Assembly (NCBI GenBank): GCA_964194585.1
Contig: CAXMNG010000251.1
Location: forward strand, 1-46,459
Length of the DNA stretch: 46,459 bases
Source: Salibacteraceae bacterium
GTDB taxonomy: Bacteria; Pseudomonadota; Gammaproteobacteria; HK1
Direction of reading: 5' to 3'
In this document: one piece after another, positions 1-46,459 of the stretch
Numbering within the stretch: the stretch's first letter is position 1
How the letters are laid out: every line of letters starts with the position of its first letter
Notes under the pieces: generated by a model
Databases searched by the model: none
What the model saw: only the letters and a program-made list of their open reading frames with translations
What the model was told of the DNA's origin: nothing
Program-made: the position numbers and the translations under genes

Positions 1-566
1 GCGTCAAGCGTGTGCCGCTGGTTTCCGGGACACGCTTGCCACTGCTCGACGAGGAACTGCGCCTGGATTTGCGGGTCGCCGCGCAGATGGATCTACTCAC
101 ATCGACTGATCGGGGCCGCATCACCCGCAAAGTGCGCGATGCCCTCGGCAGCCGGGACGGTTGGATCGCACGCCGGGGCGGCGTGCTTCAAGTGGTATCC
201 CTGTCTCTTACCGACAGCGCGCCGCGCTCCCTGGTGGAGGCCTGGTATCGACGCGAGGCCAACCGATGTCTGTCGGCGCGCATGATGCCCTACGGGCGAA
301 TACTCGGAGTGGAACCAAAACGCATCAGCATTCGTGCGCAACGCACACGTTGGGGAAGTTGCTCGTCCCAGGGCACCGTTTGTTTGAACTGGCGCCTGAT
401 GTTGCTGCCCTCGGATCTGTGCGACTATATTCTGGTCCACGAGCTCTGCCACTTGCGGCACCTGGACCACTCGGCCAGATTCTGGGCGTTGGTGGAGAGC
501 GTGTTTCCGGACTACGCGCAACGCGAAGACCGACTGGAATCCATGCAGGGAAATCTGGCTTTGTAG
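1..566 (+). CDS. YgjP-like (DUF45) M48-family zinc metallohydrolase, 5'-truncated at window edge
   Basis: ORF 12..566 stays open upstream to the window edge in the same frame. It carries the family signature RWGSCS..NWRLMLLP..DYILVHELCHLRHLDHSARFW, with an HExxH zinc motif. Confidence 0.8.
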   Translation, partial: VKRVPLVSGTRLPLLDEELRLDLRVAAQMDLLTSTDRGRITRKVRDALGSRDGWIARRGGVLQVVSLSLTDSAPRSLVEAWYRREANRCLSARMMPYGRILGVEPKRISIRAQRTRWGSCSSQGTVCLNWRLMLLPSDLCDYILVHELCHLRHLDHSARFWALVESVFPDYAQREDRLESMQGNLAL

Positions 567-656
567 AGAGCGGCGCGACTGAGCGGACTGGATCTGAATA
601 GCTGCGCAGAAATACACTCCACTCCAGCTACAGCAGAGCGACTTTCACGTCTTCCC

Positions 657-723
657 CCTGTAGGAGCGAGCTTGCTCGCGAATTCGGCGCCAGAAGATTC
701 GCGAGCAAGCTCGCTCCTACAGG
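657..723. repeat. REP-like extragenic palindrome: perfect 27-bp inverted arms (CCTGTAGGAGCGAGCTTGCTCGCGAAT) around a 13-nt loop
   Basis: Read directly: 657-683 is the exact reverse complement of 697-723. Each arm contains an internal GCGAGC-nn-GCTCGC mini-hairpin. It lies between the convergent DUF45 and DUF4124 genes. The arm sequence resembles Pseudomonas-type REP units. Confidence 0.8.
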
Positions 724-889
724 ACTTCACAGTCGTATCAGGCTTGGTCCCCTTCCCCTCGCCTCGAGGGGGAGGGACACGACTCCAGGGATGGAGGAGG
801 TAGAACCGCGTCTGGAACAGCGGTCGAGGGTGGGGGTGTAGACAATCAGCGCTCCAGCGAAGCCGCTGCTAAGCAGGATTTCTGCTCGG

Positions 890-1534
890 CTATTTAGTTC
901 CCTTGAGCTCCCGGTAGCGATCCAGATCTTTGGTGAACTGGGCGGCGAGCTCGGCTTTCTGCAAACGGCGATTGTCGATGAAGCTCTGGCGGTCCTTTAA
1001 CTGTTGTTCCATGTTGGCGATCTTGTTGGTGATCTCCGGGGTAATTGCTTTCCCGCCGCGTTCCAGCTTCGCTGCCTGGGATCGCAGTTGCTTCAACGAC
1101 TGTTCGATTTGCTTGAGAATCCTTTTGGTGTGGCCAATGCGGATATCGATGGCCGCCACCTGGCCCTCATGGACCATCAAAAGTTCCTTTTCGGTAGTGA
1201 AGGTGCTGAGCAGAACGCGGTCCTTCGTTTTGCGCTCGCGAAGCTTGCGCTCTTTTTCCGCACGGATGGCCTCGGTGCGCGCCGCTTCCGCGCGCTCAAT
1301 GCGCAGCTCTTCCTTCGATTTGGCGCGCTTGGTCGTGCTTACCGTGATTCCCTCCTTGGTCAATTCACGATGAGCCTTCTGCGCGTACTTCGGCGGTACG
1401 GTGTTGCCGCACTCGCGCACGCCATCGTCGTTGGTCCAGCACTTGATACCGGCCGATGCCGGAAGTGGCAGCAGCGCAGCTGCCAGGACAGCGAGTGCGC
1501 AGGGCAACAACGAGACTCTAGGAGCATTCATCAA
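890..1534 (-). CDS. DUF4124 domain-containing periplasmic coiled-coil protein
   Basis: 214 aa. Signal peptide LLPCALAVLAAALLPLPASA followed by IKCWTNDDGVRECGNTVPPKY (DUF4124-like), then a long Lys/Glu/Arg-rich helical region. Confidence 0.75.
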   Translation of the reverse strand: MMNAPRVSLLPCALAVLAAALLPLPASAGIKCWTNDDGVRECGNTVPPKYAQKAHRELTKEGITVSTTKRAKSKEELRIERAEAARTEAIRAEKERKLRERKTKDRVLLSTFTTEKELLMVHEGQVAAIDIRIGHTKRILKQIEQSLKQLRSQAAKLERGGKAITPEITNKIANMEQQLKDRQSFIDNRRLQKAELAAQFTKDLDRYRELKGTK

Positions 1535-1698
1535 ACCACACCTGCTGATCTCGATAATCAGTCCGCCGCATGACTTAGCGGGGTTAGGTCACTACGGGCC
1601 GGTAACTCGGCTCGATAGCCAGATTATAGGGGATCGCCATTTCCGAGCGGAGCGTTCACTCCGGAATTTGCGACCCCACTCACACTTTTAGCTCCTGC

Positions 1699-2340
1699 TC
1701 AGGCACCGTAGGATTCCCGGTAGGCGCGCAGCCGCTGGAGTTCAGCCTTCATATCGGCATCGTTTTCCAAATACTCGACGAGATTCTCGAGGGACACTAT
1801 GCTGATGACCCTCAGACCCAGCTCCTGCTCGATATCCTGGATTGCCGAGAGGCGTCCGGTTCCCCGTTCCTGGCGATCCAGAGATATGGCGGCGGCCACA
1901 GGGACGGCGCCGGCCGCGCGGATGATCGTGACGGATTCGCGGGTCGAGGTGCCTGCCGAAATCACGTCGTCGACCATGAGAATACGCCCGTGGAGGGCTG
2001 CGCCCACGGTAACCCCGCCCTCTCCGTGATCCTTGGCCTCCTTGCGGTTGAAGCAATAGGGAAGGTCGAGCCCGTGCTCGTCGTTGAGCGCCATGGCGAC
2101 CGCCGCGACCAGGGGGATCCCCTTGTAGGCCGGCCCATAGAGCATGTCGAAATCCAGGTCCGATGCGGTTATCGCGGCTGCGTAAAAGCGTGCCAGGCGC
2201 GCCAAGCTGCCGCCGCTGTTGAACAGACCGCTGTTGAAAAAATACGGGCTCGTGCGACCGGACTTGAGGACGAACTCCCCGAACCGCAGCACCCCGTGTT
2301 GCAGCGCGAACCGGATGAACTCCTGCTGATAGGTCGGCAT
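1699..2340 (-). CDS. pyrE: orotate phosphoribosyltransferase
   Basis: 213 aa. [27 protein letters not shown]-terminus and PRPP-binding loop [13 protein letters not shown]. Confidence 0.95.
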
Positions 2341-2463
2341 GAAAAATAACCTGCACTCGCGGGGTGGTGGACGCAGCTCGATGGTAGTGGGCAGCGCCGC
2401 CGATTGGTAGCGGCCACCGGCTGTTTCCCCCGCTGCCGTCAGGCACTACCATTGTCGGCGCCC

Positions 2464-3237
2464 ATGCGCATCATCACGCTCAATTGCAACGGTATCCGTG
2501 CGGCGGCTCGCAAAGGGCTGTTCGACTGGTTACCGCAACAGCATGCCGACGTCGTCTGCCTGCAGGAGGTTCGCGCCCCCGCGGAAGTGGTATCGGACGC
2601 CCCCTTTCAGTTGCCCGGATACCATTGCTATTACCTGTGCGCCGAGCGCAAGGGCTACAGCGGTGTTGCACTGCTAAGCCAACGCCAGCCGGACGCCGTC
2701 GTGGAGGGGCTCGGTTGGGCGGATATGGACCAGGAAGCACGCTATTTGGAAGCCCGGTATCCGGGACTCAGCGTGATCTCCGTTTACATCCCTTCGGGCT
2801 CGTCGAAGGACGAGCGCCAGCAGGTGAAGATGGATTTTCTGGACCGATTTCTGACCCACGTTAAAGCATTACGACGCAAACGGCGGGAGTATGTGATCTG
2901 CGGTGACTGGAATATCGCGCACAAAGAGATCGACCTCAAGAACTGGCGCGCGAATCAGAAGAACTCGGGATTTCTGCCCGAGGAACGCGCTTGGATGGAT
3001 CAGCTGTTCGGATCGGCCGGATTTGTCGACGCCTTCCGGGTCCTGAACAAGGAAGCCGATCAATACACTTGGTGGTCGAACCGTGGTCAGGCCCGGGCGA
3101 AGAACGTAGGTTGGCGTCTGGACTACCAGGTGGTGAGTCCGAAGCTCGAATCCTGCGTCGAGAAAGCGGAGATTTACACCGCCGTGCCTTTTTCCGACCA
3201 TGCTCCCCTGATCATGGACTACGATAGGGATTGGTGA
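2464..3237 (+). CDS. xthA: exodeoxyribonuclease III
   Basis: MRIITLNCNGIRAA..VVCLQEV..GDWNIAH..FSDHAPL, an EEP nuclease fold. ATG at 2464 is chosen over the ORF-track 2404 because homology begins at MRII. Confidence 0.93.
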   Translation: MRIITLNCNGIRAAARKGLFDWLPQQHADVVCLQEVRAPAEVVSDAPFQLPGYHCYYLCAERKGYSGVALLSQRQPDAVVEGLGWADMDQEARYLEARYPGLSVISVYIPSGSSKDERQQVKMDFLDRFLTHVKALRRKRREYVICGDWNIAHKEIDLKNWRANQKNSGFLPEERAWMDQLFGSAGFVDAFRVLNKEADQYTWWSNRGQARAKNVGWRLDYQVVSPKLESCVEKAEIYTAVPFSDHAPLIMDYDRDW

Positions 3238-3440
3238 CCGCGGCTGCGGGAAGGCTGGAACGGGCCTCATTCCGACCCTAAAGAACCCCGCAAAACCGCC
3301 AAAATACCGAGATTGTGACCTGTACCCGGTGCGCCGGGGCCGGTACCGGTATTAGAATTAAAAGCCGACCGACAAGAGAATCGGCAGGATTTTGGCGGTG
3401 TCCGAGCCCCCCCCTGCCAGGCTGACGGAGAGTGTACGAC

Positions 3441-4247
3441 ATGGGTTTACTCGATGAGCTCAAACAGGAGGTAAAGGACCTAAAGGTCAGGGAAGACAAA
3501 GGGCAAGACCCGACCCAGGCGAACGCGAAGCCCGATGCGGACGCGGGACAAGCGCGCCGCATGCTCGCGCCGAAAATGAAGGCCCTCTACAACTACTTCA
3601 AGGAGTTCAACGAGCACCTGAACGTAGTGAGTCCCGACGTATCGGGCGACTATCTCCTGGAGGGATTGGGCACACTCACCAATCTGCGGCAGGGTGATTA
3701 CAAGCTCACTACGGATGATCCGAAGTCGATACAAAAGTTTACCTTCCATTGGTCCTGCTCCGGCCCGGGGCGCCAGGAATTCAAGGTCACGAATCCGATT
3801 ATCGCGGAGAAGCACCGGGAAGCTCTCTGGAACTTGAACCTGCGCTTCAACAAGCGCGACCTTCAGAAGGGCGCCGGAGCGGTGTTGGTGGTAGAGGCTT
3901 ACGTGCCCGTGTCGTTCGAATTCGAAGCGGACCCCGTAAAGAACGTCATTTCCTTGAAGCTCAAGAACCTCGGCGCGCTGGGCGTCGTCAATCACACCTA
4001 TTCGCCGGACAAGATCAACGTGGAGCTGATGGACGAGCTTGCGAAATGCGTTCTGCGCCGGCCGAATCGATTCGACGAGCTGAATGGTGAGAAGATGTCC
4101 GACACGCTGCGGCAACGCCTTCGCGAAAACGTGGAGAAGGAACGCGAGCAGCGCAACACGGAGCTGCATATCGACGGGGGTCAAAAGTCGTCGGTGACGC
4201 AGCGACTCAAGGGTTCGCTTTTCCGGCGCAAGTCCGCCGACAAATAG
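3441..4247 (+). CDS. hypothetical protein (no family recognised)
   Basis: 268-aa ORF with coding-like composition and GGAG 10 nt upstream of ATG 3441 (GTG 3432 is too close to that RBS). It has a charged helical N-terminus and C-terminus with a beta-rich middle. Its 3' end overlaps the convergent yggU by 41 bp. Confidence 0.6.
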   Translation: MGLLDELKQEVKDLKVREDKGQDPTQANAKPDADAGQARRMLAPKMKALYNYFKEFNEHLNVVSPDVSGDYLLEGLGTLTNLRQGDYKLTTDDPKSIQKFTFHWSCSGPGRQEFKVTNPIIAEKHREALWNLNLRFNKRDLQKGAGAVLVVEAYVPVSFEFEADPVKNVISLKLKNLGALGVVNHTYSPDKINVELMDELAKCVLRRPNRFDELNGEKMSDTLRQRLRENVEKEREQRNTELHIDGGQKSSVTQRLKGSLFRRKSADK

Positions 4248-4542
4248 ACCGCCGTTTACCCGGCAGCCATTCCGGCCGCCGCCGAGGGCCCTCGACCGCG
4301 ACGCGCTTGTCACGTTTACTGGCACCTGCCAGCAAATACACCCGGGATTTTGCCACTCCGAGCTCTTTCGCGAGCATCGCTATCATTCGCCGATTTGCCG
4401 CGTTGTCCACCGGTGCCGCGGTGACCCGTATTCGCAACCGTCCGTTGGCTACACCGGCCACGGAATTGTCCCTCGACCGGGGCTGCAGCCGAACTTCCAG
4501 GACCAGCGTCTCCCCATCCCAACGAAAAAAGGGGGGGGTCAG
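4207..4542 (-). CDS. yggU: DUF167 (YggU) family protein; start codon uncertain
   Basis: The 3' third of ORF 4207..5220 reads WDGETLVLEVRLQPRSRDNSVAGVANGRLRIRVTAAPVDNAANRRMIAMLAKELGVAKSRVYLLAGASKRDKRV, which is typical DUF167. No in-frame ATG/GTG/TTG lies between the yggT stop (4554) and this core; only CTG at 4542. Confidence 0.6.
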   Translation of the reverse strand: MTPPFFRWDGETLVLEVRLQPRSRDNSVAGVANGRLRIRVTAAPVDNAANRRMIAMLAKELGVAKSRVYLLAGASKRDKRVAVEGPRRRPEWLPGKRRSICRRTCAGKANP

Positions 4543-4553
4543 GTCTAAACCCC

Positions 4554-5132
4554 CTACACCAGCATGGAGCGAGCGAGATCGCGAATGGGCGCCACGGCCA
4601 GTATGGACACGAGCTGCAAAAAGATGAAGACGGCGATGGGCGACAGATCGAATCCGGAAATGGGCGGAATCACGCGCCGCGCAGGCGCAAGCAACGGTTC
4701 GTTGAGGCTGTGCAGCAGCCCCATAACCGGGTTGGACATGCCCGGGTTCACCCAGCTGATGATTACCTGGATCAGAATGGAAACGATGAACACGTTGACG
4801 AGCAGGCCAAGCAACTCGGCGATAGTCAGAATCGCCAGGCCGCCGACCTGTGGCGTGATCCCCAGCAGGCCGGTTACGAGCCACAGCTCGGTGAATTTCA
4901 GGGCGAACATTAACACCGCTGCCGCCAGATCCACCCCGCCGAATCCAGGGATGATTTTCCGCAGGGGGCGAAGCGGCGGCTGCGTGGCTTTGACGATAAA
5001 CTGTGATACCGGATTGTAGAAGTTCGCCCGCGTCCACTGCAGCAGGAAGCGCAGCATGACGAGGAGGATGTACAGGAAGAAGACGGTTTCGATGAGGAAG
5101 GTCGCAGCATTGCCGACATAGGAACCGCTCAT
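4554..5132 (-). CDS. yggT: YggT family membrane protein
   Basis: 192 aa, multi-TM. FLLQWTRANFYNPVSQFIVKATQPPLRPLRKIIP is the YggT repeat signature. Its ATG overlaps the proC stop (ATGA). Confidence 0.9.
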   Translation of the reverse strand: MSGSYVGNAATFLIETVFFLYILLVMLRFLLQWTRANFYNPVSQFIVKATQPPLRPLRKIIPGFGGVDLAAAVLMFALKFTELWLVTGLLGITPQVGGLAILTIAELLGLLVNVFIVSILIQVIISWVNPGMSNPVMGLLHSLNEPLLAPARRVIPPISGFDLSPIAVFIFLQLVSILAVAPIRDLARSMLV

Positions 5133-5983
5133 CAGTTACTTCCCTCGTCCGGCCTGGGGTCCCGCCCGAACTCATGGCCGAGTTCCACCGCACGATCCCG
5201 GGATGCTTCCAGTGCGTCATGGATCAAATGCTCCATGCCGCCGGCCATGAGCGCGTCCAGGGCGCGCTCCGTGGTGCCGCCGGGAGAAGTGACCCGGGCT
5301 CGAAGCGTGGCCGGAGAATCGCTGCTCTCCAGCGCCATTTTGGCGGCCCCGAAGGCGGTCTGGATGGTCAGCATACGCGCGTCGTCCTTGCTCAGACCCA
5401 TGCTGATTCCGGTCCGCTCCATGTACTCCATGAGCAGGAAGTAGTACGCGGGCCCGCTTCCCGAGAGCCCTGTCACGGCATCCAGAAGATTCTCGTCCTC
5501 GACCCACAGCGTCAGTCCCACGGCCCTCAACACCGACTCGGCGAGGCTGCGTTGCTCGTCGCTGACAAAAGAGTTTGCGTACAGGGCCGTGGCGCCGCTG
5601 CCGACCAGTGCTGGTGTGTTCGGCATGCTGCGCACGATGGCTGCATCGAAGCCCAGCCAGCGCAGAATGTCGGGTTCGCGGACGCCGGCCGCGACGGATA
5701 TGAACAGTGGCCGATGGGCCTTGCCAGGCACGGCGATGCCTTTTACGACCGGCGCCATGATCTGCGGCTTCACTGCGAACACGACGGTGCTCCCATGGCT
5801 GACAGCCTCCTCGTTGTCGGTGCTGGTCTGCACACGGAAGGCCTCCGCCAGGGCTTCGAGTGTGGCCCTTTCGGGATCACTGACGTATATGGATGCCGGA
5901 TCGCGACCGTCCGCGATCAGACCACCGATGAGGCTGGTTGCCATGTTGCCACCGCCGATGAAGCTGATGATGCCGTCCGTCAT
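5132..5983 (-). CDS. proC: pyrroline-5-carboxylate reductase
   Basis: ISFIGGGNMATSLIGGL Rossmann N-terminus and a SPGGTTE C-terminal motif; 283 aa. Confidence 0.93.
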   Translation of the reverse strand: MTDGIISFIGGGNMATSLIGGLIADGRDPASIYVSDPERATLEALAEAFRVQTSTDNEEAVSHGSTVVFAVKPQIMAPVVKGIAVPGKAHRPLFISVAAGVREPDILRWLGFDAAIVRSMPNTPALVGSGATALYANSFVSDEQRSLAESVLRAVGLTLWVEDENLLDAVTGLSGSGPAYYFLLMEYMERTGISMGLSKDDARMLTIQTAFGAAKMALESSDSPATLRARVTSPGGTTERALDALMAGGMEHLIHDALEASRDRAVELGHEFGRDPRPDEGSN

Positions 5984-6083
5984 CCTGGTTCGGTCCCGTT
6001 GCCCGCCGTTGGCCCATTATGGGCAATTCCGACAATCACGGAAACTCTCCCTCCGGTCGCCGATGGTCGACTAAACTGCTGCC

Positions 6084-7253
6084 ATGACACGACGCCAGGA
6101 CAAACGCGCGAAAGTGGCATCATCGGAGACGTCGCTGTCGCGGCCTCTGCCGGTTCTCGCCAGCGCCTACGCCAGGTTCGTTGTCGGATTCGTGCTGATA
6201 CTGAGCGTGACGGTGATCGCCGTCGGTGGACCCGCCGCCAGCGCGCTGGCGCAATCCACCGACGTGACAGCGTTGCTGCGGCGTGCGGAGAGCGGCGACG
6301 CGCGCGCGGCCTTCATTCTCGGAATGCGCTACGCGAAGCCGGGTGATAGCAGCAGGGACGACGCGGAAGCCGTCCGCTGGCTGCGCCGGGCCGCCGAGCA
6401 GGGTCTTGCCGAGGCCCAATACAATCTCGGTATCATGTATGCCGGTGGCCGTGGGGTCGCCCAGGACAGCGGGCAAGCCGCCGATTGGTATCGGCAGGCA
6501 GCCGAGCAAGGTCTCGCCGGCGCGCAGTACAACCTGGGCGCTCAGTACGCCGTGGGCGACGGCGTGCCCCGCGATGAGCAGCAGGCGGCGACCTGGTTCG
6601 AGCGCGCCGCCCTGCAGAACGTTCCCGAGGCCGCATACAATCTCGGTGTGCTCTACGATCTCGGGCGCGGCGTCAATGCCGATGCCGCCACCGCCATGCA
6701 CTGGTACGAACGCGCGGCCGCGCGTGGTTATCACCCGGCCGCTTCGCGACTCGCCGCATTGCGGGCCGCCAATCCGAGCCTCGCGTCGAAGCCTTCGGCG
6801 TCGTCTTCGACGACTGGTGCTGGAGAGCAGCCGGGGAAGTCCGCCGGGTCTGTGCCCGCCGAATTGCCGTCCGCGCCGGCTGCGGCGCTCTCAGCGGCTT
6901 CATCGGCGCCGTCTTCCGCCGAGCCGGCGGGTGGGGATCGAGCATCGAGCGCCGGACAGCGCTCGGCAAGCTTGTGGTTGGCGCGCCTGGATCCGGATCA
7001 CTACACGCTGCAGGTGCTTAGCCATACCGACGAGGCGTCGGTGCGGCGCTACCTGGAAGGGAATTTCAACGACGACGAGGCGGGTTACTTCGCTTTCGAG
7101 CTCGACGGCAAGACCTGGTATACCGTGGTCACTGGTGATTACGCGAGCTACTCCCGGGCCACGGCAGCGGTGGAGAGTCTCGCTGGCCGGTTGCAGGGGT
7201 CGCAACCGTGGGTGCGGAAAATCGCCGTCATCCAGAAGGCCGCGATCCGCTGA
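6084..7253 (+). CDS. Sel1-repeat protein with C-terminal SPOR (peptidoglycan-binding) domain
   Basis: N-terminal TM segment, four or more Sel1 units (AQYNLGIMYAGGRGVAQD.., AQYNLGAQYAVGDGVPRD.., AAYNLGVLYDLGRGVNAD..), an Ala/Ser/Pro linker, then the SPOR-like YTLQVLSHTDEASVRRYL..YFAFELDGKTWYTVVTGDYASYSRATAAV. Confidence 0.85.
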   Translation: MTRRQDKRAKVASSETSLSRPLPVLASAYARFVVGFVLILSVTVIAVGGPAASALAQSTDVTALLRRAESGDARAAFILGMRYAKPGDSSRDDAEAVRWLRRAAEQGLAEAQYNLGIMYAGGRGVAQDSGQAADWYRQAAEQGLAGAQYNLGAQYAVGDGVPRDEQQAATWFERAALQNVPEAAYNLGVLYDLGRGVNADAATAMHWYERAAARGYHPAASRLAALRAANPSLASKPSASSSTTGAGEQPGKSAGSVPAELPSAPAAALSAASSAPSSAEPAGGDRASSAGQRSASLWLARLDPDHYTLQVLSHTDEASVRRYLEGNFNDDEAGYFAFELDGKTWYTVVTGDYASYSRATAAVESLAGRLQGSQPWVRKIAVIQKAAIR

Positions 7254-7257
7254 GCCT

Positions 7258-7971
7258 TCAACCTGGATTATTCATGACCATTCCAGGTTGACCTCTGGCG
7301 CCGAAAATCGCCGCGCCGATCCGAACGATGGTGGCGCCCTCGGCGATGGCAGCCTCCATGTCGTTGGTCATGCCCATGGAGAGCGTGTCGAGGGCGAAGC
7401 CCCTGGTGTTGAGCGTCTCCAGTGTGCGACGCAGCGCCGCGAATGGCCGGCGCTGCGCCTCCAGGTCGTCACAGGGGCGCGGCAGGGTCATGAGGCCGCG
7501 AAGCCTCAGCCGTGGCAACTCCGAGACGACCTGGGCCAGCTCTTCCACGTGATCCGGATCAACGCCGGACTTGGTGTCCTCGCCGCTCACGTTGACCTGA
7601 ATGCACACGTTCAGAGGGGGGAGATCCTCGGGCCGATGCGCATTCAGCCGGGCGGCGATCTTCGCCCTGTCGATGCTGTGCACCCAGGCGAAACGGGCGG
7701 CGACCACGCGCGTCTTGTTGGACTGAACAGGGCCAATAAAATGCCAGACGAGGTCGAGAGCCTCGAGCGCATCCAGCTTCACGAGGGCATCCTGGGCATG
7801 GTTCTCGCCGAAATCCCGCTGGCCGGCTTCGGCCGCGGCGCGCACCGCCTCGGGGGGCTTGCTCTTGCTCACGGCGAGCACCCGCACGTCGCCGGTTGGG
7901 CGGTCATAGCGGCGCTCCAGGACCGTGACCCGGTTCAGAGTTTCTTCCAGTGACTGTGCAATACTGCTCAT
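7258..7971 (-). CDS. yggS: YggS family pyridoxal-phosphate homeostasis protein
   Basis: VRVLAVSKSKP (PLP lysine), FGENHAQDA and WHFIGPVQSNKTR. ATG at 7971 (MSSIAQSLEE) is preferred over 8019. Confidence 0.92.
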   Translation of the reverse strand: MSSIAQSLEETLNRVTVLERRYDRPTGDVRVLAVSKSKPPEAVRAAAEAGQRDFGENHAQDALVKLDALEALDLVWHFIGPVQSNKTRVVAARFAWVHSIDRAKIAARLNAHRPEDLPPLNVCIQVNVSGEDTKSGVDPDHVEELAQVVSELPRLRLRGLMTLPRPCDDLEAQRRPFAALRRTLETLNTRGFALDTLSMGMTNDMEAAIAEGATIVRIGAAIFGARGQPGMVMNNPG

Positions 7972-8216
7972 GATCAGGTGACTCGGTGGCCGTGCTCCGT
8001 AGAATATCGAATCTGCCACCGGCGCGCGGGAGCCGAATGGCAGCCGACCCGGCCGGAACAGACCGGTGGGGGTTCGCCCGGCAGCCGGGACGTGTGGGGT
8101 AGCAAGACTCCCAAACTGCTTTGGGCGTGCCAGGTTCGCTAGACTATACTTTTTTAGTTCTGCGACAACCCGGGCCGACGCCTCGAGTGTCTATCTGCCA
8201 AAACGAGGGATCATGA

Positions 8217-9254
8217 ATGGATATTGGTGAGCTGCTTGCGTTCGGCGTCAAGAACGGAGCATCGGATCTACATCTGTCGGCGGGTTTGCCGCCCATGATT
8301 CGAGTCGACGGCGACGTGCGCCGTATCAATGTTCCTGCCATCGATCACAAGACGGTTCATGATCTCGTTTATGACATCATGAATGACAAGCAGCGGAAGG
8401 ATTACGAAGAGTTTCTCGAGACGGACTTTTCCTTCGAGATCCCAGGGCTCGCGCGTTTCCGTGTCAACGCCTTCAACCATCATCGCGGTGCCGGTGCTGT
8501 TTTCCGTACGATTCCTTCGCAGATCCTGACCCTCGAGGAGCTGAGCTGCCCGAATATTTTCAAGGATATTTCCGATACCCCCCGCGGCATCGTTCTGGTT
8601 ACCGGGCCGACCGGATCAGGAAAGTCGACCACTCTGGCTGCAATGGTGGACCATAAGAACAGCAGTGAGTATGGCCATATTCTTACTGTCGAGGACCCCA
8701 TCGAATTCGTACACGAAAGCAAAAAGTGCCTGGTGAATCAGCGAGAGGTACACCGCGACACGCTGGGATTCAACGAGGCGCTGCGCTCGGCGCTACGCGA
8801 GGACCCAGACACCATACTGGTCGGCGAAATGCGCGATCTGGAGACTATCCGTCTGGCGCTCACCGCCGCCGAGACGGGCCATCTGGTGTTTGGCACCCTC
8901 CACACTAGCTCTGCCGCGAAAACCATCGACCGTGTCATCGACGTGTTTCCGGGTGCGGAGAAGGATATGGTACGCGCGATGCTCTCCGAGTCGTTACGGT
9001 CGGTCATCTCGCAGACATTGTTGAAAAAGAACGGCGGCGGCCGCGTCGCCGCTCACGAGATCATGATAGGGACGCCGGCGATTCGTAACCTCATTCGTGA
9101 GAACAAAGTCGCGCAGATGTACTCCGCGATTCAGACTGGACAGCAGTACGGCATGGTCACGCTCGATCAGACACTGCAGCATATGGTGCAACAGGGAGTT
9201 ATTTCGCGTCAGCAGGCGCAGCTCAAGGCGGCGAACAAGGATTCGATCGCCTGA
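8217..9254 (+). CDS. pilT: type IVa pilus retraction ATPase PilT
   Basis: 345 aa. Walker A GPTGSGKST and the PilT-specific AIRNLIRE motif (TPAIRNLIRENKV). Divergent from yggS, as in Pseudomonas. Confidence 0.95.
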   Translation: MDIGELLAFGVKNGASDLHLSAGLPPMIRVDGDVRRINVPAIDHKTVHDLVYDIMNDKQRKDYEEFLETDFSFEIPGLARFRVNAFNHHRGAGAVFRTIPSQILTLEELSCPNIFKDISDTPRGIVLVTGPTGSGKSTTLAAMVDHKNSSEYGHILTVEDPIEFVHESKKCLVNQREVHRDTLGFNEALRSALREDPDTILVGEMRDLETIRLALTAAETGHLVFGTLHTSSAAKTIDRVIDVFPGAEKDMVRAMLSESLRSVISQTLLKKNGGGRVAAHEIMIGTPAIRNLIRENKVAQMYSAIQTGQQYGMVTLDQTLQHMVQQGVISRQQAQLKAANKDSIA

Positions 9255-9299
9255 TCCAGGGCGTGCGAAGAGGAAGACACCCGCCGTCGGAGCAGCGAA

Positions 9300-10469
9300 A
9301 TGGAAAGAGAACAAGCTATCAAGTTCATGCTCGATCTTCTCAAGCTGTTGAAGCAGAAGAACGGCTCGGACCTGTTCATTACAGTTGGTTTTCCACCGGC
9401 GATGAAAATCGACGGCAAGGTCACGCCCGTGTCGAAGCAACCGCTGACACCCGAGAATGCCAAGGCGTTGACCTACTGCATCATGAATGATCGTCAGCTC
9501 AAGGAATACGAATCGACGAAAGAATGTAACTTCGCCATTGCCCCCCCGGGGGTTGGCCGATTCCGCTGCAACTCTTTCATACAGCAAAGCCATCCCGGCC
9601 TGGTCATGCGTACCATTACCACGGAGATTCCGACTCTCGATAGTCTTGGATTGCCGGAAGTTCTCAAAGACGTCTGTATGACCAAGAACGGACTGGTGAT
9701 CATGGTGGGCGGCACCGGCACCGGGAAGAGCACCAGCCTCGCGGCGATGGTTGATTATCGGAATCAGAACAGTCACGGTCACATCGTGACCATTGAGGAT
9801 CCCATCGAGTACGTCCACCCGCACAAGAACTGCATCATCATGCAGCGCGAGGTCGGCGTCGATACCGACGACTGGGGCATCGCACTCAAGAACTCACTGC
9901 GCCAGGCGCCTGATGTCATCCTGCTCGGTGAGATCCGTGATCGCGAGACCATGCAGTTCGGCATCCAGTTCGCGGAGACCGGACATCTGGCGCTCGCGAC
10001 GCTGCACGCCAACAATGCCAACCAGGCGTTGGATCGCATCATCAATTTCTTCTCCGAAGACCGTAAACAGCAGCTGCTCATGGACTTGTCCGCGAATTTG
10101 CGGGGGATCATCTCCCAGCGCCTGCTCAAGAGTCGATCCGGGGAAGGTCGCGTCGCAGCTATCGAGATTCTTCTCAATTCACCACTTATCAAGGATTTGA
10201 TCCTCAAAGGTGAACTGCATGAAATCAAACCGATCATGGCCAAGTCGCGCGAAATTGGCATGCAGACCTTCGATCAGGCGCTGTTCGATCTATATGAATC
10301 CGATCAGGTCACCTACGACGACGCGCTGCGGTACGCTGACGCCCAGAACGAGTTGCGACTGAGAATCAAGCTCGAGGGCAAGGCGGCGAAAGGCAAGGAC
10401 GCACTCGAAGGACTGGACCACCTGTCACTCGACCAGGGTTCGGAAGACAAAGGCACTCTCATGCGCTAG
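9300..10469 (+). CDS. pilU: PilU-type PilT-family ATPase
   Basis: 389 aa. Walker A GGTGTGKST. PilT-family core, but AIRNLIRE is replaced by SPLIKDLILKGE, and there is a C-terminal extension. Confidence 0.9.
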   Translation: MEREQAIKFMLDLLKLLKQKNGSDLFITVGFPPAMKIDGKVTPVSKQPLTPENAKALTYCIMNDRQLKEYESTKECNFAIAPPGVGRFRCNSFIQQSHPGLVMRTITTEIPTLDSLGLPEVLKDVCMTKNGLVIMVGGTGTGKSTSLAAMVDYRNQNSHGHIVTIEDPIEYVHPHKNCIIMQREVGVDTDDWGIALKNSLRQAPDVILLGEIRDRETMQFGIQFAETGHLALATLHANNANQALDRIINFFSEDRKQQLLMDLSANLRGIISQRLLKSRSGEGRVAAIEILLNSPLIKDLILKGELHEIKPIMAKSREIGMQTFDQALFDLYESDQVTYDDALRYADAQNELRLRIKLEGKAAKGKDALEGLDHLSLDQGSEDKGTLMR

Positions 10470-10517
10470 TGGCGGTGCCCCGCCAGATTTTGAATCCTTG
10501 TATCTGTTAGCACCTCT

Positions 10518-11576
10518 ATGGATATCCAACCCTACCTGAAGCTGCTGGTTGAGAAGAACGCCTCCGACCTGTTTTTCACGGCCGACTCGCCCGTGAAGCT
10601 CAAGTTGGAAGGAAGAGTAACCTCCGTCGGCAAAACCACACTCACCCCGGACCTGGTCGAAGCCGCCGTCAATGGCATTATGGACGACCGGCTCAGGCAG
10701 TTGTTCGCCGATACATGGGAATGTGATTTCGCTATCGCGCTTCCCGATGAAAGCGCGCGCTTTCGTATCAATGTGTTCCGCCAGCGCGGCAAGATCGCGA
10801 TGGTAGTCCGACTCATCCCGATGACTATTCCCACCATCGCGGAGCTGGGGCTTCCCGATATTCTGAATGAGCTGGTAATGACCAAACGCGGCCTCATTCT
10901 CATGGTTGGCGCCACGGGGTCGGGAAAGTCCACTACGCTGGCGGCCATGATAGACCATCGAAACGAAACCCATCCGGGGCACATTCTTACCATCGAGGAC
11001 CCAATCGAGTTTTATCATTCGAATAAGAAGTCCATCGTCAATCAGCGGGAAGTAGGCGTCGATACCATCTCTTACGCCAAGGCCCTTCGGTCGTCGCTGC
11101 GCGAGGCGCCGGACGTCATTCAGATTGGCGAGATACGTGATCGTGAAACCATGGAAGCGGGGCTCGAGCTCAGCAACACGGGACATCTCGCGATATCCAC
11201 CATGCATGCCAACAACTCCAACCAGGCCATGGAGCGGGTCATCAACATGTTTCCTCAAGTGCTGCACAAGCAGCTGTTCATGGATATGTCGTTGAACCTG
11301 TGCGCGATCATTTCGCAACGTCTGGTACCGGATCTCGACGGCAAGCGCTGCGCGGCGGTGGAAATTCTGATCAACACGCCGCATATCTCGGAGCTGATAC
11401 TCAAGGGCGAGATCGGCGAGATCAAGCAAGCCATGCAGGAGAGCGGCTCGCGGGGAATTCAGACCTTCGACGATGCCCTGTTCGCCCTGTACAAGGAAGG
11501 AAGAATCAGTCTCGACGAGGCGTTGAACAACGCCGATTCGCGTACGAATCTGGAAGCGAAGATTAATTTCGGCTAG
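10518..11576 (+). CDS. third PilT/PilU-family ATPase (PilU-like paralogue)
   Basis: 352 aa. Walker A GATGSGKST. TPHISELILKGE sits in place of AIRNLIRE. The N-terminus is parallel to the PilU copy (ASDLFFT.., ECDFAI). Confidence 0.88.
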   Translation: MDIQPYLKLLVEKNASDLFFTADSPVKLKLEGRVTSVGKTTLTPDLVEAAVNGIMDDRLRQLFADTWECDFAIALPDESARFRINVFRQRGKIAMVVRLIPMTIPTIAELGLPDILNELVMTKRGLILMVGATGSGKSTTLAAMIDHRNETHPGHILTIEDPIEFYHSNKKSIVNQREVGVDTISYAKALRSSLREAPDVIQIGEIRDRETMEAGLELSNTGHLAISTMHANNSNQAMERVINMFPQVLHKQLFMDMSLNLCAIISQRLVPDLDGKRCAAVEILINTPHISELILKGEIGEIKQAMQESGSRGIQTFDDALFALYKEGRISLDEALNNADSRTNLEAKINFG

Positions 11577-12775
11577 ATAACGCCGTCGGCGGTCAGTCGC
11601 TCGATGTCGGCGTGGGAAAGCCCGAGTTCCCCCAGAATTTCCTCGTTGTGCTCACCGAGCGCCGGGCCGGGCCACAGGGTTTCACCTGGAGTGTCTTCCA
11701 GTCGCGGAACCAGCGCTGGGATTTTCAGCGGATCGCCGTCGACCTGAACAGTTTCGAACATGCCGCGGTCGTTGAATTGCGGATCCCGCATCATGTCCTC
11801 GACGCTGTAGATGGGACCCGATGGCACCGAGACTGCGGCGAGACGCTCGAGCACCTCGCCGGAATCGAGCGTCGCCGTCCACCGGGAGATGGCGCCGTCG
11901 ACCTCTTCCTGATGCTCGACGCGACCGGCGTTGTCGCGAAGGCGGGCGTCGTCCGCCAGGTCGTCGCGGCCCGCGGCGCGCATCAGGCGCTGATATATCG
12001 AGTCGGCGTTGCCGCCGATGATCACATACTTGCCGTCCGCGCAAGGGTAGGTGTTGGTGGGCACGATGCCGGTGAGCGTCGAGCCCGACGGGCCGCGCAC
12101 CACATCGGCGCCGTCGTACTCCGGCACCACCGATTCCAGCATGTTGAACACCGACTCGTAGATGGCTACGTCCACCACCTGCCCGGAACCCTCGGCTTTC
12201 GAGCGTTGCTGGAGCGCCAGAAGAATACCGATGACGGCGTGCAGAGCCGCCAGCGTGTCACCCATACTGAGATTCGGCCGCACCGGCGCTTCGCCGGGAA
12301 AGCCGTTGACGTGACGAAATCCCCCGAAGCCTTCGCACACGGACGCGAATCCCGGCCACGAAGCGAGCGGACCGCTTTGTCCGTATCCTGAAACCCGGGC
12401 GTAGACCAGGCCAGGATTGCGTTTTTTCAGCTCTTGGGGTGAGAGATCCCATTTCTCCATCGTGCCCGGCCGAAAATTCTCGATCAGCACGTCGGCGTGC
12501 TCCGCCAGACGGGCGGCGATGGCCCGTCCTTCTTCTTTGCGCAGATCCAGGGTAATGCACTTCTTGTTGCGCCCCATGGACCGCCACCACAGGGACGTGC
12601 CGTTCTTCAGCACGCGCCAGTTACGCAGGGCGTCACCGCGGACCGGAGGCTCGATCTTGATGACCTCGGCGCCGAAGTAACCGAGCATGCAGCCGGCGAA
12701 TGGACCGGCGATGAGCTGGCCCATCTCGAGCACCCGGATGCCGTCCAGCGGGCGTGCATGGCCGGGTGCGCTCAT
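11573..12775 (-). CDS. family III CoA-transferase (CaiB/BaiF type)
   Basis: LDGIRVLEMGQLIAGPFAGCMLGYFGAEVIKIEPP signature. ATG 12775 has AAGGGG 5 nt upstream and avoids overlap with the upstream gene. Its stop shares a CTAG with the convergent pilU-like gene. Confidence 0.88.
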   Translation of the reverse strand: MSAPGHARPLDGIRVLEMGQLIAGPFAGCMLGYFGAEVIKIEPPVRGDALRNWRVLKNGTSLWWRSMGRNKKCITLDLRKEEGRAIAARLAEHADVLIENFRPGTMEKWDLSPQELKKRNPGLVYARVSGYGQSGPLASWPGFASVCEGFGGFRHVNGFPGEAPVRPNLSMGDTLAALHAVIGILLALQQRSKAEGSGQVVDVAIYESVFNMLESVVPEYDGADVVRGPSGSTLTGIVPTNTYPCADGKYVIIGGNADSIYQRLMRAAGRDDLADDARLRDNAGRVEHQEEVDGAISRWTATLDSGEVLERLAAVSVPSGPIYSVEDMMRDPQFNDRGMFETVQVDGDPLKIPALVPRLEDTPGETLWPGPALGEHNEEILGELGLSHADIERLTADGVI

Positions 12776-12794
12776 GAATGCCCCTTGGACAAGG

Positions 12795-13673
12795 TCACTG
12801 CCAGTGGACGCTGTAGGCATCGAAGACCGGCCCGTCGACGCACACGCGTTTCATGGCCGGGCCCTGCGGGGTGTCGATGCGTACGGCGCAGCCGGCGCAG
12901 CCGCCCACGGCGCAGGCCATGTATTCCTCCAGGCACACCTGGCACGGCAGGGAATACGCCCGCGCCAGTGCCGCGGTGGCCGACAGCATGGGCGTGGGGC
13001 CGCAGGCAAAAACGTACACCTGGCGGCGGCGTTCCTCATCCAGGCTGCCCAGCCAGGCGCGCGCCAGATCGGTCACGTAGCCGTCGTAACAGCCCGGGTA
13101 GCCCTGCAGGCTCGCGAGCCGGCTGGCGATGCCCCAGTCCTCCATCAGGGGCATACAGGCGATGACTCCGGGGGGCATTCCGGCCACCAGCGTCTGGGAG
13201 GGCCGGGTGACGAAGGGAAAGGGTACTTCGGAGCCCATGATCACGAATGGCTGAAGTTTCGGTTCCCGGCCGCGGAGATCGTCGGCAAGAAATACCATCG
13301 GCGGAATGCCGACGCCGCCGCCGATGAGCAATGGCAGCGGGTGGCTATCCGGTGCGGAAAACGGCACGCCGATGGGTCCCAGGATACTCAGCACCTGGCC
13401 AGCCTGCTTTTCGGACAGCAGTGCGGTTCCAGAACCTACCACCTTGTACAGAAACTCGGCCCAGCCGCGGCGCGCGTCCACGCGCATCACCGACAGCGGG
13501 CGGCGCATGGGCAGCAAATCATCGCACCGCAGGTGGGCGAAGCTACCCGCCCGCGCCGCGGCGGCGAGCTTCGGTGCTTGCACCCGCAGCACAAACTGAT
13601 CGCCGGGATACGCATCGTTGGCGAGTACCTCGGCGCTCTCCACGAAGATGCTGTTGCGGTCTTCTTTGCTCAT
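12795..13673 (-). CDS. PyrK-like FAD/NAD-binding iron-sulfur flavoprotein (dihydroorotate dehydrogenase electron-transfer subunit family)
   Basis: 292 aa. RPLSVM FAD motif, GGGVGIPP nucleotide-binding motif, and a C-terminal 2Fe-2S Cys cluster CQVCLEEYMACAVGGCAGCAV. Confidence 0.8.
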   Translation of the reverse strand: MSKEDRNSIFVESAEVLANDAYPGDQFVLRVQAPKLAAAARAGSFAHLRCDDLLPMRRPLSVMRVDARRGWAEFLYKVVGSGTALLSEKQAGQVLSILGPIGVPFSAPDSHPLPLLIGGGVGIPPMVFLADDLRGREPKLQPFVIMGSEVPFPFVTRPSQTLVAGMPPGVIACMPLMEDWGIASRLASLQGYPGCYDGYVTDLARAWLGSLDEERRRQVYVFACGPTPMLSATAALARAYSLPCQVCLEEYMACAVGGCAGCAVRIDTPQGPAMKRVCVDGPVFDAYSVHWQ

Positions 13674-13691
13674 GGGTGGCCCATGGGCGGT

Positions 13692-14975
13692 TCAGGCGGG
13701 CGGCGACTCGAACACCACGCGCCCGTCCACCAGTGTGCAATGGACGCGCCCCTTACACGTGTGGCCCTTGAAAGGGGTGTTGTGTCCGCGGCTCTGCATG
13801 CTCGCGTCGTCGAGCACCCACTGCTCCTCGGGGTCGAACAGGCACACATCGGCCGCGGCTCCCACCGACAGGGTGCCCCGATGGATTCCCAGGGCCGCTG
13901 CCGGGCCGCTGGTGAGCGCCGCCACCGCTCCGGAAAGGGTCAGCTCGTCGTCGTCCACCAGGCCCAGCACCAGGGCCAGCAGACTGTCCAGGGCGGAAAT
14001 GCCGGGCTCGGTCTCGGAGAAAGGCTTGAGCTTGGCATCCCGCTCGTGGGGCTGGTGGTCGGAGCAGATACTGCCGATTACGCCGGCGCGTACACCGGCG
14101 CGCAGGCGGGCGCGATCATCGAGGCTTCGCAGGGGCGGGCGCACGTGGCAGTAACCGTCGAAGGAGCCGACGTCCGCCTCGGTCAGGAGCAGCTGATGGA
14201 TGGCCACGTCGGCGCTTACCGGCAGTCCGTGGCTGCGGGCGTCGCGAACCATGTCCACGGCAGGCCCCGTGGACAGGTGACAGAAATGCGTGCGTGTACC
14301 CGTCTGCTCGACCAGCAACAGCTCGCGGGCGACACCGATGCTTTCGGCGATCTCCGGGATACCGGGCAATCCGAGGCGCGTGCCCACCGCCCCGTCGTGG
14401 ACCAGTCGGTCCCTCGCAAGCCACGGATCCTCGGCGTTCACGAAAACCGTGAGACCGAAAGTCGCGGCGTACTCCATGGCGCGGCGCATGACCTCGGTAT
14501 CGCTCACCGGTTGCATGGCGTTGGATACGCCCAGACATCCGGCTTCCTTGAGCGCGCCCATCTCGGCGATGTTTCGGCCGTCGAGATCGCGGGTCAGTGC
14601 GCCCAGCACCTCGACCCGGGCATGGCCACTGGCGGTTGCCCGCTGGTGAATGAGCTCGGCCACCGACGGCGTGTCGATAATCGGATCGGTATCCGGCGGG
14701 CAGCACAACGTCGTGATGCCGCCGCGGGCCGCGGCACGGGATTCGCTGGCGATGGTCGCCTTGTGCTCGGCACCGGGCTCGCGTAGACGCGCTCGCAGGT
14801 CGACGATGCCCGGGATCAGCACCAGACCGGATGCATCCAGCACCCGCTCGGCGTCGAAACCGTCGGGTATCTTGCCGACGCTCTGCACGCGGCCGTCGGA
14901 GATGGTCACATCGGTGACCCCGTCCACGCCGTTGGCGGGGTCGACGACGCGGGCGCCGCTGATCCGCATGCGCAT
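13692..14975 (-). CDS. pyrC': dihydroorotase-like protein, probably the non-catalytic PyrC' partner of ATCase
   Basis: 427 aa, amidohydrolase fold. The canonical D-x-H-x-H-LREPG reads VDLRARLREPG, with both His replaced by Arg. ATGA overlap with the pyrB stop. Confidence 0.85.
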   Translation of the reverse strand: MRMRISGARVVDPANGVDGVTDVTISDGRVQSVGKIPDGFDAERVLDASGLVLIPGIVDLRARLREPGAEHKATIASESRAAARGGITTLCCPPDTDPIIDTPSVAELIHQRATASGHARVEVLGALTRDLDGRNIAEMGALKEAGCLGVSNAMQPVSDTEVMRRAMEYAATFGLTVFVNAEDPWLARDRLVHDGAVGTRLGLPGIPEIAESIGVARELLLVEQTGTRTHFCHLSTGPAVDMVRDARSHGLPVSADVAIHQLLLTEADVGSFDGYCHVRPPLRSLDDRARLRAGVRAGVIGSICSDHQPHERDAKLKPFSETEPGISALDSLLALVLGLVDDDELTLSGAVAALTSGPAAALGIHRGTLSVGAAADVCLFDPEEQWVLDDASMQSRGHNTPFKGHTCKGRVHCTLVDGRVVFESPPA

Positions 14976-15961
14976 CAGCCGACCTCCCGCTCGGCGGCGG
15001 CGTGGCTGCCGATGGCCATGGACATCACGGCCATGCGAATGGCGATGCCGTAGCTCACCTGGCGCAGGATCACCGAGCGCGGTCCGTCGGCGACGTCCGA
15101 GTCGATCTCGACGCCGCGATTGAGCGGGCCCGGGTGCATGACGATGGCATCCGGATCGGCGACCGCCAGCTTTTCTTCGGTGACGCCGTAATATTGGAAG
15201 TATTCGTGGGAGCTCGGCAGCAGGGCGCCCTGCATGCGCTCATTCTGCAGCCTCAGCAGAATCACGACGTCGGCACCGGCAAGCCCTTCGCGAAGATGGT
15301 GGTGCACGGTAACGCCCAGGGATTCCACCCCGGGGGGCACCAGGGTGCGGGGTGCGACGATGCGCACCTCGGCCGCGCCCAGTATCGTCAGGGCGTGTAT
15401 CTGCGAGCGCGCTACCCGCGAGTGGGCCACGTCGCCGACGATGGCGACTTTGAGCGACGCGAAGTCACCCTTGTGGCGGCGAATGGTGAACATGTCGAGC
15501 ATCGCCTGGGTGGGATGCGCGTGACGACCGTCCCCGCCGTTGATGACGCTGATGTGGGGCGCGGCGTGACGTGCAATGAAATGCGCAGCGCCGCTCTGGG
15601 CGTGACGCACCACGAACATGTCACAGTGCATCGCTTCGAGGGTCCGCAGGGTATCCAGCAGGCTTTCGCCCTTGGTGGTGGACGAGGTGCTGGCATTGAT
15701 GTTGAGCACGTCGGCAGAGAGTCGCTTGGCAGCAAGCTCGAAGGTCGTGCGGGTCCGCGTGCTCGGCTCGAAGAACAGGTTGACGATGGTCTTGCCGCGC
15801 AGCAACGGCACCTTCTTTACCGCTCGCTCTCCGACGCCTGCGAAGGATTCGGCCGTATCGAGTATCTTGACCAGCAGCTCGCGTTCGAGCCCATCGATGG
15901 TGAGAAAGTGCTTGAGCCTGCCGTGGGCGTCGACCTGGAGCGTGTTGCCGGTGCTGGTCAT
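14975..15961 (-). CDS. pyrB: aspartate carbamoyltransferase catalytic subunit
   Basis: [19 protein letters not shown] and HPTQAMLD motifs; 328 aa. Confidence 0.95.
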
Positions 15962-15975
15962 GCGCTGTTTTCGGA

Positions 15976-16488
15976 TCAGGTTTTCCTGGTGATTTCCAGA
16001 GACAGGGGCTCGGGTCCGCGGAGCTTCACATACTCGTGGCTGGCGAGGCTCAATCGTTGACCGATGGCGTCGGCTTGCACGGGTATTTCGCGGCCGCTGC
16101 GTTCCACCAGCACCCCCAGGGTCACGCTTGCCGGACGCCCATAGTCGAAAATCTCATTCAGGGCTGCGCGGATCGTGCGCCCCGTGTGCAGCACGTCGTC
16201 GATGAGCACCACGTGACGGTCGTCGACGGAGAACAGATCCGAAGGCGTCACCATCGGATGCATGCCGATGCGGGTGAAATCGTCGCGGTAGAAGTTGATG
16301 TTGAGCGTCCCCAGGGGTGTTTCGACAGCGAGCAGTTGGTGCAGCTTCCTGGCCACCCAGACGCCGCCGGTGTGCACACCCACCATCAGCGGTGCGTCGC
16401 GGTTATTGCGCGCGAGATGCTCCTGGAGCGCGTCCCCGAGCTTGGCGACCAGCGCGTCGGTGTCGCCCGGGTTGCCAGGGTCGCTCAT
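15976..16488 (-). CDS. pyrR: bifunctional pyr operon regulator / uracil phosphoribosyltransferase PyrR
   Basis: PRPP loop [21 protein letters not shown] 16488 forms an ATGA overlap with the ruvX stop, so it is preferred over 16515. Confidence 0.9.
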
Positions 16489-16907
16489 GCCGATGATCTT
16501 TGTTCGTTCAGCCAACTTTCCAGGATAATCTGTGCCGCCACCGGGTGGTCGTCGCTGCCGGTCCGGCCCTCGGATGCCAGCCGATTGCGTGCTTCGCGGG
16601 TGGTGAGCCGCTCGTCGACCAGATGCACGGGCAATTGATAGCGTCCCAGGAGCTGGTCGCCAAATCGCCGCGCGCGCCGGGTCACCTTCTGCTCCGTGCC
16701 GTCCATGTTGAGCGGCAGACCGACGACCAGGGCGTCAGGCTGCCAGGTCGTCACGATGCGTGAGATAGCGTTCCAGTCCGGGTGGCTGCGGGTGACGTGG
16801 ATGGTTTCCAGGGGATTGGCAGTGCCGGTCAGGGTCTGGCCGACCGCGACACCGATATTTTTTTCGCCGTAATCGAAAGCAAGCAGGGTCTCCGCCTGCT
16901 CCGTCAC
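16485..16907 (-). CDS. ruvX: Holliday junction resolvase-like protein RuvX (YqgF)
   Basis: LLAFDYGEKNIGVAVG N-terminal RNase H-like motif. The GTG start overlaps the yqgE stop (GTGA). Confidence 0.92.
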   Translation of the reverse strand: MTEQAETLLAFDYGEKNIGVAVGQTLTGTANPLETIHVTRSHPDWNAISRIVTTWQPDALVVGLPLNMDGTEQKVTRRARRFGDQLLGRYQLPVHLVDERLTTREARNRLASEGRTGSDDHPVAAQIILESWLNEQRSSA

Positions 16908-17464
16908 GCGTGGCCAGCCTCGCCGGAGAGGCGATCCAGGTCGACTCCGAGCAGGCGCGCGGCGCTTTCGTAGCGCTTCTCATAGGGCAGATCGAAGATG
17001 ATGCTGCTGTCGGCGGGACCACTCAACCAGGCGTTCTGCTGCACCTCGTGCTCGAGCTGCCCCGCGCCCCATCCGGCGTAGCCGAGTGCCACCACAGCGC
17101 GCTCCGGGCCGTCGCCGTGGGCCACCGCAGTCAGAATGTCGCGCGACGTCGCGACGCCGATCTCGTCCCCCACCGCCAGCACCGCGTCCCACTGGCCGGC
17201 CGGCTCATGGATGACGAATCCACGGTCGCGTTGCATCGGACCGCCCTGCAGCACCATCATGTCTTTGACCTCGATGTTTTCGACCTCGATGGACATGTGG
17301 TCCAGAACCTCGCCGAGGTTCAAATCCAGGGGCCGATTGATGACGATGCCCATGGCCCCTTCGTTGTTGTGGGCACACAAATAGGTCACGGTGCGATGGA
17401 AATTCGGGTCCCGAAGGGCCGGCATCGCGATCAGGAATTGATTCGTGAGGTCCATCGACCGCAA
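16904..17464 (-). CDS. yqgE: YqgE/AlgH family protein
   Basis: LTNQFLIAMPALRDPNFHRTVTYLCAHNNEGAMGIVINRP family signature; 186 aa. Confidence 0.9.
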   Translation of the reverse strand: MRSMDLTNQFLIAMPALRDPNFHRTVTYLCAHNNEGAMGIVINRPLDLNLGEVLDHMSIEVENIEVKDMMVLQGGPMQRDRGFVIHEPAGQWDAVLAVGDEIGVATSRDILTAVAHGDGPERAVVALGYAGWGAGQLEHEVQQNAWLSGPADSSIIFDLPYEKRYESAARLLGVDLDRLSGEAGHA

Positions 17465-17545
17465 TTATCGGCACTAGGGATTCGCTACACAAGCGCCAGA
17501 TTCAGAATGGACGCGGTCATTTCGGCCGGCTGCCACCGACCCGAC

Positions 17546-18577
17546 TCAGCGGCTGGAAAAGCGGTTTCCGGACAGGAACTGCCAGGTTCTTTCCACGTGC
17601 AGGATGTCCGTTTCCTCGGCAATGCTTTTGGGAAATCTGGCGAAGGGCGAGGCCAGTTTGACGATACGGATGGCGGCGTCATCCAGAACTTTTTTCCCCG
17701 AGGAGCGCCGTAGAATGATTTCGTCGACGCTGCCGTCCGGCCGCAGTGCCACGTCGAGAAGCAGATTCCCCGACAGATTCGCGCGGCGCGCTTCGTCGGG
17801 ATAATTGAGGTTACCCACGCGCTCGACCTTCTGGCGCCAGGCTTCCATGTAAGCCGCGTACTTGTGCTCCCTGGTTCTGGCGGTGATCCATTTGCGCTTG
17901 GGTCGCTTGGCATAGGCCTGCAGCCGCCGGTCGATTTCCGCGCTCAGGCTGGCCATCGCGAGACTGCGATTGATGAGCGCCGCTGCCGTCAGCGCCTGGG
18001 TCTTCTGCGGCGGGGTTTCCGGTTGCGCCTGGGGCTCGGGCTGTGGCTCCGGGCGTTTGTCGGCCTTGGCGACGGTGCGCGGGTCGGGCTCGGGCGCGGG
18101 CTCGACGCTCGGCTTGCTCATGAATTTTTCCGGCGTCTCGACTTGGGTCTGGGTGAGTACGGGGGTCGGTGGCGCGCTCGGCGTGAGATCCTCGGCGGCG
18201 GCGGACTTCGTGGCCACCGGCTCGAGTTCGGCGCTCAGGACCTCCTCGCGGAAGGGAATCGGCGGTGATGCCATGGCGATGTCGGGGATTGGACCCACGA
18301 AGGGTGCTCGCAACGGTGTGGCCGGTCGCGCCGCTTCCTCGCTCTCGCCACCGCCGTCCTGGTTGGCCTGGGCCAGATAGTCCGCTTCATCGGGCTGATC
18401 CTCGCTTTTGCGCTGCACGAGCACGATTTCCAGGGTGCTGATTAGCTCCCGGGCCCGCTCGTGGGGCGCGAAAGTGACCCCCAGGACCACGATGGCGTGG
18501 GCGGCGATGGCGATAAAGAGCGTGAATCCCAGCCGATCGGCGGATTCTACGGTCGGCGGGGCCGTGATGGCGTGCAC
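17546..18577 (-). CDS. TonB-family energy transducer (TonB3-like position)
   Basis: N-terminal TM helix, Pro/Glu-rich spacer (PEPQPEPQAQPETPP), and a C-terminal TonB domain (NLNYPDEARRANLSGNLLLDVALRPDGSV..RSSGKKVLDDAAIRIV). Confidence 0.8.
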   Translation of the reverse strand: MHAITAPPTVESADRLGFTLFIAIAAHAIVVLGVTFAPHERARELISTLEIVLVQRKSEDQPDEADYLAQANQDGGGESEEAARPATPLRAPFVGPIPDIAMASPPIPFREEVLSAELEPVATKSAAAEDLTPSAPPTPVLTQTQVETPEKFMSKPSVEPAPEPDPRTVAKADKRPEPQPEPQAQPETPPQKTQALTAAALINRSLAMASLSAEIDRRLQAYAKRPKRKWITARTREHKYAAYMEAWRQKVERVGNLNYPDEARRANLSGNLLLDVALRPDGSVDEIILRRSSGKKVLDDAAIRIVKLASPFARFPKSIAEETDILHVERTWQFLSGNRFSSR

Positions 18578-18644
18578 TCAGACGGAATCCAGGCTGAAAA
18601 CCCCTCGAATTATAGTCGTTAGTTGTGTCTCCGGGGATGACCCA

Positions 18645-19595
18645 TCATTTCTCCAACAGTGTTTCGATCGCATCCATCAGCTGTGCACCGATGTCGAGTC
18701 CGTAGATGGCATCCAGCTCTCGGATGCAGGTGGGGCTGGTCACGTTGATCTCCGTGACGTGGTCACCGATCACGTCGAGGCCAACGAACAAGAGGCCCTT
18801 GTCCCTGACCGCCGGCCCGATTTGCGCCGCGATCCAACGGTCGCGCTCGCCCAGCTCGACGCCGACTCCGGTGGCGCCTGCGGCGAGATTTCCCCGCGAG
18901 TCACCTTCGGCCGGCACCCGTGCCAGCGCGTAGGGAAGAGGCTCACCGTTTATCAACAGCACGCGCTTATCTCCGTCGCGGATTTCCGGCAGAAAGCGCT
19001 GTGCCATGATGAAGCGACTCTGGTGACGGGTCATGGTCTCGAAGATGACGTTGGTATTGGGCTCGCCTTCGTCGACGCGAAAAATGGACGCGCCTCCCAT
19101 GCCATCCAGTGGCTTGACGATGATCTGCTTCTCGACATTGAGAAACTCGTAGAGGCGTGACAGCTCACGGGTTACCAGCGTTGGCGGACAGCATTGCGGG
19201 AACCAGGCCGTGTACATCTTCTCGTTGGCATCGCGCAGGCTTTGCGGCTTGTTGACCACCAGCACACCGGTCTGCTCGGCGCGCTCGAGCAGGTAGGTGG
19301 CGTAGATGTACTCCATATCGAAAGGCGGATCTTTGCGCATCAGTACCACATCGAGCTGCGACAGCGGTCTGGTTTCGGACTCGCCCAGGTCGAACCAATC
19401 TTGTCGGTCGTCCCGTACTACCAGCGGCCGCATGCGCCCATAACAGACGCCATCGCGAAAAAAAAGATCCTTCAGCTCCATGTATTCGAGCGGCCAACCG
19501 CGCGCCTGGGCGGCAAGCAGCATCGCGAGCGTGCTGTCTTTCTTGACGGTGATTTCTGAAATCGGGTCCATGACGACCCCGAGCTTGACGGTCAT
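18645..19595 (-). CDS. gshB: glutathione synthetase
   Basis: MTVKLGVVMDPI..; ATP-grasp core. ATG 19595 has GGAGAA 4 nt upstream and is preferred over the 19721 ORF-track start. Confidence 0.93.
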   Translation of the reverse strand: MTVKLGVVMDPISEITVKKDSTLAMLLAAQARGWPLEYMELKDLFFRDGVCYGRMRPLVVRDDRQDWFDLGESETRPLSQLDVVLMRKDPPFDMEYIYATYLLERAEQTGVLVVNKPQSLRDANEKMYTAWFPQCCPPTLVTRELSRLYEFLNVEKQIIVKPLDGMGGASIFRVDEGEPNTNVIFETMTRHQSRFIMAQRFLPEIRDGDKRVLLINGEPLPYALARVPAEGDSRGNLAAGATGVGVELGERDRWIAAQIGPAVRDKGLLFVGLDVIGDHVTEINVTSPTCIRELDAIYGLDIGAQLMDAIETLLEK

Positions 19596-19742
19596 GGCGT
19601 TCTCCGCAGACTGAATAGGTGTGACCGGCTGTACGCGTGCGACGAGACCAGTTGTCAGATGATACACGGCGATGAGGAGGGCCGGAATTCGAGAGCCCCA
19701 CCGTCCGGCGGGCGCTGGCATTCCCGCTGATCGTCAGTGAGA

Positions 19743-20678
19743 ATGGAAACGATGGGTGTAATTCGCATTGCAACACGCAATAGTTCCCTTGCCCTGTGGC
19801 AGGCGGAGCATGTGGGCGGGCAGTTGCGCGAAATTCACCCCGGCCTGGATGTCGAGCTGGTGCCCATGTCGACCCAGGGCGACAAGCTGCTGGATGCGCC
19901 CCTCGCCAAGGTGGGCGGCAAGGGCCTCTTCATCAAGGAACTGGAGCACGCCCTGCTTGCCGGAAGCGCCGATATAGCCGTTCACTCGCTCAAGGATGTG
20001 CCTGTGGAAATTCCCGCCGGTCTCGCGCTACCGGTATTCCTGGCCCGCGGCGATGCCCGCGACGGCCTGGTCTGCAACCATCACGATAGCCTCGCGGCGC
20101 TTCCCCGGGGTGCACGGATCGGAACCTCGAGCCTGCGCCGGCAGTGCCAGCTTCTGGCCGCCAGGCCCGATTTCGACGTGGTCACGTTGCGCGGCGGCGT
20201 ACCGACGCGGCTCGCCAAGCTGGATGACGGGGACTTCGATGCCCTGATCCTCGCGGTCGCCGGATTGCAGCGCCTGGGGCTGGCGGAACGCGTGGCCGAG
20301 GTGCTGGAGCCCGATGTGATCCTTCCGGCGGTTGGTCAGGGGGTGCTCGGCATAGAGTGCCGGGACGGCGATTCGCGTGTACAGACGCTCATCGCAGTGC
20401 TCGACGATGCCGACACCGCGGCGCGTGTGATCGCCGAGCGCGCCATGAACGAGAGACTGGGGGGCGGCTGTCAGGTGCCCATCGCCGGCTTTGCCGAGCT
20501 CGATGGCGAGGAGCTCCGGCTTCGCGCGCTCGTGGCAAGCCCCGATGGCCGCACGGTGTTGCGCGCCGAGGGGCGCGTGCTCCGCGAGCAGGGCCGGCAG
20601 GTCGGGCGATCGGTGGCCGAGGATCTCTTGTCCCAGGGTGCCGATCGCATTCTTGGCGAGGTTTACGCCAATGGCTGA
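19743..20678 (+). CDS. hemC: hydroxymethylbilane synthase (porphobilinogen deaminase)
   Basis: [31 protein letters not shown]. The start is ambiguous among GTG 19737, ATG 19743 and ATG 19752. Confidence 0.93.
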
Positions 20679-20683
20679 GGTCG

Positions 20684-21505
20684 ATGGCTGATATCGGCGC
20701 TCGCGGCTCTGACTGCTCGCTGGCCGGGCTGCGCGTGCTCGTCACCCGACCGCGGCATCAGAGTGCCGGACTGGTGACGCTCATCGAGCAGCACGGCGGC
20801 ACCGCGATCCGTTTTCCCGTGATTGAAATCCTGCCGGCGCGGGACCCTCGGACCGCGCGCGCGGTGCTCGATTCCCTCGATGACTTCGCACTGGTGATAT
20901 TCGTAAGCCCGAACGCCGTCGAGCACGGGCTCGCCGTCCTGGATGCGGCGCGCGTGCCGGAATCGCGCGCCCTTTTCGCGGCAGTGGGCGAGAGCACCGC
21001 CGCTGCTCTGGCGCAGGCCGGCGCAGCGGCAGTGCTGTGGCCCACAGAGGGCTCCAGCAGCGAAGCGCTGCTGGCGCTCCCGGAGCTCGGCGAGACAGCG
21101 GTGGTGGGGTCCAGGATTCTCATCGTCAGGGGCGAGGGCGGCCGGCGACTGCTGGGGGATACGCTCTCGAAGCGAGGCGCGCGGGTGACGTATGCTGAGG
21201 TGTACCGGCGCGCGGCCCCCGAGGTTGACGGTGGTGGGCTTGGGTCTCGCGGCAGGAATGGCGGTGTCGACACGATCGTCATAACGAGTGTCGCTGGAAT
21301 CGAGAATCTGTTCGCCATGCTGGGGGAGGGTGCCGCCGGTTGGTTGAAGGAGGCGGGTTACGTGGTAGTCAGTGAGCGGTTGGCCGCCCATGCGCGCGCA
21401 CTGGGGATCAAGGAGAAACCGGTGATCGCCGCCGGCGCCGATGATGGGGCTCTGCTCGAGGCTCTGCATCGGTGGCGCGCGGCTCACCCGGCCGATGGAA
21501 AGTAA
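20684..21505 (+). CDS. hemD: uroporphyrinogen-III synthase
   Basis: Homology starts at MADIG..LAGLRVLVTRPRHQSAGL. ATG 20684 lies 5 nt after the hemC stop. The Arg-rich 109-aa extension in the ORF track is out-of-frame read-through of hemC. Confidence 0.85.
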   Translation: MADIGARGSDCSLAGLRVLVTRPRHQSAGLVTLIEQHGGTAIRFPVIEILPARDPRTARAVLDSLDDFALVIFVSPNAVEHGLAVLDAARVPESRALFAAVGESTAAALAQAGAAAVLWPTEGSSSEALLALPELGETAVVGSRILIVRGEGGRRLLGDTLSKRGARVTYAEVYRRAAPEVDGGGLGSRGRNGGVDTIVITSVAGIENLFAMLGEGAAGWLKEAGYVVVSERLAAHARALGIKEKPVIAAGADDGALLEALHRWRAAHPADGK

Positions 21506-21506
21506 A

Positions 21507-21776
21507 ATGACGAGCCGCGAACTCACCATAGTCAACAAGCTCGGACTGCACGCGCGGGCAGCCGCCAAGCTGGTGACCCTGGCATCGGGCTTCGAGAGTG
21601 ATATCACTATCAAACGTGGTGGTCAGCAAGTGAATGCGAAGAGCATCATGGGTGTCATGATGCTGGCAGCGGCCAAGGGTGTGATGATCGAAATCTGCGT
21701 CGACGGCAACGATGCCGATGAGGCGCTCGCGGAGATCACGCGGTTGGTGCAGAACCGCTTCGGCGAGGCGGAGTAA
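21507..21776 (+). CDS. ptsH: HPr-family phosphocarrier protein
   Basis: 89 aa. Active-site NKLGLHARAAAKL (His15) and a KSIMGVMML (Ser46) region. The start lies 1 nt after the hemD stop. Confidence 0.88.
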   Translation: MTSRELTIVNKLGLHARAAAKLVTLASGFESDITIKRGGQQVNAKSIMGVMMLAAAKGVMIEICVDGNDADEALAEITRLVQNRFGEAE

Positions 21777-21790
21777 ATGGATACGGGCAG

Positions 21791-23527
21791 ATGACCTTTT
21801 CGCTTCACGGTATCGGCGCCTCCAAGGGCATTGCCATCGGTAAGGCGCACATCGTCACGCGCGGATTGTTGGAGGTGCCCGAGTACACGCTCGAAAAGCC
21901 CGCGGTCGAAAGTGAAGTCAGACGCTTCAGAAAGGCGATTGCCGGCGCCCGTAGTGACCTGGGCGCTATCAAGGACCAGATACCACCCGATACCGCCATC
22001 GACATTGCGGCCTTCATCGACACGCACCTGTTGATGCTCGACGATCCCGCCATCACCAAGGCTCCTATTAAGCTCATTCGGGAAGAGCAACGCAATGCCG
22101 AATGGGCTCTCAAGGTGCAACGCGATGCACTGGTCAGCGTGTTCGATGCCATGGACGACACTTACCTTCGCACACGCAAGGACGACATCGATCATGTCGT
22201 CAACTCCGTGCAAATGCGCCTGTTGCACAGTGACAAGCCCATGCTGCACGCCGACGTCTCGTTTGCCGGGAAGATCGTAGTCGCCGACGACCTGACTCCC
22301 GCGGACACCGTGCTCATGCAGCATCAGGGCGTCGCCGCGTTGGTTACCGAGTTCGGCGGGCCGAACTCGCATACCGCGATTCTCGCCCGGAGTCTGCGAA
22401 TTCCGGCGGTGGTCGGTCTGCACAATGCCGGGTCATACTTGCGCGAGAACGACGCGCTCATCATCGACGGCCGTCAGGGCGTCGTGCTCGTCGACCCCGA
22501 CGAGCAGATGATTCGCCACTATAAGAAGCTGCAACGTGAGATCGTGCGCATAGACGTGGCGCGGCGTAAGCTGCGGTACGCGCCCACCGTAACCTCCGAT
22601 GGTGAATCCATCGTTCTGCAGGCCAACGTCGAGTTACCCGCGGATCTGGATACCGCCGTCCAAGTAGGTGCCCAGGGTATCGGTCTCTACCGGACGGAGT
22701 ACCTGTTCATGAATCGCGAGCAGGCGCCGGACGAGGAGGAGCAGTATCAGGCATATGCCGAAGTTGTGCGCGCCGGGGAGGGCGCGCCGGTGACGATCCG
22801 CACGCTGGATCTCGGCGCCGACAAGCAGGTGGACGGTTCCAGGCCCGGCGCGCCCTTGACCTCCAATCCAGCCCTGGGGCTGCGCGCGGTGCGCTTGTGC
22901 CTGAAAGAGCCGGGGCTGTTCCGTCCGCAGCTACGCGCAATTCTCCGCACCTCCGCTCACAGCCCCGTGCGCATGATGATTCCGATGCTGTCGACCATGA
23001 GCGAGCTGGCGCAGGTGCTGGATCTTGTCGCGTCCTGCCGTCAGGAACTCGATGACGAGGGGCAGCTCTATGATAAGGCCATGCCCATCGGCGCCATGAT
23101 CGAGGTGCCGGCAGCAGCGATATGCGCCGACATATTCGCCCGCGAGCTGGATTTTCTGTCCATCGGCACCAACGATCTTATCCAATACACCATTGCCATC
23201 GATCGCGTGGATGACGAGGTCAACTACCTTTACGATCCGCTTCACCCGGCAGTGCTGCGCCTTATTCAAACGACGATACGAGCCGGGCAGAAGATGGGAA
23301 TTCCCGTCGCAATGTGCGGAGAGATGGCGGGCGACGCCCGTTACACGCGGTTGCTGTTGGGCATGGGACTGAAAGAATTCAGCGTGCATCCCAATGCGCT
23401 TCTGGAAGTGAAGCAGGTGATTACCGAAAGTCGTGTCGGGGAGAGTCGAAAGTTCACGCAGCGTGTCATGCGGGTCATCAAGTCGACCACACGTACCGCG
23501 TTGCTCGAAGAGATGAATCGAACCTGA
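21791..23527 (+). CDS. ptsI: phosphoenolpyruvate-protein phosphotransferase (PTS Enzyme I, no GAF domain)
   Basis: 578 aa. Phospho-His loop GGPNSHTAILARSLRIPAVVG and a C-terminal PEP-utilising TIM-barrel motif (SIGTNDLIQY). Confidence 0.92.
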   Translation: MTFSLHGIGASKGIAIGKAHIVTRGLLEVPEYTLEKPAVESEVRRFRKAIAGARSDLGAIKDQIPPDTAIDIAAFIDTHLLMLDDPAITKAPIKLIREEQRNAEWALKVQRDALVSVFDAMDDTYLRTRKDDIDHVVNSVQMRLLHSDKPMLHADVSFAGKIVVADDLTPADTVLMQHQGVAALVTEFGGPNSHTAILARSLRIPAVVGLHNAGSYLRENDALIIDGRQGVVLVDPDEQMIRHYKKLQREIVRIDVARRKLRYAPTVTSDGESIVLQANVELPADLDTAVQVGAQGIGLYRTEYLFMNREQAPDEEEQYQAYAEVVRAGEGAPVTIRTLDLGADKQVDGSRPGAPLTSNPALGLRAVRLCLKEPGLFRPQLRAILRTSAHSPVRMMIPMLSTMSELAQVLDLVASCRQELDDEGQLYDKAMPIGAMIEVPAAAICADIFARELDFLSIGTNDLIQYTIAIDRVDDEVNYLYDPLHPAVLRLIQTTIRAGQKMGIPVAMCGEMAGDARYTRLLLGMGLKEFSVHPNALLEVKQVITESRVGESRKFTQRVMRVIKSTTRTALLEEMNRT

Positions 23528-23549
23528 CTATTTCTGGGTGCCTTAGACG

Positions 23550-24911
23550 ATGACTCAGCATGCCGATGAAGACCGACACCAGGAAAATCTCCGTCGACTG
23601 AACGACGCGCTGGAACGCGAGGCGATCAGTGAGGTGTACGCACTGGTTCGGGAGCTGCATCCAGCCGATGCAGCTCTTCTCCTGGAGTCGTTGCCCGAAG
23701 GGGAGCGGGACATCGTCTGGTCGCAGTTGGATCCGCTCTCCGTCGCCGAGGTGCTGGCTGAGGCGGACGATGCGGTACGCGCCTCGCACATGCGCCACAT
23801 GGCCCCACAGGCACTGGCCGCGGTTGCCCAGGAGGTCGATCCGGACGATGCCGCCGACATTCTCCAGGACCTTCCCGAGCCGGTCGCCGATGAAGTGCTG
23901 CAGGCCATGGACGAGCAGCATCGCGAGCGTCTGGAGGCCGTGCTCGCCTATCCCGAGGATACTGCCGGCGGTCTGATGAACGTGGACGTGCTCACCGTGC
24001 GGGCTGACGTGACCCTTGAAACGGTGCTGCGCTATCTACGACGGCGAGGGGAGATCCCGGAGAGGACCAACCGGCTTTTCGTCGTCGACCGGGAGAATGC
24101 GTACGTGGGCATGCTGCGGCTCGCCGATCTTCTGATCAGTGATCCGGATGATTCCGTAGAGTTACACATTATTGATGAGCGGGATCCGATACTGGCGACC
24201 ATGGCGTCCCACGAAGTGGCGCGGCTGTTCGAGCAACGAAACCTCATTTCTGCGCCGGTGGTGGACGAGGCTGGAAAGCTCATCGGACGCATCACCGTCG
24301 ATGACGTTGTCGACGTCATCCGCGACGAAGGCGAGCAAACCTTGATGCGTATGGCGGGTCTCGACGAGGAAGATGACATATTCGCCCCCGTACTCATCAC
24401 GTCGCGGCGCCGGATGCTATGGCTCGGCGTCAACCTGGCGACGGCGCTTCTTGCCGCCTGGGTGATAGGGCTGTTCGAGGCCACCATCGAAAAGGTCGTG
24501 GCGCTCGCCGTCCTCATGCCGGTGGTCGCCAGCATGGGCGGCGTCGCGGGTAGCCAGACGCTGACCATCGTCATTCGCGGCATGGCGCTCGGGCAGGTGG
24601 GCCCGAGTAACGCCCGTTGGCTCTTGAACCGCGAAATGATGGTGGGCTTCATCAACAGCTTGTTGTGGGCCCTGGTGGTGGCGCTGGTCGCCACCTACTG
24701 GTTCGGGTGGCCGGCGCTGGGGGGTATCGTGGCGATCGCCCTGATCGTAAACCTGGTCATTGCCGCGATCGCTGGAACCGTGCTGCCATTGGTCATGCGC
24801 AGACTGATGATAGACCCGGCGCTGGCCGGTGGCGTCGTCCTCACCACCGTCACCGACGTGGTGGGTTTCGTGACCTTCCTCGGTCTGGGTGCGTTGTTTC
24901 TGGTGAACTAG
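23550..24911 (+). CDS. mgtE: magnesium transporter MgtE
   Basis: 453 aa. MgtE N-domain, tandem CBS region, and a C-terminal 5-TM domain (GGVAGSQT.., VTDVVGF). Confidence 0.93.
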   Translation: MTQHADEDRHQENLRRLNDALEREAISEVYALVRELHPADAALLLESLPEGERDIVWSQLDPLSVAEVLAEADDAVRASHMRHMAPQALAAVAQEVDPDDAADILQDLPEPVADEVLQAMDEQHRERLEAVLAYPEDTAGGLMNVDVLTVRADVTLETVLRYLRRRGEIPERTNRLFVVDRENAYVGMLRLADLLISDPDDSVELHIIDERDPILATMASHEVARLFEQRNLISAPVVDEAGKLIGRITVDDVVDVIRDEGEQTLMRMAGLDEEDDIFAPVLITSRRRMLWLGVNLATALLAAWVIGLFEATIEKVVALAVLMPVVASMGGVAGSQTLTIVIRGMALGQVGPSNARWLLNREMMVGFINSLLWALVVALVATYWFGWPALGGIVAIALIVNLVIAAIAGTVLPLVMRRLMIDPALAGGVVLTTVTDVVGFVTFLGLGALFLVN

Positions 24912-24936
24912 TGTCGGAATGCGGGCTCGGCTCGAT

Positions 24937-25308
24937 CTACCAGCGGAATATCACCCAGCCGGGGATCGCGAACGGTGGGTTGTAATTGTTAAACCGCGTG
25001 TCCGTGAAGCCGTCGCCGGTGGTGTCCACCAGCCAGTAGGTAGGGCCCACGACCGGTTCCACCTTGATGGACTGTAGCCGGCCGTTGATGCGGTATTCGG
25101 TGATGGTCTGTTTATCATCCCTGCGGATGGTGATTTCCGGCTCCAGGGTTTCGCCGCTTTTTACCCGTGGCGGGATGTCCGGGGGCTCGGGTACCGCCTG
25201 CAGGGTCGGCGACTCGCCGGTGGCCACCGGTACCGGCTCGGCAGCGGCGAATCCGCACACGATCCACGCAACGATGGTTCCCAGCGTGATGGCTGATGAT
25301 TTTCGCAA
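24937..25308 (-). CDS. DUF2782 family periplasmic protein; start uncertain
   Basis: The C-terminal core ITIRRDDKQTITEYRINGRLQSIKVEPVVGPTYWLVDTTGDG..IPGWVIFRW matches DUF2782. TTG at 25308 gives a clean signal peptide and avoids overlapping the upstream LOG gene, whereas the ATG alternatives (25380/25389) overlap it. Confidence 0.65.
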   Translation of the reverse strand: MRKSSAITLGTIVAWIVCGFAAAEPVPVATGESPTLQAVPEPPDIPPRVKSGETLEPEITIRRDDKQTITEYRINGRLQSIKVEPVVGPTYWLVDTTGDGFTDTRFNNYNPPFAIPGWVIFRW

Positions 25309-25321
25309 AACCCGACAGTCT

Positions 25322-26050
25322 TTAAAGATGTAAGAGTATCTCGCGTTCCGCTGCCGAGGGTTCGAAGCAACGATTGTCATAGTACGCAAAGATAGCTTCG
25401 ACTACTTCCTCCGGCTTGTCCACCAATTGAAACAGATTCAGGTCGTCTGGATCGATGGTTCCTTCCGTCACCAGGGTTTGACGGAACCATTGAACAAGGC
25501 CATCCCAGAACTTGCTGTCAACGAGAACGATAGGGATGCGCCGTGTCTTTCCGGTTTGTACCAGGGTGAGAATCTCGGCCATCTCGTCCAGGGTTCCGAA
25601 GCCGCCAGGGAGCACTACGTAGGCCGAGGCGAATTTCACGAACATGACCTTGCGCGCGAAGAAATGCCGAAAACTCAAGCCCAGATCCTGGTACTCGTTC
25701 GATGCCTGCTCATGAGGGAGGGTGATATTGAGACCTACGCTGAGGGATTTTCCCGCGTAGGCACCTTTGTTGACAGCTTCCATGATTCCCGGCCCGCCGC
25801 CGCTGATTACCGAAAAGCCGGCATTCGACAGGCGCTCGGCGATGTCCGTGGCGAGCAAATAGTTGGGATGGTCGGCCGCGGTGCGTGCCGAGCCGAATAT
25901 GCTCACAGACGGTGGGATAGAGGCAAGTTTCTCGAAGCCTTCCACGAACTCCGCCATGATTTGAAAGATTTTCCAGGATTCCCGTGTCAGTTCTCTATCA
26001 TCGATTGCGGGCACACGGGGGCGTTCCAATTGCGAATTGAGGTTATTCAT
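25322..26050 (-). CDS. LOG family protein (TIGR00730 Rossmann fold nucleotide phosphoribohydrolase)
   Basis: ISGGGPGIMEAVNKGA and PGGFGTLDEMAEILTLVQTGK motifs; 242 aa. Confidence 0.88.
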   Translation of the reverse strand: MNNLNSQLERPRVPAIDDRELTRESWKIFQIMAEFVEGFEKLASIPPSVSIFGSARTAADHPNYLLATDIAERLSNAGFSVISGGGPGIMEAVNKGAYAGKSLSVGLNITLPHEQASNEYQDLGLSFRHFFARKVMFVKFASAYVVLPGGFGTLDEMAEILTLVQTGKTRRIPIVLVDSKFWDGLVQWFRQTLVTEGTIDPDDLNLFQLVDKPEEVVEAIFAYYDNRCFEPSAAEREILLHL

Positions 26051-26106
26051 GGCTGATTTCCGTTACTGTGGTCTGTACTCTGTCTGGAACAAGACGGTCT
26101 AGTCCT

Positions 26107-28800
26107 ATGTCCAAGCTGCAAAAGCACCTGGTATTGGTTGACGGGTCCTCATATCTGTATCGGGCCTTTCACGCGATGCCTTCGCTCAGCAATTCCAAGG
26201 GCATGCCGACGGGCGCCGCCTACGGCATAATGAATATGCTGCGCAGACTTCTGGCGGATTACGATCCATCGCATCTGGCAGTAGTCTTCGATGCAAAAGG
26301 AAAAACATTTCGCGACGATCTGTATTCCGAATACAAAGCCAACCGTCCACCCATGCCGGACGAGATGCGGCAACAGCTCGACGCAATTCGATCCCTCGTG
26401 AGAGCTCTCGGGATGCCGCTTCTGGAGGTGCCGGGCGTCGAAGCCGACGACGTTATTGGAACCCTCGCCAAGCAAGGAAAGGATAGTGGATTCGACGTCA
26501 CGATATCTACTGGCGACAAGGATATGGCACAGCTTGTCAACAGATCCGTGACCATGATCAATACAATGGATAACAGCCGCCTCGATCCGAAGGGAGTGGA
26601 GGGTAAATTCGGCGTTTCGCCCGAACAAATGGTCGATTATCTGACACTCGTCGGCGATGCGGTGGATAACGTTCCCGGTGTTCCAAAGGTTGGACCGAAG
26701 ACGGCCGTCAAGTGGTTGAAGGAATACGGATCTCTTGACGCCGTTATCGCACACGCCGACGATATCGGCGGCAAGGTCGGTGAGAACCTACGCGGATGCC
26801 TGGATCGTTTACCGCTCTCGCGTCAGCTGGTGACAATAAAATGCGATGTCAATCTGGACGTCGGCCCCGATGATCTCGAGCGCACGACTCCGGACAAGTC
26901 CCGGCTACGCGATCTGTATGCCGATCTCGAGTTCAAGACCTGGTTGGCGGAGATTCTCGCCGGCGACGAGCTGGGGGCGGAAGAGAAGCCGGAGGTAAAT
27001 TACGAGATTGTCCTGGAGAAAAAACAGTTCGCCGCGTGGATTAAGCGCCTGGGTGAGGCTGAGAATTTTGCCTTCGACACCGAAACCACGAGTCTCGATT
27101 ACATGCGGGCCGACCTGGTTGGCGTGTCTTTTGCCATCGACCCAGGTGAAGCGGCCTACGTTCCCTGCGGCCATGATTACGACGGCGCGCCGAAACAGAT
27201 TTCCCGTGAGTATCTTCTGGCCGCATTGAAGTCGCTGCTGGAGGACCCGAGGCACGTAAAAATCGGGCAGAATCTCAAATACGACATGAGCGTTCTTGCG
27301 CGCAGCGGTATCAATCTCGAGGGAGTGGGTTTCGATACGATGCTGGAATCCTATGTGCTCGACAGCACGGCGACCCGCCACGACATGGATTCGCTCGCGC
27401 TGAAGTACCTCAGCCATCGCACCATTCATTTCGAGGACGTCGCGGGGAAGGGAGCCAAGCAGCTCACCTTCAATCAGGTCCCCCTGGACAAAGCCGGACC
27501 CTACGCGGCGGAAGACGCGGATGTGACGCTTCGGTTGCACCAGACGTTGTGGCCGCGTCTGCAAGACGAGGCGAGTCTCGCGCGATTGTTCGAGGAGATC
27601 GAGATGCCGCTGGTGCCGGTGCTTTCACGGATTGAACGCAATGGCGTGCTGGTGGAGCGGGGAATGCTCGAGGCTCAGAGCGTGGAGCTCGCGGCGAGCA
27701 TGAAGGACATCGCTGCCCAGGCCTACGAGGCCGCGGGTGAAGAATTCAATCTCGCCTCGCCGAAGCAGATCCAGGGGATTCTGTTCGAGAAGCTCGAGCT
27801 GCCGGTATTGGAGAAAACGCCCAAGGGGCAACCATCGACGGCGGAATCCGTGCTCCAGGAGCTTGCCCATGACTACCCGTTGCCGAAGCTCATTCTCGAA
27901 TACCGCGGCATGAGTAAGCTCAAATCCACTTATACCGATGCCCTGCCTGCCTGCATCGACCCTGAGACCGGCCGGGTGCACACCAGCTATCGTCAGGCCG
28001 TGGCCTCCACGGGCCGGTTGTCTTCCACCGATCCGAATTTGCAGAATATTCCGGTGCGCACGCCCGAAGGTCGACGAATTCGTCAGGCTTTTATCGCGCC
28101 CACGGGCAGTTGTATTCTGGCCGCCGACTATTCGCAGATTGAATTGCGCATAATGGCGCACTTGTCCGGCGACGAGAGACTGATGGAGGCGTTCGAGTCC
28201 GGAGAGGACATTCACCGTGCCACCGCGGCCGAAGTATTCGGTGTCGCCCCGAAGAAAGTGAGTGACGACGAAAGGCGCAGCGCGAAGGCCATCAATTTCG
28301 GCTTGATCTACGGCATGTCCGCTTTCGGTCTCGGACGTCAACTGGGCATTCCCCGCCGCGAAGCACAAGAGTACGTGGATCTTTATTTCAGCCGATATCC
28401 CGGTGTGAAGCAGTTCATGGACGACACGAAGGAGCGCGCCCGGGATTGCGGCTATGTGGAAACCGTCTTCGGCCGGCGACTGTATCTTCCGGAGATCAAG
28501 TCGCGCAATCCGGCGCGGCGCCAATATGCCGAACGCACGGCCATCAATGCGCCCATGCAGGGAACTGCAGCGGATATCATCAAACGCGCCATGATCACCC
28601 TGCACCGATGGCTCGAAGAAAGCGGCGCCGCGGCGCGCATGATCATGCAGGTGCACGACGAGCTGGTTTTCGAAGTGGCCAAGGATGCCGTCACCGATGT
28701 GCAAGCCGTTGTCGTAGCGCAGATGGAGGCGGCGGCCGAGCTAAGCGTGCCGTTGAAGGTCGACGCCGGTGTAGGCAAGAATTGGGACGAGGCACATTGA
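26107..28800 (+). CDS. polA: DNA polymerase I
   Basis: 897 aa from ATG 26107 (MSKLQKHLVLVDGSSYLYRAFHA). 5'-nuclease, 3'-5' exonuclease (FDTETTSL) and polymerase motifs (DYSQIELR, QVHDELVFE). Confidence 0.96.
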   Translation: MSKLQKHLVLVDGSSYLYRAFHAMPSLSNSKGMPTGAAYGIMNMLRRLLADYDPSHLAVVFDAKGKTFRDDLYSEYKANRPPMPDEMRQQLDAIRSLVRALGMPLLEVPGVEADDVIGTLAKQGKDSGFDVTISTGDKDMAQLVNRSVTMINTMDNSRLDPKGVEGKFGVSPEQMVDYLTLVGDAVDNVPGVPKVGPKTAVKWLKEYGSLDAVIAHADDIGGKVGENLRGCLDRLPLSRQLVTIKCDVNLDVGPDDLERTTPDKSRLRDLYADLEFKTWLAEILAGDELGAEEKPEVNYEIVLEKKQFAAWIKRLGEAENFAFDTETTSLDYMRADLVGVSFAIDPGEAAYVPCGHDYDGAPKQISREYLLAALKSLLEDPRHVKIGQNLKYDMSVLARSGINLEGVGFDTMLESYVLDSTATRHDMDSLALKYLSHRTIHFEDVAGKGAKQLTFNQVPLDKAGPYAAEDADVTLRLHQTLWPRLQDEASLARLFEEIEMPLVPVLSRIERNGVLVERGMLEAQSVELAASMKDIAAQAYEAAGEEFNLASPKQIQGILFEKLELPVLEKTPKGQPSTAESVLQELAHDYPLPKLILEYRGMSKLKSTYTDALPACIDPETGRVHTSYRQAVASTGRLSSTDPNLQNIPVRTPEGRRIRQAFIAPTGSCILAADYSQIELRIMAHLSGDERLMEAFESGEDIHRATAAEVFGVAPKKVSDDERRSAKAINFGLIYGMSAFGLGRQLGIPRREAQEYVDLYFSRYPGVKQFMDDTKERARDCGYVETVFGRRLYLPEIKSRNPARRQYAERTAINAPMQGTAADIIKRAMITLHRWLEESGAAARMIMQVHDELVFEVAKDAVTDVQAVVVAQMEAAAELSVPLKVDAGVGKNWDEAH

Positions 28801-28815
28801 CAGGACCGCCCGCCG

Positions 28816-29562
28816 ATGCTTTTGATTCCAGCGATTGACCTGAAGAGTGGTCGTTGCGTACGTCTGCGCCAGGGACGCATGGACGACGAAACGGTTTTCT
28901 CCGACGATCCGTTGGCCGTGGCCCAGCGTTGGGTCGATGCAGGTACCCGCCGGCTGCATATCGTCGACCTCGACGGGGCCGTGAGCGGCCGGCCGGAGAA
29001 CGCGGAAGTCATTCACAGCATTACGGAAAGATTTCCCGATTTGCCGGTGCAGGTCGGTGGCGGCATTCGCGACGACGACACCATCCAGTCTTACCTGGAT
29101 GCCGGCGTAACATACATTATCATCGGCACCAAGGCGGTGAACGCTCCCCACTTCGTCGCGGACGTTTGCGCGGAATTTCCGGGTCACATTTTCATCGGCC
29201 TCGATGCTCGCAAAGGAAAGGTTGCCACCGACGGCTGGTCGAAGTTGTCCCATCACGACGTCGTCGATCTGGCGCAGCAGTTCGAGCGCCACGGCGCGGA
29301 GTGCATCGTGTATACGGATATCGAGCGGGACGGGATGCTGACAGGCGTCAATGTCGAGGCGACCGTGCGGCTCGCTCGATCGATCAAGATCCCCGTTATT
29401 GCTTCCGGGGGCATCCATACGATCGACGACGTGCGCGTGCTCTGCGAGGTTGCCGGCGAAGGAATCATTGGCGTGATTACCGGTCGTGCAATCTACGAGG
29501 GCAGTCTCGATTTCCGCGAGGGCCAGAGCCTGGCCGATCGTATCGCGGCGGGCGAGTCGTAG
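28816..29562 (+). CDS. hisA: ProFAR isomerase HisA
   Basis: [32 protein letters not shown]; 248 aa. It starts 15 nt after the polA stop. Confidence 0.95.
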
Positions 29563-29565
29563 ACC

Positions 29566-30360
29566 GTGGGTCTCGCGAAACGCATTATTCCTTGCCTGGA
29601 CGTGGACGCCGGACGCGTCGTCAAGGGTGTGAACTTCGTCGCTATTCGCGATGCGGGTGACCCAGTGGAAATCGCTCGCCGATACGACGACGAGGGTGCC
29701 GACGAACTCACCTTTCTCGATATCACCGCGTCATCGGACGAACGCGACACCATCGTGTCGGTGGTGGAAACGGTAGCGAGCGAGGTATTCATCCCACTCA
29801 CAGTGGGAGGAGGGGTGCGCGCATGCGCCGACATACGACGCCTGCTCAACGCCGGAGCCGACAAGGTTTCCATAAATACCGCCGCAGTCGCGCATCCCGA
29901 CTTCGTCGGCGAAGCGTCGGCGCGTTTCGGCGCCCAGTGCATTGTCGTCGCCGTCGACGCAAAGCGTGCAGCGGAGAAAGTTGGGGGCAGCGACGGACAG
30001 GAACCGGGGCCGCGCTGGGAGGTGTTCACCCATGGGGGCCGCACCCCCACCGGACTGGACGCGGTGACATGGGCACGGCGCATGGCCGAGCTCGGCGCCG
30101 GTGAGATACTGCTCACCAGCATGGATCGCGACGGGACCCGCAACGGCTTCGATCTGGAGCTCACGCGCGCGGTGGTGGACGCGGTGCCGGTGCCGGTGAT
30201 CGCTTCGGGGGGCGTGGGCAACCTCGAGCATTTGAGTGACGGCGTTCTGACGGGCGGCGCCGATGCCGTGTTGGCTGCGAGTATCTTTCACTTCGGCGAA
30301 TACAGCATCGGTGAGGCGAAACGCAGCATGGCCGCCCGCGGCATCGAAGTCCGGATGTAG
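29566..30360 (+). CDS. hisF: imidazole glycerol phosphate synthase cyclase subunit HisF
   Basis: [35 protein letters not shown]; the GTG start lies 3 nt after the hisA stop. Confidence 0.95.
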
Positions 30361-30367
30361 CCTGTGC

Positions 30368-30416
30368 GGCAGTGCGGAGGGCACTGCCGGGGACAGATTT
30401 TAAATCTGTCCCCGGC
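30368..30416. repeat. two abutting stem-loops after hisF; the second is a copy of the palindromic element GGGGACAGATTT-N-AAATCTGTCCCC
   Basis: GGCAGTGC (30368-75) pairs with GCACTGCC (30381-88). GCCGGGGACAGATTT (30386-400) pairs with AAATCTGTCCCCGGC (30402-16). There is no U-tract, so terminator function is only possible. Confidence 0.7.
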
Positions 30417-30492
30417 ATGTCCTACACTTAACCGGATGGGCAATTCCAGAACAAACCGGGTCAACGGCTAGGTCAGCTCTCAGGGATATCGC

Positions 30493-32325
30493 GTGGAACT
30501 CAGCCTAGAAATCTCCGGCGATCAGATCGCGGGCGCCCGGGATTATCAAGAAGACGCTTTCCTGACGACCTATCTCGATGACGAAAGCGGCGAATCGAAG
30601 TCTTCGGCGCTTGTCGTCGTCGCAGACGGTATGGGTGGTCACGCAGCCGGCAACATCGCCAGCAACATGGTGGTTTCCACCTTCAATAAGACCTTCACGG
30701 GTAAGTTCGGAAAGCAGGACCCGCCTGGGGTGCTACGCGGAGCGCTCAAGAACGCCAATGAGGGGCTCAAGGAATCCATCGAGGAAACGCCCGGCCTGGA
30801 CGGCATGGGCTGCACCATGGTCACGGCGGCCATTACCAAGGGCAAGATTTACTGGATCAGCGTCGGCGACAGCCATCTATACGTGATCCGCGATCGCGAG
30901 ATCACCAAGAAAAACGAAGACCACAGCTACGGCGGCTATCTGGACCGCATGCGATCCCAGGGCATCGACGTCGAGGCCGAGGCAGGGCTGTCGCGCAACA
31001 TGCTGATGAGCGCCATGACGGGGGAGGAGATCGCGGAAGTGGATTGCCCGAACGCGGGCTACCAGCTGTTGCCCGGGGACCGTGTGATCATCGCCAGTGA
31101 CGGCCTGGACACCCTGGAAAGCGAGACCATTCTAAAGACCTCCGCCTGGTCCCACACGCCTAAGGAGTGCGTGGCCGGGTTGCTGAAAGCGGTGGACGAA
31201 GCCAAGCGTCCGCGTCAGGACAATACCACCATCGTGGTCGTCGACGTGGTCGAGCGCCAGCCGGTGGAAGGCCGGGCGCCGGCGCCACAGGCTGCGGCGG
31301 TGGAAGTCGCGCCGGCGCGGGCAGAGTTTGCGCGGGAGCGCGATCTTCCGACCAAGCCGAGCGGTGGTCACAAGGGACTGATTTTTTCCCTCATTTTGTT
31401 GCTGGCCGCGGGAGCCGGCGGCGGCTACGTGTACATGACGGGTATGTGGCGGAACTGGCTGCCAAAGGATCAGGCACGTACTCAGCCGCCGCGAGTACAA
31501 CCCGAGCCCGTGAAAGTGCGGCCCGAGCCGGAGCCCGAGCCCGTGAAAGTGCAACCCGAGCCCAAACCCGTGCCCGAGCATCTTCCGCCGACCGCTGTCA
31601 GGGAATTTCGGGACAGTTTGAAATCCGGCGGCAAGGGACCGGCGATGATGGAAATTCCCGCGGGCAGCTTCGAGATGGGCAGCCCGAACCACTCCGTCGA
31701 GGTCAGCGAGAGGCCCAAGCGTATGGTGGACATACCGGCCTTCGCAATGAGCAAGTACGAGGTCACCTACGTCGAATACGAACGCTTCGCTCGGGCAATG
31801 GGGCGCAAGAAGCCGAAGAACCCGGGTTTGGACAAGAAGACCCACCCGGTGATCTTCGTCAGCTGGGACGACGCCCTGGCGTACACTCGCTGGTTGTCGA
31901 CCCAGACAGGCAAGAAGTACCGCCTGCCCACTGAGGCGCAATGGGAGTACGCGGCGCTCGCCGATACCGCCACCGCCTACTGGTGGGGACGTGAGCTGGG
32001 AAGCGGGCGCGCCCATTGTTTCAACTGCGACACCGGACTCAATCCGCGCGCCTCCACCAGCGTGGGACGCTTTCCAGCCAGCTTGTTCGGGTTGCACGAT
32101 ACGTCGGGCAACGTGGCCGAATGGGTACGTGACTGTTGGCATCCCAACTATCAGGATGCGCCTACCGATGGCTCGGTCTGGGAAGGCGGGGATTGCACCT
32201 ACCGCGTCGCGCGCGGGGGCTCTTTTCTGAACACGGGAAAATCCATACGCGCCAAGAAGCGCACCAAGTGGAAGTCTCAGCGCGGCTACGACTCGGTGGG
32301 TTTCCGGATAGTGCGCGAACGCTAG
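30493..32325 (+). CDS. PP2C-family Ser/Thr phosphatase fused via one TM helix and a Pro-rich repeat linker to an FGE-sulfatase (SUMF1)-like domain
   Basis: 610 aa. PP2C motifs YQEDAF, VVADGMGGHAAG, DGMGCT, VGDSHLY, ASDGL. TM helix LIFSLILLLAAGAGGGYVYM. PEPVKV repeats. FGE-like core HPVIFVSWDDALAYTRWLS..YRLPTEAQWEYAA..GNVAEWVRDCW..RVARGGSF. GTG start. Confidence 0.85.
   Translation: MELSLEISGDQIAGARDYQEDAFLTTYLDDESGESKSSALVVVADGMGGHAAGNIASNMVVSTFNKTFTGKFGKQDPPGVLRGALKNANEGLKESIEETPGLDGMGCTMVTAAITKGKIYWISVGDSHLYVIRDREITKKNEDHSYGGYLDRMRSQGIDVEAEAGLSRNMLMSAMTGEEIAEVDCPNAGYQLLPGDRVIIASDGLDTLESETILKTSAWSHTPKECVAGLLKAVDEAKRPRQDNTTIVVVDVVERQPVEGRAPAPQAAAVEVAPARAEFARERDLPTKPSGGHKGLIFSLILLLAAGAGGGYVYMTGMWRNWLPKDQARTQPPRVQPEPVKVRPEPEPEPVKVQPEPKPVPEHLPPTAVREFRDSLKSGGKGPAMMEIPAGSFEMGSPNHSVEVSERPKRMVDIPAFAMSKYEVTYVEYERFARAMGRKKPKNPGLDKKTHPVIFVSWDDALAYTRWLSTQTGKKYRLPTEAQWEYAALADTATAYWWGRELGSGRAHCFNCDTGLNPRASTSVGRFPASLFGLHDTSGNVAEWVRDCWHPNYQDAPTDGSVWEGGDCTYRVARGGSFLNTGKSIRAKKRTKWKSQRGYDSVGFRIVRER
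31498..31578 (+). repeat. 33-bp in-frame tandem repeat (about 2.4 copies) encoding the (Q/R)PEPVKV..PEPEPEPVKV..PEPKPVPE linker
   Basis: CCCGAGCCCGTGAAAGTGC occurs at 31501-31519 and again at 31534-31552. A third, diverged start is at 31555. Confidence 0.8.
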
Positions 32326-32362
32326 CCACGACCATGGCTGCCCCCGCCGTCTGAATACTCGA

Positions 32363-32971
32363 ATGGATGTAGTCCGACTTTTGTGCCGAGCGGGTCGCTG
32401 GGGTGTCGCGGCGGCGCTTTTGCTCCTGGTCGGTTGCGCCAAGCCCTCCATGGTGGACGATCATCTGGAGTCCGGCGGCACGCCGGCGGTGGAGTTCTCC
32501 GTCGACGACAAGTCGGTCACCTTGTCGGCTCGTTTCGATGCCGGTCTGGCCGTGGACGAGCCGTTCATCGTGGAGTGGTTGTTTCCCGATGGCCAAGTCT
32601 ATCTGCGCAAGCCGGTGCGCCGAAGCTACGACAGCTCCGACCTCATCGAGACGGCCATGCCGATCCGGGGCAAGGCGCCCGCCAGGTATCCTGGAATCTG
32701 GCAGGTACGCCTGTGGCGTGATGGTGACAAGCTGGTCGAGCAGTCCTTCGAGATTCGCAAGCCCGTGCAGACAGCGGCATCGGCCGGGGCGGGATTTGCG
32801 AGCCTCGCCTATTGCGGCCCGTCGCGCTGGAACGACCCGGTCATCAGCAGGCGCCGTTCGGGCTCTTCCGCCACCGGTGTACCGGGGGCCTGGATCGGAG
32901 GGGGGTTGCTCGAGGCCGCCGGCGCCACCTACTCGCGCGTGGTTCTGCTGACCGGATGCGCTCCCGGCTAG
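32363..32971 (+). CDS. hypothetical lipoprotein
   Basis: 202 aa. Signal peptide with lipobox LLLVGC. No recognisable domain. Same strand as, and 37 bp after, the PP2C-FGE gene. Confidence 0.6.
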   Translation: MDVVRLLCRAGRWGVAAALLLLVGCAKPSMVDDHLESGGTPAVEFSVDDKSVTLSARFDAGLAVDEPFIVEWLFPDGQVYLRKPVRRSYDSSDLIETAMPIRGKAPARYPGIWQVRLWRDGDKLVEQSFEIRKPVQTAASAGAGFASLAYCGPSRWNDPVISRRRSGSSATGVPGAWIGGGLLEAAGATYSRVVLLTGCAPG

Positions 32972-33014
32972 TGTCCGCCTTTGCCGCGCGGTTGAGTGAC
33001 CTTCATCGTCAGCC

Positions 33015-33800
33015 ATGAAAATCCGCGCCGTAAATATCGCCGACAAGCCTGCATGGCTCGCTTTGCGCCAGCGTCTGCGTCCCGCACTCAGCGACCAGCA
33101 ACACGCGCGGGACTGGAATCGAATGATGGAGCAACGCGGCCAGCGCATAACACTGCTGTGCGTCAACGGGCAGGAGGCGTTGCTGGGAATGATCGACGTG
33201 TCGCGCCGGGGGCAGGCTGATGAGCTCGGTTCAGGCCCCGTCGCCTACGTGGACGCCCTTCACGTGGAGCCGGCACAAGCGCGCGAGGCGACCGCCCGAC
33301 GCCTTGCCGAGGCGGCCGCCAGCTGGGCCCAGGCCCGGGGCTGCCGGGTGCTCGCTACCGACACCGGCCTGGACAACCAGTGGCAACAGAAGCTCCTCCT
33401 CGAGCTCGGCTTCGAGGAGCTCGCGCGCAAGGTGGTGTACCGCAGAGTCCTGGCCGTGCCGACGCCGGCCTCCCCGGCTGCCGCGACGAGCCCGGGGCCG
33501 CAGCCCCAGCCGGTGGCGGGAGTGCACGCCGGCGGAGTGGGGGAAATCGTGGGCCACGACGATGGTCCGAGCTGGTGGCCGGGTCCGACGCGTGCCGCGA
33601 TATTCGTTCTGGGTATTCTTTCCTTTTACTTCACCAACATATTCAGCGGCAGCATATTCTTCGGTTTCGTGCTGCCCGTCCTCGACGTGCTGTTCGTCAT
33701 TTACCTGTTGATGTTGTTCGTCAGCATGAAGTACCGCGGCAAGATCGGCGCCGGCGAGCGCCAGATGGACCTGTACCAGGTGCCCGACGACGGCGAGTGA
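33015..33800 (+). CDS. GNAT-family N-acetyltransferase (AAC(6')-like N-terminus) with C-terminal membrane anchor
   Basis: 261 aa. MKIRAVNIADKPAWLALRQRL..YVDALHVEPAQAREATARRLAEAAASWAQARGC..LELGFEE, then a Pro/Ala linker and two hydrophobic helices (AAIFVLGILSFYFTNIF, IFFGFVLPVLDVLFVIYLLMLFV). Confidence 0.7.
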   Translation: MKIRAVNIADKPAWLALRQRLRPALSDQQHARDWNRMMEQRGQRITLLCVNGQEALLGMIDVSRRGQADELGSGPVAYVDALHVEPAQAREATARRLAEAAASWAQARGCRVLATDTGLDNQWQQKLLLELGFEELARKVVYRRVLAVPTPASPAAATSPGPQPQPVAGVHAGGVGEIVGHDDGPSWWPGPTRAAIFVLGILSFYFTNIFSGSIFFGFVLPVLDVLFVIYLLMLFVSMKYRGKIGAGERQMDLYQVPDDGE

Positions 33801-33894
33801 AGAATGTCGGCGCGCTGGTCGCCTCCTCGGCGCTCCATAAGAGCCCGGCCCGCGGGCTGGTAATCCTCGTGGCGCTGGCCCCGTTAAATACGCC

Positions 33895-34914
33895 ATGAGC
33901 GCGATACCCGCGGTAACGATCCTCATGCCGGCGCGCAACGTGGCGGCCACGCTTGGTTCCTGCCTGGACTCGATTCAGGCGCAAAGCCTCAGGGACTTCG
34001 AGTTGCTCATCGTCGACGACGCTTCCAGCGACGGTACCCACGAGATGGTATCGGCGCGGGCGGCGGCGGACGCGCGAATACGCCTGCTGCGTGTACCGCG
34101 ACGTGGACTGGTGGCATGTCTCAATGCCGGCCTCGGCGAGGCGCGCGCAGCGTTGATCGCGCGCATGGACGGTGACGACGTGATGGATTGCGAGCGCCTG
34201 GCCCTGCAACGAGACTATCTGCAACAGCACCCGGACGTGGATGTGGTGGCGAGTCGTGTGCGCGCATTCCCGGCCGACCGGGTGCAGGCGGGGATGCGCG
34301 AGTATCTGCGTTGGCAGAACGCATGTCTCGGCAGCGACGCTCTGCGCGACGAAGTCTACGTCGAGTGTCCGATAACCCATCCGAGTGCCATGTTTCGTCG
34401 CGCCGCGGTGATCGCCGCCGGCGGCTACCGGGACGGTGACTTTCCCGAAGACTACGAGCTGTGGCTGCGCCTCACCGAGCATGGGTGCCGCATGGCGAAA
34501 ATCGACCGCTGTCTTCTCCACTGGCGTCAGCGCGACGACAGTCTTTCCCGTCGCGACCCGCGTTACTCGCGAGATGCCTTCGACCGCCTACGGGCATGCT
34601 ATCTGGCCCGCGACCGGCGCCTGCAGAGCGGACGACCGCTGGTTTTCTGGGGGGCCGGCCGGCGTACCCGCCGGCGTACCGGCCATTTCGTTGCGCTGGG
34701 CTTTGCGCCTTGCGCCTGGGTAGATGTGGATCCACGCAAGATCGGAAACCGCATTCGCGACATACCGGTGGTGGCACCCGAGTGGCTCAACCACCAGCAG
34801 CCGCGGCCTTTTGTGCTCGCATGGGTGGCGAGCCACGGTGCCCGGGCGAGCATCGAAGCCGCCCTGGCGGCTATGGGCTATGGGCGTGGAGTGGACTACC
34901 TGGCGGTGGGCTAA
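33895..34914 (+). CDS. family 2 glycosyltransferase with C-terminal Rossmann-like extension
   Basis: VTILMPARNVAATLGSCLDSIQAQSLRDFELLIVDDASSDGT and the DxD-type ARMDGDD. The C-terminal LVFWGAGRR..VDVDPRKIGNRIRDIPVV resembles NeuD/PglD N-domains. Confidence 0.85.
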   Translation: MSAIPAVTILMPARNVAATLGSCLDSIQAQSLRDFELLIVDDASSDGTHEMVSARAAADARIRLLRVPRRGLVACLNAGLGEARAALIARMDGDDVMDCERLALQRDYLQQHPDVDVVASRVRAFPADRVQAGMREYLRWQNACLGSDALRDEVYVECPITHPSAMFRRAAVIAAGGYRDGDFPEDYELWLRLTEHGCRMAKIDRCLLHWRQRDDSLSRRDPRYSRDAFDRLRACYLARDRRLQSGRPLVFWGAGRRTRRRTGHFVALGFAPCAWVDVDPRKIGNRIRDIPVVAPEWLNHQQPRPFVLAWVASHGARASIEAALAAMGYGRGVDYLAVG

Positions 34915-36212
34915 ACGGCAATGGCGCCGGTGGACAGGCGCTCGGTGGCCTGGGACAGGCGCGCCACCAATGCCGACAGGAAGACCTTATGGAAGCGCAA
35001 CTGGCAGTTGAGCGACGCGCGTTCGATCATCGACGGGCGTACGTTCATGGTGGTCACGCCGGTCTTGGCAACGATGGTGGCACTGCGTTCCTTGCGCGCG
35101 ATGAATCCCATCTCGCCGAAACAATCTCCCTGATGCAGCTCGTCCACCTCCATGTTGCCCTTCCGCACGGTCACGTCTCCCGAGATGATGACGTAGAAGG
35201 ACGTATCCAGCTCACCCTCGGCGATGATCTCGCTGCCTGGAGTGAAATCCAGCCAGCCGCTGGAGTTGATCACCTCCCAGATCTCGGCCTCGGTGAATTC
35301 GTCGAAGAAGGTAAGGCTTCGCACCAGCTTGAATTTCTCCTCGCCGGGAAGCTGTTCGTCGAGTAGCTTGATGTGGTCGTAGACGAGACTCAGATCCGCG
35401 GCCAGATCGAGCCCCATCTTATAGCGTTGCCCAGCCTGCTTGCAGAGCGCCCGGTCGAGAATTCGCCCGAGTATCTGGGGCGCGTCGGAGCGCATCTCCG
35501 AAAGAGGGGTGTGTGTCTTCTCGGTGATGCGATGGGCGATGGCGGGCAGATTGTCCGCGGCGAACGGGTGTCTACCCGTCAGCAGCTCGTACATGACCAC
35601 ACCCAGGGAAAAGATATCGGTTTGGTTGCTGATGCTGTCGTCCCTGACCTGCTCCGGCGACATATACAGCGGCGAGCCGATATAGCCGTGCACCTGCGTG
35701 TCGGTGGCGTCGCCGTGGGTCCTCAGCGCGATGCTGAAGTCGCTCAATTTTACTTCGCTGTCCACGGTGAGGAGAATATTGCGCGGCTTGACGTCGCGGT
35801 GAATCACTCCCTGCCGGTGGGCGTAGTCGAGCGCCCGGGCGCTCTTGAATATGATCCGCACCACGTCTTCGATGGGCAGCAGACTGTCCGGCTGACAATG
35901 GTCGAAGAGGGTACGGCCACCGGATATCAGCTCCATGACGATGTAGCAGATTTCGTCCTCGACCCCGGCGTCGTAGACGCCGACGATGTTCGCGTGGCGA
36001 AGTTTCCCCGCTACCTTGGCCTCGTTGAAGAACAGCTTCCGATAACGGGCGCCGCCGCGCTTGTCCAGGAGCGATTCCGGCAACGCCACTTTGATGGCCA
36101 CGTCGCGTCCGGTGAAGGGGTCGTGACCGAGATACACGACGCCCATGCTGCCCCGGCCGATTTCATGAAAGACGTCGTACTTGCCGAGGGTCGTATTTTT
36201 GAGGTCATGCAT
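34911..36212 (-). CDS. Hanks-type Ser/Thr protein kinase with C-terminal cyclic-nucleotide-binding domain
   Basis: GRGSMGVVY G-loop, VAIKV, HRDVKPRNILL, DFS (in place of DFG), SPLYMSPEQ. C-terminal CNB cassette FGEMGFIARKERSATIVA. ATG 36212 is preferred; the ORF-track start at 36323 is a TTG. Confidence 0.85.
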   Translation of the reverse strand: MHDLKNTTLGKYDVFHEIGRGSMGVVYLGHDPFTGRDVAIKVALPESLLDKRGGARYRKLFFNEAKVAGKLRHANIVGVYDAGVEDEICYIVMELISGGRTLFDHCQPDSLLPIEDVVRIIFKSARALDYAHRQGVIHRDVKPRNILLTVDSEVKLSDFSIALRTHGDATDTQVHGYIGSPLYMSPEQVRDDSISNQTDIFSLGVVMYELLTGRHPFAADNLPAIAHRITEKTHTPLSEMRSDAPQILGRILDRALCKQAGQRYKMGLDLAADLSLVYDHIKLLDEQLPGEEKFKLVRSLTFFDEFTEAEIWEVINSSGWLDFTPGSEIIAEGELDTSFYVIISGDVTVRKGNMEVDELHQGDCFGEMGFIARKERSATIVAKTGVTTMNVRPSMIERASLNCQLRFHKVFLSALVARLSQATERLSTGAIAV

Positions 36213-36345
36213 GGGGCGCGTGAATCGGACAAACAGAGGCTCAGTAATGGAATCGGTCGCTGGCGGCCCACCTTTAGGGACAGGAGCCCCGGAATCGAAA
36301 AAAAGATAGTTTCCCACCCCCAATTACCCGCCCGGGTTCCCGGGC

Positions 36346-37173
36346 TCAGTCGAATCCCCTGGTGGCGAGCACTTCGCGTGCGGGGGTGCGGTCGCCGGTG
36401 CGGCTGATGCTGCGCGGGGCCTGCATGAATGCCAGGCGGAAGTCGAGGGATTCGTAGAGCGCGACGATGCGCTCGGTGGCCTGGTTGGAGAGCACCACCG
36501 GACCCTTGTGCATGCTGAGCCAGCGGGCCAGCCGTACCTGCTCGCTCCAGTCGAACCCGTAGCGCGAATACTGCCGGAAGGGAACGTCGTAGGGAGGATC
36601 CGCGTAGATGAAATCATCGTCCTCCAGCTCGAGGGCCTCGAAGTCTCCGCTGCTGAAATGCCAGCGGCAGAGAACCCCCCGATAGGCGCCGAAGTTGCGC
36701 ACGTAATTAATGCGTTCATGGCGGCCGAAGGGTACGTTGAACTCGCCCTTGCGATTGAATCGGCAAAGTCCGTTGTAAGCCGTTCGATTCAAGAAGTAGA
36801 AAAGCTCGGCGGCCTTGCGGCTGATCAGACCCCGGCGCGTCGATGCCAGACGATTGAAGTCGCTGCGATGTTGGTAGTAGAGATCCCTTTCGTTACGCAT
36901 GGCGAGGCGTATGGTCAGTCCTTTCTGCAGGTGCTGGTAGAAATTAACCGGGTGTGGGTTGACGTCGTTCAGGAGCGCGCGTTGTGGATCGATGCCCAGC
37001 GCCACCGCCAACCCGCCGCAGAAGGGCTCAACGAGGCGCCGGGAGGCCTGCGCACGCCACAGGCGCTGCAGCTGTGGCGCCAGCCAGCGTTTACCTCCGG
37101 CCCACTTGAGCGGCGGGCGCAAACGCGCTGCGCGATCGTCGCTGATCGGGATCGATGGGGGCGCTTGCGTCAT
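36346..37173 (-). CDS. dam: DNA adenine methyltransferase (Dam family, GATC-type predicted)
   Basis: 275 aa from ATG 37173. PPLKWAGGKRWL, motif I EPFCGGLAV, catalytic motif IV FIYADPPY. No adjacent endonuclease gene. Confidence 0.9.
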   Translation of the reverse strand: MTQAPPSIPISDDRAARLRPPLKWAGGKRWLAPQLQRLWRAQASRRLVEPFCGGLAVALGIDPQRALLNDVNPHPVNFYQHLQKGLTIRLAMRNERDLYYQHRSDFNRLASTRRGLISRKAAELFYFLNRTAYNGLCRFNRKGEFNVPFGRHERINYVRNFGAYRGVLCRWHFSSGDFEALELEDDDFIYADPPYDVPFRQYSRYGFDWSEQVRLARWLSMHKGPVVLSNQATERIVALYESLDFRLAFMQAPRSISRTGDRTPAREVLATRGFD

Positions 37174-37186
37174 CGGTGCTGATTCC

Positions 37187-37945
37187 CTAAACGGCCGGGG
37201 ACGCGGCGCGTTTCTCCCAGCTCCAGCCGCCGAGATCCAGGGCCTCGGTGAGCCAGGCGACGGCGTCATCGACATTTCCGGCGTGGCCGCGCACGCCGAG
37301 CTCGGTCTCACGGTAGTCGCCTTGCATGTGTGGCAGGCAGGAGAACTCCACCTCGGGAAAGCGCGCGACAAAATCCTGCATGATGTCGATGAGCTGGCCC
37401 TCGCTGACATCGGGCAGAGTCAGCAGAATCTCCGCCGGTAGCTCCTGGTCGCGCAGATGCGGATAGTGATTGTCCAGTACCCACTCCATCATGGGCCACG
37501 CCATCTGCGGAAAGCCGGGGACGAAGTGCAGCTTACCCAGGCTGAATCCCGCGATCCGGTTGACCGGATTCGGAATCAGGGTGCTGCCCTCGGGAAGGTC
37601 AGCCATGTGAATGCGCTGGGGATAGGCGCTGTCTGCGAAGCGCTCCTCGATGATGGCCGCCGCTTGTGGGTGGCGAACGAGCATAACGCCCGCGGCGCTG
37701 GCGGCGCTGGCGCGGGTGTGGTCGTCCGGTGTCGCGCCGATGCCACCGCAACAGAACACGATGTCGTCGCTCTCCATGACGAAGCGCAGCTCACGGATAA
37801 TGATTTGCGGATAGTCACCGATGTAGCGGCACCAGCTGAGCGCCAGGCCGCGATGGGCAAGTGCCTCCACGGTATGTGCAAAGTGGCTGTCTCGGCGTTT
37901 CCCCGTGAGCAGCTCGGTGCCGATGACGATCAGTCCGATTCCCAT
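37187..37945 (-). CDS. CinA-N-terminal-like MoCF-binding (MoaB/MogA fold) domain protein lacking the PncC deamidase domain
   Basis: 252 aa from ATG 37945. IGLIVIGTELLTGKRRDSH..VFCCGGIGATPDDHT..IPNPVNRIAGF. Confidence 0.8.
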   Translation of the reverse strand: MGIGLIVIGTELLTGKRRDSHFAHTVEALAHRGLALSWCRYIGDYPQIIIRELRFVMESDDIVFCCGGIGATPDDHTRASAASAAGVMLVRHPQAAAIIEERFADSAYPQRIHMADLPEGSTLIPNPVNRIAGFSLGKLHFVPGFPQMAWPMMEWVLDNHYPHLRDQELPAEILLTLPDVSEGQLIDIMQDFVARFPEVEFSCLPHMQGDYRETELGVRGHAGNVDDAVAWLTEALDLGGWSWEKRAASPAV

Positions 37946-37973
37946 ATTTTCAGGCCACGCTCGCGGCCATTGT

Positions 37974-40900
37974 TCAGGTATTGAGCTCCGCGGCGTCGCC
38001 GCCGGTGGGTCGACCCGAGCGCAGGGCAATGGATTCGTGAACGCACAGCAGGCTCGGAACCACCAGCAACACGAGCAGCGTCGCCACGGCCAGACCATAT
38101 GAGATCGTAACCGCCATGGGGATGAGGAATTGTGCCTGGCGGGAGGTCTCGAACATCAGCGGCGTGAGGCCGGCGATGGTCGTGAGCGAGGTCAGCAGCA
38201 CGGCGCGAAGACGCTGACAGGTGGCCTCGACGATGGCGCGGCGCCAGGGTACGCCGCTCTCCTTCTGTTGCTTGTAGAACATCACCAGGATGATGGAGTC
38301 GTTGACGACGATGCCCGACAGGCCGAACAAGCCGAACAACGAAAGCACAGTCAGATCCAGGCCCATCAGCCAGTGACCCAGAAGTGCGCCGATGACGCCG
38401 AAGGGAATGACGGACATCACCACCAACGGCCAACCGTAGGACGCGAAAACCCATGCCAGCACCACGTAGATCATCGCCAACGCCAGAAGTCCGCCCCGCG
38501 CCATGTCTGCCAGCGTCTCGGTCTGATCCGAGCGGCGGCCTTCATAGGAGTAGTCGATGCCGTAGCGACTCTTCAACCGCTGCAGGGGGCCGGCTTCGAG
38601 ATCCGCAATGACGTCGTTGCTGTTGTTGAGGGCCGGGTCCACCGCGGCCGAAACACGCACGGAAAGATCGCGGTCGTTGTGCCTGAGAATGTCGAATCCC
38701 CGTTGCGTCGAGATCTCGAGCACGGTGAACAGCGGCACACTGCCACCGGCTGCGGTCATGATCTTGAGATCACCGAGACTCGCGAGGTTGTGCCGCTCGC
38801 TATCGGGAAGCACGACCCGCACCTCGATCTCGTCGTCGCCGTCCTGAAAAATCTGCGCAATCCGACCGTCGTAGGCGGCGCGCAATTGACGGCCCACGTC
38901 CTCCACGGTAAGTCCCAGGGTACGGCCTTCGGGCGACAGGCGGTAGATGAGCTGTTCCTGGCCGAAAGGCATGTCATCGCCGATTCCACTCACCCCGCGA
39001 ATGGTGCTCAAGATGCTGGCCAGCTCCAGGGCCGCGGCTTTCAGCTGCGCGGTATCGTTGCCCGGGCGGGTGAGCCGGATATCGATATCGCGGCCCGGCG
39101 GGCCAGGGCGGCGCTCGACGATGGAGAAAGACTCGATGCCGGCAGGAAGGCGCACGCGGCTTTGCCACTCGCGCATGAACTCGGGATTGCCCACGTCGCG
39201 TGCATCGGGTTCCACCAGCTCCACGATGACCGTGCCGAACTGATCGCCGTTCTGGCCGCGCGTGCCGTCGGCGCCTTCGATGATGCCGCGGTGGGTGGTG
39301 GCAACCTCGATAAGCTGCCCGCCCAGTGCCGCCTCGGTTTCGCGCAACGCCTGCTCCACGTGGCCGAGGAAGGTCTCGGTACGCCCGGGCGGCGTGCCGG
39401 CGACGAAGCTGACATTGGCGTAAACGAGCTTGCCTTCCGGCGACGGCAGAAAATGAAAAGCCAGCCGCCCTCCGGCGAACAGGCCGATGCTCACCAGCAG
39501 CAGAGCCACCGCGACGCTGAGCGTCGTCCACGGATTCGCAACACTCGCCGTCACGAGGGTTCGAAAGCGGCCTTCGCGAAAGCTCGCAAACGCTGCATCC
39601 AGTCGCAGGCGCAGCGCCGAAACAGGGCGCTCGTGCATATTCTCGAATGCGTGGCGCAGATGCCCTGGGAGCACCAGAAAGCTTTCCACCAGCGAGGCGA
39701 TGATGACGCACACCACCACCATGGGGATGTCGAAGAGCACGTGGCCGATGATGCCGCTCACCAGCATCAGCGGCAGAAAGGCCGCTATGGTGGTCAAGGA
39801 AGACGAGATCACCGGCGCCAGCATGCGCCGCGCGCCGCCCTCGGCCGCCTCCAGGGGATTCTCGCCGGCATGGTAGTGGGTGAGCGCGTCCTCGCCCACC
39901 ACGATGGCATCGTCGACGATGATGCCCAGGGCCATGATGAGGCCGAAGAGGCTCACCATGTTGATGCTGCCGCCGATGAGATAGAGCATGCCGAGGGTCG
40001 CCATGAAGGATATCGGGATACCCACTGCCACCCAGAACGCGACGCGGCCGTTCAGAAACAGAAACAGGATGAGTACCACCAGAACCAGGCCGCCGGCGCC
40101 GTTCTTCAGCAACAGCTGGATGCGCTCCTTGATCAACAGCCACGCCTGGTCGTAGACAATCACTCGGATCCCCGGCGGCCAGCGACCGCGGTTGTCCGCC
40201 TGCCAGCGGGCGAGCATTTCCGCCGATTCGAGGCTGCTGGCGTTCTCGTTGCGCTTGAGGCGCATCTCGATGGCCGGTTGGCCAGCGATGGTGACCACGG
40301 TTTGGTGGCTACGGGCACGCCGCTCGATGGTGGCGATGTCTCCCAGGGTCAGAAGCCGGCCCGATTCATCGCTGAGCAGCGGCAGGCGCTCGAAACCCAC
40401 TTCCCGTCGGCGCTGATCCAGTGCCCGCAGTTGCCGGGACACGTCGTTCAAGCCGATGTTCCCGGCTGGCAGATCGCGACTCAGCCGGGCCACCCGATCG
40501 GCGATGTCGTCCAGCGACAGGTCCAACTCGTGCAGCACGGCGGCCGGTACCTGGATGGCGATCTCTTGCTCCGGGAGTCCCACCAGTTGGATGTTGGCGA
40601 TGCCGCGATCCAGCAGCTCGCGTTCCATCTGCTGCACCAGCGCGCGCAGCTCGCCGATATCAGTGTCGGCGCTGGTCACCAGCACCCGGGCCACAGGCTC
40701 GTAGCGCACGACGCGGGCGATCTCCGGCGTCTCCGCCGCCGCGGGGAGATTGCGCACCAGCGCCACCTGCTCCTTTACCTGGTCCAACGCCACGCCCATG
40801 TCGGTGCCCTCTTCGTACTCGAGGACAATGCTCGCCGAGCCCTCGGCGGAGTTGGACGTCATCTGGCGGAGCCCATCCAGGGAACGGAGCTGCTGCTCCA

Positions 40901-41129
40901 GGGGATCGGTGACGGCAGCCTCCACATCCTCGGCGCTGGCACCAGTCCACTCCACGCGCACCTTCACCACGTCGAGAGCGATATTCGGGAAGAATTGCGT
41001 GTGGAGACGATCCAGAGCCCAGACCCCGGCCAGGATCATGATCACCATGAGCAGATTGCACGCCACCTTGTGCTGGGCGAAGACTCCCAGGAGATCGTGG
41101 CGGTGGCGAAAAGGCATGGGCTGCTGCAT
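37974..41129 (-). CDS. RND efflux transporter permease (AcrB/AcrD/AcrF superfamily)
   Basis: 1051 aa. Two-fold 6-TM plus large periplasmic loop architecture. [39 protein letters not shown] and [14 protein letters not shown] motifs. Confidence 0.93.
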
Positions 41130-41297
41130 CCGGGCTGCTGGAAAGCGACCATTCTACCAGCCGTTACCTGTGTGCACGGCACACTCGACGCCGTTTCGGC
41201 GTGGCCTCGAAAGCCGTGCCACGCTATGCTCCCGCCTCCTGACAGGGGGGTGGCCGTCACCACCAGGGTTTCGAGCGGAGCAGATCGGGAACAGCAC

Positions 41298-43658
41298 GTG
41301 GATCGCGTAGTCTGGTTTGACACTGTCGGCATGAATGACGTCGCCCGGGTCGGCGGCAAAAATGCTTCCCTTGGCGAGATGATTGGATCCCTCGCGGCTT
41401 CCGGCGTGAAAGTCCCCGGGGGATTCGCGACCACCGCCGATGCCTTCCGGGAATTCCTGAACCATAACGCTCTGGCGCAACGCATCGCGGACGAATTGAA
41501 AGGCCTGGACGTGGAAGACGTGGCGGCGCTCGCCGCTACCGGGGAGCGGATCCGGGGTTGGGTAAGCGACGCGGCGCTCCCGGAAGCGCTGGAGGACGCG
41601 GTTCGCGAGGGCCACCGGGAACTCGTCGGGAAGAGTGCGGGCACCGCGGTGGCGGTGCGCTCCTCGGCGACGGCGGAGGATCTACCGGAAGCGTCCTTTG
41701 CCGGTCAGCAGGAAACATTCCTCAACGTCGTCGGCATCGACGACGTACTGGTGGCCATCAAGTCCGTGTTCGCGTCCCTGTACAACGATCGCGCCATCGC
41801 TTACCGGGTGCACCAGGACTTCGCCCACAGCGAGGTGGCTTTGTCGGCCGGTGTGCAACGCATGGTGCGCAGCGATACCGCCGCCAGCGGCGTCATGTTC
41901 ACCATGGATACAGAATCCGGTTTCGACCAGGTGGTGTTCATCACCTCCGCCTATGGCCTCGGCGAAACCGTGGTCCAGGGACAGGTCAACCCCGACGAGT
42001 TCTATGTCTACAAGCCGGCGCTGCGCGCGGGGCGCCCGGCCATCGTGCGCCGGAAACGCGGCAGCAAGGCGCTTCGCATGGTGCTTGCCGGCGACGGCGC
42101 CGAACGCGTGCGCATCGAGCCGGTGGCGGAGAGCGATCAGCGCGCCTTCTCCCTCGACGACGCCGACATCGAGCAGCTGGCTCACTACGCGCTGCTCATC
42201 GAGGATCACTACGCGCGGCCCATGGACATCGAGTGGGGAAAGGACGGCGAGGACGGCGGGATCTATATCCTCCAGGCACGGCCGGAAACCGTGCAGAGCC
42301 GCGCCGCCGCTCAGCGTCTGGAGCGCTTCGAGCTCACCGAGCGCGGCGAGGTGCTGAGTTCCGGTCGCAGCATCGGTCAACGCATCGGCAGCGGACCCGC
42401 GCGTCTGGTGCTCGACGTGGCGGACATGAGCAGCGTCCAGCCCGGCGATGTGCTGGTTACCGATATGACGGATCCGGACTGGGAGCCGATCATGAAGCGC
42501 GCGTCGGCCATTGTTACCAATCGCGGTGGCCGCACCTGCCACGCGGCTATCATCGCGAGAGAGTTGGGGATCCCGGCGGTGGTGGGCACTCGCGACGCAA
42601 CCCGCAGCGTGCCCGACGGGCAATCGGTGACGGTGTCCTGCGCCGAGGGCGATACCGGCTACGTGTACGCCGGTGCTCTCAGCTTCGACATTCGCCGCTT
42701 GGATATCGAGACCATGCCCGAGCTGCCGTTCAAGATAACCATGAACGTGGGCAATCCCGAACGCGCTTTCGATTTTCAGGCGCTACCGAATGCAGGCGTA
42801 GGTCTCGCCCGCATCGAATTCATCATCAGCAATACCATCGGCGTACATCCCAAGGCGCTCATCGAATACGAGCGGCTGCCGGACGAACTCAAGGCGACTA
42901 TCGACGAGCGTATGGCGGGTTACGAGGATCCGGTGCGCTTCTACGTGGCCAAGCTGCAGGAAGGCATCGCCACCCTGGCCGCGGCCTTCTCGCCCAAGCC
43001 GGTGATCGTGCGGATGTCGGATTTCAAGTCAGACGAGTACCGCAATCTGATCGGCGGCAACCTCTACGAGCCCACCGAAGCCAATCCGATGCTCGGATTT
43101 CGCGGCGCGTCGCGCTATGTGGCCGAAGAGTTTCGTGATTGCTTCGCTCTCGAATGCCAGGCAATCCGGTTTGTGCGCGACCACATGGGGCTCACCAACA
43201 TCGAGGTCATGGTTCCTTTCGTGCGCACAGTGGGTGAGGCCGCCAGGGTGGTGGAGCTTCTGGCGGAAAACGGCCTTGCGAGGGGAGTCAACGGCCTACG
43301 CCTGATCATGATGTGTGAGGTGCCCTCGAACGCGCTGCTGGCGGAGCAGTTTCTCGAGCACTTCGACGGGTTTTCCATCGGCTCCAACGACCTCACCCAG
43401 ATGACCCTGGGTCTGGATCGGAACTCCGGGCTGGTTGCGTCGCTGTTCGACGAGCGCGACCCGGCGGTCAAGATGCTGCTGCACCAGGCCATACAGGCCT
43501 GTCGCAAGGCCGACAAGTACGTGGGGATCTGCGGCCAGGGCCCGTCGGATCACCCGGATCTGGCCCGCTGGCTCATGGACGAGGGCATCACCAGCGTGTC
43601 CTTGAATCCCGACTCGGTGGTGGAAACCTGGTTGTTTCTGGGCGGCCGGAAGGTCTGA
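41298..43658 (+). CDS. ppsA: phosphoenolpyruvate synthase
   Basis: The last 786 codons of the 1842-aa [28 protein letters not shown], phospho-His loop [21 protein letters not shown], and a C-terminal PEP-utilising domain. GTG 41298 gives an N-terminus collinear with known PpsA. Confidence 0.93.
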
Positions 43659-43670
43659 AGCCTTTCCCGG

Positions 43671-43827
43671 GGCCGCTCACGCACATCCTGTGCTTCGCGG
43701 CACCTGCACGTCCGTGTGCAATGGCCGCTCACGCACATCTCGGCTCGGGCATCCTGCTTCGCCCTACCTCGTCCATCCCTGGACTCGCCTGTGCTTCGCG
43801 GCACCTGCACGTCCGTGTGCAATGGCC
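43671..43827. repeat. 52-bp unit duplicated in tandem, with the second copy interrupted by 49 bp
   Basis: GGCCGCTCACGCACATC occurs at 43671-87 and 43723-39. CCTGTGCTTCGCGGCACCTGCACGTCCGTGTGCAATGGCC occurs at 43687-726 and 43788-827, both exact. The region is intergenic between ppsA and panE. Confidence 0.85.
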
Positions 43828-44022
43828 ACCCCCTGCCGGCGTCAATACACTGCATTGACAAATTCAATGAGATCTGTGCCGGCTGCCATGATTTGATAAT
43901 GCTCGTAGCGAGCTCCGGGCTCCGGCGGGCTTCCTGTATCTGGCCCGCCGGTGCCACGAGGCACTCACAGGCAGGGCCGGATGCGTCCCTGGGACGCCGT
44001 GGGCCACGGGAGGGCACGATTC

Positions 44023-45093
44023 ATGAAGATCTGCGTCGTCGGCGCCGGTTCCATCGGTGGATTGCTGGGCGTGAAGCTGGCTCTGGCCGGCGAGGACGTC
44101 ACCCTGATCGCGCGCGGCAAGCACCTGGAGGCAATTCAAGAGAATGGGCTTCGGATCACCTACCAGGACGGCAGCTCCGATACGGCCAGCGAGGTAAAGG
44201 CGACCAGCGACATGCGCGCCTGCGGCCACCAGGACCTGGTCATCCTCGGCCTCAAGGCCCACCAGATCCGGCCCGTGGTAGACGAGATCCGGACACTGCT
44301 CGGCCCTGACACCATGGTGCTCACCACCCAGAACGGTCTTCCGTGGTGGTATTTCCAACGCCATGGCGGCGCGTTCGACGGTTACCGCATCGAGACCCTG
44401 GACCCCGACGGCCGGCTCACCGACGGTATCGAGGCGCGGCGCATCATCGGCTGCATCGCCTACCCGGCGGCGACCATCGCCCGCCCCGGCGTGATTCGCC
44501 ATATGGAGGGCACGCGCTTTCCCGTAGGCGAGCTGGACAGGACGGCATCGGAACGCGTCCAGCGGGTCTCCGAGACCCTGACAGGGGCCGGCTTCAAGTC
44601 CCCGGTGCTCACGGACATCCGCTCGGAGATTTGGCTCAAGGCCTGGGGAAACTTGAGCTTCAATCCCATCAGCGCGCTGTGTCACGCGACACTCGTCGAT
44701 ATCTGTCAGTTCGGCCCGACCCGGGAGCTGGCGGCCAACATGATGACCGAAGCCCAGGTCATCGCCGAGAAGCTCGGCGTCACCTTCCGGGTGTCGTTGG
44801 AGAAGCGAATCGCCGGCGCCGAGAAAGTGGGTAAGCACAAGACGTCCATGCTCCAGGATGTGGAAGCCGGCCGGGCGCTGGAGACGGACGCCTTGATCGG
44901 CGCCGTGCTGGAGCTGGGCAAACTCACCGGCACGCCTACCCCCACCATCGGCGCCGTCTATGCGGCGGTCAAGCTCCTCGGCAGGACCATCGAGGCCGAG
45001 GGTGTGTTCGTGAAGGCCCAGGCAATTTCCGCACCGGCGCTCACCGTCGTGCCGCTGGAGGAACCGGCCCTGGTAGGCAGCGCGGCGGGCTGA
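44023..45093 (+). CDS. panE: 2-dehydropantoate 2-reductase (ketopantoate reductase family)
   Basis: MKICVVGAGSIGGLLG Rossmann N-terminus, SMLQDVEAGRALE motif, and GGGAGGG 8 nt upstream of ATG 44023. Confidence 0.85.
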   Translation: MKICVVGAGSIGGLLGVKLALAGEDVTLIARGKHLEAIQENGLRITYQDGSSDTASEVKATSDMRACGHQDLVILGLKAHQIRPVVDEIRTLLGPDTMVLTTQNGLPWWYFQRHGGAFDGYRIETLDPDGRLTDGIEARRIIGCIAYPAATIARPGVIRHMEGTRFPVGELDRTASERVQRVSETLTGAGFKSPVLTDIRSEIWLKAWGNLSFNPISALCHATLVDICQFGPTRELAANMMTEAQVIAEKLGVTFRVSLEKRIAGAEKVGKHKTSMLQDVEAGRALETDALIGAVLELGKLTGTPTPTIGAVYAAVKLLGRTIEAEGVFVKAQAISAPALTVVPLEEPALVGSAAG

Positions 45094-45118
45094 ATCGGGC
45101 CGGCTGGTACGGCTCGCG

Positions 45119-46060
45119 CTAGGGGACAGATTTGAAATCTGTCCCCCCGCCCAGCTGATCTCCTACCGCTAATGGCGCATCGACGAGGTATTCGGCGACC
45201 GTCATTTTCTTCGCTCCCTGGGGTCGCAGACGGTGGATCTGGATCTGACCATCGGCGCAGGCGACGCTGACGCCGTCGTCTCCCACGGCGGTTATCTGGC
45301 CGGGGGTGGCACCGTCGTCGGCTTCTTGCTTGGTGCAATCGAATATCTTTACAGTGGTTTCGCCATGGCGCGTCCAGGAGCCGGGTTGCGGGTTGGCACC
45401 GCGAATCAAATTCCAGACTTCCTGGCTCGGCCTCGTCCAGTCGATCTCCACGTCTTCGGCGCGGCACCAGCCTTCGTAGGTCGCCATGGATTCATCCTGG
45501 ACAAGCTTGGGCGCCTTGCCGTCGCGTACAAGGTCGACGCTTTCCAGCATCGCCTCGACGCCCATGGGGAACAGATGATTGAAGTACAAGCTGCCGAGCG
45601 TGTCGTCATCCCTGATGGGGACTTCCTTCTGCATCAGGATGGGACCGGTATCCAGTCCATTGTCCGGCCAGAAGATGCTCAACCCGGTTTTCTCGTCGCC
45701 CTGGATAATCGGCCAGTTGATAGAGCTCGGGCCGCGGTGCAGCGGCAGCAGTGATGGGTGGTATTGAATGCTGCCGAGCGTTGGAGTGTTGAGCGCTTGC
45801 TCCGGAACGATCAACGTGACATAGGCCATGATGCAGAGATCTGCCTCGAGGGATGCCATCTGCGCCCAGACCTCGGGGTTCTTGAAGGACTTCGGTTGAA
45901 ACAAGGGCAGCTCGTGTTCCAACGCGGCCTCTTTGATGGGATCGATCCTTTCGCCCTTGTCAGGCTCGCAGTAGACACCCACTATCTCTTCCCCGCGCCC
46001 AAGCAATGCTTCCAGCACCGCTTTCCCGTATGCCTGCTGGCCGTTGATCATAATTTTCAT
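45119..46060 (-). CDS. formyltransferase family protein (Fmt fold; motifs closest to the 10-formyl-THF dehydrogenase N-terminal domain / ArnA type)
   Basis: 313 aa. MKIMINGQQAYGKAVLEAL..SIQYHPSLLPLHRGPSSINWPIIQGDEKTGLSIFWPDNGLDTGPILMQ, plus a C-terminal Fmt-C-like barrel. Confidence 0.85.
   Translation of the reverse strand: MKIMINGQQAYGKAVLEALLGRGEEIVGVYCEPDKGERIDPIKEAALEHELPLFQPKSFKNPEVWAQMASLEADLCIMAYVTLIVPEQALNTPTLGSIQYHPSLLPLHRGPSSINWPIIQGDEKTGLSIFWPDNGLDTGPILMQKEVPIRDDDTLGSLYFNHLFPMGVEAMLESVDLVRDGKAPKLVQDESMATYEGWCRAEDVEIDWTRPSQEVWNLIRGANPQPGSWTRHGETTVKIFDCTKQEADDGATPGQITAVGDDGVSVACADGQIQIHRLRPQGAKKMTVAEYLVDAPLAVGDQLGGGTDFKSVP
45122..45146. repeat. second copy of the palindromic element GGGGACAGATTT-N-AAATCTGTCCCC
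   Basis: 12-bp arms at 45122-33 and 45135-46. It is identical to the 30390-30414 core except for the central base (G versus T). It sits between convergent panE and the formyltransferase gene and overlaps the latter's last codons. Confidence 0.85.
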
Positions 46061-46139
46061 GATGTCTCCTGAAGATTGTTCCCGGCTTCCGCAACACAGC
46101 CTGCGGCATTATGCTACCAAGTGGAAAGGACGGTAAGCG

Positions 46140-46459
46140 ATGGCGAAGATTGCTCTGGCACAAACTACGACCACCGATGACTTCGACGCAAATCTCGATG
46201 TTGCGGACCGGATGGTGCGCGAAGCCGCCGGGAACGGCGCGGCGTTGCTCGCTTTTCCCGAGGTTTTTCTGTATCTGGGCGGTTACAAGGGCAAGTTGAA
46301 AGTCGCCGAGTCCCTGGAAGGCGCCATCGTTTCCCGCTTCCGTGAAGCCGCCGCCAGGCACGACTTGATGCTTCTGCTGGGGAGCATCCATGAGCACATT
46401 CCGGACGATCCATCACGGGTTTACAATACCTCGGTGCTCATCGGCGCCAACGGCGATGT
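46140..46459 (+). CDS. carbon-nitrogen hydrolase (nitrilase superfamily), 3'-truncated at window edge
   Basis: Not in the ORF track because no stop is reached. My own translation from ATG 46140 is MAKIALAQTTTTDDFDANLDVADRMVREAAGNGAALLAFPEVFLY..VYNTSVLIGANGD, with the catalytic-Glu AFPE motif. GGAAAGGA lies 9 nt upstream. Confidence 0.75.
   Translation, partial: MAKIALAQTTTTDDFDANLDVADRMVREAAGNGAALLAFPEVFLYLGGYKGKLKVAESLEGAIVSRFREAAARHDLMLLLGSIHEHIPDDPSRVYNTSVLIGANGD

Follow-up and report, generated by a model that had tools for sequence, protein, structure and literature searches.

A convergent Ser/Thr phosphatase and cyclic nucleotide-binding-domain kinase gene pair in uncultured Gammaproteobacteria

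Described relatives of the encoded proteins

In Mycobacterium tuberculosis, the phosphatase PstP and the kinases PknA and PknB form a reversible switch, with the phosphatase encoded near Hanks-type kinases (PMC12088040, PMC6213207). The locus described here lies in a window of 46,459 nucleotides (the whole stretch of DNA that was analysed), and its phosphatase resembles PstP in being bitopic, with a cytoplasmic PP2C domain, one transmembrane (TM) helix and an extracytoplasmic domain. It differs in several ways: the outside domain here adopts a PvdO/FGE fold, the kinase is a soluble protein with a cyclic nucleotide-binding (CNB) domain rather than TM plus PASTA, the two genes are convergent with one to four genes between them rather than in a co-directional operon, and the host is Gram-negative.

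The FGE-fold domain is an established periplasmic module of single-pass bacterial Ser/Thr kinases (STKs), i.e., the FGE-sulfatase (SUMF1) STKs of Planctomycetota and of "Proteo1" in the bacterial STK atlas (PMC11032199; bioRxiv 10.1101/2025.01.12.632604). In those proteins, as here, one TM helix joins the module to a cytoplasmic Ser/Thr phospho-signalling enzyme, but there it is carried by the kinase and here by the phosphatase, and no description of a PP2C-TM-FGE architecture was found in the publications consulted. A periplasmic FGE fold without the catalytic Cys is shared with PvdO, a periplasmic protein of pyoverdine maturation (PDB 5hha), and with Tsi3-type T6SS immunity proteins, and Tsi3 illustrates that such folds can act purely as protein-binding scaffolds (bioRxiv 10.1101/2021.05.21.445229); the domain here differs from both in its fusion to PP2C and in having no pyoverdine or T6SS gene context. 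To T6SS PppA the likeness is that of a PP2C structural relative only.

On the kinase side, PKG and PKA likewise couple a CNB with a canonical phosphate-binding cassette to a Ser/Thr kinase, but through N-terminal tandem CNBs, whereas the kinase here has a PknB-like kinase domain and a single, C-terminal, CRP-like CNB with a long C-helix. CNB-PP2C fusions have been noted in myxobacteria (PMC2887360), and no characterised bacterial member of the kinase-CNB type was found in the literature searched. The locus also encodes a GNAT, which, unlike that of the mycobacterial CNB-GNAT Pat, is a separate membrane protein unfused to the CNB.

The five genes and their domains

All five ORFs of the block lie where the initial annotation had placed them (Table 1), and its domain assignments, lipobox and GNAT TM pair were confirmed by Pfam profiles, hydrophobicity and alignments. 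The profiles it had proposed for checking (PP2C, FGE-sulfatase, Pkinase, cNMP_binding, Acetyltransf_1 and Glycos_transf_2) were all found.

Table 1. Features of the block and its upstream flank (positions in the window)
Feature	Position (nt)	Residues (aa)	Strand	Remarks
hisA	28816-29562			upstream of block
hisF	29566-30360			directly upstream of block
Palindrome CCGGGGACAGATTT-T-AAATCTGTCCCCGG	30387..30415		.	perfect; in 132-bp hisF/phosphatase spacer
Bitopic membrane Ser/Thr phosphatase	30493..32325	610	+	Pfam and NCBIfam matches
Phosphatase, cytoplasmic PP2C domain	30493-31257	1-255	+
Phosphatase, TM helix	31375-31443	295-317	+	single, hydrophobic; then Pro-rich linker
Phosphatase, periplasmic PvdO/FGE-fold domain	31639-32316	383-608	+
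Lipoprotein	32363..32971	202	+	lipobox LLVGC, aa 21-25
Lipoprotein, Ig-like beta-sandwich	32480-32758	40-132	+	AF2 pLDDT >90
Membrane-anchored GNAT	33015..33800	261	+	Acetyltransf_1, 41 bits
GNAT, AAC(6')-like acetyltransferase domain		1-147	+	then Pro/Ala-rich linker
GNAT, C-terminal hairpin		194-210 and 214-237	+	two hydrophobic helices
Soluble family-2 glycosyltransferase (GT2)	33895..34914	339	+	Glycos_transf_2, 93.4 bits (cutoff 23.3), aa 5-235
Soluble Hanks-type Ser/Thr kinase	34911..36212	433	-	Pkinase, 168.9 bits, aa 10-280
Kinase, C-terminal CRP-type CNB domain		290-430	-	PF00027 cNMP_binding, 50.1 bits (cutoff 27.5)

Residues 7-252 of the phosphatase matched the Pfam models PP2C_2 (41.4 bits, cutoff 24), SpoIIE (35.6, cutoff 25) and PP2C (32.2, cutoff 20.3), and the closest solved structures to this part are PstP (2cm1 and 1txo; E about 1e-22) and PppA. 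The metal-coordinating motifs RDYQEDA, ADGMGGH, VGDSH, ASDGL and QDNTT are all there and do not vary among 12 orthologues; judged by these conserved motifs, the PP2C domain looks catalytically competent. The topology is consistent with a cytoplasmic PP2C and a periplasmic FGE-fold domain. The latter matched FGE-sulfatase (PF03781) with 186 bits over model positions 3-255 of 255. The catalytic, copper-binding Cys pair of FGE, which follows the RGGS motif, is absent: the stretch at that position, RGGSFLNTGKSIR, is Cys-free in all 12 orthologues. A formylglycine-generating enzyme was rejected as an identity: the pair is missing, the best PDB match is PvdO (E 5e-33, with ToxD the other close structure) and not an FGE, and the scanned ORFs of the window and the related loci contain no sulfatase domains. 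Four Cys within the domain (C509, C512, C548 and C568, an AHCFxC motif included) are invariant. PvdO itself was also rejected as an identity, with 136.7 bits to NF051459 against a cutoff of 500 and none of the loci carrying pvd or NRPS genes. Conceivably, the domain could be a ligand sensor, as the initial annotation proposed, but FGE folds also serve purely to bind proteins.

The lipoprotein has no match in Pfam or NCBIfam, and its Foldseek matches are generic Ig/MG-like sandwiches only; among 18 homologues, Cys25 is nearly invariant and the C-terminal region is conserved, with Cys151 and Cys199 invariant. The closest solved structure to the GNAT is AAC(6')-Iy (1s3z, E 9e-15), and residues 1-147 align end to end with the AAC(6')-Iy/Ih enzymes, from which it differs in its added linker and two-helix membrane anchor, in its conservation beside a kinase with no resistance context and in scoring under the curated cutoffs. 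All NCBIfam AAC(6') models fell below cutoff (the best being AAC(6')-III, 85.4 against 305, and group E, 80.3 against 140), and assignment as such an enzyme was rejected. So was an EpsE-type or other named GT2 (EpsE 104.5 against 450; all 22 NCBIfam matches far below cutoff), and the C-terminal extension of the GT2, about 100 residues long, is unassigned, the last 105 residues having no Pfam match. Because GT2 and GNAT score far under every curated equivalog cutoff, no glycan pathway can be named.

The kinase carries the motifs GRGSMG, VAIK (VAIKV), HRDVKPRN, DFS (S/G variable) and SPLYMSPE. Among 14 homologues, K41, H138-R139-D140, N145 and D158-F159 are invariant or nearly so, as is T172-Q173 of the activation loop (within DATDTQ), and in the phosphate-binding cassette of the CNB, FGEMGFIARKERSAT, F365, G366, E367 and R376 are invariant. 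The AF2 model is confident for the CNB barrel and for a long C-helix (401-429). From these motifs the kinase looks catalytically competent, its cassette is intact, and it probably responds to cyclic nucleotides. The catalytic motifs of kinase and phosphatase alike, and the CNB cassette, are conserved, with most residues invariant, in orthologues down to about 52-60% identity. Plasmodium PKG entries topped a whole-protein PDB search with the kinase, and the CNB part gave a weak match to the Pat model of NCBIfam. Stk1/Stp1 was considered and set aside: there is no PASTA domain, the scores of 260 for the kinase and 137 for the phosphatase fall short of the cutoffs of 450 and 230, and the genes are convergent with three genes between them, not a co-directional operon.

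Distribution and chromosomal setting

The phosphatase and kinase genes are convergent in about 15 independent loci of the clade (L001, L003, L005, L007, L008, L012, L013, L083, L091 and L174 among them), with phosphatases 53-97% identical, and contigs of identical length in the two gene searches suggest that both genes are present on 14 further metagenome contigs. Every member of the locus family is known from MAGs. Between the pair, one to four genes have been gained, lost or replaced. Lipoprotein, GNAT and GT2 all lie there in the window and in the loci most closely related to it (L001, L003, L008, L014 and L083), and the minimal locus, L013, has phosphatase, lipoprotein and kinase only. In 13 related loci a profile search found the lipoprotein gene, always 8-104 bp 3' of the phosphatase gene, and it gave no other match in the 170 loci covered; in L007, L012 and L174 it is replaced by an M28 peptidase. 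It is best read as the steadiest companion on the phosphatase side. On the kinase side, that place is best given to the GNAT, whose architecture and TM motif are kept in eight relatives, phosphatase-less loci included: it is missing from two of the 13 complete related loci (L005 and L013), and L092 and L173, both without the phosphatase, keep it, TM hairpin included, in convergent orientation to the kinase. The GT2, found in six of the 13 and missing from seven (loci without it include L007, L012, L013, L091 and L174), is best regarded as an accessory member. Where present, its 3' end abuts or overlaps that of the kinase gene; in the window the stops share 4 bp, CTAA at 34911-34914 (GT2 TAA, 34912-34914; kinase TAG, 34913-34911 on the minus strand), as had been noted before.

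Outside this clade the parts occur separately. About 70 of the best 80 (of 338) species genomes with a PP2C-TM-FGE gene lack any kinase, GT2, GNAT or lipoprotein gene within 10 kb, and these orphans (context classes B, C and D) lie among unrelated housekeeping genes; three class D loci (L018, L020 and L031) keep polA-hisA-phosphatase and lack the kinase. The kinase-CNB gene occurs without the phosphatase in L090, L092, L173 and 18 more distant loci, L092 and L173 keeping dam...kinase-GNAT.

The block does follow directly on hisAF, and it is syntenic in related uncultured Gammaproteobacteria across a core region polA-hisA-hisF ... dam-cinA-acrB-ppsA. With GC of 0.62-0.67, against 0.55-0.69 over the window, it shows no anomaly, and no mobile-element genes were found in it; together with the synteny, these features identify the block as conserved chromosome and not an island. 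The remark of the initial annotation that the block contains no backbone-type gene needs qualifying accordingly. As the genomes concerned share the whole polA-to-ppsA synteny, conservation of adjacency is by itself no proof of functional coupling.

These distributions bear on the model of the initial annotation, a two-input switch in which a periplasmic ligand, read by the FGE-like domain, and a cytoplasmic cyclic nucleotide, read by the CNB, would control an envelope modification cassette. Competent enzyme motifs, an intact CNB cassette, the topology and the convergence of the pair within the clade support it in part. The fixed cassette did not hold up, since GT2, GNAT and lipoprotein are each absent or replaced in some related loci. 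None of the genes points to an envelope glycan as the target. Kinase and phosphatase are co-localised in the close clade, but outside it they show the separation that had been named in advance as counting against the model. With only some of the intervening genes recurring in relatives, a fixed envelope-modification switch is therefore only partly supported.

Readings of the locus and its upstream boundary

Our leading reading, which we hold tentatively, is that this is a chromosomally fixed, lineage-specific Ser/Thr phospho-signalling locus and not a fixed envelope-glycan cassette. Kinase and phosphatase are probably, we infer, a cognate pair. In the mechanism proposed, for which we infer ligands, substrates and a direction of regulation, binding of a cyclic nucleotide to the CRP-type domain would switch the soluble kinase, the long conserved C-helix probably serving in dimerisation; the kinase would autophosphorylate on T172 and then act on cytoplasmic or membrane-proximal targets, and the bitopic PP2C would undo these phosphorylations at the inner membrane. 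The PvdO/FGE-fold domain would not form formylglycine and would instead be a binding or sensing module, its most likely partner being the Ig-like lipoprotein, which is proposed to be co-transcribed. The membrane-anchored, AAC(6')-like GNAT would be the best candidate target or effector on the kinase side, and the GT2, present in only part of the clade, an accessory. Against this reading stand the wider synteny, the many phosphatase and kinase-CNB genes that lie apart from each other, and the finding that none of the loci encodes a cyclase, an FHA protein or another obvious substrate. T6SS genes and an FHA protein, sought as marks of a PpkA/PppA/Fha pathway, are absent from the window and related loci. 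A more ambitious joint reading, which we consider unlikely, is that of a bacterial cNMP-dependent kinase and trans-envelope PP2C module through which a second messenger, together with a cue from the periplasm, would feed into phospho-control of the membrane-anchored GNAT. The kinase, with its PknB-like core and CRP-like CNB, would then be an analogue of PKA/PKG, and the ectodomain of the PP2C would pair with the lipoprotein; if true, this would be a signalling module not described before, in uncultured Gammaproteobacteria.

The main rival, somewhat doubtful in our estimation, is that descent alone accounts for the arrangement: phosphatase, kinase and intervening genes would be functionally independent, and a polA-hisAF-phosphatase block and a GNAT-kinase-dam-cinA-acrB block would abut by chance. 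The synteny does reach far past the five genes, the two blocks do occur apart (the three class D loci on the one hand, L092 and L173 on the other) and PP2C-TM-FGE genes, among the best 80 of 338, are mostly orphans at the locus level, but the convergent pair has outlasted the turnover of one to four genes between its members, even in minimal L013, and adjacent kinase/PP2C pairs are typically cognate (PMC6213207). That the pair is a two-input switch dedicated to an envelope-glycan module of lipoprotein, membrane GNAT and GT2 strikes us as distinctly unlikely. The presence of all three genes between the pair in the window and in its nearest kin, and the abutting or overlapping 3' ends of GT2 and kinase, would fit it; the losses and replacements among the 13 complete loci (GT2 seven, GNAT two, lipoprotein three) do not, the comparative data already showing that the pair persists without the full trio, and there are no flippase, polymerase, sugar-nucleotide or lipid-carrier genes nearby, nor do GT2 and GNAT come close to the curated equivalog cutoffs.

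It is improbable, too, that the FGE-fold domain works as a periplasmic oxidoreductase in the manner of PvdO, with a secreted metabolite or a protein of the periplasm as substrate and with the fused PP2C either coupling that chemistry to cytoplasmic signalling or unrelated to the kinase. PvdO, named dihydropyoverdine dehydrogenase, is indeed its nearest relative among solved structures and among NCBIfam models, and the four invariant Cys with their AHCFxC motif are suggestive, but these Cys are not the ones found in the active regions of FGE or PvdO, the match to the PvdO model stays at 137 where the cutoff is 500, and no locus has siderophore or NRPS genes. An anti-phage defence role, as a PD-T4-6/MADS-type kinase partnered by the Dam methylase next to it, we regard as very improbable. 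In PADLOC, the kinase domain gives up to 253 bits with the PD-T4-6 models and 217 bits with mad6, and the neighbour gene does encode a Dam-family methyltransferase; the matches, however, are limited to the generic kinase domain, NCBIfam MAD6 and PglW reach 142 and 90 where the cutoffs are 460 and 990, the best score for Dam is that of an orphan MTase, and besides the kinase only dam matches PADLOC, with none for the four plus-strand block genes or cinA. The locus is, moreover, vertically conserved among housekeeping genes and not a variable island.

Upstream of the phosphatase gene, the spacer that separates it from hisF, which in relatives measures 155-490 bp, has an RNA fold over 30358-30430 of -44.6 kcal/mol (z = -7.0). 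The palindrome within it is likely a transcriptional boundary, either a terminator-like or a REP-like element, and a second near-copy lies at 45120-45148.

The five-gene block and its chromosomal setting

The block consists of four genes on the plus strand, encoding a phosphatase of PP2C-TM-FGE architecture (FGE, formylglycine-generating enzyme), a lipoprotein, a GNAT and a GT2, and a convergent gene for a kinase with a cyclic-nucleotide-binding (CNB) domain. The coordinates assigned to all five genes in the initial annotation were reproduced by a six-frame ORF list, and the accompanying domain calls were confirmed by the profile check it had proposed (Pfam and NCBIfam), while the overlap it had described between the two convergent genes was also found, the TAA of the GT2 gene and the minus-strand TAG of the kinase gene sharing CTAA. 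Outside the block, the window is made up of housekeeping genes: proC, three PilT-like ATPase genes, pyrB/pyrC-type genes, gshB, hemC/hemD, ptsI, mgtE, a LOG-family gene, polA, hisA and hisF, and then dam, cinA-like, acrB-like, ppsA and fmt-like genes. No tRNA gene was found and no Rfam family was matched across the whole window. The block is core chromosome and not an island; an origin as an island or by HGT was rejected since its GC content is unremarkable relative to the window, it contains no mobile-element genes and its synteny is conserved. A reading as anti-phage defence, based on PADLOC kinase-domain matches and the adjacent dam, was likewise rejected on context and conserved synteny.

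Coordinates of the block, its parts, and neighbouring or related features
Feature	Sequence	Coordinates	Strand	Remarks
Phosphatase	window	30493-32325	+	610 aa; PP2C-type residues 7-252; FGE-sulfatase residues 383-608, 186 bits
Lipoprotein	window	32363-32971	+	lipobox LLVGC; no family match
Ig-like domain of lipoprotein	window	32480-32758		residues 40-132
GNAT	window	33015-33800	+	two C-terminal hydrophobic segments
GT2	window	33895-34914	+	generic GT2; C-terminal extension of ~100 aa
GT2 C-terminal extension	window	34597-34914		residues 235-339
Shared CTAA	window	34911-34914
Kinase	window	34911-36212	-	Pkinase and cNMP_binding (Pfam)
Palindrome	window	30387-30415		hisF/phosphatase spacer
Palindrome, second copy	window	45120-45148
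dam, longest ORF	window	36346-37410	-	354 aa
cinA-like, longest ORF	window	37187-38098	-	303 aa
T2SSE/PilT-family ATPases	window	8217-9254, 9300-10469, 10518-11576	+	three in succession
Tandem kinase-CNB genes	L092	8772-11428
Tandem kinase-CNB genes	L173	10001-12713
Lone kinase-CNB gene and flanks	L090	6900-13450		60% identical
Dioxygenase_C-like gene	L001	15966-16679
Dioxygenase_C-like gene	L003	17106-17834
Dioxygenase_C-like gene	L007	16363-17025
Dioxygenase_C-like gene	L008	16624-17340
Dioxygenase_C-like gene	L173	9248-9886
Dioxygenase_C-like gene	L174	9129-9752

Architecture of the encoded proteins

The PP2C metal-binding motifs of the phosphatase are all fully conserved among 12 orthologues, the most distant at 52% identity, and of the solved PP2C structures that of M. 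tuberculosis PstP is nearest, followed by P. aeruginosa PppA. A single hydrophobic helix (residues 295-317) and a Pro-rich linker lead to the FGE-like C-terminal domain, which is closest to PvdO (E 5e-33), a periplasmic relative with the FGE fold, and to ToxD, true FGEs scoring lower. The catalytic cysteine pair of FGE sits just after the RGGS motif; the phosphatase has RGGSFLNTGKSIR at the expected position, and Cys is absent there from it and from each of the 12 orthologues aligned. The phosphatase is therefore not a formylglycine-generating enzyme, an identity that was also rejected on the absence of sulfatases nearby. Elsewhere in the FGE-like domain four cysteines are invariant, which would fit a disulfide-bonded periplasmic domain. 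An exact-sequence look-up of the window's phosphatase returned no record.

Hanks motifs are present in the kinase, with most of their residues invariant or nearly so, and the activation-loop T172-Q173 invariant, across 14 homologues. Its CNB phosphate-binding cassette is canonical (FGEMGFIARKERSAT; F365, G366, E367 and R376 invariant). The AF2 model is confident for the CNB barrel and a long C-terminal helix (401-429), a feature likewise found in CRP-type proteins; its N-lobe is of low quality, at a mean pLDDT of 64.

In the lipoprotein, the lipobox Cys25 is conserved with hardly an exception across 18 homologues, and the confident fold of the predicted model is an Ig-like beta-sandwich, for which Foldseek retrieved nothing beyond generic Ig/MG-like sandwiches. 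A profile of the lipoprotein, run over 170 loci, matched directly 3' of the phosphatase gene in 13 of them and had no match elsewhere. The Ig-like domain, which bears no family name, had 233 representative matches and only faint Pfam similarity to MG2 or DUF2914; as many as five copies are present in large secreted proteins of 600-1500 aa, proteases carrying peptidase M6 or S8, PKD and BACON domains, and on these profile searches it is a candidate new domain family. The GNAT is most like AAC(6') enzymes, yet falls under every curated AAC(6') cutoff, and the GNATs of all loci have a common architecture of linker and TM hairpin with a conserved TM motif. The C-terminal 105 aa of the GT2 matched nothing in Pfam, and by eye resemble, and may be, a small Rossmann-like nucleotide-binding domain of the NeuD/PglD N-terminal type (FWGAGRR...VDVDP).

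Gene neighbourhoods and the relation of phosphatase to kinase

A protein search for PP2C-TM-FGE gave more than 3000 matches, the best 120 of which were examined and had kept the architecture with few exceptions. At least 338 genomes with a relative were found by scanning GTDB at one genome per species; in the best 80 of the 338, all of them uncultured MAGs and nearly all labelled Gammaproteobacteria, the protein was nearly always full-length. Loci were compared by tblastn with all window proteins and clustering of neighbouring ORFs. The arrangement of polA-hisA-hisF upstream and the convergent kinase-CNB gene downstream of the phosphatase gene was found only in the closest clade, whose phosphatases share at least 53% identity with that of the window and which takes in six of the 80 species genomes together with metagenome loci L001-L009. 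Outside this clade, the phosphatase gene was preceded by pyrD, DUF2064, radical-SAM and NUDIX genes and followed by HAD, GFA, HxlR, GGDEF, ppa and pfk in 37 genomes (class B); preceded by HrpA and Na/H exchanger genes and followed by MFS, CYTH, moaA, fdhD and mobA in at least 21 (class C); and preceded by polA and hisA and followed by unrelated genes in three (class D). Kinase, GT2, GNAT and lipoprotein genes were all absent within 10 kb of the phosphatase gene in these three classes, to which CP070646.1, OZ271833.1 and OZ244144.1 belong.

Genes lying between those of the phosphatase and the kinase in the window and window-like loci
Locus	Genes
window, L001	lipoprotein, GNAT, GT2
L003, L083	lipoprotein, GNAT, GT2, HIT protein
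L005	lipoprotein, GT2; without GNAT
L008	375-aa lipoprotein, GNAT, GT2
L007, L012	M28 peptidase, GNAT; without GT2
L174	M28 peptidase, GNAT, DsbH-like thioredoxin; without GT2
L091	414-aa lipoprotein, GNAT; without GT2
L013	lipoprotein alone

The kinase-CNB search produced 6219 matches, the best 120 being at least 59% identical with identical architecture. In two related loci, L092 and L173, the kinase-CNB gene is duplicated in tandem; the two copies are convergent with a membrane GNAT gene and adjoin acyl-CoA dehydrogenase and ETF genes, and the phosphatase is absent. A metagenome scan with the kinase profile covered an arbitrary sample, in which the best identity among the matches listed was 49%; among those matches were 18 full-length kinase-CNB genes of greater divergence, at 37-49% identity, and none of the other four block genes lay near any of them, although one had a plain PP2C nearby. 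Both families were present on 14 further contigs, the pairing being judged by equal contig size in two match lists.

Among the loci counted, the phosphatase was present in 13/16, the GNAT in 12/15 and the GT2 in 6/13. Examination of neighbourhoods upheld one part of the initial annotation, the convergent phosphatase/kinase pair, in one clade; the GT2/GNAT/lipoprotein set varies, and both families also occur apart. The features that stay constant are the convergent pair within that clade, the association of a periplasmic protein with the phosphatase gene and that of the membrane GNAT with the kinase gene, the GT2 being accessory; we therefore favour, tentatively, a lineage-specific cognate kinase/phosphatase pair. 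In such a pair a cNMP-gated soluble kinase would be opposed by a membrane PP2C, periplasmic input would come through the PvdO/FGE-fold ectodomain of the phosphatase, probably together with the lipoprotein, and the membrane GNAT would be the best candidate for a target or effector.

The chief alternative to a cognate pair is synteny alone, with no functional coupling of phosphatase and kinase, for which the wide extent of the conserved gene order and the separate occurrence of the two families both speak; we consider it the less likely of the two. The fixed envelope-glycan cassette originally proposed, in which the pair would switch a set of lipoprotein, GNAT and GT2, is quite improbable, as the gene set is not conserved and glycan pathway genes are absent. 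Because the three genes are not conserved together as an output module, 'envelope modification switch' is unfit as a propagated annotation, and the comparative result is a caution against its use.

Several observations concern the kinase gene and its surroundings. The second kinase-CNB copy of L173 is in separate kinase and CNB ORFs, through a frameshift or a true division of the gene, and in L090 the kinase-CNB gene stands alone, flanked by two DDE transposase genes, which hints at its mobilisation. In many relatives a Dioxygenase_C-like gene (~210-240 aa) is located upstream of that for the kinase, directly so in four of six loci, with an FA desaturase gene (L003) or a DUF1499 gene (L007) in between in the others. 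It is absent from the window, in which the end of dam is 133 bp from the kinase start.

Known systems and further features of the region

The locus belongs to Hanks kinase/PP2C signalling. Bacterial pairs of this kind are well known and, to our knowledge, almost all of those studied have the extracellular sensor on the kinase, whereas here it is the phosphatase that has the outward domain, and the kinase is fused to a CNB domain. Among characterised proteins the nearest analogue is PstP, which like the window's phosphatase is a PP2C anchored in the membrane and bearing an ectodomain. Periplasmic FGE/SUMF1 domains have been documented on single-pass STKs (PMC11032199; bioRxiv 10.1101/2025.01.12.632604), and FGE-fold proteins are known as binding scaffolds (bioRxiv 10.1101/2021.05.21.445229). 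CNB fusions to PP2C were noted in myxobacteria (PMC2887360) and are listed in a PP2C survey that leaves FGE fusions unmentioned (PMC12088040). No characterised protein of either architecture, PP2C-TM-FGE or bacterial STK-CNB, came up in literature searches, and both are widespread (at least 338 species genomes for the former, kinase-CNB relatives in thousands), so that one biochemical study would annotate a large family. If the pair is cognate, it would give a gammaproteobacterial example of natural Ser/Thr phosphorylation that is gated by a cNMP and counteracted by a phosphatase sensing the periplasm.

The spacer between hisF and the phosphatase gene, which is kept in relatives too (155-490 bp), contains a perfect palindrome with 14-bp arms (-44.6 kcal/mol, z = -7) that probably marks a transcriptional boundary. 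Scanning for promoter and terminator consensus sequences yielded nothing beyond what shuffled sequence gave. The palindrome, whose arms are GGGGACAGATTT, occurs a second time, and four arm matches were observed vs 0.34 expected; it has the appearance of a REP-type element or a bidirectional terminator. The longest ORFs of dam and the cinA-like gene overlap by more than 200 bp, their homologues are ~275 and ~255 aa, and translation of the two probably begins near 37182 and 37960, respectively. The three consecutive T2SSE/PilT-family ATPase genes are probably pilT/pilU-type paralogues.
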